From Candidatus Pacearchaeota archaeon (lineage in GTDB: Archaea > Nanobdellota > Nanobdellia > Pacearchaeales > GW2011-AR1), in the NCBI GenBank assembly GCA_016866955.1, contig VGKT01000001.1, forward strand, positions 66,556-130,555: a stretch of 64,000 nucleotides of DNA, written 5' to 3'. The notes beneath the pieces were generated by a model, which was not told the origin of the DNA, searched no databases, and saw only the letters and a list, made by a program, of their open reading frames with translations. Made by a program: the position numbers and the translations under genes. Shown here piece after piece: positions 1 through 64,000 of the stretch; within the stretch, counting starts at the first letter, position 1; every line of letters starts with the position of its first letter.

Positions 1-578
1 TTACTCAAGAGGAAAAAAAGAATTTATTCATACACTCTGGATCTTCTCTTGCTACCCCTCTTGTGACTGCAGTCCATAAAGAACATTCTCTACGTCAAGG
101 AGCTCTCGCATATTATTTTAGTGAATGGCTTCCAAACGATTTATTAATGAAAGCAGATAAAATGGGAATGGCGCATGGTCTTGAAATCCGTACTCCTTTC
201 TTAGATTCTGACCTTATCGATTATTTTTTACATACTCCCTTTTCTGCTCGCCATAATAGAGCTTTATTTAGAAAGGCGGTAACCCCTCTTCTCCCTCGAA
301 CCATCATGCAAAAACCAAAACAAGGATTTACGCTCCCTCTAAGTACCTGGTTTACCGATCAAAAACTAATTGTTTCATTATTGCCCTATTTTCACCAATT
401 AAAAAAGAGAAAAATATTTTCAGAACAAGTAATTGATCAACTTCTTGTAAATCCTACTGCACATCGTGCTGACCATCAACTTTGGGTACTCCTTGTCTTT
501 GAGCTCTGGGCAGAATTATATTTAGATAAAAAACCACTTAAGGAGGTCATACGAATATGGGACAAAAACCTCGCGTAA
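1..578 (+). CDS. Asparagine synthase family protein, C-terminal part (5' end outside window)
   Basis: The frame is open from nt 3 to the stop at 576-578. It carries the AsnB-type C-terminal signature DLLMKADKMGMAHGLEIRTPFLD. Confidence 0.75.
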   Translation, partial: TQEEKKNLFIHSGSSLATPLVTAVHKEHSLRQGALAYYFSEWLPNDLLMKADKMGMAHGLEIRTPFLDSDLIDYFLHTPFSARHNRALFRKAVTPLLPRTIMQKPKQGFTLPLSTWFTDQKLIVSLLPYFHQLKKRKIFSEQVIDQLLVNPTAHRADHQLWVLLVFELWAELYLDKKPLKEVIRIWDKNLA

Positions 579-1567
579 GTTTTATTTTAGGAATTTTAAA
601 CGCAGAACGTACTCTACGTGAATGTCTTTCGAGTATAGTAAGTCAGAAAACAATAACACCTTATGAGCTCATTATTGTTGATGGGGGATCAACAGACACC
701 ACTCTTTCGATTATTCAAGAATATAGAAAAAAATATGAACATATTCGTTTATATCATAATCCTTCTCGCCTTTCAGAAGGAAAGGGAATGAGTAAAGATA
801 TCGGCGTACAAAAAGCTCGAGGGGAGATTGTTATCTTTATTGATCACGATAATATTTTAATTGAACAAAATTGGCTTACTACTCTTCTCATTCCTTTTAG
901 TGACCCAACGATTATGGCCTCACAATCGTTACTTGCTTCACGTAAAGGTGATTCTCTTTTTCTTACTTATGTGAACGAAATAGGAGTAGAAGACCCATTT
1001 GCAATCCCCTATTCACTCGTTGCTCAAGCGCAGCTCAATCCTGCACGTTTTAAACAGGAGAATACATGGTATACTTACACCATTTCTTCCGAATTCCCCT
1101 TGTTTGGAGGAGCAAATGGATGTGCATTTAGAAAAAAAGTTTTTGAACGTATTGGTGGCTATACTCGAGATGTAGATGTATTCGCTTCAATGGGTGAACA
1201 AGCAATGCGCGTGGCAATTGTTCCTCAAGCGCATGTTCACCATAAAACTTCTGCTTCATTTAGTTCATATCTTTATAAAAAAGGCACCTATTTTTATCGA
1301 TTCATCTCACAAGAATATAAACATAAAAAATTTAATTGGATTCCTACAACTTTTTACGGAAAACTTTGGTTTGGAGGATATGTTTTTCTTAATCTTACCC
1401 TGTTCTGGCCAATTATGTGGAGTTTTTTTAGATTTTTCCAAAATCCACGACTTTTCTGGTTCTTACACCCCTTTTATCTTTTTATTATCACCTTGGAATA
1501 TAGTTTCTTAAGCCTACTTAAATTTTCAAATTTGATAGCTTACTCATCTTTTCCGCGCAGAAAGTAA
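557..1567 (+). CDS. Family 2 glycosyltransferase with hydrophobic C-terminal domain
   Basis: GT-A N-terminus (VSFILGILNAERTL, ELIIVDGGSTDTT, IFIDHDN). The C-terminal third is hydrophobic. A GGAGG sits about 9 nt upstream of the ATG. Confidence 0.8.
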   Translation: MGQKPRVSFILGILNAERTLRECLSSIVSQKTITPYELIIVDGGSTDTTLSIIQEYRKKYEHIRLYHNPSRLSEGKGMSKDIGVQKARGEIVIFIDHDNILIEQNWLTTLLIPFSDPTIMASQSLLASRKGDSLFLTYVNEIGVEDPFAIPYSLVAQAQLNPARFKQENTWYTYTISSEFPLFGGANGCAFRKKVFERIGGYTRDVDVFASMGEQAMRVAIVPQAHVHHKTSASFSSYLYKKGTYFYRFISQEYKHKKFNWIPTTFYGKLWFGGYVFLNLTLFWPIMWSFFRFFQNPRLFWFLHPFYLFIITLEYSFLSLLKFSNLIAYSSFPRRK

Positions 1568-2209
1568 TATATCCAATCCCGTACGATTAAATTTATGATA
1601 CGTTTTGTTCGGACTTGTTATGAATGTTTGGAAAGGTCTTTGTCTTCTTAAAATAAATTTGTTCATTAAATGAATATATAAATTGCCTAAAAGAAAAATA
1701 TTTTCTACAAGATTAAAATGTTCGATTTCGAATCCTGCTCTTTCTACTCTTTGTTTAATAAGTTCATTTGAATAATGACGCTCATGTTCAGCATATTTTA
1801 CCGGATTAATATAATGGAGAAAATGATCATTAGGTACTCCAATAACCACTTTTCCCCCTTTCTTTAAAGATTTTGCAATCCATTGCAATGCTAATATGTC
1901 GTCCTTCAAATGTTCCAATACTTCAATAATAACAATGGTATCGAAATAATTTTCTTTTATTGGTTTTTGAGAAGTAATGTTATAATTAAGCAGTTTTGTT
2001 TTCTTAAGAAATTTTTGAGCGCCCTTTAATTTTTTCTCATCTATATCTATAGTAATGCATTCTTTAACCTTTCCCTCTATCGCCATTTCAATTTCGGGAA
2101 TATTCGAAATACCTATATTTAGAATTTTTTCCCCTTTTTTAGGATTAATAAGATTAACAATATATTCAATACGGTTATTTGCAAATGGTTCTTTAATTTT
2201 TTCCTTCAT
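1544..2209 (-). CDS. Class I SAM-dependent methyltransferase
   Basis: Rossmann-type methyltransferase motifs (KILNIGISN, VIIEVLEHL, GGKVVIGVPN). It is the last gene of the minus-strand glycosylation operon. Confidence 0.7.
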   Translation of the reverse strand: MKEKIKEPFANNRIEYIVNLINPKKGEKILNIGISNIPEIEMAIEGKVKECITIDIDEKKLKGAQKFLKKTKLLNYNITSQKPIKENYFDTIVIIEVLEHLKDDILALQWIAKSLKKGGKVVIGVPNDHFLHYINPVKYAEHERHYSNELIKQRVERAGFEIEHFNLVENIFLLGNLYIHLMNKFILRRQRPFQTFITSPNKTYHKFNRTGLDILLSARKR

Positions 2210-2678
2210 TTGCTTTCTCCTTAAATGTTTTTTTAAAAAATGATTGTAGTTTCAGAAGATTATTTTTCTTTATTAATGGTTTTTTATTATAATTTTGGAG
2301 AAGTTTCGGAGTTATTTCTTGTATATCTAGAATCATTTTAATTCCTGTTTTTTCTTGTAATGCTTCTGCAAATTCAACTTGATGGTCATTGATATGTTCC
2401 TTAAATTTTTTTTGACGAGGTACTGTAATAATTGGTTTTTTCTGCGTTAACACAAACTCAAGAAGAGAAGTCGCAGAATGACAAATAACAAGTCTGGCCT
2501 TTTTATAATACGGTTCGAGAGTATCAGTAAAGGCAAAATGTTTTACATTTTTTGGAACGTAATTAGTAAACCCCGTCTGAATAATAATTTCTTCATCTAT
2601 TTGAGGAGCAATTTCATCAATTTTTTTAATAAGACGATCAAATTGTCCTGGATGTGTTCCAATAGTCACAAATATCAT
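2193..2678 (-). CDS. Alg13-like glycosyltransferase catalytic subunit (GT28 C-terminal-domain type)
   Basis: The N-terminus MIFVTIGTHPGQFDRLI resembles Alg13/EpsF-type subunits. It overlaps the Alg14-like gene by 4 nt. Confidence 0.7.
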   Translation of the reverse strand: MIFVTIGTHPGQFDRLIKKIDEIAPQIDEEIIIQTGFTNYVPKNVKHFAFTDTLEPYYKKARLVICHSATSLLEFVLTQKKPIITVPRQKKFKEHINDHQVEFAEALQEKTGIKMILDIQEITPKLLQNYNKKPLIKKNNLLKLQSFFKKTFKEKANEGKN

Positions 2679-3148
2679 AGAACACTTCCTTGAAATTCTG
2701 CTTTTTTTCCGTACTTTGCTTTCATGGTCTCGTGTTGTACAATAAACCTATCTACAAACCAATAACAAAATCGTGCTGACCAATTTGGAGTCTTAACTCG
2801 AATAAAAGTATCAATAAATATGGAATAAATACCTAATGAACGTGCAGCCATTACCGCTGGAATGGATAATTGAGCCCCATTAGTAACTAAACATTCAACC
2901 TTCTTTCTTATAAATAAAGTGCGAAGTTGAAAAAAACGTTTCAAATATTCAAAAGGATTGAAATTAAGCACATCTTTTGGATAAAAATAGGTTGCGTACT
3001 TTTTTTGAAAATAATGCTTGTATTCCCCTCTTTTTCCAGGCGATTCTGTAACAAATAAGATAGTGTGTCCTTTAAGAACAGAAGGAGTAAAAATAATTCC
3101 TGCTTGTCCTGCATGCCCCCCCTGAGAAGAAACAATTGCGATGTTCAT
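2675..3148 (-). CDS. Alg14-like glycosyltransferase partner subunit
   Basis: IAIVSSQGGHAGQ glycine/His motif typical of Alg14/PssD. It is paired with and overlaps the Alg13-like gene. Confidence 0.65.
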   Translation of the reverse strand: MNIAIVSSQGGHAGQAGIIFTPSVLKGHTILFVTESPGKRGEYKHYFQKKYATYFYPKDVLNFNPFEYLKRFFQLRTLFIRKKVECLVTNGAQLSIPAVMAARSLGIYSIFIDTFIRVKTPNWSARFCYWFVDRFIVQHETMKAKYGKKAEFQGSVL

Positions 3149-3170
3149 GGTAAAGAGCTTATTTTTAGGA

Positions 3171-3959
3171 TTATAAAGGTGTTTGTTTGAGCGTCGACCA
3201 TAATGCAGTTATTGGTTTACGAAGTGAATGAAGAAAAGGTCGAAAGGGAGATTTTTGTAATCTTAATTGTATTACTGCAAAAAACATTTGAAAAGAAGTA
3301 CGAATAATTTTTACCTTACTTCCTTCAATATCGAACCAAGTAGTAGGCACTTCGGTAATTATGTATCTTTTTAATTTACATTCATATAATAATTCGATAT
3401 CGAATGCCCATTGAGTCATTTTAACTGAATCTGCGATGGTTTGTGCTGTTTTCCGTGTAAAAAGCTTTGCTCCACACTGCGTATCAGATTGAGGTAGATG
3501 CAACAATAACCTTACAAAGAGATTAAATGCTTTTCCTACAATTGCTCTTCTAAACGTTAGTTTTGGATGACAGTGTGACTGAGAAAGATACCTACTTGCT
3601 ATACATCCATCAAAATTTCCTAAATGTATTCGTAAATCATCGAATGCCTGTGGTGAAGTCGCTAAATCTGCATCAACAAAACCAATAAGGTCTGTTTTTG
3701 ATTTAAGAGCTTGCTTAAACCCTTCAATGACTGCATATCCTTTGCCACCCTTTATAAGATTGATATAAGTAATACATGGATTCTTTGATTTGGTATATTT
3801 TTTTACAATAGAGAGAGTTTTATCTTTAGTATTATTGATTGCAACAAGTATGGTTGTTTCTATATCTTTTTTTTCACGATAATAAGTTATGAAAGCTTCC
3901 AAAGTTTTGCCTATTCTTTTTTCTTCATTATAAGCAGGAATAATAATTGTTTGTTTCAT
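3171..3959 (-). CDS. GT2 dolichyl-phosphate hexosyltransferase-like protein (Alg5/DPM1-like)
   Basis: IIIPAYNEEKRIGKTLE, FVDADLATSP (DxD) and QCGAKLF motifs. The start is taken at the internal Met (MKQTIIIP), giving a 4-nt overlap with the flippase stop. Confidence 0.8.
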   Translation of the reverse strand: MKQTIIIPAYNEEKRIGKTLEAFITYYREKKDIETTILVAINNTKDKTLSIVKKYTKSKNPCITYINLIKGGKGYAVIEGFKQALKSKTDLIGFVDADLATSPQAFDDLRIHLGNFDGCIASRYLSQSHCHPKLTFRRAIVGKAFNLFVRLLLHLPQSDTQCGAKLFTRKTAQTIADSVKMTQWAFDIELLYECKLKRYIITEVPTTWFDIEGSKVKIIRTSFQMFFAVIQLRLQKSPFRPFLHSLRKPITALWSTLKQTPL

Positions 3960-5188
3960 TTTGTTACTTGTTGTCCACTCCATACATAAATCCCTAAAGC
4001 ACATGAAGCAATAATTAATCTTGTTGTAAATGAATCTATTGAATAGGCAGTACTTAATAAAATAATTTCACTCAGCAATCCTAATCCAATTGTTAAGATT
4101 AAAGCTAGAATTCTTTTTTGACTAAATGAAATATCTTCTTTGATATTTGCCAAAAGATAGAGGAAATATAGGTTAAGGAATGTAAGAACGCTCATGGCAA
4201 TACCAGTCTTAAAGAGCAGCCCTGCAGCAATAGGTAATTCTTTACCAGAAAATAAATGTATTAATTCTCCTGAAAAAAACAGATAAATACTAAGAAGTAA
4301 AACAACTAAAAAACCAGAGAAAAATCCTGCTTTGATAAGTAATTTTTTTTTCTTTTTTTGAGTAGACATTACGGCAATCGGAAGATATGCTCTTCCAATT
4401 GGCATTGTGCCCCACAGAATAACCTTGCCCAATAAAGCTGCAAGAGCGTAATTTCCAGCAATTTCTTCTGAAAAGATAAGACGTGCAATGAGTAAATCAA
4501 ATGAATAAAATCCAACAATTCCCAACATGAGAATGAGCGTAATTATCCCTTTTTTGAAAGGTGCTTGTAAATGAGATTCCTTTCTAGTTATCTTCTTCAA
4601 TTGTAACTGTTTTGATGAGAGAGGGAGAATAATAAGTGCACCAATAATAACCCCCCAAATTGCTCCATAGAGTGCCCATCCGGCTAATACAAGGCAAACA
4701 GCAACTCCTACTTTGATAAATGATTCTAGAATCAATCCTAAACCTAATTCTTTGAATTTTTGTGTTCCTTGTAGTCCCCCTCGTAATATTGCCGTGACAA
4801 AAGATAAGGGGATGAGCGTTCCAATAAGAAGAAGATGTAGTGAAGAAAGTTTCAAATAAGGGGCAATAAAAAATACAATAATAGAATATGCTACCCAAAT
4901 ACTCAGCGCGTATTTTAATGTTCCTTGAGAAAAACGAATAAGGGTGTCCTTTATTTTTCCCTTATCTTCAGTTTTTGAGATAAAAGTGGTAACTGTTGTT
5001 TGTAAGGTATCTGAAAAAAGAGAAACAAAATAGACCACGGTAAATAAAGTTGCTAATGCTCCATACTCTACAGGTGTAAGTAAACGAGCCATACTAAATT
5101 GATACAAAAAATTACATATGTTAAAAAGATTATAAGCAATAAGTAAGGTAAAACTTCCTGAAAGCAACGAAAATGAATTTTTTTTCAT
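3956..5188 (-). CDS. MOP/Wzx-type oligosaccharide flippase
   Basis: 410-aa polytopic membrane protein with about 12 hydrophobic segments. It sits between a GT and the GlcNAc-1-P transferase in the glycosylation operon. Confidence 0.65.
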   Translation of the reverse strand: MKKNSFSLLSGSFTLLIAYNLFNICNFLYQFSMARLLTPVEYGALATLFTVVYFVSLFSDTLQTTVTTFISKTEDKGKIKDTLIRFSQGTLKYALSIWVAYSIIVFFIAPYLKLSSLHLLLIGTLIPLSFVTAILRGGLQGTQKFKELGLGLILESFIKVGVAVCLVLAGWALYGAIWGVIIGALIILPLSSKQLQLKKITRKESHLQAPFKKGIITLILMLGIVGFYSFDLLIARLIFSEEIAGNYALAALLGKVILWGTMPIGRAYLPIAVMSTQKKKKKLLIKAGFFSGFLVVLLLSIYLFFSGELIHLFSGKELPIAAGLLFKTGIAMSVLTFLNLYFLYLLANIKEDISFSQKRILALILTIGLGLLSEIILLSTAYSIDSFTTRLIIASCALGIYVWSGQQVTK

Positions 5189-5194
5189 TTGTTG

Positions 5195-6199
5195 TTATAA
5201 TGCCCCTTGCAAATAAATACTTGTTTCAATAATAACGATTATTTGTATGATCCATATAAAGTACACAACTCGTTGTTCGGTTGCTTTTAGGCCCATTTTT
5301 GTAAGTAAAGCTATTCCCACATGAGTTAAACCGTACCATTTGTTATATTGTTGTTTAAGCGTACCATCTTTCTGAGGAAGACCAAAAGAAGACTTCGTGA
5401 ATTTTCCTCGTGCTTTAAGAAAAACTTCAATAATGACTGGAATAAACATAAGTAATCCTATTTTTTCAAAGTTGCCGAGAATACACATGCTTGCAATGAG
5501 TCCCCCAATAGGGTATGTAAGCACATCCCCTGGAAATACTTTTGCGGGAAAACGATTGTAATAAAGAAATACAAGTAATGAAGCAATCATGCATAAACCG
5601 ACAATAGCAAGCCAGGAACTTCCGGTAACATATGCCACAACACTTACTCCCCCAAGAAGAAGTATTCCTTGTCCTGCTTCAAGACCATTAAATCCTGCAA
5701 GAAAATTAAACGTGGTGCCTGCCCCCACGAATGCGAGTGGAATCAAGAGAAGAGGATAGAGTATCCCTACATCAACTGTTCCGATGAATGGGAGAGAGAT
5801 GATGCTCTTCCCTGCATTGATAGCAATAAGAGGAACTGCTGCTCCTAAAACAAGCATGAGACGAGAACGTATAGAAAGTCCCCCTCGTTGCCAACCTAAC
5901 AAATCATCAATGAGTCCAATTCCACCCATAAGAATACAAGAGACAAGAAGAGCTAAAATTTCAATCGTGCGCACATTGCTTTGAGTAACAAAAGTGTGAT
6001 ATGCAATAAACAAAAATACTCCTCCTAAAAATCCAACTAAAACTGCAATCCCTCCGGATCCGGGAATTTTTTGTTTTCCATATTTATTCATATCGTCCCA
6101 GACAAGACCAATTTGTTTTGCTTTCCGCATCCAAATAGGAAGGAGATAAGCAGTGATAATACAACTGACGGCAATAAAAAGAAAGTTAATGTAATCCAT
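5195..6199 (-). CDS. aglH: UDP-GlcNAc:dolichyl-phosphate GlcNAc-1-phosphate transferase (MraY/Alg7/AglH family)
   Basis: Polytopic protein with GLIDDLLG, NFLAGFNGLEAGQG and VFPGDV motifs of the polyprenyl-phosphate HexNAc-1-P transferase family. A TAATG overlap links it to the aglB stop at 6197-6201. Confidence 0.8.
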   Translation of the reverse strand: MDYINFLFIAVSCIITAYLLPIWMRKAKQIGLVWDDMNKYGKQKIPGSGGIAVLVGFLGGVFLFIAYHTFVTQSNVRTIEILALLVSCILMGGIGLIDDLLGWQRGGLSIRSRLMLVLGAAVPLIAINAGKSIISLPFIGTVDVGILYPLLLIPLAFVGAGTTFNFLAGFNGLEAGQGILLLGGVSVVAYVTGSSWLAIVGLCMIASLLVFLYYNRFPAKVFPGDVLTYPIGGLIASMCILGNFEKIGLLMFIPVIIEVFLKARGKFTKSSFGLPQKDGTLKQQYNKWYGLTHVGIALLTKMGLKATEQRVVYFIWIIQIIVIIETSIYLQGAL

Positions 6200-8931
6200 T
6201 ATGCTGTATTGAGCCTCTTATCTGGGAATGTTGTTTCAAGATAAGAATGATTACTTTGAATATGATTTGGATACTTAATTTCCCATATTTTGATTGGTCC
6301 TGCGAATGCCCCTCCTCGGATCCCTCCATATACTTCATCGTGTAAGAAAGAACCTTGTAATAAAGTAGGATTTTGCGCTCGAATAGATGCAATCACCGCA
6401 TCTTCTTGTTCGTGAACAAGTGTAAATTCAGGAACTTCTTGATTGAAAAGATACAAATGGGCAATATTTGAATGTATTACTTTTGGTGAAAGATAAAGTG
6501 CTGCCCCTCCTGCTTGTATTTGGGGTTGCCCGTTTTCACTTGTTAAACGAGGATAAACAAAAACTCCTGCTTCAATGCCTGTTTTAAAATCAAGAAGCTC
6601 CTTATTTTGATATGCGTATCGTAAAGGTATTGTAAGTTTTTTATTCTTGTAGACTATAATTGCTTGAGGCTGTACAACCAACGTATTATTTGTATTAAAT
6701 CCAAGAATAATTCCCCCTATTCCTGCTGAACCTTCAGGCAAGAATACCTCTGTTCCGTTAAGGGCATACGTTATGTCCTGATCAAGTGAAAATCCCCCTG
6801 AATAAAGGAAGAGTGTAGCATTTTTTGTCTGACTGAGCGTTTGTTGTCTAATTAATGATGGAATATAACTTCGACGATCGTAAGTAACTCCGGAACCGAT
6901 TGAAGAGAATGCCCCATATTTACCAATATCAGTAGAATCAATAAGTAAATGTGTTGCTTTATGCGTTTTGAAATACTGGAATAATGCTTCGGAGCTTCCT
7001 CCTGTTAAAGCTAACCGCCCCATTAAATGATTCCAATAGCCATAAGAGTTACCCCCATCGAGAATCGTTGCTCGCTTTCCGATAGACTGCACCCAATATC
7101 CGTAATCCCACCAATGTGCAAATACTGCATTTTCAGGAGTATTTTCTCGTACCCAAGACATTGCCTGTTGCCATTGTTGAGTATATGCAGAAGGCCCAAA
7201 ACTTTTTGCAGTACAATACGATTCTTTGAAAAAACTTGCGCTAGAAGATCCTGCACAGATATTGCCTGCTAAAATGCCGCTTCCTCCTGCTAAGAAACCA
7301 AGATAGAGCAAGATAATTCCTAACCCATAGGCTGTCCAAGTAAGATAACGAGAAGAAGTTTTTGATTTTAGATAGAGTGAAAAACAAAAATACCATGAAA
7401 GCATAGCTGCTGCAGGAACAAGGACCATAATAGTACGGACGCTTCCTCGAGCTGAAACAACACTGAAGAAAAAGAGAGAAAGCAAGAATAAATAGCCAAA
7501 GTCTAATTTTCCTTTCTCTCCTTTGAAATAATAATATCCAAAAACGGTTATTACTGCTATAAATCCTGATGCATAAAACAATAAGCTAAATGTATTTGTT
7601 CCATTTAAGAGACTTGAAGGGTTATATCGACTAAAGATAATTGCAAGTAAAAAATAGGCAAAGGCGAGCGTTTTTACAATTCTTGTTTTTGAATCCTCGG
7701 TGTTAAATAATGAATATACCAGTGCTACTGCTCCCCCCATAAAAATGAAGAAATAAAGTTTTCCAAAACTACCTACCCATTCGGTAAAGAAAGGTTGACG
7801 ATTTTCTGCAACCGTTACTCCGAACCTATCGACGATTGGTGAAACCAATGCATTTTTTATATTAATCATCTGATTGATAACTTGTTCAAATCCTAAAATG
7901 CCAATCGCTCCAACGAAGCCAAGAATAAGAACAATAAAGAGGGCGTAGAGCTGTATGGAAATTTTGTCAGAGTAAGGTAATGATATTTTTATCTTTTCTT
8001 TAAGAATATATTCTACACACATCATCCCCAAAAGTCCATAGGCTAATCCGGTAATTGGAGAAATAACTAAACCAAAAAAAGAATAACGATTGGTAGTAAA
8101 AAGAATTCCAATTGTTGTTAAAATAATCCAACAAGCATACATAAGTTTATTTTCATTACATATAGGATTATAGAGGAACATAAGAGTGCAGGCAATTGAG
8201 AGAGTAACAAAGATGTATGCAAATCCTCCCCAAGCATTCGCCATAGCGATAGTACCTATAATTGCAATAGCGCAGAAAATAATTTTTCTCTTTGAGTTAG
8301 TTGCATTCCAAGCACCTACGAATCCCCAAAAAGCAAGAAACATGAATAAGAACCCTATTGATTCTTTTTCAGGAATACCTGCGATCGTACGAGGAAGTAA
8401 TGCTGAAATAATTGTGATAAATGTTGAGGCAAATAATGCGATGAGAAGTGCATATCGTTCGCCCATTTTTACTTTAAAAATTTCATAAGTCATACAGAAA
8501 AAAGCCCCTACTGTGAGAACAAACATGCCTGCTGGAAAGAGTACTGCAGAATGAGTTACTGATTCTGTCATACCAAAGAAAGCGAGAAAATGGTGGAACC
8601 AAGCAATCATATAAGGGAGAAGCAAAAGTTCTTTTGAAGTATCGAATCCGAGTGGGACATATCTCATAACATCTTGAGCAAATAGGGATCCGTTTGCAAC
8701 GATATGCTCTGCCCAACGTAAGAATAAAAAGGGGTCTAAATCAGGACCAAGTGCCCAACCCCCCGTAGTGATATCTTTTAGTAAAGGGAGATTACGGGTA
8801 CGAAGCCAAAAAGCGAAATACATAAGGAATGCAAGTGCTCCATACACCCAAAAATGCGTTTTTGTCTTTAAAGAAGTATACACTGCACGTAACCGTTGCT
8901 GTGCGAGTTGTGTATCGTCCCGACTTGACAT
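6199..8931 (-). CDS. aglB: Archaeal oligosaccharyltransferase AglB (STT3 family)
   Basis: 910 aa with a multi-TM N-terminal domain and a soluble C-terminal domain. It contains the catalytic WWDYGYW motif (AHWWDYGYWVQSIG). Confidence 0.9.
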   Translation of the reverse strand: MSSRDDTQLAQQRLRAVYTSLKTKTHFWVYGALAFLMYFAFWLRTRNLPLLKDITTGGWALGPDLDPFLFLRWAEHIVANGSLFAQDVMRYVPLGFDTSKELLLLPYMIAWFHHFLAFFGMTESVTHSAVLFPAGMFVLTVGAFFCMTYEIFKVKMGERYALLIALFASTFITIISALLPRTIAGIPEKESIGFLFMFLAFWGFVGAWNATNSKRKIIFCAIAIIGTIAMANAWGGFAYIFVTLSIACTLMFLYNPICNENKLMYACWIILTTIGILFTTNRYSFFGLVISPITGLAYGLLGMMCVEYILKEKIKISLPYSDKISIQLYALFIVLILGFVGAIGILGFEQVINQMINIKNALVSPIVDRFGVTVAENRQPFFTEWVGSFGKLYFFIFMGGAVALVYSLFNTEDSKTRIVKTLAFAYFLLAIIFSRYNPSSLLNGTNTFSLLFYASGFIAVITVFGYYYFKGEKGKLDFGYLFLLSLFFFSVVSARGSVRTIMVLVPAAAMLSWYFCFSLYLKSKTSSRYLTWTAYGLGIILLYLGFLAGGSGILAGNICAGSSSASFFKESYCTAKSFGPSAYTQQWQQAMSWVRENTPENAVFAHWWDYGYWVQSIGKRATILDGGNSYGYWNHLMGRLALTGGSSEALFQYFKTHKATHLLIDSTDIGKYGAFSSIGSGVTYDRRSYIPSLIRQQTLSQTKNATLFLYSGGFSLDQDITYALNGTEVFLPEGSAGIGGIILGFNTNNTLVVQPQAIIVYKNKKLTIPLRYAYQNKELLDFKTGIEAGVFVYPRLTSENGQPQIQAGGAALYLSPKVIHSNIAHLYLFNQEVPEFTLVHEQEDAVIASIRAQNPTLLQGSFLHDEVYGGIRGGAFAGPIKIWEIKYPNHIQSNHSYLETTFPDKRLNTA

Positions 8932-8953
8932 GAATAAGATAGACTGAAAGAGC

Positions 8954-8961
8954 TATTTAAA
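8954..8961 (-). promoter_or_regulatory. TATA box of the aglB operon (leaderless)
   Basis: The minus strand reads TTTAAATA followed by GCTCTTTCAG. The aglB ATG lies 22 nt downstream. Confidence 0.5.
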
Positions 8962-8987
8962 CATTCAGGAATGGAATACACTACTTT

Positions 8988-9845
8988 CTAGAAGAGAAGC
9001 GGAGTAAGATAGACTTCCATAAGTGCAGCAATAAACAGCACTATAACGGAAGCAACAATGAGGTTAAATGAGTCGTGCAATACTTCCCAGAATCGTTCTT
9101 GTCCCGCTTCATGTTTGATGATGGCAATGGAAACCATTCCCCCCGCTAATGCTACAATAAAATACGCCCCTATTTCGGGAATGCCATGGACCATATAGCG
9201 TAAGAGGCCAAAGGGTAAATCTGAAAGTGTAAATTTAGTGAATATACCGATTGCAGCGGCAATAACGGATGCATTCCAAGCTAAAATAAATATGACTCCC
9301 GCTCCAAATATCAAAGAAAAGACTAACGTAAAGATAAGCACTGAAATATTATTTTTGAATATTTGAAATAAACGAGCGGACGAAGTTGCAGCCCCGGTTA
9401 CAACAACCGAATCTTGAATCCCATATTGTTCTACACAATGATTGATATTACTTGGACGGTTGATAAGACAGTACGTTTCAATTTGTGCTTTGAAATTTTG
9501 AGGGGAATCTAAAACAATATACCAAAACGAAAACGCAACTACGAATCCTAGAAATAAATAGAGAAATGCTTTGATTGCTTTTTCGTGCTCTTTCAAGAGA
9601 TTCCCTGTTCCGCGTACATAAGGAATTTTACTTTCTTCATATTTAATGGTGTAATACATAAAGGGCATGGAGAACATCACCGTGAATGTTACGATGAGCA
9701 ACCCCGCATATCTGGAGAGTACTAAATCTCGAGAAAATACTACCTCAGTCAATAAAACTGCGAGACTTGCATAAAAAGCACCAACGAAAAAAAGTTCCCA
9801 AGGGTATCGTTCCGCTTTTTTTGGATTCACCAACATTTCAAACAT
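8988..9845 (-). CDS. SpoIIM/DUF95-family integral membrane protein
   Basis: FKNNISVL...AWNASV and MVHGIPEIGAYF motifs typical of SpoIIM-like proteins. The start is uncertain: the ORF is open to 9887 and I chose MFEMLV. Confidence 0.55.
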   Translation of the reverse strand: MFEMLVNPKKAERYPWELFFVGAFYASLAVLLTEVVFSRDLVLSRYAGLLIVTFTVMFSMPFMYYTIKYEESKIPYVRGTGNLLKEHEKAIKAFLYLFLGFVVAFSFWYIVLDSPQNFKAQIETYCLINRPSNINHCVEQYGIQDSVVVTGAATSSARLFQIFKNNISVLIFTLVFSLIFGAGVIFILAWNASVIAAAIGIFTKFTLSDLPFGLLRYMVHGIPEIGAYFIVALAGGMVSIAIIKHEAGQERFWEVLHDSFNLIVASVIVLFIAALMEVYLTPLLF

Positions 9846-9870
9846 ACGAGACCCTATGCACAAAGGGCTT

Positions 9871-10236
9871 TTATAAGTTCTGCTCAAGTAATTTTTGAGC
9901 TTGCGATTCCAATTCTGCTTGTTGATGAAGTAATCGTGTTTTTGCAGTACGTAAATGGGCTGTTTGCTCGCCTAATGTCTTAACCACTTCCCCGCGTGTT
10001 TTTTTAACAAGAAACCCTGCTCCTACTTCTACAAAACAAGCAGGTTGTTGAGGAGCTAACTGCCCTTCCATAAATACTCCTTTTCCAACAGGAACAAGGA
10101 CTGAAGAAGAAGGTTGTGCATGAGGGAATGCATGAGTAAATTGTTCTAACTCTTCTAATTGTTGCGATACTGCTTGCAAATGCACGTGATTTTGTTCTAA
10201 TTGATGCACGAGGGCACGTAATTGCGTATCATCCAT
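9871..10236 (-). CDS. pfdA: Prefoldin alpha subunit
   Basis: N- and C-terminal heptad coiled coils flank two beta-hairpins (VLVPVGKGVFMEG, FVEVGAGFLVKKT). Confidence 0.7.
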   Translation of the reverse strand: MDDTQLRALVHQLEQNHVHLQAVSQQLEELEQFTHAFPHAQPSSSVLVPVGKGVFMEGQLAPQQPACFVEVGAGFLVKKTRGEVVKTLGEQTAHLRTAKTRLLHQQAELESQAQKLLEQNL

Positions 10237-10249
10237 GGTGAGTAGGTGA

Positions 10250-10798
10250 TTAGGTGGTTTTTAAAGATGCTCGAATGCTCCAGACTTCCAAGGTTTCCAT
10301 AAACAGCTTTTGTGTAATGAGTGTTTTTTTGAGATAGTTTTGTTTTTTGAGTGTTTTGAGTATACGTGCGCGTGGAGTGAGTGAAGAAAGAAGTAAGAGA
10401 ATTACACCCCCCTGAGCAAGATGTGAAGGTACTTGGGTGAGAAATTGCAGAATAAATTCATCTCCTTGTGCTCCTCCCGTTGTTGCCACTTTACTTTCTC
10501 TATCTTCCTGGGCATCTTCGGGAAGATAGGGCGGGTTACAAATAATACACTCAAATGTTCCTTTTACTTTTGTAAATACATCTGAATGTAACGTAGGTAT
10601 TCCTTGTGCTTTTACTTTGGCCAGAGCAGATTTATTTTTATCAACCGCAAGAACCGAACGAGCTCCAGCATTATGAGCAGTAATTGCTTGAATGCCTGAA
10701 CCTGTGCCCATGTCTAACACTTTTTTTCCTTTTGCATATCGCTTTACTTGAGAAGCAAGAAGAAAGGAATCCTCAGCAGGTTCATAGATGAGTACCAT
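10250..10798 (-). CDS. HemK/Mtq2-type N5-glutamine methyltransferase
   Basis: SAM motif VLDMGTGSGIQ and catalytic NPPY (ICNPPYLP). Confidence 0.75.
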   Translation of the reverse strand: MVLIYEPAEDSFLLASQVKRYAKGKKVLDMGTGSGIQAITAHNAGARSVLAVDKNKSALAKVKAQGIPTLHSDVFTKVKGTFECIICNPPYLPEDAQEDRESKVATTGGAQGDEFILQFLTQVPSHLAQGGVILLLLSSLTPRARILKTLKKQNYLKKTLITQKLFMETLEVWSIRASLKTT

Positions 10799-10803
10799 TA
10801 GAG

Positions 10804-11193
10804 CTAGGGTTTAAGCCATTCAAGAATTTGTTCACTGAATGCAATGACTCCGATAAGAGAGGCTATTAACAATACAATTACGATTGATAATCCAATAAGT
10901 ACGTAACGCCAGGTATTTCCTTTTTTTACTTCAGGTGTTGCTGGAACAAGGGGAGAAGTGGGAGAAGTGGGTGCTGAGACGGGGGGAAGGGGAGCAGATT
11001 TTGAAATACTCGTTTGTTGAGGGGGAAGTAGAGGAGTAGGTGATAATTTCCCAGATACTCCGCCTAATGCTTGTACTGCTTCCTGAACGTCTTGAGGATT
11101 ATATCCTGCGTTGATAAAACTTTTCGCTGCTTGATCAAGTGAAATACCACGTTCCAATGCATTCTTTATTCCTCCAAGTACTTCTTCTTTCAT
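10804..11193 (-). CDS. Hypothetical membrane-anchored protein (Pro/Ser-rich linker, C-terminal TM)
   Basis: ORF within the operon, overlapping the rnj stop by 4 nt. It has a small N-terminal helical domain, a PTSPTSP linker and one TM segment. Confidence 0.4.
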   Translation of the reverse strand: MKEEVLGGIKNALERGISLDQAAKSFINAGYNPQDVQEAVQALGGVSGKLSPTPLLPPQQTSISKSAPLPPVSAPTSPTSPLVPATPEVKKGNTWRYVLIGLSIVIVLLIASLIGVIAFSEQILEWLKP

Positions 11194-12521
11194 ATGGTTA
11201 ATACGCTCCCATTATCCATTAAATGTACAGTTTTGTTTAATTTATAACCTAGCTCTTGTGCCAGATTTGCTCCGGCCATTCTTTTTTGTAATTCCCCATG
11301 TGAAGGAATGATATGTTCGGGCTTGACGAGATGAATAAGGTCTCGTAAATCCTCTCGCCCTCCGTGTCCTGATACATGCACGTTATCAAAAATGCGTACT
11401 TGATATTTACGTAATCTTTTTTCTAATTGATCTCGATTGAGTTCATTCACATCGGTGGGAATAGTTTTTGAAGAAAAAATTATATGCACATCGTTCGAGA
11501 GATCAAAAGGTAATTCTTGTCGCGCGATTCTATCTAAAATTGAACCTGGTTCTCCTTGATGCCCGGTACAAACAATAACATACTCTGATTTCGCTTTACT
11601 AATTTTTTTGAGCATCTTAATCATTTGTTTTTTGTAGGTGACCAATTGAATAGCTCCTTTGAATGGCGCTTTACCAATATTTGAAGCTGCCTGTACATAC
11701 TTGCTTAAACTTCTTCCAAAGAAAACTACTTTTCGATTAAGTCGTTGACTGAGTTCTACAATAGTCTTTAATCGTGCTATGTGGGAAGAAAATGTAGTGA
11801 TAATAATCCCTGCCCGACTATTATCGGTGGTGAAAAGAACATCTTCTAATAATCCGCGGGCTATTTTTTCTGAAGGGGTCTTTCTATCATCGGGAGCATA
11901 TAAACAATCTACCACGAGTGCCTTTACTCCTTTTTGGGCAAGCTGTTTGAGCCGAGTATAATTTGGTTTGTCTCCGAACACGGGAGCATTATCTAATTTG
12001 TAATCATTCGCGTAAAGAATGATCCCTTCAGGTGTATGTAAGGCAATAATAGAAGATTGTATAGTGGAATGAGTCATATTGATAAATTCTAATTGATACG
12101 TATTGTTTGTTCGTACGGTATATGAGCCATCAACAGGAACAGTAATTATTTTATTGGGAATGGTTTGATCTGAATCTTGCATGAGCACTTTCAAAACTGA
12201 CATAGTATAGGGTGAACCGAGCACAGGAGCACGATACCGTGGAGCAACGTAAGGAACTCCCCCTACATGATCAAGATGTGCATGCGACACCATAAGTGCA
12301 CGAACTTTATCTTGCAACTGAACACTTTCTAAATAAGCGTCATCTGGTAAAGCTCCCAAGTTACGCATACCTCGTTCAGTAGGGACGCGTTCTTTTTCTG
12401 ATACTCCCACAATTGCGGGAAGAAATAATCCTGCATCGAAAAGAAAAACATCAGTGCCCACTTCAACAGCAGTCATATTTTTACCCACCTCATTATACCC
12501 CCCTATTGCGTGAATTCGCAT
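11190..12521 (-). CDS. rnj: Archaeal RNase J (beta-CASP metallo-beta-lactamase)
   Basis: MRIHAIGGYNEVGKN N-terminus, the HAHLDHVGG zinc motif and a beta-CASP C-terminal part with GHGG. Confidence 0.85.
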   Translation of the reverse strand: MRIHAIGGYNEVGKNMTAVEVGTDVFLFDAGLFLPAIVGVSEKERVPTERGMRNLGALPDDAYLESVQLQDKVRALMVSHAHLDHVGGVPYVAPRYRAPVLGSPYTMSVLKVLMQDSDQTIPNKIITVPVDGSYTVRTNNTYQLEFINMTHSTIQSSIIALHTPEGIILYANDYKLDNAPVFGDKPNYTRLKQLAQKGVKALVVDCLYAPDDRKTPSEKIARGLLEDVLFTTDNSRAGIIITTFSSHIARLKTIVELSQRLNRKVVFFGRSLSKYVQAASNIGKAPFKGAIQLVTYKKQMIKMLKKISKAKSEYVIVCTGHQGEPGSILDRIARQELPFDLSNDVHIIFSSKTIPTDVNELNRDQLEKRLRKYQVRIFDNVHVSGHGGREDLRDLIHLVKPEHIIPSHGELQKRMAGANLAQELGYKLNKTVHLMDNGSVLTI

Positions 12522-12599
12522 AGAAAGAGTATTGAAAGTTTCTTTATATACCTTGCTCGTTGTCGCAAGCTATAAATAGCAGAAAAAAGAAGAGAGAAT

Positions 12600-13451
12600 A
12601 TGGATAAACACCACGGTATTTTATATGGTACGGTTGTGATTTTGATGGTTTTACAAGTTGCTTCTTTTTTTTCAATCAGTTCCCAAATTACTCAAACGCA
12701 AGCTTCGCTTGCACAAACCACAAGTACCTTAAATAAAAGTCTCACTACTTTGATAACTGATTCTCTTGCTAAAGAACGAATAACAAATCAGCAAACATTT
12801 ACTGCATTACGTGATGCTTTAGGAGAACAACAAGCGTTTCAGGATACGATACAAAAAGACCTTGAATCATTACGTTCTTCTTCAGGAGATTTTTCAGAAG
12901 TGATAAGTGACGTGATAAAGGGAGTGGTGAGTGTAGGAACGGATAAATCCATGGGAACAGGATTTGTGTTAACGGATAGCGGATACATTGCTACTAATCA
13001 ACACGTTATTTCAGGTGCAAAACGTATTGAAGTACTCACCCATGATCGTAAAGTAATCGTTGCCACCCTTATTGGAGAGGATGTAGCACGTGACGTTGCC
13101 TTATTAAAAGTCGAAGCTACCCTTGAATCTCTCGAATTAGCAGACAAATTGCCGACGGTGGGTAATAAAGTCATTGCAATCGGAAATCCTCTTGGATTGG
13201 CATTTACAGTTACGGAAGGTATTGTATCTGCGTTAGATCGAAAAGGACCTAATGGACAAAAAGAATACATTCAAACAGACGTTTCATTGAATCCGGGCAA
13301 CTCAGGGGGCCCATTAATCAATACACGAGGAGAAGTAGTAGGTATGAATAATTTCAAAGTGGGGAATGCAGAAAGTTTGGGTTTCGCGTTGGAGGCAGAG
13401 GTGGTAAAGAGCGTGGTGAATGCTTTAGCGAACGCCACCATTCTTTTGTAA
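12600..13451 (+). CDS. Membrane-anchored trypsin-like serine protease (HtrA/S1C-like, no PDZ)
   Basis: N-terminal TM segment. Catalytic-triad context TNQHV, DVALLKV and GNSGGPLIN. A TATA box lies at 12571-12578, 21 nt upstream of the ATG. Confidence 0.8.
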   Translation: MDKHHGILYGTVVILMVLQVASFFSISSQITQTQASLAQTTSTLNKSLTTLITDSLAKERITNQQTFTALRDALGEQQAFQDTIQKDLESLRSSSGDFSEVISDVIKGVVSVGTDKSMGTGFVLTDSGYIATNQHVISGAKRIEVLTHDRKVIVATLIGEDVARDVALLKVEATLESLELADKLPTVGNKVIAIGNPLGLAFTVTEGIVSALDRKGPNGQKEYIQTDVSLNPGNSGGPLINTRGEVVGMNNFKVGNAESLGFALEAEVVKSVVNALANATILL

Positions 13452-13729
13452 TGGCCTTAGGACGAAAAGCAGTGCGACGATTACATCACCAGTATGTATT
13501 ATTTGATTCTTCATCTCAACAGGAAATAGAACAAAGATTGTTAGAAGGAATTGGACTCTTGGGCTGGGCACGAGCTCAACCGGTTGTACAAGAAGTGCGA
13601 GGAAAAATAGTGGTTGCAATTCATCCAACAATGGTACAAGATGTACGTGCAGCTGCTTTGCTTTGTTCTCCACCATTATCGGTGCTTGCTGTTTCGGGTA
13701 CACTTGCAGGATTAGGGAGAAAAACATGA
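13451..13729 (+). CDS. Putative RNase P protein component Pop5/Rpp14-like
   Basis: 92 aa. The pattern RRLHHQYVLF...EIEQRLLEGI..LGWA...KIVVAI....V.AAALL...LSVLAVSGTL follows the layout of archaeal Pop5 as remembered from Pyrococcus Pop5. A TAATG overlap links it to the protease stop. Confidence 0.5.
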   Translation: MALGRKAVRRLHHQYVLFDSSSQQEIEQRLLEGIGLLGWARAQPVVQEVRGKIVVAIHPTMVQDVRAAALLCSPPLSVLAVSGTLAGLGRKT

Positions 13730-14199
13730 GAGGACAATTAGAACTTTCATTTGGATTTATTTTTTCATTGATTATTATTATTGCAACTGTTGGAACGGCA
13801 GGGTATTTTATTACAAAATTTGTGGGTACGGGACAATGCACTACCTTACAAATGAGTTATGCCGATTTGCAGGAAAAAATCAATAGTGTCTGGGGAGCAG
13901 CCGTGGGAGATACAACCGTTACCTTGCAAATTCCAGGAGGGGTTACTTCTCTTTGTATTGGGGATATGTCTGGAGGAACAAATGCTACTTTGCGTGAACT
14001 TGTTGATGCATTCATAGTAGAAGGGATAGGGGTGTATGCCTTGCCTCCAACAAAAGCATGCGATGGAGAAGCTGCTTCACGAAAATTGACGCACGTTGCT
14101 CCGGGGCCCCTGATTTGTAAATCGGTAATGCGAGGAAAAGTAACCTTCCGTTTAAGTAAAACACAAGTAAGTGAACGGATGGTAACGATACATGCTTAG
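13726..14199 (+). CDS. Class III signal peptide (type IV pilin-like) protein, Cys-containing
   Basis: The start is taken at MRGQLELSFGFIFSLIIIIATVG (ATGA overlap at 13726-13729). This gives a basic residue, Gly then Gln, and about 20 hydrophobic residues. Confidence 0.55.
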   Translation: MRGQLELSFGFIFSLIIIIATVGTAGYFITKFVGTGQCTTLQMSYADLQEKINSVWGAAVGDTTVTLQIPGGVTSLCIGDMSGGTNATLRELVDAFIVEGIGVYALPPTKACDGEAASRKLTHVAPGPLICKSVMRGKVTFRLSKTQVSERMVTIHA

Positions 14200-15118
14200 A
14201 GGATTTGAATTTAGTTTTTCCTGGTTGTTTTCTTTATTGGTTGGAGCACTTATTTTGATACTTGCGATATACGGGGTACAGACGCTGGTTGGACAAGAAC
14301 GAACGATAAGCGATAGTCAAACCGCACAACAACTTTCTGGATTGCTCAGCCCATTACAAACCAGCGTTGAGACTTCATTGAGACCCCAACCAATTATATT
14401 CCCACAACCGACTGAAATTACGCTTGGTTGCGCACGAGGTGCAAGTACGGTCCAAACACGTGCACTTGCAACGATTGGTCGAAATAACGCGCCGGGATAT
14501 GCGCAGGAAACGAGTGGTGTTGCAGTGTTTGGGAATACAACCCTTATTGGTACAAAAGTACATAGTCTTATCGTCCCTTTTGTATTTCCTTATAAAATAA
14601 GTGATTTGGTGATTATCTGGACAACGCCTCTTTGCTTGGTACAAGCTCCTGAAACAGTACTTCAGACTTTCGGCTCAGATAATGCTAGTGTGTATTCAGT
14701 ACGTACTTCTGTTGCTTGCCGAAAAGGAAGTAGAGTTATTTGTTTTGATGAAACAAGAGGATGTGATGTGACGGTAGATCAGTATTTGAAACGAGTCACG
14801 AGTGAAGGAAAATCATTATATTATGAAGGAGCTTTATTGTATGGTGCATTGGTTACTCCTTCTGCTTTGTATGAATGTCAGGTGCGTTCGTTGTTGCATA
14901 GGGGAGTGGAATTAACTTCATTGTATGCTGAAAAAAGTGCATTACTTAGTGCACGAGGAGAAGGATGTAGTACTGCAGTAGGTGCTTTGACTGCTTCGTA
15001 TGGTGCCTTATTACGTGCTACGAATAGTTCTAAACAATTAGCGGGACTTGCTGAACAAGCAGAAGCACTTGCAGATGAAGAACAAGCAAGTATTTGTTCA
15101 TTATGGAGAAACACATGA
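14192..15118 (+). CDS. Class III signal peptide-like protein (308 aa)
   Basis: N-terminus MLRGFEFSFSWLFSLLVGALILILAIYG. It overlaps the preceding ORF by 8 nt. Confidence 0.5.
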   Translation: MLRGFEFSFSWLFSLLVGALILILAIYGVQTLVGQERTISDSQTAQQLSGLLSPLQTSVETSLRPQPIIFPQPTEITLGCARGASTVQTRALATIGRNNAPGYAQETSGVAVFGNTTLIGTKVHSLIVPFVFPYKISDLVIIWTTPLCLVQAPETVLQTFGSDNASVYSVRTSVACRKGSRVICFDETRGCDVTVDQYLKRVTSEGKSLYYEGALLYGALVTPSALYECQVRSLLHRGVELTSLYAEKSALLSARGEGCSTAVGALTASYGALLRATNSSKQLAGLAEQAEALADEEQASICSLWRNT

Positions 15119-15588
15119 GGGGACAATTAAAAATACAGGAAATGGCTTTTGTTATTGTAGCGTTAGTGCTCTTGTTTGCACTTCTCGCCATTTTCTTTAC
15201 CTCCTGGCGTTTACATTCAGTAAAAGATGAAGTAACTGCATTACAAGAATATGCCGGAGGACAATTAGTGGGGCAATTGGTGAACACTCCTGAACTGGAA
15301 GGCCCTTGTCAAGGATGCGTTTCATGGGATTCTGCCTGGATACTTGCACAACGAAACGGCACCATCGGAGATCGATGGAACGTAGATTACTTGGCTGTTG
15401 AAATACTGGGCATCAATCAAACCTGTACCGGACAAACTTATCCAGCATGTGGACAGATTACTATTGTACCAGGAAAGGCCTATGGCACGGCACAACGAGC
15501 ATTCAGTGCAGTCTGTTATTGGGATCATACCATTAAGCAAGAACGATGTCAATTAGGAATGATTCTGGCATCAGGAGGAAAAGCATGA
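15115..15588 (+). CDS. Class III signal peptide (pilin-like) protein, Cys-containing
   Basis: The start is taken at MRGQLKIQEMAFVIVALVLLFALLAIF (ATGA overlap at 15115-15118). Confidence 0.55.
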   Translation: MRGQLKIQEMAFVIVALVLLFALLAIFFTSWRLHSVKDEVTALQEYAGGQLVGQLVNTPELEGPCQGCVSWDSAWILAQRNGTIGDRWNVDYLAVEILGINQTCTGQTYPACGQITIVPGKAYGTAQRAFSAVCYWDHTIKQERCQLGMILASGGKA

Positions 15589-16055
15589 AACGAGGGCAAG
15601 AAGAAATTGTAGGATTTGGAGTGTTGTTAGTAGTATTGGCAATTGTAGGGGTTATTCTATTAGGAATGTATCTTCGTTCTCCGGTTCCTGAATCGGGGCT
15701 CTTTCCTGAAGGGGGAAGTTTCTTAGATGCCTTACCCCATGTGACGAGTACCTGTGCATTACAAGGAGATCGTTTTATTTCAGCACATGAATTAATGGTA
15801 CAGTGTGTAACCCAACCTGGCAAACAATGTGCTTCTGAACAAAGGGTGTGTTCAGTGTTGAATGGTACCTTGACTCAGGCAATTCACACTGCATTCCCTA
15901 TTGGAAGTCGCATTCAAGGGTATCGATTTACGCTCCAAGAGGGAGATGAACCTGCGACACTTATCTTATCGGAAGGTAATTGTAGCACGTATCGTGGAGA
16001 TCAACGATTCTTACCAAATACGCGTTATTCACTAAGCTTATTTGTATGCGGTTAA
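15585..16055 (+). CDS. Class III signal peptide (pilin-like) protein, Cys-containing
   Basis: The start is taken at MKRGQEEIVGFGVLLVVLAIVGVILLG (ATGA overlap at 15585-15588). Confidence 0.55.
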   Translation: MKRGQEEIVGFGVLLVVLAIVGVILLGMYLRSPVPESGLFPEGGSFLDALPHVTSTCALQGDRFISAHELMVQCVTQPGKQCASEQRVCSVLNGTLTQAIHTAFPIGSRIQGYRFTLQEGDEPATLILSEGNCSTYRGDQRFLPNTRYSLSLFVCG

Positions 16056-16411
16056 AAACGAAGTGTAAGATGTAATGCATCTAAAACAAGAACGGGTTTA
16101 GAAGCCAGACGTTTTCCTTTTTTTTCAGAGACTAATGTGATAATGCCAAATTTTACCAAGAGTTTACAATCCTGAAATACTGCTTTATAGGGTCTCCCTG
16201 CTTTATGCGCGAGATCATAAATAGAGTGTGGGTGGTTTAACTTAATAAGGTGAACAAGACGAACACGTTCAGCACTTAATACTGCACGAATATCAGTAAG
16301 TTGTGTAAGATCTACCTCTTTATGTTCTCCAGCAAGACGTTTAAAGAAAGTATTGAATGCTCCACTACGTTCAGTAAGGTGCACTATTTTTGTTTTTTCT
16401 TTCTTTGCCAT
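16052..16411 (-). CDS. Putative winged-helix transcriptional regulator
   Basis: 119 aa with the HTH-like segment HPHSIYDLAHKAGRPYKAVFQDCKLLVKFGIIT. It is convergent with the pilin-like operon and shares a TTAA stop overlap at 16052-16055. A TATA box at 16434-16441 lies 22 nt upstream. Confidence 0.45.
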   Translation of the reverse strand: MAKKEKTKIVHLTERSGAFNTFFKRLAGEHKEVDLTQLTDIRAVLSAERVRLVHLIKLNHPHSIYDLAHKAGRPYKAVFQDCKLLVKFGIITLVSEKKGKRLASKPVLVLDALHLTLRF

Positions 16412-16549
16412 GCGTTTTATGAAGGAAACAGAGTATATAAGTCTTTTTAAGATATATATGTTTGAAAATAACGCTTATTCCTTTTTTTATAGATTTACGA
16501 AGGACAGTCTCGAAGAGTACTTGTTGTCACTTATTTACTCAACATAAGC

Positions 16550-16771
16550 TTTATATAGTCTTAAATGTGTCCCTTATTTACTACTTCGCACTAGATTCAG
16601 GAAGGGGCAAAGCTTTTTAAAGGATTTTCGTGTCAACACTTTACTCTACTCATGCTGAGTAGTGGGGGTATGTTCCCTACGCATATCTCACGGTGGGCTC
16701 TTGAAGCCTTCTCGTTTGGGAGATCCTTCGGGATTACCACACTAAACAGTTGAAAGGGGGATTATAAAAAT
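16550..16771 (+). promoter_or_regulatory. S-layer gene promoter and long structured 5' leader
   Basis: TTTATATA at 16550-16557, with an alternative TTTTTAAA near 16614. There is a 7-bp hairpin CTACTCA-TGC-TGAGTAG at 16646-16662 and a UUCG-loop hairpin (GATCC-TTCG-GGATT) near 16721-16734. A purine-rich AAAGGGGGA lies about 10 nt before the ATG. Confidence 0.4.
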
Positions 16772-19165
16772 ATGAAATTAAATTTTAGAAAAATTGCATC
16801 TGTTCTCGCGAGCACAGCAATGTTAAGCTCAACGCTTGCACTTGCTGCTGCTGCAAACTACCCAGCTCCTTTCGTTCAAAACGGAAATGCTGATGTAGCA
16901 GTCGTTTACGGTAGCCTTCCTGGCGCTGAATTCGACCTTGCTTCCGTTACTACAATTACGGGCAATTTGCAAGCAAAGCTTAGCGCACAGAGCAGTTCTT
17001 CTGGAAGTTCTACAACTACTTCAACAAGTGGTGAAGGGGATATTGTCAAGCTTGACAAGACCTCTACTAAATTCCAACTCGGTAATGGTGTTCTTGACGT
17101 TGTCACAGGCACTATTTCAGATGATGATTTAGAAACATTGCTTGCTGATGGAGTTTATGTCGATGATGATAATGATGAGTTTGATTATACTCAGAAGATC
17201 GCGTTGTCTAACTTTAGCGTAACTATGTTTGAAGATAATGATTTTGAGTCAGATGTTCCTACTGTTGCGATTAAAATTGCATCCGGTGCTGAGATATTAA
17301 ACTATACTCTTGACTTTTCCGATACTCCTCTTTGGAGTGATCTTGAAACAACGGATTTAATGCTTTTAGGCAAGAATTACTATGTTCTTGATACTAATTC
17401 GCCGACAAATACTTCTATCTCTTTACTCGATTCTGCAGAGTCTACTATTCTTGGTGAAGGAGAGACTAAAACTCTTACTGCTGCTGGAAAAACGTATGAA
17501 TCTCAGATCTCTTTTATCGGAGAAACTTCAGTTAAACTTCTTCTTAATGGGGAATTAACAAATAGTTTGAGCGAAGGACAGACGTACAAGTTGAAAGATG
17601 GCTCATATGTGGGTGTTAAAGATATCCTTTATACCTCCAAAGATTCTGGAATTAGTAAAGTTGAGTTCAGTATTGGTAGCGGTAAGCTTATTTTGACCCA
17701 TGGTCAAGATATTGAGATGAATGATGAAACAATCTCTCGTCTTAAATCTTACTTTACCACTTCATCTGGTCAGCTTACTAAGATAGCAATCGATTGGGCC
17801 GCGGATAATGATGTATTTGTTGCCAACGGTACTGAAGCGACGCTCCCTGGCCTTGGTTCGGTAAAACTTACCTACTCAGGTATGACTTATCCTTCCAAAG
17901 AAGTTATTAGTGTGAAACCTGCTAGTGATGATTATTTTGTCCTTAGCAATTTCCCATTGAAAGATAGTACTGAAACAATCAATATCTTGTATGGGTCTAA
18001 TGGACTCTGGCAAGGTATTGGTAAAGACTCTGACAATTTACTCAGAACGTCTAACACTACTGCTCTTAACTTCGATGCTGATACTGACGACTATTTTGTT
18101 ATTTCGTGGACTGATGGAAATGATGCCGAATCTTACCTCTTCCGCGCTACTAATTTCAAACAAGAAAATAGTGGAGCTATCAACAAAACCACTTTCCAAT
18201 ATAAGAAAGATGGTTCTTGGACTAATGCAAAAGAAGATCGACAGATCACGGACACATTTACGATGGGCAATGCTCAGTTAACAGTTGGAGCTATTCATTA
18301 CGATGGTAAAAACGTAACCCTTACGGCGGGAAGTGGGGTTTCTTTCAATACTCTTTACTCTGACGAAGGATTAAAAGTATTCTTACCGTTTAGTTTAAAC
18401 ACTAACGGTACTAATTACCCTTCCACATTAGGAGGTATTGGATTTAACACTGCAAATACTTCTCAAGCAGGTCATAACGCAACGTCTTTCAATCTCATTT
18501 TCGTTGAAGAAGATAAGAATGAAAATATTGCTTCTGGAAAGACATTCAACTTTACTTTGGGATGGAACTCTGCTACGACAAAACAAGCTCACGTGAGCGA
18601 TGTCTTAGGAGAATCCGTTACCTTTGAAGAACATGAAAATAGTGATAATTTCATCAGCTACATGTATTCTCCGTTAGCGTCAAAGTTAACTTGGGATAAG
18701 AGTGGCGACCAGTATGCAGCGGAAGTTGAATACCACGGTGATGAATCGTATGCTAATGTGTTCTTAACTGCAGAGTCGGTTACTGTTTCTACAACCCCTG
18801 ATGGCTCAGGTACTAAAGAATTAGGCACGGTTCATGTAAAGGACACTGAAGTTGCTTCAGTATCTTCGAAGAACCTCATCGTTGTTGGTGGTGGCTGTGT
18901 TAACACACTTGCCAAAGAACTTCTTGGAGGAGCTGCTTGCGGTTCCGACTTCGAACAGAAGACGGGCGTTGGCCCTGGATCATTCTTGATCCAAAGCTTT
19001 TCGAGAACTGGCGGTAAAGTTGCTACATTAGTTGCAGGTTATTCTGCAGCTGATACTGAAGCTGGAGCTAAAGTATTGACGACTCAGACGGTTGATACCT
19101 CTGCTGGTAAGAAATACAAAGGCACTGGTAACACTGTAGCAATGGTTGATACAACCTCTGCATAA
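16772..19165 (+). CDS. S-layer (surface layer) glycoprotein
   Basis: Signal peptide MKLNFRKIASVLASTAMLSSTLALAAAANYPAPFV. The protein is acidic and Thr/Ser-rich with many N-x-S/T sequons. Its C-terminal LIVVGGGCVNTLAKELLG motif resembles methanogen S-layer proteins. Confidence 0.8.
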   Translation: MKLNFRKIASVLASTAMLSSTLALAAAANYPAPFVQNGNADVAVVYGSLPGAEFDLASVTTITGNLQAKLSAQSSSSGSSTTTSTSGEGDIVKLDKTSTKFQLGNGVLDVVTGTISDDDLETLLADGVYVDDDNDEFDYTQKIALSNFSVTMFEDNDFESDVPTVAIKIASGAEILNYTLDFSDTPLWSDLETTDLMLLGKNYYVLDTNSPTNTSISLLDSAESTILGEGETKTLTAAGKTYESQISFIGETSVKLLLNGELTNSLSEGQTYKLKDGSYVGVKDILYTSKDSGISKVEFSIGSGKLILTHGQDIEMNDETISRLKSYFTTSSGQLTKIAIDWAADNDVFVANGTEATLPGLGSVKLTYSGMTYPSKEVISVKPASDDYFVLSNFPLKDSTETINILYGSNGLWQGIGKDSDNLLRTSNTTALNFDADTDDYFVISWTDGNDAESYLFRATNFKQENSGAINKTTFQYKKDGSWTNAKEDRQITDTFTMGNAQLTVGAIHYDGKNVTLTAGSGVSFNTLYSDEGLKVFLPFSLNTNGTNYPSTLGGIGFNTANTSQAGHNATSFNLIFVEEDKNENIASGKTFNFTLGWNSATTKQAHVSDVLGESVTFEEHENSDNFISYMYSPLASKLTWDKSGDQYAAEVEYHGDESYANVFLTAESVTVSTTPDGSGTKELGTVHVKDTEVASVSSKNLIVVGGGCVNTLAKELLGGAACGSDFEQKTGVGPGSFLIQSFSRTGGKVATLVAGYSAADTEAGAKVLTTQTVDTSAGKKYKGTGNTVAMVDTTSA

Positions 19166-19170
19166 GTTTT

Positions 19171-19220
19171 GAACTGATTTTTTCAGTTCGTTTTTTTTTC
19201 TTTTTTTCTTTTCTTTTTTC
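19171..19220 (+). terminator. Terminator of the S-layer gene (hairpin plus oligo-T tracts)
   Basis: GAACTG-ATTTTTT-CAGTTC hairpin at 19171-19189, followed by T9, T7 and further T-runs. Confidence 0.6.
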
Positions 19221-19291
19221 TTCTCCCTTGGGGAGACCCATGCTTTTTTTTAAAACAAAATCCTTAAAAGTGAGGATTTCTAAAGGAAGTG

Positions 19292-19843
19292 ATGCGTTCC
19301 TTAGCAGCACACACTGAAGCATCTTCACGACGATCTTCCCAACTCTTTCTCTATTTTACTCTCTTTATTATGGTAGTAAGTAGCGTGGGCTATGCATTTT
19401 TATCGAGCCCGAGCACTGACCAACCGCTTCCCGATGCTTCTGGACCGAAGGGTGTACAAAATCAAGGTAATGGGGTCTGGACAGCTAATGTGTATGGGGC
19501 TTCTTTTCAATTTTTTACAGATCCTGTCGTGGTCTCTGCAGTTGTGTTTGAAAGCAACCTGACATTTGCTGAGCTTGCGAGTGCAACCTTAGAATATAAT
19601 GTACAAAGTCCTGGATTGGGGGAAGCATTAGGAATGACCCTTGGGCAACTTGTGCAATCTCAACCGGTATGTATTGGGCCGTGTACTGAAGATATCCCTG
19701 AACGTGATTGTACTACGCCCGTGATTAGTTGGAATCAAACTGCGCCCCTGAATAGGGTGTATCAAAGAAACCAATGCGTGTTTATTGAAGGAACACGAAC
19801 TGCCTTTGATGCTTGGATTTATCGTGTGACCGATTTAGCATAA
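19292..19843 (+). CDS. Hypothetical N-terminally anchored extracellular protein
   Basis: The ATG lies 21 nt after CTTAAAAG (19263-19270). One N-terminal TM segment. The C-terminal Cys pattern is shared with the next ORF. Confidence 0.4.
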   Translation: MRSLAAHTEASSRRSSQLFLYFTLFIMVVSSVGYAFLSSPSTDQPLPDASGPKGVQNQGNGVWTANVYGASFQFFTDPVVVSAVVFESNLTFAELASATLEYNVQSPGLGEALGMTLGQLVQSQPVCIGPCTEDIPERDCTTPVISWNQTAPLNRVYQRNQCVFIEGTRTAFDAWIYRVTDLA

Positions 19844-19874
19844 TCCTTAAAAGGCACTTTTTCTTAGAAAAGCT

Positions 19875-20543
19875 ATGGCTCGAAAACCAACACAAACTGA
19901 TGATATGGTGCGTTTACAACGAGAACTAAAAGGATTTCTTGGAAAGATACCTGTGTGGGTTTGGTGGTTACTTGTCTTAGTATTTGGTGCCTTTGTGTTT
20001 CAATACACCCTTGTGGCAATGACTACTTATACCTATAAAGGATTGACGTTCACTATTGAACAAGAAGGAGATTTACGACTTCATCATCATGGTTATTTTA
20101 TTAACCCCACTACACGTTACAACCTTTATTTGCGTGGAGATCCACGAGAAAATGAAGTACCTGTAAAAGGGCGTATACTCTATGACTCCCGGCGAGTATA
20201 TCTAAGCGTTAATACGAGTACTTTGAACCTTTGTGAAGATAGTGCAGTAGGAATTGGAACAATTACTTCATTTTTAGGTCTCAATGGATTAAAAGTGAAA
20301 TCTGCTTCTCCTGATCCTCAAAAGGCCCAAGCATTCAATGTCACCTATGCTGATTGTACCACTAATCAAGAAGATATGGTGATACTTATCCAAGCAGGAG
20401 AAACATCTCTCGTTGAGAAAGTACAAGATAGATGCTTTGTATTAACAGTCGGAGCATGTGAAATCCTTCCGGTTGTTGAGAAATTTATGGTTGAATCAGT
20501 TGCTCAGCGACGAGAATTGGGCACTGTTTCATTACGACCTTAA
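19875..20543 (+). CDS. Hypothetical N-terminally anchored extracellular protein (distant paralogue of 19292-19843)
   Basis: The ATG lies 21 nt after CTTAAAAG (19846-19853), with the same ATCCTTAAAAG promoter core. One TM segment. Confidence 0.4.
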   Translation: MARKPTQTDDMVRLQRELKGFLGKIPVWVWWLLVLVFGAFVFQYTLVAMTTYTYKGLTFTIEQEGDLRLHHHGYFINPTTRYNLYLRGDPRENEVPVKGRILYDSRRVYLSVNTSTLNLCEDSAVGIGTITSFLGLNGLKVKSASPDPQKAQAFNVTYADCTTNQEDMVILIQAGETSLVEKVQDRCFVLTVGACEILPVVEKFMVESVAQRRELGTVSLRP

Positions 20544-20547
20544 GAAT

Positions 20548-21156
20548 TTATTTCTTTTTATAATAATAGAGTATGCCTGCTATAAGGCAGAAGCCTAGTA
20601 CGATGATAGTTATTTGATCAAGATAGTGATATAATAACGTGTAGTTTTCTCCGACGAAAATGCCGAGAATAATAAGGATTGCTGACCACACTCCTGCACC
20701 TAATGCAGTCCAGAGCGTAAACGACAAGAGAGGCATTTTTCCGAAACCTGCGGGAAAGGAAATAAGTTGACGAATAACCGGAATGAGACGTCCGATAAAA
20801 GTAGTAATAATCCCATGCTTTGCAAAATAAGCTTCTGCTTGTAAGATTGATTGATTGGAAAGGAAAAACAAGGAACCGTATTTGCACAGAAGCGCATTTA
20901 CCGTTTTTCTACCGAGTGTTATTGCTAGATAATAATTAACATACGCTCCTAAGAGACTACCGATGATACTTGCAATGAGCACAAAGATGAACGAGAGTTC
21001 TCCTCGGTGAATAAGAATCCCTGCAGGAATAAGAACGATTTCACTGGGAAAGGGAATAAAGGAACTTTCAATGGCCATTAATAGCGTAATGCCTGCATAT
21101 CCTGAAGCGCCAATTGTATGTACAAGCCAATCAGCAAACGTTTGGAGAAAACTCAT
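20548..21156 (-). CDS. DedA/SNARE-associated family membrane protein
   Basis: YAGITLLMAIESSFIPFPSEIVLIPAG signature. ATGA overlap with the archaeosortase-family gene at 21153-21156. Confidence 0.85.
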   Translation of the reverse strand: MSFLQTFADWLVHTIGASGYAGITLLMAIESSFIPFPSEIVLIPAGILIHRGELSFIFVLIASIIGSLLGAYVNYYLAITLGRKTVNALLCKYGSLFFLSNQSILQAEAYFAKHGIITTFIGRLIPVIRQLISFPAGFGKMPLLSFTLWTALGAGVWSAILIILGIFVGENYTLLYHYLDQITIIVLGFCLIAGILYYYKKK

Positions 21157-21674
21157 TCTCCTCCTCGTATTGCTTTGAGTAATTGTTGTATATCGGTTAG
21201 AATAGGAATTTTATCTATTTTGTAATAAAATGCTGTAACAAACCAGCAGGCAATTACTAACAACGTGCTTCCTGCATACCAAAAGAGTGCATGAGTGAGG
21301 TCAAAGAGCGTTTGATTAGAAGTAATAAAGTAGGTTGCGAGAAGAATACGAAGTATATTTCCTATAAAGAACAATCCCCAACTCATACCGAGTAGTTTAA
21401 AGCGTTGTGCCCAGGAAAGAGGTAATGTAAACGCACAAATAAGTAGTAAATAATATGCTGCCCCGGCGATACAAGCAGGAATTAATGCAATATACGCTCC
21501 TTGAAATACAATCGTGGTCTCTGCGAGGATGGTTGTTGTGCCGAAAAGCCCCAACACTCCTGCAACAGCATATACGGTAAAGGGCGTTATCAACCAATAG
21601 AAAGGCGCAAGCGCAGAAAGACCAAGTGCTAATAAAAGACCATATCGTAAAAGATAGTCATATTCTTCGCGCAT
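21153..21674 (-). CDS. Small exosortase/archaeosortase-family protein
   Basis: 173 aa and polytopic. Cys, Arg and His candidates occur in the family-typical order: IPACIAG, GNILRI and LTHALFWYAG. Confidence 0.6.
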   Translation of the reverse strand: MREEYDYLLRYGLLLALGLSALAPFYWLITPFTVYAVAGVLGLFGTTTILAETTIVFQGAYIALIPACIAGAAYYLLLICAFTLPLSWAQRFKLLGMSWGLFFIGNILRILLATYFITSNQTLFDLTHALFWYAGSTLLVIACWFVTAFYYKIDKIPILTDIQQLLKAIRGGE

Positions 21675-21710
21675 AACCTGATAAGGGGGGGCTATTTAAG
21701 AATGTAGCGA

Positions 21711-23618
21711 TTATCTTCGAGAAACGATAACTGCTACTACAATAATCAAGATAACCAAGACTACGTTGATTGCAACTAACGTCCATACCCATGAACTTCC
21801 ACCAAAGAGTGAACCATTTTCAACTTGGACTACAACTTGACGAGACTGTACTTTGCCATCATCAGTTCGAGCATTGATGGTAAAGCTTTGTTCGCCTGCA
21901 GCATCATCTTGTGGCGTTAATGTAATGGTAACATCCTTTGATTGACCTGCTGGAATTTGAACGATATTCTCTGAAATATCCTTTAGACTTGCCCAGCTTT
22001 CAAAGCCTGTTGCAGTGATTGCAAATAAAGCAGTTTTATCTCCGTTGTTTCTCAGCGTAGCGGTTACTTTCACATCTTTGCCTGTTACTGCTTCTGAAGC
22101 AAGTTCTGCATTGATTGAAACAGCGTTCGTTGTTCCAGGTGCAACTGAACAGCCAAATACTTTCAATTGTGTTTCAACATCATCGTCAAGATTTTGCTTA
22201 TACACGCCATTCTTGTAATCATATTCTGCGCTCAATGCAAGATTGTATGTGCCGTCTGCTACTTGTGGAACCGTGAATGAAAATGAAACCATTTTGCTAT
22301 CTCCTTGGTCAAGACCTTGTGTGATTTCGACAATTTTATTGATGCCAAGTGCACGGTTTACTAAATTAATCAATACTTTATCTTCATCATCTTCACCAAT
22401 GTTAACAGCGTCAGCAGTAATAGTTACTTCATCTCCACAGGTTGCTTGTGCAGGAGAGACAACAATATCATCAAAAGCAATGAATTTACCTTCATCATCT
22501 TCAGATTCTACTTTAATTGTTTCTTGAATACTCTCTGCAATGCTATCAGTACAAAGTGTAGATTCACTGATATCATCACTGTATGCTTTCAAAATGAGTG
22601 TATAAGATCCTTCATCGAGATCAGCAGGAACTTTAAAGGTAAATTCAACTTTGGTATCATCGCCATCATCAAGATCGCCTACTTCAAATTCTTCTTCACC
22701 ATCTGAAGTGAAATCAAGTTTATTAGCAAGGTTTTTGCCATTTGCATTAAAGAGGCCAAGTTCAACAATAAGGTCATCAAGATCTGATTTACCAGTATTT
22801 TCGAGTTCAACTTCTACAGACACTTCATCAAGTGGATGCCATTCATCATCTTCACCGCCTGAATTTGATAATTCAACATCACGAAGAGTAAGATTAGTTG
22901 TTACTTTTCCAATAGGACAGAAGTTTCCATTTCGTGTATAGGTAATTGATTGATTTGCTACTCCTGAAGTTTGAGGGACTGCAACTACTGTTGCGAAATT
23001 TGTTCCAATACTAAATGATTGGCCAACGGTTGGAGAGACAGTAATCGTGCTTGTAGTACCTGCAGGAACAGTTGGGTTAGCGTTTGAGAAGGTAAGATTT
23101 AAGCTTCCTGAAGATTTAACTAAAGAGAAGGTAAGTGCTTGATTACCTGTATTTGCAAGGGTTAATGAACCATTTTGTGAAGCGGTAACTTCTGCTGTTT
23201 TAGAGAGTGTGTATGTTGAAGCTGAAGTAATAGGTACAGTGAAGGTTAATGCTTTACTAGTTGCTACGCCCGTTGGATCAGAAACAGTAATTGTACCTGC
23301 AATAGAATCTGATTGAGAGGAAGGGAATGTAACAGTGGTAGTAACCGTTAGTAAACCGTTTGCTGCAACTGATTGTGCTGGAGAAGGGGAAAATGTAGCG
23401 TTTGAAGTACCTGATGTGCTTGCGTAGGTGTAATTAACATTGCCTACTGCGCCGGTGTTCGAAATATTAAAAATTACTTGGAATGAGCCGGCATTGTGTG
23501 CAACAGCGGTAGGAACAGTAATTATGGTTGTGTCTGCATTGTTAATACTGATAGCAGAAGCAATACTTACTACGAACAAAGATGCAAACAAAGCGACGAA
23601 TAGTTTTGTGAAGTTCAT
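21711..23618 (-). CDS. Secreted surface protein with CARDB/Ig-like repeats and C-terminal anchor/sorting signal
   Basis: Signal peptide MNFTKLFVALFASLFVVSIASA. It has a Thr/Ser-rich half and an acidic half. The C-terminus GGSSWVWTLVAINVVLVILIIVVAVIVSRR is a TM helix followed by a basic tail. Confidence 0.7.
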   Translation of the reverse strand: MNFTKLFVALFASLFVVSIASAISINNADTTIITVPTAVAHNAGSFQVIFNISNTGAVGNVNYTYASTSGTSNATFSPSPAQSVAANGLLTVTTTVTFPSSQSDSIAGTITVSDPTGVATSKALTFTVPITSASTYTLSKTAEVTASQNGSLTLANTGNQALTFSLVKSSGSLNLTFSNANPTVPAGTTSTITVSPTVGQSFSIGTNFATVVAVPQTSGVANQSITYTRNGNFCPIGKVTTNLTLRDVELSNSGGEDDEWHPLDEVSVEVELENTGKSDLDDLIVELGLFNANGKNLANKLDFTSDGEEEFEVGDLDDGDDTKVEFTFKVPADLDEGSYTLILKAYSDDISESTLCTDSIAESIQETIKVESEDDEGKFIAFDDIVVSPAQATCGDEVTITADAVNIGEDDEDKVLINLVNRALGINKIVEITQGLDQGDSKMVSFSFTVPQVADGTYNLALSAEYDYKNGVYKQNLDDDVETQLKVFGCSVAPGTTNAVSINAELASEAVTGKDVKVTATLRNNGDKTALFAITATGFESWASLKDISENIVQIPAGQSKDVTITLTPQDDAAGEQSFTINARTDDGKVQSRQVVVQVENGSLFGGSSWVWTLVAINVVLVILIIVVAVIVSRR

Positions 23619-23797
23619 TTTGTGTTGTAATTCTTGAGTTACAACCCCTATATAAATGTTTTGATTAATGCGAACATGATTGGAATAAGAGGTATCTCTT
23701 CATAAATGTGGGGAGAAAGCTGGGGAAAAAAAAGAAAATAGGTGGAGAAAATATATGGAAAACAACAAATCAGGATGAAATAGGGGCCGATTGTACT

Positions 23798-24184
23798 TTA
23801 TTCGTTAATATAATCTGGTTTCTTAATAGCTGCACCTGCAGGAGCACGATGAATTTCAGCGAATTTTGGAGTTACAATGATGGTTGTATCACCAAATGCA
23901 GCGATTTGTCCTTCAATAGCATCTACCGTTTTCTTAATCTTTGCAACTGCACGCTTAAGTTCAATTACATCCTTTGTTTTGAGAGGTTTCATATCAATTA
24001 CTGCAATAGTGTATCCTTCACGGATAGAATTGAGAATGTCATTGATATCATCATATTGTCTAAGAACAAATGGTTTGACAATAACTTTTGTTTCTCGTTC
24101 TTGTTGACCATTAACGTCAATTTCAACGTATTCATCGGCTGCAGGGCTTGATCCAAACATCTTTTTGATTGTATTAATCACCAT
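23798..24184 (-). CDS. sepF: Archaeal SepF (FtsZ membrane anchor)
   Basis: Short N-terminal amphipathic segment plus the SepF core VIVKPFVLRQYDDINDILNSIREGYTIAVIDMKPL. Confidence 0.8.
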   Translation of the reverse strand: MVINTIKKMFGSSPAADEYVEIDVNGQQERETKVIVKPFVLRQYDDINDILNSIREGYTIAVIDMKPLKTKDVIELKRAVAKIKKTVDAIEGQIAAFGDTTIIVTPKFAEIHRAPAGAAIKKPDYINE

Positions 24185-24258
24185 AGTGTCCTCGTTGTGG
24201 ATGCGGTATATAAAGATTACTGTAATGAGACGTACGTAATGTGATGTGTACTATTCAT

Positions 24259-24600
24259 TTATGCTTTCTTTTTTTGTTTCTCGACAGTAGATTGGACCAC
24301 TTGTCTTGTCTGTTCACCTTGTTTAACAAGTGTTTCTTCATGTTTTTCAAGTAAGGTAAGCTTTGAGGTAACTTGTTTTTCTCGTTCAGTAAGTTCCTTG
24401 AGCGCTTTTTGTTTGTCAATTTTTACCATTAACCCTGCCACGATACGATAGATATCTCCGGTTGTCGCAGTTATCTCTTTTGTAGCATTCATTACTTCTG
24501 CCTGCTCTACGTGTAATGATTGTTTTTGCATTCCTATTTGTTGTAATTGTTGTTCAAGATGTTGTAATTCTTGTATTTGTTCCTGAAGTTGAGGATCCAT
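24259..24600 (-). CDS. pfdB: Prefoldin beta subunit
   Basis: 113 aa with two heptad coiled coils flanking a single hairpin region (IYRIVAGLMVKIDK). Confidence 0.75.
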   Translation of the reverse strand: MDPQLQEQIQELQHLEQQLQQIGMQKQSLHVEQAEVMNATKEITATTGDIYRIVAGLMVKIDKQKALKELTEREKQVTSKLTLLEKHEETLVKQGEQTRQVVQSTVEKQKKKA

Positions 24601-24601
24601 A

Positions 24602-24739
24602 TTAGAGTGCTTTCAATTTAACAATTTGTGTACGAGGTTTATAGAAAATTTTTGAACCGCAGTGAGGACAAACAAATCGCTTTTCAAGTATTTTACTAGT
24701 AATTGCTTTTTCGCATCCGAAACATTTGTATTGTGCCAT
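24602..24739 (-). CDS. rpoP: DNA-directed RNA polymerase subunit P (Rpo12/RpoP)
   Basis: Not in the ORF track (45 aa). Manual translation gives MAQYKCFGCEKAITSKILEKRFVCPHCGSKIFYKPRTQIVKLKAL, with a CxxC...CxxC zinc ribbon. Confidence 0.75.
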   Translation of the reverse strand: MAQYKCFGCEKAITSKILEKRFVCPHCGSKIFYKPRTQIVKLKAL

Positions 24740-24777
24740 GAGTATGAGTGGGATTTGGTGATTTTTAAAAGCTCTGG

Positions 24778-25005
24778 TTATCGCTTTTTCACGAGTGAAT
24801 AAGCAGGGCCTGCAAAAATCTTGCCGGTTTTAACGCATTGCCAGATACCTGCAGCAATACGTTTTGCTTTTCCTGTAGGGTGAAAGGGAGAGGGTTGATC
24901 CTTACGTTGAAGTGTTTCAATTTCATTGTAAATATTCTTTACATGTGTACCGAACCCTGCACCAAACTTACCGAATGCCTTGGATTTCTTTGTTTTACTT
25001 GCCAT
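24778..25005 (-). CDS. rpl37ae: Ribosomal protein eL43 (L37Ae), zinc-ribbon cysteines largely lost
   Basis: MASKTKKSKAFGKFGAGFGTHVKN...AAGIWQCVKTGKIFAG aligns with L37Ae. Only one of the four canonical Cys remains. Confidence 0.8.
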   Translation of the reverse strand: MASKTKKSKAFGKFGAGFGTHVKNIYNEIETLQRKDQPSPFHPTGKAKRIAAGIWQCVKTGKIFAGPAYSLVKKR

Positions 25006-25048
25006 ATCTTCTCGTTTATTTAGGGGTTTTTAAAGTATTCTACCACGG

Positions 25049-25315
25049 TTAATTTCTATCTGGCGCGAGTAATCGTTCAATTTCCCAACAAATAAAACCC
25101 GTGTTTCTCTTTTCTTCACAAGAAAATTGATATCCGTAAGGCAAAGAAGTAGTATGATCCATGCCTAACTTTTCCATACGAACTACTTCTACATCATACC
25201 GTATCCATTGATCATCTGACCTATTTGCAAGAATGCGTACATGCATACGAGCTTCATCCTCAACATAGATAACTTCATCTCCTTGACGATAAGCATCTTT
25301 TTCTCGAATGATCAT
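25049..25315 (-). CDS. Hypothetical small protein (88 aa)
   Basis: The ORF is trimmed to MIIREKDAY because the upstream part of the track ORF is the tRNA-Pro sequence. Confidence 0.35.
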   Translation of the reverse strand: MIIREKDAYRQGDEVIYVEDEARMHVRILANRSDDQWIRYDVEVVRMEKLGMDHTTSLPYGYQFSCEEKRNTGFICWEIERLLAPDRN

Positions 25316-25347
25316 AGTTTTGTTTAAAAATTGCTTATAAAAAGATA

Positions 25348-25420
25348 TGGGGATGCCCGGATTTGAACCGGGGTCGCGAAGTCCCAAACCTCGAATGTTA
25401 CCAGGCTGCACCACATCCCC
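25348..25420 (-). tRNA. tRNA-Pro (UGG)
   Basis: Manual cloverleaf: acceptor GGGGATG/CATCCCC, anticodon stem CGAGG/CTTCG with loop TTTGGGA, T arm CCCGG-TTCAAAT-CCGGG, discriminator A. No encoded CCA. Confidence 0.85.
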
Positions 25421-25447
25421 AATGACAAGCTGATTAAACAGTGGTTT

Positions 25448-26062
25448 TTAATCCTTCCTTCTTTCTTTTATCAGAAGTTGTGTGCCGAGTGCCCAGATAA
25501 GTGCGAGAAGTATTCCCCCTAATATGTCTGAAAACCAATGTACGCCTAAATAGAGTCGCGAGCCTGCGACGAGTATACCGAAAAGTACGGCACTGATTGC
25601 ACCGATATATTTGAACAACCGTTTCTCTTTTGTTTTTGAGAGAGAGAAGAGTATCCAAAATGAAATGAAGAAAGATGTTGCAGTATGTCCACTCGGGAAT
25701 GCAAAGCCTCCTTCAAGAATAGCAGCGTTAAGAGGGCGAGCTATTCCAACCATATTTTTTATGAGTGTTACTGAAAGAGATGTGCCCAGAAGTCCTAAAA
25801 GTAAACGACTTGCTGACTTCAATTCCTGACGATAGATAAGAACACTTGCAATAAGTAAAGCAATAAGAGAAAGATTTAATTGTGACGTAAGCTGACCTAT
25901 ATCTCGTGCAATGATTATCCCAAACTGAGTTTGAAAGGTATTGAAAAACCTATTCAATGCTTCATCAAGTGAACGAGTGCCCTCTTGCGTTACAAGAACG
26001 GTGAGAGAAATAAAAGCAATACAACTACCGATGAACGTTTTTTTTATTGTATAGCGATTCAT
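25448..26062 (-). CDS. PAP2-family lipid phosphate phosphatase (polyprenyl-diphosphate phosphatase-like)
   Basis: All three PAP2 motifs are present: KNMVGIARP, PSGH and SRLYLGVHWFSD. Confidence 0.8.
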   Translation of the reverse strand: MNRYTIKKTFIGSCIAFISLTVLVTQEGTRSLDEALNRFFNTFQTQFGIIIARDIGQLTSQLNLSLIALLIASVLIYRQELKSASRLLLGLLGTSLSVTLIKNMVGIARPLNAAILEGGFAFPSGHTATSFFISFWILFSLSKTKEKRLFKYIGAISAVLFGILVAGSRLYLGVHWFSDILGGILLALIWALGTQLLIKERRKD

Positions 26063-26097
26063 AAAAAAGAAGTGGAAATTACCCTCTATTAACCTTG

Positions 26098-26811
26098 TTA
26101 TTTCTTCTTTGCGTCTGCTTTTGCAGGAGTTGCAGGAGCTTTTGCACCAGGGGCAGGGGCTGCGCCCGGAGCTGCTGCGGCTGCTACTGGAGCTGCTGCG
26201 GCTGCTGCGACTTTCGCTGCTTCTTCTGCTGCTTTTGCTTCTTCTGCTGCTTTTGCCTTCTTATCTTGCATATTCTTACGTTGAACGAAAAATGCTGCAA
26301 GTTCTTTCTTTTTAGCATCTGAAGGTTGAGTAAGTTCCTGTTTGATTTCTTTATCGTATACTCCTGCATCAATATCTTTCTCAACTTGCTTTGCTTCTTT
26401 ACTATCAATCATAATACCTAATGAAACACAAGAACCAACGACCAATTTAATAGAAGAACGAAGGGTTTTTGCTAATAAGGATTCATGTTTTCCTTTTGCA
26501 ATGCCCACGACCTGTTCAAATGAAATGTTAGCTACTTTTACTTCAAGAGGAGAACCTGAACCTTTGTCTAATGCACATTCTTTCTTGAGCATTTCTGCTA
26601 CGGAAGGAGATGAAACGGTAATAGTGAATGTCTTTGTTTTTGCATCAACATCGATTTCAACAGGAACGTTCATTCCTTTGAAGCCAGCTGTTGCAGTATT
26701 GACATCTGCCATAACTTTACCCATGTTAATACCTAAGGGGCCTAATGCTTGTGCGACTGCTGGGCCAGGCTTCATTGCCCCACCTTCAACAATTAACTTA
26801 ATTTTCGGCAT
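26098..26811 (-). CDS. rpl11: Ribosomal protein uL11 with about 80-aa Ala/Lys/Pro/Glu-rich C-terminal extension
   Basis: MPKIKLIVEGGAMKPGPAVAQALGPLGINMGKV is the uL11 N-domain. The low-complexity tail ends AKAPATPAKADAKKK. Confidence 0.85.
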   Translation of the reverse strand: MPKIKLIVEGGAMKPGPAVAQALGPLGINMGKVMADVNTATAGFKGMNVPVEIDVDAKTKTFTITVSSPSVAEMLKKECALDKGSGSPLEVKVANISFEQVVGIAKGKHESLLAKTLRSSIKLVVGSCVSLGIMIDSKEAKQVEKDIDAGVYDKEIKQELTQPSDAKKKELAAFFVQRKNMQDKKAKAAEEAKAAEEAAKVAAAAAAPVAAAAAPGAAPAPGAKAPATPAKADAKKK

Positions 26812-27271
26812 TTTGTTCTCCTGCTTCTTTGCTTTCCTCACGCCTTATAACCTTTACGTTATCGATTTTTACAGTAACGGGGATTGGAACGGAAGCGCCT
26901 AAGAGTGTAACCACTACTTCTCCCTTTTGCTTATCGAGACGTGTTACTTTTGCTTGTTCCTTTTTGAATGGTTCAGCAATCATTTCAACAAAGTCTCCCA
27001 CTTGAATATTTACGTCTTCTACTTTCGGTTCGATCATGGTTTTGATCTCTTCATATGAAATTGTTTTACCGATGATGCCCTTTACATAGGGTTGATTATA
27101 TGCTGCTTCTTCTGCAGTGTCACGATCAGGGGTTTCAAGAATTAAATATCCTCGAAGACCATGTGGGCGAACAATAGATAATACATTGATATTTTTCTTT
27201 GTTGCTCGATCGAGAATCATTTCTAATGCTCGGTCTTCTTTGTTTGTGGTGACTTTTAAAATGAAAATCAT
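26798..27271 (-). CDS. spt5: Transcription elongation factor Spt5 (NusG)
   Basis: NGN domain (IFILKVTTNKE...GYLILE) and KOW motif (GDFVEMIAEPFKKEQAKV). Confidence 0.85.
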   Translation of the reverse strand: MIFILKVTTNKEDRALEMILDRATKKNINVLSIVRPHGLRGYLILETPDRDTAEEAAYNQPYVKGIIGKTISYEEIKTMIEPKVEDVNIQVGDFVEMIAEPFKKEQAKVTRLDKQKGEVVVTLLGASVPIPVTVKIDNVKVIRREESKEAGEQNAEN

Positions 27272-27339
27272 TGTTTTTGTGTGTACCCACTACCTAGAGA
27301 ATCTAAGAAGTAGATAATGACGTGCAGAAAAGACGGTAT

Positions 27340-27792
27340 TTAAACTTTTTCAAGAGCTTGCAGATACTCTTTAATGCGTTCAAGGCATTGAGGAATGAGG
27401 AATTTTTCTATTTTTGATTCAAATAATTCAGCGAGAGGAGCAAATTCTGAAAGACGATAGGCATTTTCTTTTTTATCTACAAGCAATACGTCCCTCAATC
27501 GCTTAAGTTGTCGACGGATATTACTCTCTGCAAGACCCTTTATTTCATAGCCATGTTCTTTCCGAGATTGTTCAACTAGATCTCGTATCTCAAATGAACT
27601 CACCCATTTTCTTTCTTTTCGAGCTTTTTCCAATACCAACACAATATCTACAATACTATCTCGCCCATCTCCTGGCTGTAAAAGACCGAGTGAGAGGCAG
27701 ACTTTCTTAACTGCCTCTCGTTGATTTAGAACATAGGGTTTTTCATAGCGACGGAGTGTTATTTCTACTAAGGGTGCCTCTTTCAGGGTCAT
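27340..27792 (-). CDS. Hypothetical protein, possible wHTH regulator
   Basis: 150-aa ORF with the helix-rich segment SNIRRQLKRLRDVLLVDKKENAYRLS. No firm family assignment. Confidence 0.35.
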   Translation of the reverse strand: MTLKEAPLVEITLRRYEKPYVLNQREAVKKVCLSLGLLQPGDGRDSIVDIVLVLEKARKERKWVSSFEIRDLVEQSRKEHGYEIKGLAESNIRRQLKRLRDVLLVDKKENAYRLSEFAPLAELFESKIEKFLIPQCLERIKEYLQALEKV

Positions 27793-27842
27793 ACTGTATA
27801 GAGTATAGGAATCATTATAAATCTGCCCGTTACATCTTCGTT

Positions 27843-28199
27843 ATGGAATTTGTTGCATGTGTTGGAACTGATGAACAAAATTGGGGTCAAATTACTGCTT
27901 TATTAAACAGACTGGAATATGAGAAAGCAGTTCTTGTGGTTGATGCAATGGCTTCAGGATACCCTACGAATGATACATGTACTATCATCAAGATAGATAT
28001 GAGTCAACCGTTGCTTCCTTTGCAAAGAGAAATCCAGGATAAACTTAAGAAAACAGTGGGGGGAGAATTTGAAGTTGCTCTTTCTCTTGCTTCAGGCACG
28101 GGTAAAGAGCATATGGCCGTATTATCTGCTTTATTGAATATCCCGGTAGGTGTTAAATTAGTTGTGTATACAAAAGAAGGAATACAATTTTTGAGTTAA
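27843..28199 (+). CDS. Hypothetical protein (118 aa)
   Basis: The ATG (MEFVACVG) lies 21 nt after ATTATAAA (27814-27821). No recognised motif. Confidence 0.35.
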   Translation: MEFVACVGTDEQNWGQITALLNRLEYEKAVLVVDAMASGYPTNDTCTIIKIDMSQPLLPLQREIQDKLKKTVGGEFEVALSLASGTGKEHMAVLSALLNIPVGVKLVVYTKEGIQFLS

Positions 28200-29563
28200 G
28201 TAATAATAACCCAGGTCCATTTGAGCATCATTACGATGACAACGCCGTAGAGAAGATAGGTACAGAAAGCAAATGAATGATGGGCAAGTTTCTTACTGTT
28301 GGTGAGTCCAAGAACAGTGAGATACAAGAATCTCCCTCCGTCTAACATGCCTGCAGGGAACATATTGAAGAGAGCAACGAGCATATTGATAATGACTACC
28401 CACCAGAGCAAATCATAAATAAATTGTGCACCTGAAAAAGAAGAAGTATAATAGAGAGAAGGGCTTTTGACTAGGGAGACCATATTATACCAGGAACCGA
28501 GGATCCCTTTACTTTGATAGGGGATACTTGCAATACCGAGATAGGCTTTACCGTTTCGCTCTTCAAGGACGAGGGTTTTTGTTTCTTCTGTTTCTTCTGG
28601 AGTAAGACCTAAGATAGTAATTGTTTCTCCGGGTTTTGCTTGTGCGAGAGTAGTGCTTAGCATTTCATAAGAATTCATTGGTTGATTATTGATAGAAAGA
28701 ATTGTGCGTGAAAGTTGAGCTCGAAATGCTGGAGCATCATCATAGGCATAAACCAAGATGCCAGGTGTTGCATATTCAGATACTGATGCACTCACGAATT
28801 TAGTCGTGTTTCCAACTGTTAATGCAAGATACCCTGGGATTGAAGCGTTTGTAACACTGGTAATATCGGATGTATTCAAGACTGAAAAGGCATATTGATC
28901 AAAAATGAATCCCGTTGGCTGGAAAGCGAGAGTGAAAAAGAGAATAAGCAAAAGACCAAAAAGTAAAGACATGATGACATTGGCGAATGTGCCTGCTGCA
29001 AGAATTGCTAATTGTGCTTTAGTAGAAGCTTTATTCATTTGTTTATCATCTTGCTCAACGAACGCTCCTAAAAAGGGACCAAGAAATGCAATACCGGTTG
29101 TTTTAATACGCACATTGTTCAAACGTGCAATAATTCCGTGCGCTGCTTCATGCACAATTGCAACAATAGCAATAGCAACAATAAAATAAAAGAAATAGAA
29201 TGGGGGAAATACCGAATCAAGATTAAAGAGTTCTGGGAAATAAGGAATAAGTGGAAATACTGCCGGCACTTTTGCGAGCGGGGCATCTGAAGATTGAGCA
29301 AGATAAATTACCAAGGTCTTGATGAGTAGATAGATCATGCCCGACATTAAAAGATAGCCAGAAGTGATGATCACATATTGAAGAGGAAGTAAGAATGTGC
29401 GATATTTTTTCGCAATTTGATCAATAATTTTTATACCAAAAGAAGTTTTATACAAATACATCCAACCTTCTTTATGCATCTTATCTTTATGTTTACGTGC
29501 AAAGTAGAATGCAAAACAGGTACAAATTACTAATAACGTCAGATCAAGAATAATAAATTCCAT
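28196..29563 (-). CDS. Site-2 protease, M50 family metalloprotease with PDZ-like insert
   Basis: HExxH (VHEAAHGI), a polytopic membrane core and the C-terminal NMFPAGMLDGG motif. Confidence 0.85.
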   Translation of the reverse strand: MEFIILDLTLLVICTCFAFYFARKHKDKMHKEGWMYLYKTSFGIKIIDQIAKKYRTFLLPLQYVIITSGYLLMSGMIYLLIKTLVIYLAQSSDAPLAKVPAVFPLIPYFPELFNLDSVFPPFYFFYFIVAIAIVAIVHEAAHGIIARLNNVRIKTTGIAFLGPFLGAFVEQDDKQMNKASTKAQLAILAAGTFANVIMSLLFGLLLILFFTLAFQPTGFIFDQYAFSVLNTSDITSVTNASIPGYLALTVGNTTKFVSASVSEYATPGILVYAYDDAPAFRAQLSRTILSINNQPMNSYEMLSTTLAQAKPGETITILGLTPEETEETKTLVLEERNGKAYLGIASIPYQSKGILGSWYNMVSLVKSPSLYYTSSFSGAQFIYDLLWWVVIINMLVALFNMFPAGMLDGGRFLYLTVLGLTNSKKLAHHSFAFCTYLLYGVVIVMMLKWTWVIIT

Positions 29564-29727
29564 TATTTACGGCGAACTGGTCTGAAAGTAGATCCTCCGC
29601 AACCAGGGCATCTTACTTTTTTTGCAATTACTCGTGTTGGTTGTGTTCGAACACGACGATTGCAATCACGACATACAAATACATTGTTGAACATACGTGC
29701 TTGTGCGATAGGAATTTTTGCAGCCAT
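29563..29727 (-). CDS. rpl40e: Ribosomal protein eL40
   Basis: Not in the ORF track (54 aa). Manual translation gives MAAKIPIAQARMFNNVFVCRDCNRRVRTQPTRVIAKKVRCPGCGGSTFRPVRRK. TAATG overlaps occur at both ends. Confidence 0.75.
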   Translation of the reverse strand: MAAKIPIAQARMFNNVFVCRDCNRRVRTQPTRVIAKKVRCPGCGGSTFRPVRRK

Positions 29728-30119
29728 TAGAATACCCTCATAACTACTTTTTCTTGACTTTCAACGTCCCAATATTCGACTTGCGCTTCAGGAAGTAATT
29801 TGTCTTTAATTTCTTCATCATATGCAAGTTCAAGTGTTTCGAAATTTTCAAGATCCATAATTGATACTTTTGTCCCTACGAGGCCCAATACTTGTGCACG
29901 GCGTTTTTGAATTAAAGGTACATCGAAACGATTATCTCCAGGTACAGCAATAATTTTTTTCTTACCAGTGAAGATTTCTCGGCATTCCATACGACATTTA
30001 CTTGCACCGTGTTTTCCCGTTTTACTAATATCATTACTGATGACGGTGACTGCTTTGCCTTCGTATAAGAATGTTGTTCCAGGACCACAAGATGTTGCGT
30101 TGATTAATTTTAATACCAT
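29727..30119 (-). CDS. eif5a: Translation initiation factor 5A (aIF5A)
   Basis: The start is taken at MVLKLINATS. Hypusine-site context SKTGKHGASK. Confidence 0.85.
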   Translation of the reverse strand: MVLKLINATSCGPGTTFLYEGKAVTVISNDISKTGKHGASKCRMECREIFTGKKKIIAVPGDNRFDVPLIQKRRAQVLGLVGTKVSIMDLENFETLELAYDEEIKDKLLPEAQVEYWDVESQEKVVMRVF

Positions 30120-30953
30120 ACCAGTGCGAGGGAAAAAGTCGTTTATAAAGCTTATTAGGGTGCCCCTTTCTTCTTTTTTGGTGCGTAACCAGGAAGTTTT
30201 ATACCAGAATAGATCGTAGCCCACATAAACCGAGAAATATAACGAATATTCATTCAGTTTTTTTTCAAACGAATTGCATAGTTTTGCTTTCATTAAGCAT
30301 CATTTGAAGATATGCTGCTGAGCAAATTTAAGCATAATTTTATCTGGCAAATCTTCTAAAGGAATAAACCGGCACTATAATGCTAACCGTCTTGCACTAC
30401 TCGAAGTCCCATAGTAACTGTAACAGTTCGCCCAGATATTTCGGTAACACTAAAATTAATATATAATTAATTTATTGTGGCCAGGTTATTTGTAAATATT
30501 ATAAACTGCCTTTGGTTTACATCCAATATTTATTTATAAACTTAGTTTTTTCATTTTCGTAAGTTAAGGAAAACAGATACTGCAAGACTTTATTCTTAGT
30601 GAACCTAATTTTTATACAAGTACTACTCATGATGCAACGGGATTAATTTGAGCGCACGCTTCACAGTTGAGTTTATTATTTTATAGATTACATAGCTTAT
30701 TTTATATATGCACAGGCATTCAAGCAGCCCACTTTATTTTAAGCAAGAGAATTTCTTTTTATTTGCCCTCTTTTCTTTTAACGCTACGTAATCTTTCTCA
30801 CGTGCAGGAATTTATAGAGATTTACCCGCCCCCTTTAACTCCATCAAGAATTTTAATCTTGACTGTAAAGTTAAGGTTACTATCTACTTTTTTATTTAAA
30901 ATTTTTAGCCAATTATTTTTGTGAAAAAAAATTTTCGAAAGCACCCCCGATAA

Positions 30954-31775
30954 TTATTTTATATTTGAGGAAAGATTATTTATTTTAGAATGAAGCAATA
31001 TTAATAGGAAAAACAATGCATTGAGAATGACAATCGTTCCGGAAACAGCAAAATCATAATTATATGCAATAATAAGTCCTGCAATAACTGAAAATACAGA
31101 TATAAGGACTGAATAAATTAAAGTTTTCTTAAAACTAGTTTTTATCTGTAATGCGGATGCAGCCGGCAGTATAATCAATGATGAAGCAAGCATAAGTCCA
31201 ACAATATTCATCGAACACACGATTGTAACTGCAGTCAAAATTAAAAGCATAGAATTTAGAAAATTAACTTTTATTCCTGAGACTCTTGCAGATTCTTCAT
31301 CAAAGGACATATAGAATAAGTCTTTATAATAAATAATAATAAAGACTATCACTAATAAGGCCAGGGACAAAGATAATAAAAGTTCGGTGGTTTTTATTGA
31401 GAGTATGCTCCCAAACAAATAACTTAATATGTCAACATTTAAACCGCTTGCGATGCTTAAAATAAATATTCCAATACCTAAACTAACATGACTAACTATC
31501 CCTATTGCAGTATCACTATATACGGCTGATTTTTCTTTTAACTTAATTATTCCAAACGATCCTATTAGACCAAATAAAAGAGCACCGATAAAAGGCGTAA
31601 TATTAAATAATAAACCGGTTGCAACTCCTCCAAAGGATATATGTGCAATACCGTCCCCGATTAATGAGAATTTTCGCAGTACCAAAAATACTCCTAATAA
31701 AGAACAAGCAATAGCTATGACTATTCCAGAAATAAATGCTTTTTGCATGAATTCGTAAGATAATATCTCTATCAT
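30954..31775 (-). CDS. znuB: Zn/Mn ABC transporter permease (ZnuB family)
   Basis: 273-aa polytopic protein with the ABC-3 family layout. It is adjacent to the ATPase. Confidence 0.85.
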   Translation of the reverse strand: MIEILSYEFMQKAFISGIVIAIACSLLGVFLVLRKFSLIGDGIAHISFGGVATGLLFNITPFIGALLFGLIGSFGIIKLKEKSAVYSDTAIGIVSHVSLGIGIFILSIASGLNVDILSYLFGSILSIKTTELLLSLSLALLVIVFIIIYYKDLFYMSFDEESARVSGIKVNFLNSMLLILTAVTIVCSMNIVGLMLASSLIILPAASALQIKTSFKKTLIYSVLISVFSVIAGLIIAYNYDFAVSGTIVILNALFFLLILLHSKINNLSSNIK

Positions 31776-31776
31776 T

Positions 31777-32511
31777 TTATCCTTTATCCGAATATAATTT
31801 ATACTCTTTTTTATATGCAGCGTCTTTTAAACAAAATTCTTTATAAGTGCCGTAAAACTCAATTTTTTGATTAATACTTGCCACTTTATTCACATATTTA
31901 GTTATTCTTCCGATATCGTGTGAAACAAGAAGAATAGTCATGCCCTTGTTATTAAGTTTTCCTAATAAATTATAAAAAGATTCTTTATTTTCCTGATCAA
32001 CCCCCGTTGTTGGTTCATCAAGAATTAAAATTTCTGGAGAGACGACTAATGCCTTCGCGATTAGAACTCTTTGCTGTTGTCCACTAGAAAGTTCCGTAAT
32101 TCTTCTTTGTGAAAAATTTTCCATAGAAACAGAAGTTAAAGCTTCTTTTATTTTACTGTCTTCTCGTTTTGTAATTATCTTAGGAAATTTCTGAATCGAT
32201 AATAGCCCCATAGAAACAACTTCATAAACTGTTGCAGGAAAATTTTTTTCTATATTGGTTGCCTTTTGAGGAACGTATCCTATTTTTTCCCATTCTCCAA
32301 ATTTTTTTAATTCTTTTCCAAATAAACTAACCACTCCTTTTCTTGGAGTAAGTATTCCTAGAATAATTCTAAGAAGTGTGCTTTTTCCTGAGCCGTTCGG
32401 CCCTATTAAACCTACAAAGTCCCCTTTCTTAACTGAAAAAGATATATTTTTTATGACATCAGAATCTGTATAAGAGAACGAAACTGAAGATAAATTTATT
32501 AGAGAATGCAT
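31777..32511 (-). CDS. znuC: Zn/Mn ABC transporter ATP-binding protein (ZnuC family)
   Basis: Walker A GPNGSGKST, signature LSSGQQQR and Walker B ILILDEP. Confidence 0.9.
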   Translation of the reverse strand: MHSLINLSSVSFSYTDSDVIKNISFSVKKGDFVGLIGPNGSGKSTLLRIILGILTPRKGVVSLFGKELKKFGEWEKIGYVPQKATNIEKNFPATVYEVVSMGLLSIQKFPKIITKREDSKIKEALTSVSMENFSQRRITELSSGQQQRVLIAKALVVSPEILILDEPTTGVDQENKESFYNLLGKLNNKGMTILLVSHDIGRITKYVNKVASINQKIEFYGTYKEFCLKDAAYKKEYKLYSDKG

Positions 32512-32521
32512 AGTTATTCTT

Positions 32522-33871
32522 TTATTGGGTACGGCATTTTAAAAATCCCTGAGTCAATAAATTTCTATCTAGATTCTTTCCAATAAATATAAAGATACTT
32601 ACTCTTTTTTCTCCTTCTCTCCATTCTCTATCGATAGAACTCGTTAATAGCATATGTACTCCCTGAAATACCATTCTGTTAGGTAAGTTCTCTATGCTTA
32701 TGATTCCTTTCATCCTATATATATCCGGCCCTAGCACTTGAAGTATATAGCTAAAAAAATCACGAAGCTTTTCAAGATTTAAATCTCCTTCAATTTTTAT
32801 GCCTACAGAACTTACTTCATTATCATGCGTATGGTTTGGCTTAAATTCTTTATGGTATTCTGCGACTAGATTCTTATTTTTTGAGTCAACGATTCTCAAA
32901 TTAAACTCTGTCGGATGATGCTGAGTAGCGATAAGATATCTGCCTTTCTTTGTTTTTAATAAGCATTCTTTTTCTGCCATGTCTAATTCATATAATTTGT
33001 CCGGCTCTATAATTTTATTTGACGAGCCTTTAAATTTGTTAATTATGCCTGAAAACCTTATGGCAGTGTTATTTATTAACTCAGAATTAACCTCTTTTGA
33101 TCCTATTTCTAAAGCGAAAATTTTCATTGAAGGGTCGGGCCCTTTATCATATAATATCTTATAATTGTCATTTTCAAAATCATAAATCCCCAGAAATTCA
33201 AAAGGGTATTCTATTTCTAAAAATTTTTCATCTACAGTTATTTTTTGTTTGATATCGAAACTGTTTATGTTTAGAATATTTGATATAGGTACTTCTGCAT
33301 TAATGGAAGTCATAATTTTTGCTACTGCATTAATACTTTTTATTTTTGCTTTGAGTTTATTTAATTCTTTATTTGAAATTAGGTCTATTTTATTTAATAT
33401 TATTACATCTGCGAAAGCTATTTGTTGTTTTGCCTCTGCATCTTTGTCTATATGGTGCCAAATATGCTTTGCATCAACAAGAGTTACTATCGAATCAAGA
33501 GCATAATTTTCAATAATATTTTCTTGTGTTAAGAACGTTTGAGCTACAGGGGTAGGATTAGCAAGCCCAGTGGTTTCAATTAATAGATAATCAAACTTTT
33601 GATTCTCTTTAACAAATTTTTCAAGTATTTTTATTAAGTCACCTCGAACAGTACAACAAATACAACCGTTATTCATTTCGATAACCTCTTCATTTTCATG
33701 GACGACTAATTCTTGATCCACGCCTACTTCTCCGAATTCATTTTCAATTACAGCAATCTTTTTTCCATGATTTTCTCTTAAAATTCTATTCAAAAGAGTA
33801 GTTTTTCCACTGCCTAAAAAACCTGTTAATATAGTAACGGGGATCTTTTTATTTAAATTCGTTCTTTCCAT
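32522..33871 (-). CDS. COG0523/CobW-family G3E GTPase (putative zinc metallochaperone) with expanded linker
   Basis: P-loop GFLGSGKTTLLN and metal-binding CxCC (GCICCT). The His-containing linker is long (KPNHTHDNE). Confidence 0.8.
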   Translation of the reverse strand: MERTNLNKKIPVTILTGFLGSGKTTLLNRILRENHGKKIAVIENEFGEVGVDQELVVHENEEVIEMNNGCICCTVRGDLIKILEKFVKENQKFDYLLIETTGLANPTPVAQTFLTQENIIENYALDSIVTLVDAKHIWHHIDKDAEAKQQIAFADVIILNKIDLISNKELNKLKAKIKSINAVAKIMTSINAEVPISNILNINSFDIKQKITVDEKFLEIEYPFEFLGIYDFENDNYKILYDKGPDPSMKIFALEIGSKEVNSELINNTAIRFSGIINKFKGSSNKIIEPDKLYELDMAEKECLLKTKKGRYLIATQHHPTEFNLRIVDSKNKNLVAEYHKEFKPNHTHDNEVSSVGIKIEGDLNLEKLRDFFSYILQVLGPDIYRMKGIISIENLPNRMVFQGVHMLLTSSIDREWREGEKRVSIFIFIGKNLDRNLLTQGFLKCRTQ

Positions 33872-33876
33872 TTAAT

Positions 33877-35241
33877 TCACGTACATTCAAGTCCGATTTT
33901 CAGACTATTTAAGTTTTCTTCCATGAGCGAAATGAAAGTTATCCCCTGCTGGAATTGTTCTTTTTGAAGATTGTGTGCAGGACTCAATACTAGTACTTCC
34001 ATCCCTACCTCAGAAGCTATTGTTTCTGCCATTTTTGGGCTTATAAGTTTCTCAAAATAAATATATTTTATTCTATGCTCTTTCGCTAAATCTATAATTC
34101 CCTTAATTTTTTTAGGTGTTGGCTCTGAATCTGGGGATATCCCGTAAGCAGCGATCATTTTAAGGTTGTATTTACGTGCAAGATAGTTGAAGGCATTATG
34201 TCCTCCAGAAATAAACTGGTTTTGCTTGCACTGGGAAAGTGAACGGAGATAGTTTGCATGTAATTTTTCGAGTTTTTTATTATAATTTTCTCCATTCTTC
34301 ATATAAAAATCCTTATTTGCAGGATCTTTTTTCGAAAGTAAATCGGCAATTGCAATAACAATTTTTTGATCATTTTCAAAATCAAGCCAAAAATGTGGAT
34401 CGTATTCTCCGTGATGATGATCATGATGATCTTCTGATTCTGGTTCGGTCATGATTGGTTCAATATCATTTCCTTTCGAGTCTTTGAAGAAATGTTCATC
34501 CGATTCGAATTCAGTAGGCATATGCTCAGTGAAAAAAACATATTTACCATCTTTTGCAATCTCTATGGTAAAAACAGTGATTTCTTTTTCTTCATTAAAA
34601 TTTAAAAGATATGTTACTTCTTTGGGAGTGATTATATCATTATTTTTTTTCTGGTCTTGATTTTTTGACCCCATCAATTCTTTAGCCTTTTGCTCGATAG
34701 ACTCAATATCTTCAGATTTTTGTATTATCATCTTCATTGCAGGATCTGCATATTCCCCTTGAACTTTAGCAAACGACCATTTGTATGTTCCGGCCTTAAG
34801 TTCAAAAATACCTGCCCATTCGAAAGAATGGGCTTCTCCCTCATGGTCGTTTTCTTCATTTTCCCCTGATTTGAGTAAACTAACTTTAGAACTAGCATCA
34901 AGGGGTGTCAGTTTTTCATTGCCGGCTCCTTCAATAATGTCGTGAGCCCAAGGCTCCATTTCAGCTCCAACGTACAAGAACATGTCTGCGTTATTTATCT
35001 TAACTATGTCGCTTGGTTTCGGCTCAAAAGAATGGGCCTCAACTCCTGGAGGAAGTAGTAAGGTAACATCTACCCTCTCTTGACCAACTTCTTTTACAAA
35101 ATCATATAAAGGGTATAGCGTTGTTACAATCAGAAGTTTGTCACTAGAATTTTTGCTTATATTGCTTGGAGTTAAAAAAAAGCCTCCAATCGAAAAAATG
35201 CATAATAGCGCCACGACCATAATAAGCAAATTTTTTTTCAT
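33877..35241 (-). CDS. znuA: Zinc ABC transporter substrate-binding protein (ZnuA family) with about 150-aa insertion at the His-rich loop
   Basis: The start is taken at MKKNLLIMVVALLC, 22 nt after TTTATAAA. ZnuA lobes (LYPLYDFV, PHFWLD) are present. Acidic/His loop EDHHDHHHGEYDPH. Confidence 0.8.
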   Translation of the reverse strand: MKKNLLIMVVALLCIFSIGGFFLTPSNISKNSSDKLLIVTTLYPLYDFVKEVGQERVDVTLLLPPGVEAHSFEPKPSDIVKINNADMFLYVGAEMEPWAHDIIEGAGNEKLTPLDASSKVSLLKSGENEENDHEGEAHSFEWAGIFELKAGTYKWSFAKVQGEYADPAMKMIIQKSEDIESIEQKAKELMGSKNQDQKKNNDIITPKEVTYLLNFNEEKEITVFTIEIAKDGKYVFFTEHMPTEFESDEHFFKDSKGNDIEPIMTEPESEDHHDHHHGEYDPHFWLDFENDQKIVIAIADLLSKKDPANKDFYMKNGENYNKKLEKLHANYLRSLSQCKQNQFISGGHNAFNYLARKYNLKMIAAYGISPDSEPTPKKIKGIIDLAKEHRIKYIYFEKLISPKMAETIASEVGMEVLVLSPAHNLQKEQFQQGITFISLMEENLNSLKIGLECT

Positions 35242-35263
35242 ATATTTATGCAAATAAAATGAT

Positions 35264-35294
35264 TTTATAAACACTATTGATTTTTATTATCAAT
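35264..35294 (-). promoter_or_regulatory. znuA promoter (TATA) with adjacent perfect inverted repeat, candidate metalloregulator operator
   Basis: TTTATAAA at 35264-35271. ATTGAT-N7-ATCAAT at 35276-35294 lies immediately upstream, in the BRE position. Confidence 0.35.
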
Positions 35295-36034
35295 AACAAA
35301 ATGGGAATAAAATCAATAAATATCAGACAAAAATAATTTTAAAACATCACAATAAAATACTTTTATTCTTTTTTTACAGCAGGAGATATTCTTAAAAAGT
35401 CAGAAAGAAGAATTCAAAAGTAAGTATTGCAACATTTTATCTTTTCTCAAATAGCCTTATTAAAAATGAAGAAATAAACTATTTTATGCACAACAGAAGA
35501 TTGCTTTACTCAACAAATAAAAGAAATGATTGCGATGATTTATGCGAAAAAAAGGTAAGATAAATTTATTTTTATATTGATAATCTTAACTTTTTAAAAT
35601 ATATCAAGTATAAAATATCTTGATCAATAAACAGTAGTCAATTGGAAATTAGGGAGATAGATTCAGATCATAAATAAATCATCTCTGAGCGGCACTTAAC
35701 CACTTACAGATTTTGACCCTGCAATTCTCATTTACTTAAATATGCTAATCAACCTAATCCTACTTGATTGTACAATAGGCTTTATCAAAAGTTATATGCC
35801 ATTACTTGACGTTTTACTTGACTATAAAAGTATCAGTTAAAGTTTGTTCAGGCCATAAAGCTTTCAATCCTCTAAAATTATGTGCCCCTTTCTTCTTTAT
35901 AAAAAAGTGTCTACCCTATAATTGGAAATACTGCTTTGCTCCTCATCAAAAACTAGTTTTTAAACAAAGTAAGCCCTCAACTTTACAGTGCATTCTAACG
36001 GTATATTTATAAAACACTTTTTGTCTGGACATTG

Positions 36035-36694
36035 ATGACACTTACTGTTGGTTCTTGCGTACAATTGTCTTATACGGGTAGGGTAAATGGAGAAGTGTTT
36101 GATAGCACGGTTCCTACCCAAGTAAAACGCTTGAATCCCCAAGCTCGTGTAGAGCCTGCTATTGTGATTATTGGCCAGGGAATGGTCGTTAAGGGTCTTG
36201 ATGATTCATTACTTGGAAAAAAAGTAGGGGAAACATACCAGATTACATTACAACCGAAAGAAGCATTCGGTGAACGTAAAATGAATTTAGTAAAAACAAT
36301 TCCCCTTAAACTTTTTACTGCAAAAGGAGTCTACCCTCGCGCAGGGCAAGTTTTACGCTTAGATGATATGTTAGTGCGCATCATCACGGTCTCAGGTGCA
36401 CGAGTTGTTACTGATTTTAATAATCCTCTTGCAGGAAAAGAAGTAACATATGACGTTACGATTGATGCCCTTGTTACTGATGAACAACAACGCGCACGAG
36501 CAACTTTCCAAGCAATATGTAAATTTATTCCAAAATTCACCATTAGTGATGTCGTTACTGTTGAAATGCCTGGGGCACTTGAACAGTATATGATGAGTTT
36601 CAAAGATTCCTTCTCTAAAGTAATGGGCAAACCTCTTGCATTTAAAGCAGTGGCGAATGGGGAACAACCTGTTTCTGCCCAATCAGCACAATAA
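36035..36694 (+). CDS. FKBP-type peptidyl-prolyl cis-trans isomerase (archaeal long/SlyD-like)
   Basis: VQLSYTGRVNGEVFDST, the IF-domain insert and NNPLAGKEVTYDVTI. The ATG lies 21 nt after TTTATAAA (36006-36013). Confidence 0.8.
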   Translation: MTLTVGSCVQLSYTGRVNGEVFDSTVPTQVKRLNPQARVEPAIVIIGQGMVVKGLDDSLLGKKVGETYQITLQPKEAFGERKMNLVKTIPLKLFTAKGVYPRAGQVLRLDDMLVRIITVSGARVVTDFNNPLAGKEVTYDVTIDALVTDEQQRARATFQAICKFIPKFTISDVVTVEMPGALEQYMMSFKDSFSKVMGKPLAFKAVANGEQPVSAQSAQ

Positions 36695-36726
36695 TCCTTA
36701 TAAGCCTCTGACGGACATTTTGTCGT

Positions 36727-37818
36727 ATGGCAGAGGTGTTTTCTGAAGATATGCATCCCACAAGTGATATTGATAAAGAGCTTGCAGCATTGCTCCAACG
36801 TCAAGGTGCACGTATCAAAGTCATTGGATGCGGAGGGGGAGGAGGAAATTCAGTGAGTAGAATGAAAGAGGCAGGGATTAAAGGGTGTGAAATTATTGCT
36901 ATTAATACTGATGCGCAAGATTTGTTGTATGCAAATGTTGATCATAAAATTTTAATTGGACGAGAGAGCACGCATGGTCTTGGTGCAGGGAGCAACCCCA
37001 AATTAGGTGAACAGGCAGCTCGCGAAAGTGAGCAAGAAATTAAGAAACGTCTTGCAGACACGGATATGGTATTCGTAACGTGTGGTTTAGGTGGAGGTAC
37101 CGGTACAGGTAGTGCCCCTGTTGCTGCAGATATTGCAAAAAAACATGGATCGTTAGTGATCGGTATCGTAACCTTGCCGTTTACCGTTGAAGGGCAAAAG
37201 CGTATTGAGAATGCACAATGGGGTTTAGAGCGCATGATTTCGGTGTGTGATACCCTTATTGTTATTCCAAATGATAAATTACTCGAAATTGCTCCTGAAC
37301 TACCCATTCATACTGCCTTTAAAGTTGCAGATGAAATTCTTACTAATTCAGTGAAAGGAATTACAGAGCTAGTAACAAAAGCAGGATTAGTCAATCTTGA
37401 TTTTGCTGACGTAAAAGCAGTTATGTCAAATGGGGGTGTTTCGCTTATTGGTATTGGAGAGGCAGATACAAAGGATCGGGCACGTGATGCAGTTCATAAA
37501 GCAATTAACAACCCTTTGTTAGATGTTGATATTACCAATGCTTCGGGAGCCCTGGTTAATATCGTGGGTGGTCCAGATATGTCTCTTGATGAATATAAAC
37601 AAGTAATGGAAATTATTGGAGAAAAAGTTGCCCCTGATGCCAAGATTATTTCAGGTGCGCAGATTTCACCTGATCTGGATAAATCGATTCGTGTTTTATT
37701 AATTGTTACTGGAGTGAAATCTTCACAGATTATTGGTATTTCAACTGAACTCACGGCAAAACAACAGGATGAATTAACCAGAGATTTGGGCATTGATTTT
37801 GTAGAAGAGAAGAAATAA
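36727..37818 (+). CDS. ftsZ: Cell division protein FtsZ
   Basis: GCGGGGGNSV and the tubulin signature GLGGGTGTGSAPV. Confidence 0.95.
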   Translation: MAEVFSEDMHPTSDIDKELAALLQRQGARIKVIGCGGGGGNSVSRMKEAGIKGCEIIAINTDAQDLLYANVDHKILIGRESTHGLGAGSNPKLGEQAARESEQEIKKRLADTDMVFVTCGLGGGTGTGSAPVAADIAKKHGSLVIGIVTLPFTVEGQKRIENAQWGLERMISVCDTLIVIPNDKLLEIAPELPIHTAFKVADEILTNSVKGITELVTKAGLVNLDFADVKAVMSNGGVSLIGIGEADTKDRARDAVHKAINNPLLDVDITNASGALVNIVGGPDMSLDEYKQVMEIIGEKVAPDAKIISGAQISPDLDKSIRVLLIVTGVKSSQIIGISTELTAKQQDELTRDLGIDFVEEKK

Positions 37819-37832
37819 TTCTTACCGCATTC

Positions 37833-37840
37833 TTTAAATA
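37833..37840 (+). promoter_or_regulatory. TATA box of secE (leaderless)
   Basis: CTTTAAATAAGCACTCTGAAT. The ATG lies 21 nt after the octamer. Confidence 0.5.
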
Positions 37841-37861
37841 AGCACTCTGAATACTCTTGCT

Positions 37862-38059
37862 ATGGAACAAGTCAATTCCCAGGTTACCTGGAAAACGAAG
37901 ATTCATTCATTTATCGTACAATCGATTCGTGTTTGGCATGTCTTAAAGAAACCAAGTTCTGAAGAATTCAAGATGGTTGCAAAGATTTCAGGTATCGGTA
38001 TTCTTGCTCTTGGGGCCTTGGGCTTTATTATTTCTGACGTGATTACCCTGATAACATAA
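37862..38059 (+). CDS. secE: Protein translocase subunit SecE (Sec61 gamma)
   Basis: 65 aa with the single C-terminal TM segment KISGIGILALGALGFIISDVI. It occupies the conserved position after ftsZ. Confidence 0.75.
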   Translation: MEQVNSQVTWKTKIHSFIVQSIRVWHVLKKPSSEEFKMVAKISGIGILALGALGFIISDVITLIT

Positions 38060-38061
38060 GC

Positions 38062-38167
38062 TTTAAATAGCACTTTCTGAATGGAATTATAACTACATAC
38101 AGGACATTTCGGTTTCTGAAATGCATCTGTTCAGGTAGAAGATTATCCTTCGGGACATCACACAACC
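38062..38167 (+). promoter_or_regulatory. uL1 operon promoter plus about 75-nt structured leader
   Basis: CTTTAAATAGCACTTTCTGAAT is a near copy of the secE promoter. Hairpin CATTTC-GGTTTCT-GAAATG at 38105-38123. A CC-TTCG-GG hairpin lies just before the ATG. Confidence 0.4.
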
Positions 38168-38785
38168 ATGGAATTACCAGAAGCACTCCAAACACTCAGA
38201 AAGCAAGAAAAGCGTGGCTTTAGCCAGAGCATTGACTTGATTATTACCTTAAAGGGTATTGACCCAAAGAAAGAAACCTATTCTACAATTATTACACTTC
38301 CCCATGCCGTTAAGAAAAAGAAAGTATTTGGTTTCTTCACAAAAAAATCTGATTTATGTGAAGGAATTACTGCTCTTGACTTTCCAAAGTATAAAGATGC
38401 AAAACTTGCAAAGAAATTAGTTAAGAAATATGACGTATTTGTTGCACATGCAAAACTGATGCCCCAAGTAGCAGCAGTGTTTGGTAAAGTCCTTGGACCA
38501 ACCGGTAAAATGCCTTCTCCACAATTAGGAGTATTGATGAGCGAAGATGACGCTCCATTGAAAGCATTGTTAGGACGTGTAGATACTGCCTATAAAATCC
38601 GCGTCAAAGAATTAGCAGTAAAAGCAAGCGCAGGAAATGAATCAATGAGTGATGCAGAACTTACTGCAAATATTACTGCTCTTTATCAAGGACTTATTGC
38701 CGTACTTCCGGTTAAGAAAGATAACGTACGACGTGTGTTAGTTAAAACAACAATGGGTGCCCCTGTTGAAGTGAGGATGAATTAA
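38168..38785 (+). CDS. rpl1: Ribosomal protein uL1
   Basis: FSQSIDLIITLKGIDPKK and GKVLGPTGKMPSP motifs. Confidence 0.9.
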   Translation: MELPEALQTLRKQEKRGFSQSIDLIITLKGIDPKKETYSTIITLPHAVKKKKVFGFFTKKSDLCEGITALDFPKYKDAKLAKKLVKKYDVFVAHAKLMPQVAAVFGKVLGPTGKMPSPQLGVLMSEDDAPLKALLGRVDTAYKIRVKELAVKASAGNESMSDAELTANITALYQGLIAVLPVKKDNVRRVLVKTTMGAPVEVRMN

Positions 38786-39582
38786 TGGCAACTGCACAAC
38801 GAACAAAGGATATTCCAGCATATAAAGTAGAACTGGTAAGTGCTCTTGCAAAAGAAATCAAACAAGCAAAAACCGTATTACTCGCCAGCACAAGTAAATT
38901 ACCAAGCTCGCAATTTCATGCTATTAAGAAAAAACTTCGTGCACATGCTGCTGTTCGTGTTGCTCGAAAATCTGCCGTGGTACGTGCTATTCAAGCAGTA
39001 TCCAAAGCAGGATTGCAACCTCTTGCAGACCATGTTCAATCAGATGTTGCTCTCTTCTTCTCTCAAGAAGATGCATTTGCGCTTTCAGGGTTATTGAGTG
39101 ATAATAAAAGCCCCACAAAAGCAAAAGCAGGAGATATTGCTCCGATTGACATTCAAGTTGAACCTGGTCCTACCGATATGGTTCCTGGTCCTGCAATTTC
39201 TGAATTGTCCGGTGTTGGATTAAAGGTTGCTGTTGAAGGTGGTAAACTTGCGATTAAACAACCACATGTTATTGTAAAAGCAGGACAAGTCATTAAAGAC
39301 AATGTTGCAAGCGTGATGGGTAAATTGAATATTTTACCAATGAGTGTTGGCTTTGAACCTCTTGCGGCATATGATAGCGTTGCTGATAAAGTATATGTGG
39401 GTATTAAGATTGACAAGAAAGCATTTATGGAAGCATTCCGTACTGATATTGCTAAAGGAAGAGGATTTGCACTTGGTTTGAATTATATCTCTTCTGACAC
39501 GATCACCCCCTTATTGCATAAAGCAGCACTTCATGAAAAGGCGCTTGCTTCGAAACTATCATCTACAAAGGAGGGCGCATAA
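38785..39582 (+). CDS. rpl10: Ribosomal protein uL10 (P0), short form without acidic C-terminal tail
   Basis: The uL10 N-domain is present (KVELVSALAKEIKQAKTVLLAS). The protein is 265 aa and ends LSSTKEGA. Its ATG overlaps the uL1 stop. Confidence 0.85.
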   Translation: MATAQRTKDIPAYKVELVSALAKEIKQAKTVLLASTSKLPSSQFHAIKKKLRAHAAVRVARKSAVVRAIQAVSKAGLQPLADHVQSDVALFFSQEDAFALSGLLSDNKSPTKAKAGDIAPIDIQVEPGPTDMVPGPAISELSGVGLKVAVEGGKLAIKQPHVIVKAGQVIKDNVASVMGKLNILPMSVGFEPLAAYDSVADKVYVGIKIDKKAFMEAFRTDIAKGRGFALGLNYISSDTITPLLHKAALHEKALASKLSSTKEGA

Positions 39583-39866
39583 TGGAATATATCTACGCAG
39601 CTTTGCTCTTGCATAAGCTTGGTCAACCAGTAACTGAAAGTAACGTTGCAAACGTTATCAAAGCAGCTGGAGCTTCAGTTGATGAAGCAAAGATCAAGAC
39701 GATGCTTGCTAGTTTGCAAGGAGTTGATATTGCGGCAGAACTTGCGAATGCAAGTACTGCAGTGGCAGCAGCACCAGCAGCTGGAGCAGCACCTAAAGCA
39801 GAAGAGAAGAAAGCAGAAGAGAAGCCAGTTGAATCTGCAGCTGGGCTCGCATCACTCTTCGGATAA
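39582..39866 (+). CDS. rpl12: Ribosomal stalk protein P1 (aL12)
   Basis: MEYIYAALLLH N-terminus, an Ala/Glu/Lys hinge and the conserved C-terminus GLASLFG. Confidence 0.9.
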   Translation: MEYIYAALLLHKLGQPVTESNVANVIKAAGASVDEAKIKTMLASLQGVDIAAELANASTAVAAAPAAGAAPKAEEKKAEEKPVESAAGLASLFG

Positions 39867-39902
39867 TCCCTCTTGGGCCCTCTGAATTGTATGTACGCAC
39901 AG

Positions 39903-39957
39903 CCAGCCTGAGCTGGTTTCTCGCTTTGGTAGTGTGAGCAGTTTATTTTTTATTTTT
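39903..39957 (+). terminator. Putative terminator of the ribosomal protein operon
   Basis: CCAGC-CTGA-GCTGG hairpin, then TTTATTTTTTATTTTT. Confidence 0.4.
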
Positions 39958-40009
39958 GCCCCCACTCCACCTCTATATTTAAATAAGAACCTTCTCCTTT
40001 TCTAGATAA

Positions 40010-40091
40010 GCCGACATGGCACAATGGTACTGCGCTGGTCTTGAGAACCAGTTTCCTTCGGGATATCCCGGTTCGATTCCGGGTGTCGGCG
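40010..40091 (+). tRNA. tRNA-Ser (UGA)
   Basis: Manual cloverleaf: acceptor GCCGACA/TGTCGGC, anticodon stem CTGGT/ACCAG with loop CTTGAGA, long variable arm (TCC-TTCG-GGA), T arm CCCGG-TTCGATT-CCGGG, discriminator G. TATA TTTAAATA at 39978-39985. A T6 run follows. Confidence 0.85.
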
Positions 40092-40126
40092 TTTTTTGAT
40101 TTAAAAAAATGTAGTAAGTAGAATAG

Positions 40127-40402
40127 TTATGATAACCCGAACCACTTTTTCCAGAAGGGTTTCTCAGGAGTTTGTTCTGCAATTACTGGTTGTGCTTCAT
40201 ATGTAATGGTGGGTGCCGTTTTGAGCACAGGAGCTTCACGTGCGAGATCCTCTTCGGTTTTCTTAAGCGCTTTTTCTACTTCCATACGAGAATGTCCTTG
40301 ATTTACTAATGCCCATTTGAGTGATTCTTTGGTATATCCTTTCTTAAGGTTCTTTTTGATATACTCTGAGAGATCTCCGAGATAATCCCCTTTCTTTTTC
40401 AT
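40127..40402 (-). CDS. Hypothetical small protein (91 aa)
   Basis: ORF whose ATG lies 21 nt after a TATA-like octamer (40424-40431). The N-terminal helical module is loosely similar to that of 10804-11193. Confidence 0.35.
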   Translation of the reverse strand: MKKKGDYLGDLSEYIKKNLKKGYTKESLKWALVNQGHSRMEVEKALKKTEEDLAREAPVLKTAPTITYEAQPVIAEQTPEKPFWKKWFGLS

Positions 40403-40432
40403 AGCGTTTTATCTTCTTTCTCCCTTAAAAAG

Positions 40433-41488
40433 TTATTGTTGTTTTGCATGATGGGGTTCTTTATCGGCAATAAGGTCATAAAGGGTACGATCTCGGTAGG
40501 TTTTGAGGAACGTAAGGAAATAAGCGACTATCAAAGGACCGAGTAACAAACCTACAATACCGAGGAAGAAAAGTCCTCCAATCATCGCAACAAGAATAAT
40601 TGCAGGAGAGAGATTTGTTTTTCGTGAAATAAGATAAGTACGAAGAAAATTGTCTACAAAGGAAACAATAAGTACGTTATAGAGGATATACCAGACTCCC
40701 TTTGTTGTTTCTCCTGATGCCAACATGAAGATACCGATGGGAACCCAGAGTATGAATGGACCTACAATTGGAAGGATAGATAAGAAAATTGCTAAAACGG
40801 TTAATACAAGGGCATTCTTTACTCCAAAGATGAGGAATCCTAACCCTGCAAGTCCGCCTTGCACTAATCCTACAATAACCTGGCCATATACCACTGAATC
40901 GGTAATGTCTTTGAATTGTTGCACGAGTATTTTCTCATGCGAATGGGAAAAGGGAGAAAGTGCAGAAGCAAACTCTCGTAATTTTTCTGCATCACGTAAG
41001 GCAAAAAAGAATACAAAAAAGATAATGAATACATGTAAAGAAAGTTCAGGAATCTCAAGAAATACTTTATTCATGAGAGAAAGTAAACGAGTAATCGTTT
41101 CACTCACGAAACTGTTGATACTGACTGAAACTTGAGCGATAAATTGTTCTGAAGCGGTGGGGAATACGTTGTTAATGAATTCATTAAGACTTGCTTTTTG
41201 GAAAAAGGTATAGACACTGAATACTTGTTGCAACATTACTGGAATTACAAACCAAAGGGGAAATACAATTAAAGCTAAAATACTCCCTGAAACAATAAGA
41301 GCATTTCCTGTAGGATTGGGAATCCAACGTTTTAGCCAATTAAAGCTGGGGGTGAAGAGATATGCAAGAATTAAACCACTCACAACACTCAATAATACTG
41401 GACGAATTAAGAAAAATACCAGTACTGCAAGTATGATTACTGCAATTCCCACCGTAATTTTCTTTACATCTTTGTCATCAATTTGCAT
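40433..41488 (-). CDS. AI-2E/PerM (UPF0118) family transporter
   Basis: 351-aa polytopic protein with the C-terminal conserved region ILPIVGPFILWVP...LIGGLFFLGIVGLLLGP. Confidence 0.8.
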   Translation of the reverse strand: MQIDDKDVKKITVGIAVIILAVLVFFLIRPVLLSVVSGLILAYLFTPSFNWLKRWIPNPTGNALIVSGSILALIVFPLWFVIPVMLQQVFSVYTFFQKASLNEFINNVFPTASEQFIAQVSVSINSFVSETITRLLSLMNKVFLEIPELSLHVFIIFFVFFFALRDAEKLREFASALSPFSHSHEKILVQQFKDITDSVVYGQVIVGLVQGGLAGLGFLIFGVKNALVLTVLAIFLSILPIVGPFILWVPIGIFMLASGETTKGVWYILYNVLIVSFVDNFLRTYLISRKTNLSPAIILVAMIGGLFFLGIVGLLLGPLIVAYFLTFLKTYRDRTLYDLIADKEPHHAKQQ

Positions 41489-41567
41489 TCATTTTAAAGC
41501 GGTTAGACTTATATAAAGTATTCGACCAAAGGGAATGTTTTATAAATGATTTTTTCAATGCATGGTT

Positions 41568-42272
41568 ATGAGTTTTGTGTTGGAATCGATTATGCGCAAG
41601 GTCTCAGACCCGACGGTGCATGACGCATTTATCAAATATAGCAAAGGAATTTTTAATCAAAAGTATCTCGTTCAATCTAAAAAAGGAAAAGAAGGATGGG
41701 CTATTAAAACAAGCGCTGAATATGTTAATAGCATCATCGGTGCAGGATTAGAACGTATTTCAGGTACTGTTGATGTGACGGGAGTTATTGTTGCAACATT
41801 TAACGTAGCTGAAGAAGCAGGATTCCCGACAAAAGGATTGAAACAATTTATGGGAATTAAACAAGTAATTGTAGAGGGATCTATTCCTGCTCAAAAAATT
41901 TTAGCATTAATGCAAAAACAGCCTCGAGCATTTTACGCATTGTCGTTTACATTCCCTGGGGGAAGTATTAAAACAAAAGCAAAAGCTCCAAAAAGTGCAA
42001 AACCTTCCACAAAAGAAACTACTGAGATTGCCCCTGATTTTTGTACGTTAAAAACAACTGATGAATCTCTTGTTGCTCAAATATTACTTGATGTTCCTTC
42101 TGCTAAAACAGTAACACTTTCTCATAGCATTGCGATTACGTCTATTGAATCACCAAAAGGAATTACGGACCCGGTACAATTACGTGAAGGATCTATTCGT
42201 GTAGGAACTATTGAACGAACAGTCATTGCTGATGACGTGACAACAAAACAGTCATTTCCTTTTAGAGCCTAA
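41568..42272 (+). CDS. Hypothetical protein
   Basis: The start is chosen at the ATG 21 nt after TTTATAAA (41539-41546). No recognised motif. Confidence 0.35.
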   Translation: MSFVLESIMRKVSDPTVHDAFIKYSKGIFNQKYLVQSKKGKEGWAIKTSAEYVNSIIGAGLERISGTVDVTGVIVATFNVAEEAGFPTKGLKQFMGIKQVIVEGSIPAQKILALMQKQPRAFYALSFTFPGGSIKTKAKAPKSAKPSTKETTEIAPDFCTLKTTDESLVAQILLDVPSAKTVTLSHSIAITSIESPKGITDPVQLREGSIRVGTIERTVIADDVTTKQSFPFRA

Positions 42273-42811
42273 TATTCAATTCCTTTACGTGCAATTTTTC
42301 CTTGATCATAGGGATGTTTTATTTTTTTTATTTCGGTAACTAAATCAGCGAGTGCAAAAAGCGAAGGATACGCGATATGACTACCAGTGAGTATGAATTC
42401 TTGATTGAATGGCTTTTCTTTGATGAGTTGTTGTATATCTGCTTCAGTGCAAAGCCCTAATTGAATGGCATACAGAAATTCGTCTGCAATGATAATGTCG
42501 TATTTGCCGAAACAAGAACGTACATAGGCACAGGCTTCATCAAAAGAGTTCTTGGCTTCATTATTCGGTTTACCGATTATCCACTCACCTGAACCAAATC
42601 GTTTATATGAGAACCCTGCTAACTGTGCAAGCCCGTTCAATTCTCCCGGATATGCAATCTCGGGGTCTCCTGCGCCGTTTTTCATAGATTGTACGAGATG
42701 AACCGTATATCCATTACCTAACGCTCTGAGCGCTGTCCCTAATGCAGCAGTTGTTTTCCCTTTTCCATTTCCCCAAAAAATACTTACCTGTCCAAGTAGT
42801 GATGTATCCAT
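42269..42811 (-). CDS. cobA: Cob(I)yrinic acid a,c-diamide adenosyltransferase (CobA/CobO/BtuR family)
   Basis: P-loop GNGKGKTTAALG, the ADEF acidic motif and the C-terminus KHPYDQGKIARKGIEY. Confidence 0.85.
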   Translation of the reverse strand: MDTSLLGQVSIFWGNGKGKTTAALGTALRALGNGYTVHLVQSMKNGAGDPEIAYPGELNGLAQLAGFSYKRFGSGEWIIGKPNNEAKNSFDEACAYVRSCFGKYDIIIADEFLYAIQLGLCTEADIQQLIKEKPFNQEFILTGSHIAYPSLFALADLVTEIKKIKHPYDQGKIARKGIEY

Positions 42812-42887
42812 ATCCTTTCTTTTCTTTAGAGATTAAATATATTTATATAGTAGTACGAAGTATGAGTAAGTAGTATAAAGTATTACG

Positions 42888-43031
42888 ATGAAAGAACGTA
42901 TCTCGGCAACGCTTGACCCTCAAACAATACAGTTAGTACAAGCGCTTGTAAAAAAATTTGGTTATCGTAACAGTTCGCACCTTATTGAAGAAGCAATAAA
43001 ATCATTTTCACATCAGAGGAATAAAAAATGA
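42888..43031 (+). CDS. Ribbon-helix-helix (CopG-like) small DNA-binding protein
   Basis: Not in the ORF track (47 aa). Manual translation gives MKERISATLDPQTIQLVQALVKKFGYRNSSHLIEEAIKSFSHQRNKK, with a beta-strand then two helices. Its TGA overlaps the next ATG (ATGA at 43028-43031). Confidence 0.5.
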   Translation: MKERISATLDPQTIQLVQALVKKFGYRNSSHLIEEAIKSFSHQRNKK

Positions 43032-43774
43032 GGGGACAAGTGATCGTTTGGGTTTTTGTAGCATTGGGCATTACGGCAACTTTTGTTTTGTTACTTAGTA
43101 TCAAAACGAATCCTCAACGACAAGAAATTACAGTTGATGATCCTGTTACTTATATGCAAACTTGTGTACGTGATGCGATTGTTGATGAATTAGATTCTCG
43201 TCTTCCTCGCGGAGGAATTGTCGACAAAGGAATCTCCCTTGAATATAATAATCTCTCTCGCACTTATTATTGCTATACACGAAGTTTATTTCAACCTTGT
43301 CTGATGCATCATCCTTTACCGCTTGAGACGCTTACCACTCAACTAATAAGTGCCACTCGCCCACTCGTAGAATCCTGTTTTGCTTCACTACAAGAACAAC
43401 TTGAAGCAAGTGGAAAAGAAACGATTATGCGCTCTTTAACTTATTCCTTATTGTTTGCTCCACATTCATTGGAGATTACTCTTGAACGCCCCTTTACCAT
43501 TATCGATAGAGGAACAACACGTGAATACCAGACATTTAGTTTTACCATGAAAACACCGGTGTATGAATTGATTGATCTTGCTCGTGAAATTGCAAGTCAA
43601 GAGGCGCAATTTTGTTATTTTGAATATGCAGGTTATATGATTTTGTATCCAGCAATCACTATTGAAAAGAAAACAATACAGGATGGAATAAAACTCTACA
43701 CTTTGAAAGATGTATCTTCTAAACAAGAACTTACTTTTGCAACACGAGGGTGTGTGTTGCCGGCGGGACTCTGA
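43028..43774 (+). CDS. Class III signal peptide protein, family A of the Cys-rich module
   Basis: MRGQVIVWVFVALGITATFVLLL N-terminus. It is a paralogue of 47721-48533. Confidence 0.55.
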   Translation: MRGQVIVWVFVALGITATFVLLLSIKTNPQRQEITVDDPVTYMQTCVRDAIVDELDSRLPRGGIVDKGISLEYNNLSRTYYCYTRSLFQPCLMHHPLPLETLTTQLISATRPLVESCFASLQEQLEASGKETIMRSLTYSLLFAPHSLEITLERPFTIIDRGTTREYQTFSFTMKTPVYELIDLAREIASQEAQFCYFEYAGYMILYPAITIEKKTIQDGIKLYTLKDVSSKQELTFATRGCVLPAGL

Positions 43775-46700
43775 TGCGTTTTATACAACCTCTGGCTTTG
43801 GGAGAAATATGTTTACTTGTAAGTATGAGTTTTGCGTTTGCTTGGATTATGCATGAAAGCCTTGCTCTAGATACGCCTGTTCCTGTTTCTACTCCTCCTT
43901 CGCTTGCTTCATTCCTTGCATTCATTGGTACTCTTTTATTTGGAAAAACAACCGTAAGTGCTTCTACTCCGGGAGTGTGGACTTGTCCTGTAATGAAAGA
44001 TGGGAGTACGTGTCAAGAAGTACAAAGTGACCTGTGTGCAACTTATTGTACCACTGCTTGTATTCCTGTACGCGCCCAGGACGTTCAACAATGTAGACTG
44101 GGGACTTGTTTTTCTTCAACAACGGGAGGTTGTAGTGCGGGAACTCCGCGAGATACTTGTACGGTGGCTGGAGGGCAATGGTTTGACGCCCCTCGTGAGA
44201 ATGTGCTTCAATGTCGTTTGGGTTGTTGTTTAAGTGGACAACAAGCAGTGTTTAGCACAGAACAAGCGTGTTTACGACAAGCACAAACATTAGGCACTAC
44301 AAAAGTGTTTCGTCCTGAGATACGTACGGAACTTGCGTGTATTGCATCAGGGGGAAGTGATAAAGAAGGGGCTTGTTTGATTGGACAAGATGATGAAGGA
44401 AAAAATAATTGTATCTTTGGTACGCAAACAGAATGCCAAACACGTCGAGGAGTTTTTCATGAAGGACGGTTGTGTTCCGCACCCTCATTAAACACGAGTT
44501 GTCAAGCACAGCAACGTACTGGATGTGTTGCACAAAAAGATGAGGTATATTGGTTTGATAGTTGTGGCAATCGTGAAAATATTTATGCTTTGCCAAAAAC
44601 AACGAGCTTCAACGGAGGGGGCGTACAACCAAAAAGTGCCTCATGCACCTTGACGCAACAACTTACCAATGCGGGAATCTGTGGTAATTGTAACTATCTG
44701 CAGGGGAGCATTTGTAAACGAGCACCGGGTGTGGCAAGTATCGGAGATTTTGCCTGTCGAGATTTGAAATGTACTGATAGATGGGGAAACAAACGAGCGC
44801 CTGGTGAAAGCTGGTGTGCATATCAAGGAAGTACGGGCCAAGATACTAACCGGGGAACAGATACGGTCGGAAGTCGACATTTCCGTGAAACATGCGTGCA
44901 AGGAGAAGTGCAACAAGATGCTTGTCAAGACTATCGTAATGAAATCTGTGTACAAACAACAAGCGGTACTGGTGCGACACGATACACTACTGCTGCCTGT
45001 CGCTTAAATCGTTGGGCAGAATGTGTTGCCTATAATAATCCGCAAAAACCTGATGAAAAAGAAAAGTGTACTCAGAACCCTGACTGTTTTGTGAAACAAG
45101 TCTCGGTTGGACAATTTGCATTTAACTTGTGTACTCCAAAATACGTTCCGGGATTTGATTTATTGGAAAATGGAAGAGGAGAAGGATCTGAAGCAATTTG
45201 TTCAATGGGTAGTCAGAAATGTACCAAAGTCATGGTCAAAGGACTGGGAGGATGGAAATGTAAAGCAAATTGTCAATGTGATACTACCCTCTTTACTGAG
45301 CAAATGAACAATCTTTGTACTAGCCTTGGAGATTGTGGTATGAAAGCAAATTATCTGGGCACTACTTCCGAAAGTTATCGAGTGACTGGGGCCCCTGCAT
45401 TGGGTACCAGTTATCGTACCGGAATTATGCGTTATGCAGACGAACGACTCTTCAAAGACCGTCCGGCTCTTGCAGGAAGCCTTGATGCGTTTTATGCCTT
45501 GACCGGTATTCCTCCAGGATTAGGCATAGGTACTGAACCGACGGATAGCACTGCTGAAACGCGTGGAGCATTGAGTATGCCGATTGGAATGGCGGGGATA
45601 GTGATAGGTCTTGCTGCAAAAACCGTTATTGGCGCACAACTCTTATCTACCGTTGGTCTTGCAACCGTACAAACCGCAACCGCAACGGCATGGGCTACTA
45701 CAGTCGGGGGTCAAACTGTAAGTGCAACTGCAAGTGTAGCACACTCTCCTGCACTTGGAGCAGCAGGAGGAGCATTCATTGGGGCAACAATTGGATTTGC
45801 ACTCACGAGTTTCTTACTTGACGTTACTGGAGTGGGCAGAGGATTACCTCCGGCATTGACCTATGCATTAATGGCTGCTGGAACAGTGGGGGGAGCTATT
45901 GCAGGATATGGTGTGTTAGGTGGCACCATTGGAACGGGAGGTACTTTTGGAGTAGGAGGTGCAGGATTTGCAAGCTTGGGCCCCGCAGCAAGTCTTGCAG
46001 CGGTCGGACTTATTATTATTGCCGTAGTGATTATTATCATCGTTATTATGCAAGTACTCGGGATTGGTAAAGTTAGAAAGATAGAAGCAACCTTTACTTG
46101 CAAACCCTGGCAAGCACCGACGGGAAGTGAGAAATGTGGCACGTGTGGGAGTGATGGATTCCCTTGTAGTAGATATGCTTGTTCTGCTTTGGGACAGAAT
46201 TGTCAACTGATTAATGAAGCAACCGATGAACCGGAATGTGTAGGAATTAGTCGTGATGATGTGGTGCCTCCCGTGATTAGTCCACTCACCGGAGTAATTA
46301 GTGTGGGACATCAGTATAGTACTCCGGGGCCTCTGGGTTTCACATTAACAGGACCGGAAGAGTGTTTAGAACCATTTAGTCAGGTTATCTTTGGACTGGG
46401 ATTGGATGAACCAGGACAATGTAAATATAGCACTTCTTCCTCTACCTCATTTGATGCTATGACTGCAGACTTTGGATTGAGTACCTTATTCCGACGAAAT
46501 CATACGATGATTCTTCCTGTACCGAGCATTGAAGCATTGGGCTATACAGGGTATCAAACTAACTTTACCGCACGTCAAACACTTTATGTGCGCTGTCAGG
46601 ATAAAAATGGTAATGTAAATCAAGCAAGTTATGGGATTCAATTTTGTGTGAAACGAGGATTAGATGTAACTCCCCCTGTTGTGGTAGCAAAAACACCTTC

Positions 46701-47724
46701 CTGGGACTATGTTGGCTTCTTGGCAACGCAACAAAATGTGACGTTGTATACCAATGAACCGGCAACTTGTCGTATCAGTGATCAAGCACAAACCTACGAT
46801 GCTATGACACAAGAATTAACGTGTCTGAATGATCCAGTTGAAGATACTCCTTCCCTCTTTGGATGGGCTTGTAATACTACGGTGCACTTGCTTGCTCGTA
46901 ATGATTCAACATTCTATACTCTTTGCAAAGATCAACCTTGGCTCATTGGTAAAAATGTCTCGATATATCGAGTGAATAATACTAATTACACGTATAATGC
47001 TGATGCAGTCAATATGACGTTCTTACAATTTATTGGAAGTCGATCGGGCACAGTTCCTACGCTCATTCAAACTATTCCTGAAGCAATAGTAACGAATATC
47101 ACAGGTAATGGCACTACGAAACGTATTCAAACACGTAATCTTATGCAACAAACATATTCGTTTACCGTTCGAAAAAGTGTTGCGCCCTTACGCATTACGG
47201 AAGTGCAACCAAATGGCACGCTTACCTTTGGAACAATGCCTGCTTCCGTTTCTCTGGTGGTGCGCACAGGAGGAGGATTAGACGGCACGGCTACTTGTCG
47301 ATATCAGTTTGGAGAACACTGGATTGATTTTAGAGATACTTTAGGATTAGTACATCGTCAAACGCTTTCATTATATAATGGAACGCATACCTTCCCCATA
47401 CGATGTGAAGATCAAGCAGGGAACATTGCAGGAAGTACTGTGACCTTTACCATTAAAGCAGACACAACTATGCCTTTAATCGCTCGAGCATATGGTTCAG
47501 GAAACACTCTTACCATAATCACCAACGAACCTTCAACCTGTAAAGCAAGTACTATCGGATGTCAAGAAACTTGGCTGAATGGAACGCTTCTTTCAGGCAC
47601 AGAACGAAGCCATACGCTTTCCTGGCAAGCAAAGGAAACCTATTATGTACAATGCGTTGATCAGTATCTTAATGGTCCGGGAAGTCAGTGTCAAGCAATT
47701 GTAAGGAGACAAGGAACAGCATGA
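43774..47724 (+). CDS. Giant (about 1316 aa) cysteine-rich membrane protein: Cys-rich ectodomain, Gly/Ala-rich multi-TM region and Ig-like repeat C-domain
   Basis: The start is at MRFIQPL (TGATG overlap). Cys-rich domain about 43981-45339, Gly/Ala-rich hydrophobic region about 45562-46065, C-domain about 46096-47721. No recognised family. Confidence 0.7.
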   Translation: MRFIQPLALGEICLLVSMSFAFAWIMHESLALDTPVPVSTPPSLASFLAFIGTLLFGKTTVSASTPGVWTCPVMKDGSTCQEVQSDLCATYCTTACIPVRAQDVQQCRLGTCFSSTTGGCSAGTPRDTCTVAGGQWFDAPRENVLQCRLGCCLSGQQAVFSTEQACLRQAQTLGTTKVFRPEIRTELACIASGGSDKEGACLIGQDDEGKNNCIFGTQTECQTRRGVFHEGRLCSAPSLNTSCQAQQRTGCVAQKDEVYWFDSCGNRENIYALPKTTSFNGGGVQPKSASCTLTQQLTNAGICGNCNYLQGSICKRAPGVASIGDFACRDLKCTDRWGNKRAPGESWCAYQGSTGQDTNRGTDTVGSRHFRETCVQGEVQQDACQDYRNEICVQTTSGTGATRYTTAACRLNRWAECVAYNNPQKPDEKEKCTQNPDCFVKQVSVGQFAFNLCTPKYVPGFDLLENGRGEGSEAICSMGSQKCTKVMVKGLGGWKCKANCQCDTTLFTEQMNNLCTSLGDCGMKANYLGTTSESYRVTGAPALGTSYRTGIMRYADERLFKDRPALAGSLDAFYALTGIPPGLGIGTEPTDSTAETRGALSMPIGMAGIVIGLAAKTVIGAQLLSTVGLATVQTATATAWATTVGGQTVSATASVAHSPALGAAGGAFIGATIGFALTSFLLDVTGVGRGLPPALTYALMAAGTVGGAIAGYGVLGGTIGTGGTFGVGGAGFASLGPAASLAAVGLIIIAVVIIIIVIMQVLGIGKVRKIEATFTCKPWQAPTGSEKCGTCGSDGFPCSRYACSALGQNCQLINEATDEPECVGISRDDVVPPVISPLTGVISVGHQYSTPGPLGFTLTGPEECLEPFSQVIFGLGLDEPGQCKYSTSSSTSFDAMTADFGLSTLFRRNHTMILPVPSIEALGYTGYQTNFTARQTLYVRCQDKNGNVNQASYGIQFCVKRGLDVTPPVVVAKTPSWDYVGFLATQQNVTLYTNEPATCRISDQAQTYDAMTQELTCLNDPVEDTPSLFGWACNTTVHLLARNDSTFYTLCKDQPWLIGKNVSIYRVNNTNYTYNADAVNMTFLQFIGSRSGTVPTLIQTIPEAIVTNITGNGTTKRIQTRNLMQQTYSFTVRKSVAPLRITEVQPNGTLTFGTMPASVSLVVRTGGGLDGTATCRYQFGEHWIDFRDTLGLVHRQTLSLYNGTHTFPIRCEDQAGNIAGSTVTFTIKADTTMPLIARAYGSGNTLTIITNEPSTCKASTIGCQETWLNGTLLSGTERSHTLSWQAKETYYVQCVDQYLNGPGSQCQAIVRRQGTA

Positions 47725-56664: not shown

Positions 56665-58887
56665 ATGCCTAAAAGAGTGAAAAAGTATCTGCTTATTTCG
56701 CATATTCAAATTTTTTTACTTCTCTCATTGTCAATTACTATCCCTGGATTAGTTTCTGCGACTTCGACAACACCGACGGGAACAGGATTTTCAGAATGGG
56801 TAAGAAGAATTGCAAGCGGTAATGCATTACAGGGGTCAAGCGCCGTAACTATTCAAGCAGGAGCAAGCGTTCCAGCAGGCACGTACTCTTCAGGTACTTT
56901 TAATGTAAATGGCCAATTATTTTCAGCTACACCAACAAACCCTCTTGCTGTTGTAGAATCAAGCGCAGGAACTACCGTTGCAAGTGGAGGACTACCAATT
57001 CAAGGTGCTCCTGCTGCCCCTTCTGTTCCAGGACAAATAACTGCTGATACTGCAATCACCAAGGTGGCTACACCTGGAGCAGCTGCGGGAAGCGCACTCA
57101 TCCAAGGATTATTTTGGGGAGTAGCATTATATGCAGGGATTAAAATGTTAGGCGGATTATTTGGTGCTGGGGAGAAGACTACAAATGCGCTTGCAAATGC
57201 TGCGCTTGTTGGAGGAATAGGGGGTGGAGCGGTTAAGGCGGCTATTTTGTCTTTTAGACCTGAAACAACGGCTGCTTCAAAAGTCAACTTCTTAGGCGGT
57301 TCATTCACGCCCGGACAACTGGGCTTTGGAGCGGGGGTGGCGATTGCAGTGATTGTGTTCTTGGTTATGTATAAAGATACGAAGACAAAAATAGTCAATT
57401 ATCAGTGTTTACCTTGGGAACCTGCATTGGGTGGAGCGAACTGTGGAGAGTGTAATAAGAATCCGTTACAACCTTGTTCTGAATATCGCTGTAAATCATT
57501 GGGACAGGCATGTGAGTTAGTGAATCCAGGGACAGATGCTGAGAAATGTATTTGGAAGAGTAAGAATGACGTGACCTCGCCGACTATTACTCCGTGGGAA
57601 GAAGCATTAAAACCAACTGGATTACGCTATGTTCCTTTAGAATCTCGTCCAAATGCCCGTGGAACGCGTATCGTGAGTGCAAATGGGGATTGCTTGGATG
57701 CGTTTACCCCTCTCGAATTTGGTATTACGACGAATGAACAAGCCCAATGTAAACTTGACTTCAAGAATGCTAATTACAGTGCAATGCAGTTCCTCTTTGG
57801 GGGAAGCAATTACTATGTGACCAATCATACTCAGAAAATGAAATTGCCTTCCGCAACAGCAGGTGATGGTATTGTCTTACAGAATGACGGCACCTTTGAT
57901 TTGTATGTGAAGTGTCAAGATGCGAATGGGAACGTAAATGAAGATGTATATTTGATTGAATATTGTGTGAAGAAAGGTCCAGATACAACTCCTCCGGTGA
58001 TTGTAGATACATCTATTCCTTCAGGAAGTCCGGTACGATTTGGAGCGGACGCCGTACCACTTGAGGTGTATATCCAAGAACCAGCACAGTGTAAATGGAG
58101 TCGGATGAGTAAACCGTATGATGATATGGAACATCTCTTTACTTGTGCGACTTCACCTACTCAATTAAATGGTGATTTAAGTTATACCTGTACGGGCAAT
58201 CTTACCGGCATCAAAGATAGAGCAGACAATCAATTTTATTTCAGATGTCAAGATTTAAGCAATAACACGATGGTGCAAAGTTATCCGTTTGTATTGAAAG
58301 GAAGTCAACCATTGACTCTCCTTGAAACGAGCCCGAATGGAACGTTATATGGTGCAACAACGACGGTACCTGTGACGCTCGCTATTAAAACTGATGATGG
58401 AGCAGAAGCAGGAAAAGCAACTTGTTATTACAGCGCTCCAACTACTTTAGGAGAACCTATCAAGTTTTTCTCTACCGAAAGCTTTACGCATAGTCAACAA
58501 GTTGATGTAGGAGCAGGATTCCATCAATATTCCCTATTCTGTGTTGATGCAGGAGGAAATACGGCAAACCGTACGATTAACTTTACGATGAACATTGATC
58601 AACAAGCTCCGCGAGTCACGCGCGTGTATCGTGAAGAAGCATTAAAGATTGTGACTGATGAAGCTGCGGAATGTGCTTACTCATTGAACAGTTGTAATTT
58701 TGATTTAGATGACGGTATTAAGTTACAATATAGCAAACCAGATGTGCAAAATCAACATTTCGTTGATTGGAAATCAAGCTCGACGTATTATGTTAAGTGT
58801 GTAGACAAGTATGGCAATCAACCTGACCCTGTAGAATGTTCTGTGGTCGTTAGTCCGAAGCAATTTTTGAATGCAACGAATAACTAA
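56665..58887 (+). CDS. Membrane protein paralogous to the C-terminal half of the giant protein (Gly/Ala-rich TM region plus Ig-like repeat domain)
   Basis: YQCLPWEPALGGANCGECN...CSEYRCKSLGQACELVN and LYVKCQDANGNVNEDVYLIEYCVKKGPDTTPPVIV match the giant protein segment by segment. The ATG lies 21 nt after TTTATATA (56636-56643). Confidence 0.65.
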   Translation: MPKRVKKYLLISHIQIFLLLSLSITIPGLVSATSTTPTGTGFSEWVRRIASGNALQGSSAVTIQAGASVPAGTYSSGTFNVNGQLFSATPTNPLAVVESSAGTTVASGGLPIQGAPAAPSVPGQITADTAITKVATPGAAAGSALIQGLFWGVALYAGIKMLGGLFGAGEKTTNALANAALVGGIGGGAVKAAILSFRPETTAASKVNFLGGSFTPGQLGFGAGVAIAVIVFLVMYKDTKTKIVNYQCLPWEPALGGANCGECNKNPLQPCSEYRCKSLGQACELVNPGTDAEKCIWKSKNDVTSPTITPWEEALKPTGLRYVPLESRPNARGTRIVSANGDCLDAFTPLEFGITTNEQAQCKLDFKNANYSAMQFLFGGSNYYVTNHTQKMKLPSATAGDGIVLQNDGTFDLYVKCQDANGNVNEDVYLIEYCVKKGPDTTPPVIVDTSIPSGSPVRFGADAVPLEVYIQEPAQCKWSRMSKPYDDMEHLFTCATSPTQLNGDLSYTCTGNLTGIKDRADNQFYFRCQDLSNNTMVQSYPFVLKGSQPLTLLETSPNGTLYGATTTVPVTLAIKTDDGAEAGKATCYYSAPTTLGEPIKFFSTESFTHSQQVDVGAGFHQYSLFCVDAGGNTANRTINFTMNIDQQAPRVTRVYREEALKIVTDEAAECAYSLNSCNFDLDDGIKLQYSKPDVQNQHFVDWKSSSTYYVKCVDKYGNQPDPVECSVVVSPKQFLNATNN

Positions 58888-58905
58888 AGACTAAGAGAAA
58901 AATAA

Positions 58906-59376
58906 TTACGATTCAATATGCTTCTTTAACGCCTGGAATGAAGGCAATCCCAGTTCATATCGTTGATTGTCAGTAATCGTGCTTTTTTCTGTTGGCCATT
59001 GTTTTAAAATACCTGCTTTGGTACGATATGCTTGTGTACCATATATTTGTTTTTTCTTTCTTAACATTAAAGATTTATCGATAAGTTGTGCTTTCAAATG
59101 AACATGTTTACGATATCCTTTTTTCCGAGCATTATATTCATGAATTTGTGCTTGTTTGTTATCTTGGACGTTCATTGCATGATGCAGGATAAGAGCGGTA
59201 ATATAATGCTCTTTAGCTGAAAGAAATTTTCTATGCAATACTACTCTCTTCAGTTCTTGAATAACTCTTCGGTGCTTTTCATAAAACTCTGCATCGGTAT
59301 ATTTCTGTTCCCCATTTTTGATGAGATGTTGATCTCTACGGTAAAGGGATTCAAAGGACGTAGGTGATTGAGACAT
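58906..59376 (-). CDS. Hypothetical all-alpha protein, last gene of the ATP-grasp operon
   Basis: 156-aa ORF starting 10 nt after the preceding gene. The C-terminal pattern KQIYGTQAY...QRYELGLPS reminds me of an uncharacterised bacterial family (unverified). Confidence 0.35.
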   Translation of the reverse strand: MSQSPTSFESLYRRDQHLIKNGEQKYTDAEFYEKHRRVIQELKRVVLHRKFLSAKEHYITALILHHAMNVQDNKQAQIHEYNARKKGYRKHVHLKAQLIDKSLMLRKKKQIYGTQAYRTKAGILKQWPTEKSTITDNQRYELGLPSFQALKKHIES

Positions 59377-59386
59377 TAGAGATACC

Positions 59387-60007
59387 TCATTTTTCTACAG
59401 AACAGGGAGAGACCTGTTCAAGTTCACATACATAATCAAAATGGGTGTCAAAGAGATCGTTTTCTGCATACTCTACGGTACCTATCCCATTATTATAGAA
59501 CGTGCCTTTCTTTGGTTTGAATAGAATAGAGACTACCTGGTCTTTGAGTTTTTGAGAAAGTAACAATCCAGCAGGAGTAATCGTGAGATCATTCAAGATT
59601 ATCTTCTTTTTTGAAGCATGTATATTCCCCAGTATGGCACATGTTCGTGTAGTAGACAATGATTTCTGAATTGTGTCTGCAAGCGACCTTTCTAACGCTT
59701 CCTGATTTTGTACCTCATTCGGTGCGATATAGAGAACTCTTACATTTTTTGGTAATGCTTTAATCAATTGTATATAGGCAGGACTCAAAAGTCCACTTGT
59801 ACCTATCTTCTGAGCATAAGAAAGCATGTCCTTTAAAGCTATTTCTTGAAATTCTTGAGGTATTTCTAAACAGACGGTAAAATCTTCTTTTTGAGCTAAC
59901 TCTTGAAATAAATGAGAGAGAAGAGCAGGTATTTCATTTGTTCCATGCATTTCTCCGAAAAGAATGAGTTTCTTTCCCCTTATGAATGAAAGCAGTTTCT
60001 CAGCCAT
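59387..60007 (-). CDS. EreA/ChaN-like (Tiki superfamily) putative hydrolase
   Basis: LILFGEMHGTNEIP...FTVCLEIP...ILGNIHA pattern, similar to erythromycin-esterase/ChaN-type GE.HG motifs. At 206 aa it is much shorter than EreA. Confidence 0.4.
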   Translation of the reverse strand: MAEKLLSFIRGKKLILFGEMHGTNEIPALLSHLFQELAQKEDFTVCLEIPQEFQEIALKDMLSYAQKIGTSGLLSPAYIQLIKALPKNVRVLYIAPNEVQNQEALERSLADTIQKSLSTTRTCAILGNIHASKKKIILNDLTITPAGLLLSQKLKDQVVSILFKPKKGTFYNNGIGTVEYAENDLFDTHFDYVCELEQVSPCSVEK

Positions 60008-60008
60008 G

Positions 60009-60965
60009 TTATTCTACTAAATTATTAGTTACCTCACTAGTTACATTGTAGCCTGACTGCTCTTCAAGCCATAACCATTGCCCATTAGGATTAAGTTCTA
60101 AGAAATAATATTTTTTATCTTTTGAATAGATAAAATCAAAGGCACCGAAATGTAACCCATAGTGCATAAGCATAGTGGCACAAAACTCTTTTACTTTTTT
60201 AGGAAGTTCCACTTGTTGGTACGTAACATTTTCAAAATCGTACCGCCGATAATCAATTTTTGATCTTTCAGAGTCTTGAGAATGAATCGCAATTCCCGTT
60301 GTAGTGGTATCTGTTGCAATTATTCTGATTTCAAATTCTTTTTCAATATATTCTTGAAATAACGATGGGTGACTGGAAACAAGTGCAGAATTTCTCATTT
60401 GTGCTTCAGTCACTTTATTAGTATAAACCACCTTATTTCCTTCCGGGGTCCTAATTACTGCCCCTTTCTGTAACTTAAAGCAGATATTTCCCATATGTTC
60501 TCTATAAAAATTTTCTAAATCTGCAGGATCAGTAGTTACAATCGTATCTGGAACAAGCATCCCTCTTTCTAATGCGAATTTAATTTGATGGAGTTTACTA
60601 TTTGCATAAAAATGATTTTGGGGGCGATTTACCACTTTTCCACTATGGGTCATTAATAAACCATCCCACGTCTTCTCACATTCATCAGTTACCAAATCTT
60701 GTAAATCTTTAGGTTGTCCTTTATTTCTATCAGGAATCATCACTCGTCGATTCCAAATATTCCATGAAGAGTCTAATTCGATAGACCTCTGCTTGTCAGC
60801 GAGAGTATAACTTCCATTTTTAGAATAAAATTTTATTTTATAATCGCTTAATAAATTTTCGGTAACAACTGTGAAATTTTCTACGCCTCTCCGATCTAAC
60901 TCCCGTCGTACTGATAAAGCGTGAGGATCATCAGAATAAGTGAGAATTAAAACTTTCTTTTTCAT
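60009..60965 (-). CDS. ATP-grasp ligase of the microviridin MdnC/MvdD (graspetide maturase) type
   Basis: 318 aa. VLILTYSDDPHALSVRRELDRRG...YKIKFYS...WNRR at the N-terminus and FLELNPNGQWLWLE at the C-terminus parallel MdnC as I remember it (VLIVTFSRDNES..., FLEINPVGEFFWLE). Confidence 0.65.
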   Translation of the reverse strand: MKKKVLILTYSDDPHALSVRRELDRRGVENFTVVTENLLSDYKIKFYSKNGSYTLADKQRSIELDSSWNIWNRRVMIPDRNKGQPKDLQDLVTDECEKTWDGLLMTHSGKVVNRPQNHFYANSKLHQIKFALERGMLVPDTIVTTDPADLENFYREHMGNICFKLQKGAVIRTPEGNKVVYTNKVTEAQMRNSALVSSHPSLFQEYIEKEFEIRIIATDTTTTGIAIHSQDSERSKIDYRRYDFENVTYQQVELPKKVKEFCATMLMHYGLHFGAFDFIYSKDKKYYFLELNPNGQWLWLEEQSGYNVTSEVTNNLVE

Positions 60966-60983
60966 TAGTTTTAATGAACTTTT

Positions 60984-61178
60984 TTACCAGTCATCTATTG
61001 TTGGAATACCGCGAAAAGTACAAATCGAACATGTTAGTCCTGCAGTTACATTTGGTTGCTTTTCTAAATACATTTCGGCAAAAGCGGTGTAGTGGGCAGA
61101 AGAGGCACGATATTGATTTGTTCCTAAATTCCCAAGTCTGTTTCCTCCCTCCACTACCTCTTCTAAGGCTTTGTCCAT
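60984..61178 (-). CDS. Candidate graspetide precursor peptide (64 aa)
   Basis: MDKALEEVVEGGNRLGNLGTNQYRASSAHYTAFAEMYLEKQPNVTAGLTCSICTFRGIPTIDDW. It lies 18 nt upstream of the ATP-grasp gene on the same strand and has its own TATA box 21 nt upstream. Confidence 0.4.
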   Translation of the reverse strand: MDKALEEVVEGGNRLGNLGTNQYRASSAHYTAFAEMYLEKQPNVTAGLTCSICTFRGIPTIDDW

Positions 61179-61199
61179 GATTGATCTATCGATTCAAAC

Positions 61200-61207
61200 T
61201 ATTTAAG
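61200..61207 (-). promoter_or_regulatory. TATA box of the precursor/ATP-grasp operon (leaderless)
   Basis: The minus strand reads CTTAAATA(G). The precursor ATG lies 21 nt downstream. Confidence 0.45.
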
Positions 61208-61208
61208 T

Positions 61209-61634
61209 TTATTGGTAATTTGGAGAGATGTTTGTAACGTGTGGTTCGAAGAACTGAGAGAACTTCTTTGCATTGATTTTAGCATCTGCGAGATTTACCG
61301 CCCAAGCAGTACCCGTATCTCGGAGTTGTTCAGGCGTCAGAAACAACCAGCCTTCATAATTGAAGCGGACAGCAATGACGGGGGTGAGGCCGATCATATG
61401 TGCGAAGAGTACAAAATCTTCTATTTGAGCTTTAGAAATGTAAATGATTCGTTGCTTACTTGATTTTGCTTCTATGACATACCCCTTTCTTCCTACCTTT
61501 GCTGCAAGCAAATCACAAGGAGAATTATCATTGACGCCAGAACCTGCGACTCTGACTGCCCGCCAGTTATTATCAGTGAAAATTTGAAGTAACTCTCGTT
61601 CAGCCTTAGAACCCTTTGCTTTGTTTGAAGGCAT
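61209..61634 (-). CDS. hjc: Holliday junction resolvase Hjc
   Basis: KGSKAERELLQIF...AVRVAGSG...CDLLA...YVIEAKS nuclease-fold motifs. Confidence 0.85.
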   Translation of the reverse strand: MPSNKAKGSKAERELLQIFTDNNWRAVRVAGSGVNDNSPCDLLAAKVGRKGYVIEAKSSKQRIIYISKAQIEDFVLFAHMIGLTPVIAVRFNYEGWLFLTPEQLRDTGTAWAVNLADAKINAKKFSQFFEPHVTNISPNYQ

Positions 61635-61635
61635 T

Positions 61636-61803
61636 TTACAAATCCTTTGCTTGCAATGTGCGCCGACCGTTGAGTTTTGCGCGCGTTGCTGCTTTGTCTA
61701 AAAGTTCGAGTACTTTACTATTGAGTGCATCGGCAACTTCAGTGGACACTTGTAAATCAGGAACTGCTGCTTTAATTTTACTTTTTACGATCAGCTCGAC
61801 CAT
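61636..61803 (-). CDS. Small histone-fold-like protein (55 aa)
   Basis: Not in the ORF track. Manual translation gives MVELIVKSKIKAAVPDLQVSTEVADALNSKVLELLDKAATRAKLNGRRTLQAKDL. The ending resembles histone-fold/DUF1931-type proteins. It overlaps the lysS 3' end by 26 nt. Confidence 0.4.
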   Translation of the reverse strand: MVELIVKSKIKAAVPDLQVSTEVADALNSKVLELLDKAATRAKLNGRRTLQAKDL

Positions 61804-63325
61804 CTTTTTTCTCCTCTTTAGATTCTTTTTTTGTTTCTACTACTTCAGGTTTCATAAATGGGAAGAAAATAACATCTCGAATAGAAGGACTATTAGTAAG
61901 AAGCATGGTAATACGATCAATACCCATTCCATAGCCTGCAGTTGGAGGAAGGCCAAGTTTAAGTGCATCGATAAAATCAGTATCCATTGGCATGGCATCT
62001 GCGGAACCCTCTTTGAGAAGCTCGGCTTGTTCTTTCAAACGTGCTTCTTGGTCAAGCGGGTCATTGAGTTCATCATACGCTTTCATTATTTCTGCCCCAT
62101 CAATAATAAGTTGTACTGAATTTATTTTACTTTGATCTTGAGCATTTCGTTTTGCAAGAGCGATCATTTCAACCGGATAATGCGTAAGAAATGTTGGTTG
62201 GATAATGCTTGGACGTACAACTCGTTTATAGAGCTCATCAAGTAACGCACCATAGTGCGTACAAGTACGAATATCAACATCTCGCAACCCTTTCCCTTGA
62301 ATTTCTGCTTTTAATTTTTCATAGGTATTCACTTTATCAATATCTATATCTGCTTCTTTGAGCATAAGATCTCTGAAGGTGACTCGTTTGAAAGGAAGTT
62401 TAAGTGATATTTTTTTCCCTTGATAGTCTATTTCATCTTCTAATGCGAGTGCTTTTTTCAAACGCTTAAATAATTCTTCTGTAAGAGTCATATGATATTC
62501 ATAGGTTTTATAGGCTGCATAATATTCCATCATCGTAAATTCAGGATTGTGTTGTCTATCGATTCCTTCATTTCTAAAATTTTTACATATGGTGAAGACT
62601 CGTTCATATCCTCCAACCACAAGTCGCTTCAAATAAAGCTCTGGAGAGATAGAGAGATAGAGTGAAATATCTAATGCATTCAGATGTGTTTTAAATGGTG
62701 TAGCAGAGGCACCCCCGTAGATTGATTGCAGTGCAGGAGTTTCTACTTCTAAGAACCCTTCTTCTTGTAAATAGGAACGAAGAGTGCCAAGAATGGTTGC
62801 TCGTGTTTCAAATGTTTTTTTGACATCAGGATTCATCAATAAATCTACGTATCGTTTGCGATAGCGTTCTTCTTTATCTTCAAGACCATGCCATTTATCA
62901 GGTAAGGATGCGAGCGATTTAGAAAGCAAGGTAAGGGAATGCACTTCAATAGATAATTCCCCTCGCTTAGTACGAAAGATAGTTCCTTCAACGTTGATGA
63001 TATCTCCTGTGTCAATTGATGTTTTGGTGAAAGCGCTTACTTTTGCAGGCGTGTTTGGTTCTTGAAGGACTATTTGTATGGTGCCCGTGCCATCTCGTAC
63101 CGTTCCAAAGGCAATTTTGCCTAAATCTCGGAAAGCCATAAGTCTCCCTACGATTGCAACGTGTGCTTTTACCGTATGTTCAGGAAGTAAGGCTTTGTGT
63201 TGTTTTTGAAGCTGAGCAGCGGTATGCGTACGAACGCTTTCTTGGGGGTAAGGATTGATTCCTGCTTTTTGCAAGGCCTCTACTTTTTTAAGCCGTTCTT
63301 TGAAAAATTCATCGTGGCGTGACAT
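61778..63325 (-). CDS. lysS: Lysyl-tRNA synthetase, class II, with Lys/Glu-rich C-terminal tail
   Basis: OB-fold N-domain and class II motifs (FRNEGID, GYGMGIDR). The tail is ETKKESKEEKKDGRADRKK. Confidence 0.95.
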   Translation of the reverse strand: MSRHDEFFKERLKKVEALQKAGINPYPQESVRTHTAAQLQKQHKALLPEHTVKAHVAIVGRLMAFRDLGKIAFGTVRDGTGTIQIVLQEPNTPAKVSAFTKTSIDTGDIINVEGTIFRTKRGELSIEVHSLTLLSKSLASLPDKWHGLEDKEERYRKRYVDLLMNPDVKKTFETRATILGTLRSYLQEEGFLEVETPALQSIYGGASATPFKTHLNALDISLYLSISPELYLKRLVVGGYERVFTICKNFRNEGIDRQHNPEFTMMEYYAAYKTYEYHMTLTEELFKRLKKALALEDEIDYQGKKISLKLPFKRVTFRDLMLKEADIDIDKVNTYEKLKAEIQGKGLRDVDIRTCTHYGALLDELYKRVVRPSIIQPTFLTHYPVEMIALAKRNAQDQSKINSVQLIIDGAEIMKAYDELNDPLDQEARLKEQAELLKEGSADAMPMDTDFIDALKLGLPPTAGYGMGIDRITMLLTNSPSIRDVIFFPFMKPEVVETKKESKEEKKDGRADRKK

Positions 63326-63359
63326 GAAGGGTAACGGGAAGCGAGGTTTAAAGGGTTTT

Positions 63360-63635
63360 CTACAGCAATTTAAACTCTTTCATGTCATCTTGCCAACGTT
63401 CAGGTTGTTCTTTAACCTCGTATATTTTTGCATGTGTTGGACCTCGTTTACAAACTGCTACCATTGCATCAACAGATTTACTCTCTCCTTGAATAAAAAT
63501 CTCCATCTTCCCATCATCTTCTCGTTTACGCATAAATCCGACAATCCCGTATTGCTTTGCATGTTGCATAATGAAGTTTTTATAAAACATACTTGAAAGA
63601 AGTCCTGAAATGTATAAACGTACTGCTTTTCTCAT
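63360..63635 (-). CDS. Acylphosphatase-like domain protein (catalytic residues not conserved)
   Basis: 91 aa with the acylphosphatase layout (VRLYISG...GIVGFMRK..DGKMEIFIQG). The V.G.VQGV.FR loop reads ISGLLSSMFYK. Confidence 0.55.
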   Translation of the reverse strand: MRKAVRLYISGLLSSMFYKNFIMQHAKQYGIVGFMRKREDDGKMEIFIQGESKSVDAMVAVCKRGPTHAKIYEVKEQPERWQDDMKEFKLL

Positions 63636-63675
63636 ACTTGTTCTAAGGAAAAGGGATTAAAATGGTTTGCGGTAT

Positions 63676-64000
63676 CTAGGAAAGAGTGTTGGGCATTAAC
63701 GATTGAAGCTCTTTTTCACGAGCGCGTTGTTCTGCTCTCTTTTGATGATAGACTGCTGATTCTTCTAAAAGTCGAAGATGTTGTACATTTTTCCAATCTC
63801 CTTTGTAGAGTTTTGCTGCTTGTTTATCCATTTCTAGTGGATTACCCACAAATAATACTCCTTTATCAGATGCGTCAATGATGGTTGCATCAGGCATTTT
63901 TACTTTTAAAATATCATGAATTGCGTATTTGAGGGGGTGTTCACGAAGTTTATTTTTTGTCTGAGAAAACCAGCCTGCGTAATGTTTTGCAGGAAAAGCT
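63676..64000 (-). CDS. Hypothetical protein, N-terminus outside window
   Basis: The frame stays open upstream of the listed Met to the window edge (AFPAKHYAGWFSQTKNKLREHPLKYAIHDILKVKMPDATIID...). No family recognised. Confidence 0.4.
   Translation of the reverse strand, partial: AFPAKHYAGWFSQTKNKLREHPLKYAIHDILKVKMPDATIIDASDKGVLFVGNPLEMDKQAAKLYKGDWKNVQHLRLLEESAVYHQKRAEQRAREKELQSLMPNTLS

What the first reader, a model, noticed from the sequence alone, without database searches (positions are those of the whole stretch)
43774..58887. Fusion/fission: the 1316-aa protein equals the 489-aa secreted Cys-rich protein plus the 740-aa membrane/Ig-like protein encoded 6.7 kb further on
The 489-aa protein (48530-49999) aligns along the N-terminal ectodomain of the giant protein. 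It ends at YKVVGP, exactly where the giant protein reads YRVTGAP and continues into its Gly/Ala-rich hydrophobic region. The 740-aa protein (56665-58887) has its own signal, a similar Gly/Ala-rich multi-helix region (GLFWGVALYAGIKMLGGLFGAG, GFGAGVAIAVIVFLVMY) and then matches the giant C-domain block by block: FTCKPWQAPTGSEKCGTCGSDGFPCSRYACSALGQNCQLIN versus YQCLPWEPALGGANCGECNKNPLQPCSEYRCKSLGQACELVN, and LYVRCQDKNGNVNQASYGIQFCVKRGLDVTPPVVV versus LYVKCQDANGNVNEDVYLIEYCVKKGPDTTPPVIV. The C-domain contains about 4 repeats, each introduced by a D-x-T-x-P-like boundary and carrying conserved Cys and many N-x-S/T sequons, which suggests Ig-like extracellular repeats. One copy is therefore fused and one is split. 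This argues that the two halves work together physically.
Basis: seen in the sequence. Interest (0 to 1): 0.7.

Follow-up and report, generated by a model that had tools for sequence, protein, structure and literature searches.

The report
Split and fused archaeal envelope protein
In this tiny-celled archaeon (Pacearchaeota), a 1316-residue membrane protein does have a second copy split into two genes; the arrangement is ancient, conserved in hundreds of species and belongs to an uncharacterised cell-envelope gene cluster whose function is still unknown.

Summary
The 489-aa protein aligns with residues 47-539 of the 1316-aa protein (32% identity, E 7e-73). The 740-aa protein aligns with residues 641-1310 (E 1e-49 and 9e-28). 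The two short proteins do not resemble each other.

The window is a Pacearchaeota (DPANN archaeon) chromosome. All four genes overlap stop to start. The order pilin A, fused, pilin B, N-half, variable gap, C-half recurs in nearly all of 80 species-representative genomes.

Fused is ancestral. Deep branches carry two fused copies, and unsplit second copies sit beside split ones in bootstrapped trees. So fission happened at least twice. It was not a simple stop codon, because the C-half keeps the fused protein's conserved N-terminal hydrophobic segment.

The N-half has no detectable structural relative. It carries about 43 Cys that vary in covarying pairs, and it is depleted in glycosylation sequons. 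The C-half has four Ig-like domains and 21 Cys. Each half has an odd Cys count, which suggests one disulfide between the halves.

Function is unknown; I infer a core envelope complex. Whether the Ig-like part lies outside the cell is unresolved.

The parts
43028..43774 (+). pA: 248-aa pilin-like protein. It has a class-III-type N-terminus (MRGQ followed by a hydrophobic helix), and the family carries 6 conserved Cys. It is the partner gene of the fused protein.
   Evidence: Translation. It is a paralogue of the 281-aa gene (28% identity, E 3e-37). The family alignment has invariant Q10 and four invariant Cys. Its stop codon overlaps the start codon of the fused gene as TGATG. It precedes the fused gene in 63 loci.
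43774..47724 (+). Fused protein of cassette 1, 1316 aa. In order it holds: a conserved N-terminal hydrophobic segment (TM1), a Cys-rich N domain, Gly/Ala-rich uncharged helices, a strongly hydrophobic helix followed by KVRK, a Cys knot and Ig-like domains.
   Evidence: (100% identical to P0001).
43981..45408 (+). N domain of the fused protein (aa 70-545): 43 Cys and only 1 glycosylation sequon.
45409..46083 (+). Gly/Ala/Ser/Thr-rich hydrophobic middle region of the fused protein (aa 546-770). It has no Cys and almost no charged residues. Its last helix, LAAVGLIIIAVVIIIIVIM, is the only clear membrane span.
46084..47724 (+). C domain of the fused protein (aa 771-1316): a 7-Cys knot followed by four beta-sandwich domains, 21 Cys in all.
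   Evidence: Fold is inferred by homology with the modelled 740-aa protein.
47721..48533 (+). pB: pilin-like protein with the motif KKRGQ followed by a hydrophobic helix; the family carries 4 conserved Cys. It is the partner gene of the N-half. The likely start is the ATG at 47721; the mechanical ORF list starts at the GTG at 47688, and an internal ATG lies at 47760.
   Evidence: There is an ATGA overlap with the fused gene's stop codon and another with the N-half's start codon. The orthologue in L004 starts with MKTIINIRR.
48530..49999 (+). N(s): 489-aa secreted Cys-rich protein, the split N-half of cassette 2. It has an ordinary Sec signal peptide, 43 Cys in the mature chain and no membrane anchor.
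   Evidence: AlphaFold2 model with mean pLDDT 80. No structural match in the PDB or in BFVD.
50071..50829 (+). o252: variable gene in the gap between the two halves. It is conserved only in the closest relative, L004 (59% identity).
51550..56087 (-). Low-GC (28-33%) island inserted between the two halves. It carries GT1, GT28-C, a 140-aa ORF, a histidine phosphatase, GT1 and GT2 genes. It is not part of the system.
   Evidence: The glycosyltransferase genes are absent from L004.
56241..56618 (+). o125: small lipoprotein-like ORF (LSGC lipobox-like motif) just upstream of the C-half. Other genomes have variable small secreted proteins or lipoproteins at this position.
56665..58887 (+). C(s): 740-aa split C-half of cassette 2. 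TM1 covers aa 1-32 and carries the family motif IQIFLLLSLS...VSA. A disordered Ser/Thr-rich linker covers aa 33-136. Three Gly/Ala-rich helices cover aa 137-236, followed by KDTKTK. A 7-Cys knot covers aa 248-297, and four Ig-like domains cover aa 300-730.
   Evidence: AlphaFold2 model with mean pLDDT 80. Foldseek matches.

Best explanation
The three proteins belong to a conserved, uncharacterised cell-envelope gene cluster of Pacearchaeota-type DPANN archaea.

The ancestral unit is a two-gene cassette. The first gene encodes a type-IV-pilin-like protein with a K-[RK]-G-Q class-III-type signal. The second, translationally coupled to it, encodes a large membrane protein. That protein consists of a conserved N-terminal hydrophobic segment (TM1), a disulfide-knotted Cys-rich head of about 480 aa, Gly/Ala-rich uncharged helices plus one strong membrane helix, a 7-Cys knot and four Ig-like beta-sandwich domains.

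The cassette was duplicated in tandem long ago. The first copy stayed fused. The second copy underwent fission, at least twice independently. This produced a secreted head, N(s), with an ordinary Sec signal, and a membrane protein, C(s), that keeps TM1, the linker, the Gly/Ala helices and the Ig-like array.

Shown: the homology, the conserved order, the overlapping stop and start codons, the paralogy, unsplit orthologues in deep branches, the pairwise covariation of Cys, and the folds.

Inferred:
1. The split halves still assemble into the equivalent of the fused protein, probably with pilin B. One inter-half disulfide is possible, because each half conserves an odd number of Cys.
2. The fission arose by re-use or duplication of the gene's own 5' end. 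This gave the C-half an export or anchor segment.
3. The complex has a core envelope role, either as a scaffold or attachment module tied to the S-layer and pilin-like proteins, or in contact with a partner cell. It is unlikely to be a fast-evolving adhesin, because the head evolves as slowly as a cytoplasmic enzyme.
For: Homology of the three proteins.

Pilin-like partners and coupling.

Conserved order: pA, fused, pB, N(s), C(s) occurs in nearly all of 80 GTDB species representatives. At least 535 species representatives encode a relative.

Three large orthologue families:
- fused: 290 hits
- N-only: 1776 hits at 55-86% identity
- C-only: more than 507 hits

Phylogeny:
- Both domain trees split cleanly into cassette 1 and cassette 2.
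- Cassette 2 is monophyletic in 100% of 200 bootstraps.
- Fused L081, L083 and L082 branch in succession outside split L074+L077, with 93-100% support.
- Among 245 long representatives, 13 are clear cassette-2 fused proteins and 38 are deep-branching fused proteins. The listed N-termini mostly show a TM1-like motif.
- The deep-branch locus L084 has two fused copies in tandem.

The TM1 motif is shared by the fused proteins and C(s). It is absent from N(s) and from other secreted proteins of the window.

The N(s) proteins of L074 and L077 are colinear with fused L082 up to the first hydrophobic segment.

Cysteines:
- Counts are N(s) 43/41/45, C domain 21, and odd/odd in 188 of 211 fused proteins. 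pA has 6 and pB has 4.
- Variable Cys columns covary in pairs, phi 0.95-1.0.

Rates of change between the window and L001: N(s) 62% identity against 61% for the neighbouring CobA-like enzyme.

Envelope context: in L085 the cluster abuts four more pilin-like genes and the S-layer-like gene. These are homologous to window 13663-19165.
Against: - No direct test of contact between N(s), C(s) and pB was possible. No multimer modelling was available and model coordinates could not be read.
- N(s) is translationally coupled to pB, not to C(s). C(s) lies up to 7.4 kb away and falls outside the fetched stretch in some loci, for example L015, L016 and L085. The halves may therefore have partly independent roles.
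- An inter-half disulfide requires both halves outside the cell. The last membrane helix has 0.2-0.9 Lys+Arg in its N-flank and 3.3 in its C-flank. The two Gly/Ala helices form a hairpin in the model. Standard topology rules therefore put the Ig-like domain in the cytoplasm.
- Two or more independent fissions with the same unusual outcome (TM1 on the C-half) is not parsimonious. The trees are neighbour-joining only.
- Function is wholly inferred. There is no Pfam, NCBIfam or PDB-sequence match.
Confidence: 0.7

Rival explanations
1. Transmembrane-coupler topology. Only the Cys-rich head and the Gly/Ala linker are outside the cell. The Ig-like array with its 7-Cys knot, acting as a zinc module, is cytoplasmic. 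The protein links an external head to an internal scaffold. In the split version the secreted head can reach C(s) only through its short external linker and helices, or through pilin B.
For: The flanks of the last membrane helix follow the positive-inside rule: Lys+Arg is 0.2-0.9 on the N side and 3.3 on the C side, with consensus YKKEKKK. On the Hessa scale, only the last helix of most fused proteins has dG below 0. The AlphaFold2 model shows a four-helix up-down arrangement in which helices 137-165 and 170-197 are joined by a 4-residue turn. Sequon frequency in the C domain is neutral, at 1.14 and 0.90.
Against: All 21 Cys of the C domain are at least 95% conserved. They sit mid-strand at B/F-like positions in each beta-sandwich, in even numbers per domain (4, 4, 2, 4). 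That pattern fits disulfides rather than zinc sites. The C domain's composition (Ser+Thr 15-20%, Lys+Arg 7-8%) resembles the window's secreted proteins, not its cytoplasmic ones. Weak Big_13 and Y_Y_Y hits and the Foldseek matches are mostly to ectodomains. Neutral sequon frequency is also seen in the window's S-layer-like protein.
Confidence: 0.4
2. Fusion, not fission. The split N and C genes are ancestral, and the 1300-aa proteins arose by gene fusion.
For: N(s) and C(s) abut in some genomes (gaps of 1, 15 and 76 bp in L027, L024 and L074), so read-through fusion is mechanically easy. Split forms far outnumber unsplit ones in cassette 2 (77 of 80).
Against: A read-through fusion would give an ordinary signal at the N-terminus and a TM1-like segment after the head. 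The fused proteins of both cassettes instead have TM1 at the N-terminus and a dissimilar hydrophobic segment after the head. Cassette 1, the cassette-2 unsplit forms and the 38 ambiguous deep branches all share the same fused architecture. Fused lineages are paraphyletic to split L074+L077.
Confidence: 0.1
3. After fission the halves became functionally independent. N(s) works with pilin B as a secreted or pilus-associated factor. C(s) is a separate membrane protein.
For: N(s) overlaps pB, not C(s). The gap between the halves holds variable, unrelated genes and ranges from 1 bp to 7.4 kb. N(s) is more conserved (55-86% identity) than C(s) (40-78%). In L085 no C(s) lies within 8 kb.
Against: C(s) follows N(s) on the same strand in 52 loci. 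The N and C trees of cassette 2 are congruent. Both halves keep the odd Cys count that they have in the fused protein. C(s) keeps the linker and the helices that tether the head in the fused form.
Confidence: 0.2
4. Artefact: the split copy is a frameshifted, pseudogenised or misassembled duplicate of the fused gene.
For: None beyond the low (32%) identity between the paralogues.
Against: Both halves are intact ORFs with their own export signals. They have hundreds of orthologues of the same lengths from independent assemblies.
Confidence: 0.01

Closest known systems
Rosetta-stone (gene fusion/fission) protein pairs
   Same: Two separate proteins align with non-overlapping parts of one composite protein. 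They co-occur in the same genomes and the same cluster. This is classic evidence of a functional link.
   Different: Composite and split versions coexist as ancient paralogues in the same operon. The break is not a simple cut, because the C-half carries a copy of the composite's N-terminal hydrophobic segment. Fission appears to have recurred.
Archaeal type IV pilin-like proteins with class III signal peptides (for example EppA-type pilins with Gln at +1, and Sulfolobus bindosome subunits)
   Same: pA and pB have a basic N-terminus, then K/R-G-Q and about 20 hydrophobic residues. This is the sequence pattern of prepilin-peptidase substrates, as I recall it and as reviewed in PMC6098224. Four more such genes lie at 13663-16055.
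   Different: There is no Pfam or NCBIfam hit. The globular part is about 220 aa with 4-6 conserved Cys, larger than typical pilins. No peptidase, ATPase or platform gene was seen in the window. Cleavage is not shown.
Two-component archaeal S-layers (Sulfolobales SlaA canopy plus membrane-anchored SlaB with beta-sandwich domains)
   Same: An anchorless secreted subunit is paired with a membrane-anchored subunit built from beta-sandwich domains, and the two are encoded together. This comparison rests on my own knowledge.
   Different: There is no sequence or fold match. The anchor is N-terminal here and the beta-sandwich domains are C-terminal. The genome has a separate S-layer-like gene (PF05124, 16772-19165). 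The head is Cys-rich and sequon-poor, whereas S-layer proteins are Cys-poor and glycosylated.
Bacterial Ig-like domain surface proteins (Pfam Big_13) and tandem Ig/Fn3 ectodomains
   Same: The C-half folds as four tandem beta-sandwich domains with D-x-x-G-N-like strand-end motifs. Foldseek E-values reach 5e-12.
   Different: Pfam scores are below the gathering threshold in the window proteins (19.4 and 17.6 against 27). The domains follow a membrane helix with a Lys-rich flank, so their location is uncertain.
Cleaved viral class I fusion glycoproteins (surface subunit plus transmembrane subunit, in some families disulfide-linked)
   Same: The analogy is in layout only. A Cys-rich head is followed by Gly/Ala-rich hydrophobic segments and a membrane anchor. 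One version is in two chains, and an inter-chain disulfide is possible.
   Different: There is no structural match to any viral protein (BFVD) or to any PDB fusogen. No heptad-repeat region was identified. A 500-aa Ig-like array follows the anchor.

Membership tests
Rosetta-stone fusion/fission pair | Two separate proteins align with distinct, non-overlapping parts of one composite protein. | tested here: met
   residues 47-539 align with the 489-aa protein, residues 641-1310 align with the 740-aa protein, and the two short proteins share no similarity.
Rosetta-stone fusion/fission pair | The components co-occur across genomes, and the shared domains are not promiscuous. | tested here: met
   One search shows the same cluster in nearly all of 80 loci. 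Every Cys-rich N domain I recovered was in one of these two architectures; this was not checked exhaustively.
Archaeal class III signal peptide / type IV pilin-like proteins (pA, pB) | Basic N-terminus, then [KR]-[GA] followed by Gln/Ala/Ser and a hydrophobic helix of about 20 residues. | tested here: met
   K-[RK]-G-Q with Gln invariant, followed by a hydrophobic stretch, in 29 of 29 aligned members.
Archaeal class III signal peptide / type IV pilin-like proteins (pA, pB) | Match to curated pilin or class III signal models (for example Pfam PF04021) or to a solved pilin or archaellin. | tested here: not met
   No Pfam or NCBIfam hit. The only PDB sequence hit is a non-significant match to a 'Flagellin' chain (9v96) over the N-terminus (E 1.3).
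Archaeal class III signal peptide / type IV pilin-like proteins (pA, pB) | Processing by a prepilin peptidase, with an assembly ATPase and platform protein present. | not tested
   None was seen among the window ORFs scanned. The rest of the genome was not examined, and cleavage cannot be tested with these tools.
Bacterial Ig-like domain, Pfam Big_13 (PF19077) | Score above the Pfam gathering threshold. | tested here: not met
   19.4 and 17.6 bits against a cut-off of 27. Several orthologues have a precomputed PF19077 or PF07495 hit listed.
Tandem Ig/Fn3-like beta-sandwich fold | Predicted structure matches solved Ig/Fn3 arrays. | tested here: met
   AlphaFold2 pLDDT is about 90 or higher over most of the C domain. 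Foldseek gives 478 PDB matches at E <= 0.001, the best at 5e-12.
Archaeal S-layer protein families | Match to S-layer Pfam models or structures. | tested here: not met
   None of the three proteins has a hit. A different gene, at 16772-19165, matches PF05124.
HAP2/fusexin and viral fusion glycoproteins | Structural similarity of the ectodomain to class I, II or III fusogens. | tested here: not met
   Foldseek with the N-half model finds nothing at E <= 0.001 in the PDB (best 0.059) or in BFVD (best 0.13).
Glycine-zipper two-helix membrane domains (for example Pfam PF05433) | Pfam match over the Gly-rich helices. | tested here: not met
   No Pfam hit in the middle region. There is only a visual GxxxG-like pattern in the consensus.

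The most novel reading that the evidence does not exclude
The two-cassette cluster encodes the Pacearchaeota apparatus for contacting, and possibly breaching, a partner cell's membrane. In this reading a slowly evolving, glycan-free, disulfide-knotted head binds a conserved ligand. The uncharged Gly/Ala-rich helices act like fusion peptides or pore-forming glycine zippers. The split version works like a cleaved two-chain viral glycoprotein held together by one disulfide, with the pilin-like partners extending or priming it. If the Ig-like array is truly cytoplasmic yet disulfide-patterned, that would be a further oddity.
Probability: 0.1. Interest if true: 0.9.

Novelty: new variant of a known kind. 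Interest (0 to 1): 0.5.

Why it matters
Pacearchaeota and their relatives are abundant, uncultured, tiny-celled archaea that are thought to depend on other cells. Nothing is known about how their envelope is built or how they attach. Castelle et al. 2021 (PMC8204110) list the Pacearchaeota-specific protein families as lacking any predicted function, although many are membrane-bound or extracellular.

This cluster is present in at least 535 species representatives. It is highly conserved and contains a roughly 480-residue, 43-Cys domain with no detectable structural relative. That makes it a prime candidate for a core envelope or attachment machine.

The natural fused/split pair gives concrete interaction hypotheses that can be tested: head with Ig-like membrane half, head with pilin-like partner, and one specific inter-chain disulfide. 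It is also a clear example of recurrent gene fission in which the downstream half had to regain an export or anchor segment.

Tried and rejected
- Sequence searches for function gave nothing usable. Pfam and NCBIfam scans of all cluster proteins found only sub-threshold Big_13. PDB sequence-profile searches for the N-half, the C-half and the pilin-like family found nothing significant.
- Foldseek with the N-half model against the PDB and against viral structures found no match. The fusogen and known-fold ideas are therefore unsupported.
- The hypothesis that the C domain is sequon-enriched and therefore a glycosylated ectodomain holds only for this window's fused protein. It is rejected family-wide.
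- The hypothesis that TM1 is just the usual signal peptide of this organism is rejected. The motif occurs nowhere else in the window under the strict regular expression, and other secreted proteins lack it.
- The hypothesis that TM1 is itself a class III signal is rejected. The residue before the conserved Gln/Glu varies (Ile, Cys, Ala, Leu, Phe or Gly).
- The genes in the gap between the halves are not conserved members of the cluster. No BLAST similarity was found between loci.
- The representative-library profile search was meant to reach distant relatives of the N domain. Sequence weighting kept the full-length columns (1185 positions), so the top 150 hits are all fused proteins. It gave counts and deep-branch fused examples but no distant architectures.
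- Cluster look-up gave no organism names for the deep branches.
- Literature searches found no description of this family.


Full report
**What the window is.** The 1316-aa protein is identical to NCBI FJZ22_00735 from a Candidatus Pacearchaeota archaeon. Neighbouring genes are archaeal housekeeping genes: L1, L10P with its archaeal/eukaryotic-type insertion domain, FtsZ, RNase J and a class II aminoacyl-tRNA synthetase. The finding therefore lies on the chromosome of a DPANN archaeon, not on a mobile element.

**Checking the observation.**
- All three ORFs are present at the stated coordinates.
- The 489-aa protein aligns end to end with residues 47-539 of the 1316-aa protein (32% identity, E 7e-73). 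It stops at YKVVGP, where the large protein reads YRVTGAP.
- The 740-aa protein aligns with residues 641-1053 and 1120-1310 (32-34% identity, E 1e-49 and 9e-28).
- The two short proteins are unrelated to each other.
- A tblastn search of the window finds no further copies.

- Each Cys-rich gene is preceded by a gene of about 250 aa: 43028-43774 (pA) and 47721-48533 (pB). The two are paralogues (28% identity, E about 1e-35).
- Both families start with a basic stretch, then K-[RK]-G-Q and about 20 hydrophobic residues. The Gln is invariant in 29 aligned members. This is the sequence pattern of archaeal class III (prepilin-type) signals.
- No curated model or solved structure matches them, so I call them pilin-like by motif only.
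- The four genes overlap stop to start: TGATG at 43772-43776, ATGA at 47721-47724 and ATGA at 48530-48533. They are therefore made together as pA, fused protein, pB, N-half.

**Conservation.**
- All three architectures are large orthologue families in Pacearchaeota and Nanoarchaeota metagenome-assembled genomes. Fused proteins of 1250-1400 aa give 290 hits. N-only proteins of about 500 aa give 1776 hits at 55-86% identity. C-only proteins of about 700-1000 aa give more than 507 hits at 40-78% identity.
- A scan of one genome per GTDB species found at least 535 genomes with a relative.
- In the best 80 loci, my ORF and BLAST classification gives the same order almost everywhere: pA, fused, pB, N(s), gap, C(s), all on one strand.
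- The gap between N(s) and C(s) ranges from 1 bp (L027) to 7.4 kb, with a median of 1.6 kb. The window's 6,665 bp is the second largest.
- The window's gap holds a low-GC glycosyltransferase island. Those genes are absent from the closest relative, L004, which keeps only the o252-, phosphatase- and o125-like genes.
- The 6.7-kb separation is therefore a local insertion.

**Fusion or fission.**
- Trees of the N domain and of the C domain each split cleanly into cassette 1 (fused, after pA) and cassette 2.
- In three loci (L081, L082, L083) the gene after pB is itself fused (1198-1385 aa). Both of its domains group with N(s) and C(s).
- In 200 bootstraps of a concatenated neighbour-joining tree, cassette 2 is monophyletic (100%). 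The order is (L081 fused, (L083 fused, (L082 fused, (L074 split, L077 split)))) with 93-100% support.
- A profile search of 1.84 billion cluster representatives found 5523 related clusters. The best 150 are all fused.
- I classified 245 long proteins. 194 are cassette 1, 13 are clear unsplit cassette 2, and 38 are deep branches that fit neither cassette better.
- One deep-branch locus, L084, has two fused genes in tandem with a pilin-like gene between them.
- Fused is therefore ancestral. The split arose in cassette 2, apparently more than once.

**How the split was made.**
- Fused proteins of both cassettes and the C-halves share a conserved N-terminal hydrophobic segment. It reads roughly [QE]-I-x-L-L-[IV]-S-x-S-F-A-F-A-F, followed about 10 residues later by V-S-A. 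I call it TM1.
- N-halves have an ordinary, unconserved Sec signal instead. Other secreted proteins of this genome also lack the motif.
- The N-halves of L074 and L077 are colinear with unsplit L082 up to the first hydrophobic segment after the head.
- In effect the head was lifted out from between TM1 and the membrane region. A stop codon alone cannot do this.
- The simplest route (inference) is that a copy of the gene's own 5' end gave the downstream half a start codon and an export or anchor segment. The N-half's TM1 then decayed into a generic signal.
- This also argues against re-fusion. A read-through fusion would put a TM1-like segment after the head, and that is not seen.

**Anatomy, N-half.**
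- AlphaFold2 with 67 sequences gives a mean pLDDT of 80.
- Foldseek finds no match at E <= 0.001 in the PDB or in BFVD. The profile search finds no PDB sequence relative.
- The domain has 39 Cys columns conserved in at least 95% of 145 sequences. The remaining variable Cys columns within the domain covary as pairs (phi 0.95-1.0). That is the signature of disulfides.
- Cys counts are 43, 41 or 45 and change in steps of two.
- Glycosylation sequons are strongly depleted. Observed/expected is 0.25 in fused heads and 0.43 in N-halves, while the reversed-motif control is at expectation.
- Between the window and L001 the head is as conserved as the neighbouring CobA-like enzyme: 62% against 61%. The C-half is at 54%, the fused protein at 50%, pB at 46% and pA at 40%.
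- This looks like a machine part, not an adhesin in an arms race.

**Anatomy, C-half.** AlphaFold2 gives a mean pLDDT of 80. The model contains:
- helix 5-31 (TM1);
- a disordered Ser/Thr-rich linker, 31-135;
- helices 137-165 and 170-197, joined by a 4-residue turn;
- helix 216-236;
- a 7-Cys knot;
- four beta-sandwich domains.

Foldseek matches generic tandem Ig/Fn3 arrays. All 21 Cys columns are conserved.

**Cys parity.**
- N-halves always have an odd number of Cys. C domains have 21.
- Fused proteins are odd plus odd in 188 of 211 cases.
- pA and pB have even counts, 6 and 4.
- One unpaired Cys in each half invites the prediction of a single disulfide between the halves. It would be intramolecular in the fused protein and intermolecular in the split pair.
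- This is an inference. I could not read the model coordinates.

**Topology problem.**
- Evidence that the Ig-like part is cytoplasmic. The last membrane helix has 0.2-0.9 Lys+Arg in its N-flank and 3.3 in its C-flank, with consensus YKKEKKK. On the Hessa scale only this helix clearly inserts in most fused proteins. The two Gly/Ala helices look like a hairpin. Standard rules therefore place the Ig-like array inside the cell.
- Evidence that it is outside. The Cys are invariant, sit mid-strand and come in even numbers per domain. The composition is rich in Ser+Thr and poor in Lys+Arg. The fold's relatives are mostly ectodomains.
- I put the extracellular reading at about 55-60%.

**Context.** The window also holds four more class-III-type genes (13663-16055) upstream of an S-layer-like gene (16772-19165, PF05124), and an AglB-like oligosaccharyltransferase. 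In locus L085 the homologous block directly follows pA, fused, pB, N(s). This ties the cluster to envelope biogenesis.

**What is known.** Castelle et al. 2021 (PMC8204110) report that Pacearchaeota-specific protein families have no predicted function and are often membrane-bound or extracellular. I found no paper describing this family.

**Verdict.**
It is an ancient, clade-wide pair of paralogous cassettes, one fused and one split by recurrent fission. It lies inside an uncharacterised envelope cluster with pilin-like partners and a head domain that has no detectable structural relative.
- Well supported: that the halves belong to one functional module.
- Inferred: that they touch, by a disulfide or otherwise, and what the module does.
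- I rate interest at 0.5. The fusion/fission logic is a known kind of evidence, but the system it exposes is new and testable.

Noticed in passing
window 13663-16055 (+), with 16772-19165 (+) and 19289-20543 (+): Four consecutive small genes start with class-III-type signals (MRGQLELSF..., MLRGFEFSF..., MRGQLKIQEM..., MKRGQEEIVGF...). They lie upstream of an S-layer-like gene (PF05124). In locus L085 the homologous block (E 1e-14 to 1e-41) lies directly downstream of pA, fused, pB, N(s). The two clusters may therefore form one envelope supercluster.
   Followed up: partly
window 51550-56087 (-): A low-GC (28-33%) island lies between the two split halves. It carries GT1, GT28-C, a histidine phosphatase, GT1 and GT2 genes. 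The glycosyltransferases are absent from the closest relative, L004, so this is probably a recent insertion.
   Followed up: partly
window 557-8931: A protein-glycosylation block contains two GT2 genes, a Wzx-like flippase, a GT4 (PF00953) gene and a 910-aa protein with a weak STT3/AglB core match. It is relevant to the strong sequon depletion of the Cys-rich head.
   Followed up: no
window 43981-45408 and 48530-49999, and all orthologues: The Cys-rich head is strongly depleted in N-x-S/T sequons (observed/expected 0.25-0.43, with the reversed motif at expectation). The C domain and the window's S-layer-like protein are neutral. This suggests selection against glycans on the head.
   Followed up: yes
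window 30954-35274 (-): A low-GC (31-32%) block encodes a zinc-type ABC transporter (ABC-3 permease, ATPase, ZnuA-like binding protein of 465 aa) and a CobW-family GTPase. Its composition differs from the flanks (38-41% GC).
   Followed up: no
window 21711-23618 (-): A 635-aa secreted protein made of CARDB/Ig-like/Fn3-like domains. It is another envelope protein, unrelated to the finding.
   Followed up: no
window 59387-60965 (-): An ATP-grasp protein with an MvdD-type pre-ATP-grasp domain (318 aa) sits next to a 206-aa protein with a weak ChaN/Tiki hit and a 156-aa ORF with no match. It could be a peptide-modification cassette.
   Followed up: no
L073 1-21159; L002/L003/L020 about 5970-6813; L078: Three variants of the cluster were seen. 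L073 has three cassettes (pA-fused, pA-fused, pB-N...C). L002, L003 and L020 have a nucleotidyltransferase/HepT toxin-antitoxin pair inserted between pB and N(s). L078 has the first cassette inverted relative to the second.
   Followed up: no
window 41562-42811: A 236-aa protein with no family match and a CobA/BtuR-type adenosyltransferase on the opposite strand lie upstream of pA. Homologues of each occur in 29 of the fetched loci, so the cluster sits in a stable syntenic block.
   Followed up: partly

Follow-up and report, generated by a model that had tools for sequence, protein, structure and literature searches.

A probable graspetide operon in a Pacearchaeota archaeon and its conservation across DPANN archaea

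Introduction

Does a compact four-gene operon on the chromosome of a Pacearchaeota archaeon encode the pathway to a graspetide, a side-chain macrolactone RiPP, and how did such a pathway come to be there? To our knowledge, very few archaeal RiPPs have been characterised, essentially only the lanthipeptides of haloarchaea. Graspetides go unmentioned in the main text of an antiSMASH survey that covered 11,644 archaeal genomes (PMC12144867). The initial annotation of this DNA called an archaeal example unusual; such a find is rare but has precedents, because bioinformatic work has already predicted archaeal groups in Thermoproteota and Methanolobus (PMC13097080). In the searchable part of the literature, we found no description of the peptide family considered here, which is conserved in dozens of related archaea. 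Combining profile searches, fold comparison and the comparison of orthologous loci, we put the probability at about 0.8 that the locus is a chromosomal graspetide operon of this DPANN archaeon, expressed from a leaderless mRNA, and propose a pathway for it.

Results

Operon layout and predicted promoter

The ORF list of the window, the whole 64,000-nt stretch of DNA that was analysed, contains four minus-strand ORFs of 64, 318, 206 and 156 aa, separated in gene order by 18, 1 and 10 nt, as first annotated. The features are:

61200..61207, minus strand: predicted archaeal TATA box CTTAAATA, 21 nt before the precursor ATG at 61178 (read at 61207-61200)
60984..61178, minus strand: putative precursor peptide gene, 64 aa, leader then core (ORF and homologues adjoining the ligase)
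61062..61082, minus strand: putative leader recognition motif F33-A-E-M-Y-L-E39, then K-Q-P (conservation in alignment A2)
60987..61037, minus strand: predicted core peptide L48-TCSICTFRGIPTIDD-W64 (residue counts in 57 non-redundant precursors)
60009..60965, minus strand: predicted graspetide ATP-grasp macrocyclase, 318 aa (profile, PDB sequence and fold matches)
59387..60007, minus strand: predicted miniature Tiki/TraB/EreA/ChaN-superfamily hydrolase, 206 aa (invariant motifs, weak PF04187 match, fold matches)
58906..59376, minus strand: predicted divergent DUF6624-family protein, 156 aa (transitive phmmer/Pfam link), 10 nt downstream

The TATA octamer and its 21-nt spacing, also part of the initial annotation, are present, and this spacing is more than chance, because the same box at the same spacing recurs in orthologous DPANN loci and the window as a whole shows a peak at 21-23 nt. 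Specifically, in 11 orthologous DPANN loci a box (aaag)TTTAAATA(gt) precedes the precursor ATG by 21-24 nt, locus L084 has the same TATA box at the same spacing, and 10 of the 23 occurrences of TATA-like heptamers upstream of window ORFs of at least 120 aa fall 21-23 nt before the ATG. From its sequence, CTTAAATA is predicted to be an archaeal TATA box for a leaderless transcript that starts at the precursor ATG, and the 156-aa gene is probably co-transcribed with the cassette.

Housekeeping genes (LysRS, Hjc, ribosomal proteins and TruB) flank the operon. It contains no radical SAM gene, whereas a grasp-with-spasm locus would have a neighbouring SPASM maturase. Acetyltransferase and transporter genes are missing both from the operon and from its immediate surroundings, and neither a transporter nor an immunity gene occurs within the cassette. 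We rejected a defence system, as a PADLOC search gave zero matches and PHROGs gave a generic ATP-grasp match only. The convergent gene for a 740-aa secreted protein, Hjc and a 125-aa ORF, none of which is found near other cassettes, were likewise discarded as cassette members.

An ATP-grasp ligase of the RiPP type

Profile, sequence and structure comparisons of the 318-aa enzyme agree. Its best full-length NCBIfam matches are the RiPP maturases MvdC (TIGR04185, 1.1e-56, 192.3 bits against an equivalog cut-off of 425), SAV_5884 (TIGR04187, 8.1e-56, 189.5 bits against 350) and MvdD (TIGR04184, 1.4e-49, 169.1 bits against an equivalog cut-off of 475), and the grasp-with-spasm model TIGR04192 gives 105.5 bits against 230. 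The RimK family reaches 1.8e-10 (TIGR00768, 40.6 bits against 143.4) and glutathione synthase 8.5e-05 (GshB, 21.5 bits against 272). Because every score lies below its equivalog or subfamily cut-off, the ligase is, as judged by these models, outside all curated subfamilies. The Pfam MvdD pre-ATP-grasp domain PF21068 is found at 34.4 bits, above its cut-off of 27, and the best PDB sequence matches are AMdnB, MdnB, MdnC and CdnC. An AF2 model (pLDDT 89) superimposes on CdnC, MdnC, AMdnB, MdnB, PruB and PsnB with TM 0.66-0.86, and on RimK, LysX and ArgX with TM of about 0.62; graspetide ligases account for all of the 32 best PDB fold matches. Residues D277, E290 and N292 of the Mg/ATP motif (FGAFDF, FLELNPNGQW) do not vary in alignment A1 and align with those of AMdnB. 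Sequence and model together support a RiPP-type ATP-grasp macrocyclase, and the check set by the initial annotation, a grouping with RimK or GshB, comes out on the side of the RiPP maturases.

A precursor with a near-invariant core

The 64-aa ORF has homologues adjoining the ligase gene in about 25 DPANN loci, and one is present in essentially every locus of the DPANN clade with enough upstream sequence, so the conservation of the small ORF that the initial annotation had set as a check is seen. A profile search among 1.84 billion representatives gave 51 matches, about 46 of them true clusters at 50% identity; four long proteins (713-1562 aa) without the leader and core motifs were set aside as false positives.

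The leader carries a conserved motif, F-A-E-M/Q-Y-L-E-x-P, in which E39 never varies and F33, E35 and the Pro almost never do (alignment A2). It shows an h-h-x-x-h-h pattern, does not begin with Pro as the published Phhx(1,2)h motif does (PMC8939145), and is retained in the precursor of locus L014 despite a different core. By analogy with the microviridin PFFARFL motif, we infer that it binds the ligase.

The core reads LTCSICTFRGIPTIDDW here, without Lys; the stretch first annotated, TAGLTCSICTFRGIPTIDDW, and the leader stretch HYTAFAEMYL are both read as they had been given. Across the family, the consensus is [ST]x[ST]x-C-T-aromatic-[RK]-G-[IV]-P-T-[IV]-D-D-aromatic. Counted over 57 non-redundant precursors and numbered from the Cys as 0, Cys at 0, Ser/Thr at -2 and Asp-Asp at +9/+10 are present in all 57, Thr at +1 and Arg/Lys at +3 in 56, Pro at +6 in 55 and Ser/Thr at -4 in 54, and the C-terminal residue is aromatic in 51. 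Both Cys residues to which attention had been drawn exist in this core, but only the second, C53, is conserved; Ser is the sole replacement at this position in the variants seen. At the codon level, the core is shown to be under purifying selection, with 92 synonymous-only and 108 residue-changing differences, the changes being mostly conservative, in 17 pairwise comparisons.

A predicted miniature hydrolase and a putative divergent DUF6624-family protein

In the 206-aa protein, G18-E-x-H21-G-T-x-E25, E48 and G127-x-x-H130 are invariant in 16 orthologues, giving two GX2H motifs (G18-E-M-H21 and G127-N-I-H130) together with invariant E19, E25 and E48. Such paired motifs, with a conserved Glu between them, are what we take to define the Tiki/TraB-PrgY/EreA/ChaN superfamily. 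The match to PF04187 (ChaN) is weak, 20.8 bits against 27.7 and confined to the N-terminal 55 residues, and a weak match recurs in 16 of 16 orthologues, the best at 7.4e-07. Searching PDB sequences with the gene-3 alignment profile yielded chance matches only, none attributable to the superfamily. The structural model is weak (pLDDT 61, built from 3 sequences only); its top Foldseek matches are the B. cereus EreA-family structures 3B55, 2RAD and 2QGM (E 4e-5 to 5e-4, TMq 0.55-0.60), and the same weak model also finds HopBA1 and EreC. The motifs, the weak PF04187 matches and the low-confidence fold matches support a putative miniature hydrolase of this superfamily, and with it the EreA/ChaN-like label first given to the gene; at about 206 aa it is roughly half the size of EreA, and its Pfam match stays below threshold. 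It carries no signal peptide, and it is a neighbour of the ligase at almost every DPANN locus and at several CPR loci.

The fourth gene, initially listed as encoding an unknown protein, is present and is predicted, from transitive sequence relationships, to be a divergent member of the DUF6624 family. Directly, it reaches only E = 0.01 on Pfam DUF6624 (PF20329; 15.8 bits against a cut-off of 27). By phmmer it matches proteins encoded beside other ATP-grasp genes (1.5e-8 to 6e-4) that themselves score 61-92 bits on DUF6624; the protein of locus L099, matched at 1.5e-8, scores 88.7. Gene 4 has the motif KKQIYGTQ.Y in common with these relatives but no longer has the Asp of Q-H-A-D, a motif of the family. 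A tblastn search of 80 loci gave no homologue, and no DUF6624-like gene lies in the flanks of the other DPANN loci examined, which had at first suggested that gene 4 was unrelated. That view was overturned by the phmmer and Pfam links and by the high frequency of DUF6624 in graspetide groups 18, 20, 23 and 42 (PMC13097080). Locus L057 has the same gene order as here: ligase, ChaN-like, DUF6624.

Distribution and origin of the cassette

The triad of precursor, ligase and hydrolase co-occurs in about 25 distinct loci, and the cassette has been kept in Pace-, Woese- and Nanoarchaeota alike. The DPANN ligases, from 16 DPANN species representatives and metagenomic loci, form one monophyletic clade with 40-79% identity. 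Bacterial relatives that are not nested in it show no more than 35% identity. Lutibacter has a nested copy, 53% identical, in an accessory island, and the sole clear transfer is from archaea into this island. The small ORF stays with the ligase despite a changed gene order in locus L011, and it moved with the ligase into a bacterium in locus L010. A viral origin was rejected, the best IMG/VR relative being 32% identical.

The initial annotation had read the operon as somewhat AT-rich and saw in this a hint of horizontal acquisition. The GC content is 0.355, against 0.377 +/- 0.043 in 1-kb windows, and because this is about the 25th percentile, within 0.5 SD, the operon is compositionally not unusual; its AT-richness is not confirmed as a meaningful trait, and horizontal transfer on compositional grounds was rejected. 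An ordinary GC content and a conserved archaeal promoter give no support to a recent acquisition from bacteria, and the single DPANN ligase clade likewise speaks against it. We read the triad as old and DPANN-wide, with relatives among the cassettes of CPR bacteria, and not as newly imported from a bacterium.

Discussion

Proposed pathway and product

We suggest that the 64-aa precursor would bind the ligase through the leader helix F-A-E-M-Y-L-E, and that the ligase would then phosphorylate the side chains of the two invariant C-terminal Asp residues, D62 and D63, and close two rings, the nucleophiles being conserved residues within the [ST]x[ST]x-C-T block. The likeliest ring donors would be T54 with its neighbour at 53, or S/T51, and the rings would nest as a hairpin about the loop aromatic-R/K-G-I-P-T-I. 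Leader removal would most likely fall to the Tiki/EreA/ChaN-like hydrolase, cytoplasmic and co-translated, making gene 3 probably a leader peptidase, and the DUF6624-like protein may be an accessory of a kind that recurs in graspetide clusters. We infer the modification itself, the ring number and the partners: the product most likely carries two Thr/Ser(/Cys)-to-Asp side-chain rings and, to go by the graspetides already characterised, is most likely a peptide whose loop binds a protease.

The DPANN hosts have tiny genomes that retain little that is dispensable; the conservation of the cassette in such genomes and its near-invariant core therefore imply a specific, selected target. The peptide is a testable candidate for a molecule used in the dealings of DPANN archaea with their hosts or competitors, and the system is small, with three genes expressible in E. 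coli.

Alternative readings

Could the ATP-grasp enzyme act on a non-RiPP substrate, for instance in RimK-like protein tailing, with the small ORF an unrelated conserved micro-protein? The Pfam RimK domain scores 24.2 bits, just above its domain cut-off of 21, and the best PHROG is annotated 'S6 glutaminyl transferase'. Against this, RiPP-maturase models score about 150 bits above RimK, the fold reaches TM of about 0.8, within a span of 0.75-0.86, to graspetide ligases as against 0.62 to RimK, and the small ORF has a leader/core layout with invariant Asp-Asp and Ser/Thr and travels with the ligase both in the reordered locus and in the bacterial transfer; we consider this reading hardly credible. 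A recent acquisition of the operon from bacteria would fit the overwhelmingly bacterial distribution of graspetide clusters, the ChaN-like and DUF6624 accessory genes also occur in CPR bacterial loci, and locus L057 has the same gene order. It is nevertheless very unlikely, given the GC content within 0.5 SD of the window mean, the single DPANN clade set apart from non-nested bacteria at no more than 35% identity, the archaeal TATA/leaderless promoter kept across the clade, the housekeeping flanks and a sole clear transfer that runs the opposite way. An ancient exchange of the cassette with CPR bacteria is possible.

For gene 3, an esterase role has perhaps a little under one chance in three. 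In EreA and EreC, a His/Glu/His set serves to cleave a macrolactone ester, and gene 3 keeps H21, E48 and H130 without exception; NCBI names it an 'erythromycin esterase family protein', and its best fold matches are EreA-family proteins and EreC. By opening the macrolactone rings, such an enzyme would serve in self-immunity, proofreading or turnover and would not be a leader peptidase; for the EreA-like protein of gammaproteobacterial graspetide loci, modification or resistance has been raised as a possible role (PMC8939145). Set against this, gene 3 has no erythromycin-esterase Pfam match at E <= 1, just the weak N-terminal ChaN match, and half the length of EreA, and its 1-nt coupling to the ligase together with the lack of another protease suits a maturation step better. 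We accordingly keep leader removal as the probable function. The Lutibacter copy works without gene 3, which is compatible with either role.

Comparison with known graspetide systems

The ligase has the fold, domain layout, pre-ATP-grasp domain and catalytic D/E-x-N motifs of the microviridin ligases MdnB and MdnC (AMdnB 7M4S; 5IG8; 5IG9) and of chryseoviridin CdnC (7MGV), with E 1e-38 to 2e-28 and TM 0.78-0.86 at an identity of only 25-28%. As in microviridin loci, the precursor lies directly upstream and has a hydrophobic, putative leader helix motif and a C-terminal core ending in acidic and aromatic residues. In contrast to microviridin, which has two ligases, this locus has one; its host is archaeal, its core offers no Lys from which a lactam could form, it has neither a GNAT nor an ABC transporter, and the core TxKxPSDx(E/D)(D/E) is not matched by the DPANN core; the locus thus falls outside the microviridins.

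Nearer at hand are the CPR-bacterial graspetide loci (Makarova et al. 2022, PMC8939145, Branches 1 and 2), whose hosts are likewise ultra-small symbionts and whose ligases are the closest non-archaeal relatives (30-35% identity). These loci carry Tiki/TraB-type peptidases and EreA-like proteins (PMC8939145). In our comparison, a GE.HG..EN ChaN/Tiki-like gene like that of the DPANN cassettes is next to the ligase, as is DUF6624 in several loci, so that DPANN and CPR cassettes are linked by two uncharacterised accessory families, the mini Tiki/EreA-like proteins and DUF6624. Locus L024 is a Branch 1 member listed there, and the DPANN core is loosely reminiscent of the Branch 1 core signature TxxxTx(6-10)Dx(1-4)D. 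Among the loci of bacterial relatives, the DPANN-type core pattern is partially matched in one CPR locus only, L067, whose leader PFAMRYMQQP resembles FAEMYLEKP. DPANN cassettes differ in their separate ligase clade, in the core [ST]x[ST]xCT-x7-DD with its invariant Cys, and in an archaeal promoter and predicted leaderless transcript as against bacterial signals. The searchable parts of the PMC8939145 tables hold three archaeal ATP-grasp rows (two of archaeon GW2011_AR18 and one of Thaumarchaeota archaeon MY3) with no precursor assigned, and the DPANN precursor was not found, by core and leader strings or DPANN names, in the searchable parts of the supplementary tables of PMC8939145 and PMC13097080.

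For the predicted ring topology, plesiocin offers a model, being a nested bicyclic hairpin protease inhibitor. Both it (group 2; PsnB, PDB 7DRM) and the DPANN core place two adjacent nucleophiles and two adjacent acids around a loop, TTxxxxEE as against C/S-T-x7-D-D, and PsnB matches the ligase fold with TM 0.72-0.79 at an identity of only 17-20%. The DPANN core differs in a loop of 7 rather than 4, Asp for Glu, Cys for the first Thr, and a single rather than repeated core.

The reactions of graspetide ligases pass through an acyl-phosphate intermediate, and the nucleophile may be a hydroxyl, an amine or, non-natively, a thiol (PMC13097080). We speculate, as an unlikely extension, that the core Cys might be joined to one invariant Asp as a natural side-chain thioester (thiolactone) beside a Thr-Asp ester, in a nested C/S-T...D-D bicyclic hairpin. 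It would then be the first graspetide with a natural thioester, made throughout DPANN by archaeal symbionts with reduced genomes, most likely as an inhibitor of proteases, and of a kind also found in CPR bacteria. If true, the thioester peptide would be a candidate mediator of symbiont-host or symbiont-symbiont interaction; the cassette offers a natural setting in which to examine whether graspetide ligases use thiols.

A core much like that of the DPANN peptides, as judged by eye, occurs in bacterial graspetide group 27 (Carter et al. 2026, PMC13097080, Fig. S4), a predicted-only group (n = 337, representative Candidatus Angelobacter) with no accessory genes reported. Its cores TATKCTVLANKFADGD, TKTVCTIGANHAKDGD and TETVCTFFNGSLDGD read TxTxCT, then Asp at about +9 and a second Asp 1-2 residues on. 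The likeness noted is in the core; group 27 has another leader with a GG cleavage motif, DGD in place of DD, and several precursors per cluster.

Results

The operon consists of four tightly spaced genes on the minus strand behind a TATA box:

61207–61200, minus strand: TATA box CTTAAATA, with 21 nt between its end and the precursor ATG
60984–61178, minus strand: precursor ORF, 64 aa
60009–60965, minus strand: ATP-grasp ligase ORF, 318 aa
59387–60007, minus strand: gene 3 ORF, 206 aa
58906–59376, minus strand: gene 4 ORF, 156 aa

The ORF listing of the window agrees exactly with the initial annotation as to these genes and their gaps of 18, 1 and 10 nt, and the TATA octamer was read at the spacing that it had proposed. 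An (aaag)TTTAAATA(gt) box lies 21–24 nt ahead of the orthologous ATG in 11 DPANN loci and also in the homologous locus L084, and TATA-like heptamers ahead of long ORFs of the window peak 21–23 nt before the ATG (10 of 23 occurrences). Because the box is kept in orthologous loci and the spacing peak is window-wide, the promoter reading goes beyond chance. Two other homologous loci, L014 and L017, carry a Shine-Dalgarno-like AGGAGG in place of the leaderless TATA arrangement.

The window derives from a Candidatus Pacearchaeota MAG whose FJZ22_00815 is 100% identical to the ligase, and housekeeping genes (Hjc, LysRS, ribosomal proteins, TruB) flank the operon. Convergent with it, stop codons just 18 nt apart, is a plus-strand gene (56665–58887) for a protein of 740 aa that has a hydrophobic anchor at its N-terminus and repeats rich in Cys; its region has the window's maximal local GC (0.45–0.48), and the protein is without a family match and absent near other cassettes. 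A 55-aa minus-strand ORF (61636–61803) between LysRS and Hjc overlaps the LysRS 3′ end by 26 nt; three independent assemblies annotate it, and it has no Pfam match.

The ligase matches the NCBIfam models MvdC (1.1e-56), SAV_5884 (8.1e-56) and MvdD (1.4e-49) over its full length, followed by grasp-with-spasm (3.3e-30), the RimK family (1.8e-10) and glutathione synthase (8.5e-05), and its MvdD pre-ATP-grasp domain exceeds the Pfam cut-off. Among PDB sequences the ranking is AMdnB (1e-38), then MdnB, MdnC, CdnC and PruB. The best 32 PDB fold matches of its AF2 model (pLDDT 89) are graspetide ligases exclusively (TM 0.66–0.86), with RimK, LysX and ArgX next at TM ~0.62. Given these NCBIfam, Pfam, PDB and fold results, the enzyme sorts with RiPP maturases and not with RimK or GshB, as had been proposed. 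Every NCBIfam score falls under its curated cut-off, which places the ligase in the lineage and outside every named subfamily. Its D277 and E290-x-N292 motifs are invariant across 21 homologues.

When one genome per GTDB species was scanned, 17 loci with a ligase at 40–79% identity emerged, 16 of them DPANN (Pace-, Woese- or Nanoarchaeota, or 'archaeon') and one Lutibacter; beneath this group, bacterial ligases reach at most 34% identity. A metagenome scan added ~13 further loci of the DPANN ligase clade. Essentially all loci with sufficient flank encode a homologue of the 64-aa ORF just upstream of the ligase (downstream in L011), which bears out its identification as a genuine precursor. At locus L006 (2093–2282) the precursor is frameshifted between leader and core, which points to a pseudogene or to faulty assembly. 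A precursor profile built from two sequences and run against 1.84 billion representatives gave 51 matches, ~46 of them genuine precursors of 55–101 aa.

Counted from the conserved Cys (position 0) in 57 non-redundant precursors, the core carries Ser/Thr at −4 (54/57) and −2 (57/57), Cys at 0 (57/57), Thr at +1 (56/57), Arg/Lys at +3 (56/57), Pro at +6 (55/57) and Asp-Asp at +9 and +10 (57/57), and the C-terminal residue is aromatic in 51 of the 57. The conserved Thr thus precedes aromatic and Arg/Lys residues. In the alignment the leader hardly varies from the motif F-A/S-E-M/Q-Y-L-E-x-P. Of the two core Cys pointed out initially, C53 is conserved; the other is not. Across 17 pairwise comparisons 92 core codons differ synonymously only and 108 alter the residue, mostly by T/S, I/V or W/F swaps, and because of this codon pattern we read the 64-aa ORF as a protein under purifying selection.

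Several precursors depart from this scheme. The 101-aa ORF at L013:3684–3989 (protein P0170) places a pair of leader-like motifs (YKTFSEIFLEE and MFFSEQFFERP) ahead of a single core and ends in a C-terminal PDLDDI extension; short tails past the Asp pair (PDWY, PDMD, ADMLE, GD) occur in several others. The Woesearchaeota locus L014 (2393–2617) keeps the leader motif YAVQFFERPVYKG ahead of a different, unrelated Ser/Thr-rich core, and is without a ChaN-like gene.

The 206-aa gene 3 product is without a signal peptide, and its translation is coupled to that of the ligase across the 1-nt gap. Gene 3 adjoins the ligase at almost every DPANN locus; L095, L098 and L100 carry it on the other strand. 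In 16 orthologues G18-E-x-H21-G-T-x-E25, E48 and G127-x-x-H130 are invariant; paired GX2H motifs of this kind mark the Tiki/TraB/EreA/ChaN superfamily. These residues, a weak PF04187 match in 16/16 orthologues, the NCBI name (erythromycin esterase family protein) and the best folds of a weak AF2 model (pLDDT 61), namely the B. cereus EreA-family structures 3B55, 2RAD and 2QGM, HopBA1 and EreC, uphold the initial assignment as an EreA/ChaN-like hydrolase. A GE.HG..EN protein of this type also flanks the ligase in the CPR bacterial loci L024 (of Makarova CPR Branch 1), L026, L057, L067, L075, L116 and L149.

With the 156-aa gene 4 product, tblastn found no match at homologous loci; the conclusion that gene 4 is unrelated to the cassette was overturned by a more sensitive phmmer search, which linked it (1.5e-8 to 6e-4) to proteins directly beside ATP-grasp genes in L099, L126, L133, L129, L101 and L057. 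These partners are bona fide DUF6624 proteins (61–92 bits) that have a KKQIYGTQ.Y motif in common with gene 4. In the same six CPR-type loci DUF6624 lies immediately 3′ of the ATP-grasp gene, and L057 (Wolfebacteria; 3848–6441) runs ligase, ChaN-like, DUF6624, the order of the window. DUF6624 is highly frequent in graspetide groups 18, 20, 23 and 42 and may be an undiscovered biosynthetic enzyme (Carter et al. 2026, PMC13097080). Together with the phmmer links, this co-occurrence leads us to regard all four genes as probable members of graspetide-associated families; across the DPANN clade, conservation covers the first three genes only, not gene 4.

Discussion

Our analysis provides good support for a real graspetide operon, one that belongs to a new group of a known class and extends across DPANN, and that bears on both archaeal natural products and the biology of DPANN. 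The ligase family, the RiPP class and both accessory families are already known. In the parts of the Makarova tables considered here, archaeal ATP-grasp rows number three (two GW2011_AR18, one Thaumarchaeota archaeon), none with an assigned precursor (PMC8939145), which in the literature searched is also the only paper to combine DPANN and graspetides, DPANN appearing there just in the reference list. Among the groups predicted by Carter et al., 33 (Methanolobus) and 36 (Pyrobaculum/Thermoproteota) are archaeal, with precursors that bear no relation to the DPANN precursor (PMC13097080). Their group 27 core, TxTxCT...DGD, is strikingly similar to the DPANN core, but that group, itself uncharacterised, is bacterial and has a GG-type leader. 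The portion of their supplement that was searched holds no DPANN names, DPANN core string or PF04187.

The ring chemistry and the mechanism that we infer would follow the known course of graspetide ligation, in which the enzyme phosphorylates the carboxylate of a side chain and directs a nucleophile to the resulting acyl phosphate (PMC13097080). Since exactly two acids of the core are invariant (D62 and D63) and a conserved Lys is absent, at most two ester-type rings are expected, for which the candidate donors would be the Ser/Thr at −4, the Ser/Thr at −2 and the invariant Cys-Thr dyad. A pair of neighbouring nucleophiles and a pair of neighbouring acids that enclose a 7-residue loop are reminiscent of the TTxxxxEE hairpin of plesiocin.

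An intramolecular disulfide at the core Cys is excluded in the 32 of 57 precursors in which it is the sole Cys. Where it is replaced, it is solely by Ser, in two independent variants, L084:6765–6977 (identical to L085) and L096:1757–1978, with cores ASISTWRDVPTIDDW and PSASTFKGVPLLDDF; locus L093 retains the Cys and has Gly for the next Thr. A natural Cys–Asp thioester in the product is chemically plausible; non-native thioesters have been reported as products of graspetide ligases (PMC13097080), and the literature searched yielded no description of a natural thioester graspetide. We judge such a thioester improbable. By analogy only, the product might be a protease inhibitor.

For the Tiki/TraB peptidases and the EreA-like protein of graspetide loci, leader cleavage, further modification and resistance have been proposed (PMC8939145). 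We favour a leader peptidase for gene 3, at a little short of even odds, because its product is the sole hydrolase candidate of the conserved triad, cytoplasmic and co-translated; its main rival, an ester hydrolase, strikes us as rather unlikely.

In a neighbour-joining tree of 75 ligases the DPANN sequences form a single clade, with the Lutibacter sequence nested within it. The initial annotation had taken AT-richness as a hint of horizontal acquisition; the operon's GC content is ordinary for the window, and this and the single clade speak against that suggestion. Since, in addition, viral contigs hold no close relative, the cassette is old within DPANN. It is related to CPR cassettes by way of accessory genes in common and a similar leader, as in PFAMRYMQQP in a precursor-like ORF of the CPR locus L067.

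The cassette has also passed at least once to Bacteroidota. On a 304-kb contig of a Lutibacter MAG (L010:3806–4960, the same as L089) lie a precursor and a ligase (53% identity) of DPANN type, without gene 3 or an archaeal promoter. The pair is flanked by ArsR-MerT/HMA genes and by a ThiF(E1)–prokaryotic E2–multiubiquitin set with an HTH/M78 pair, a bacterial accessory island, and looks like an archaea-to-bacteria transfer into it.

The L084 contig, whose ligase P0014 NCBI labels 'Patescibacteria group bacterium', is probably mis-binned DPANN sequence; its precursor is preceded by a DPANN-like aaagTTTAAATAgttt, 22 nt from the ATG (6720–6770). About 4.5 kb upstream of this cassette, on the opposite strand, the same contig carries a radical SAM/SPASM gene (1467–2390, minus strand) with glycosyltransferases and an HPr-kinase-like gene.
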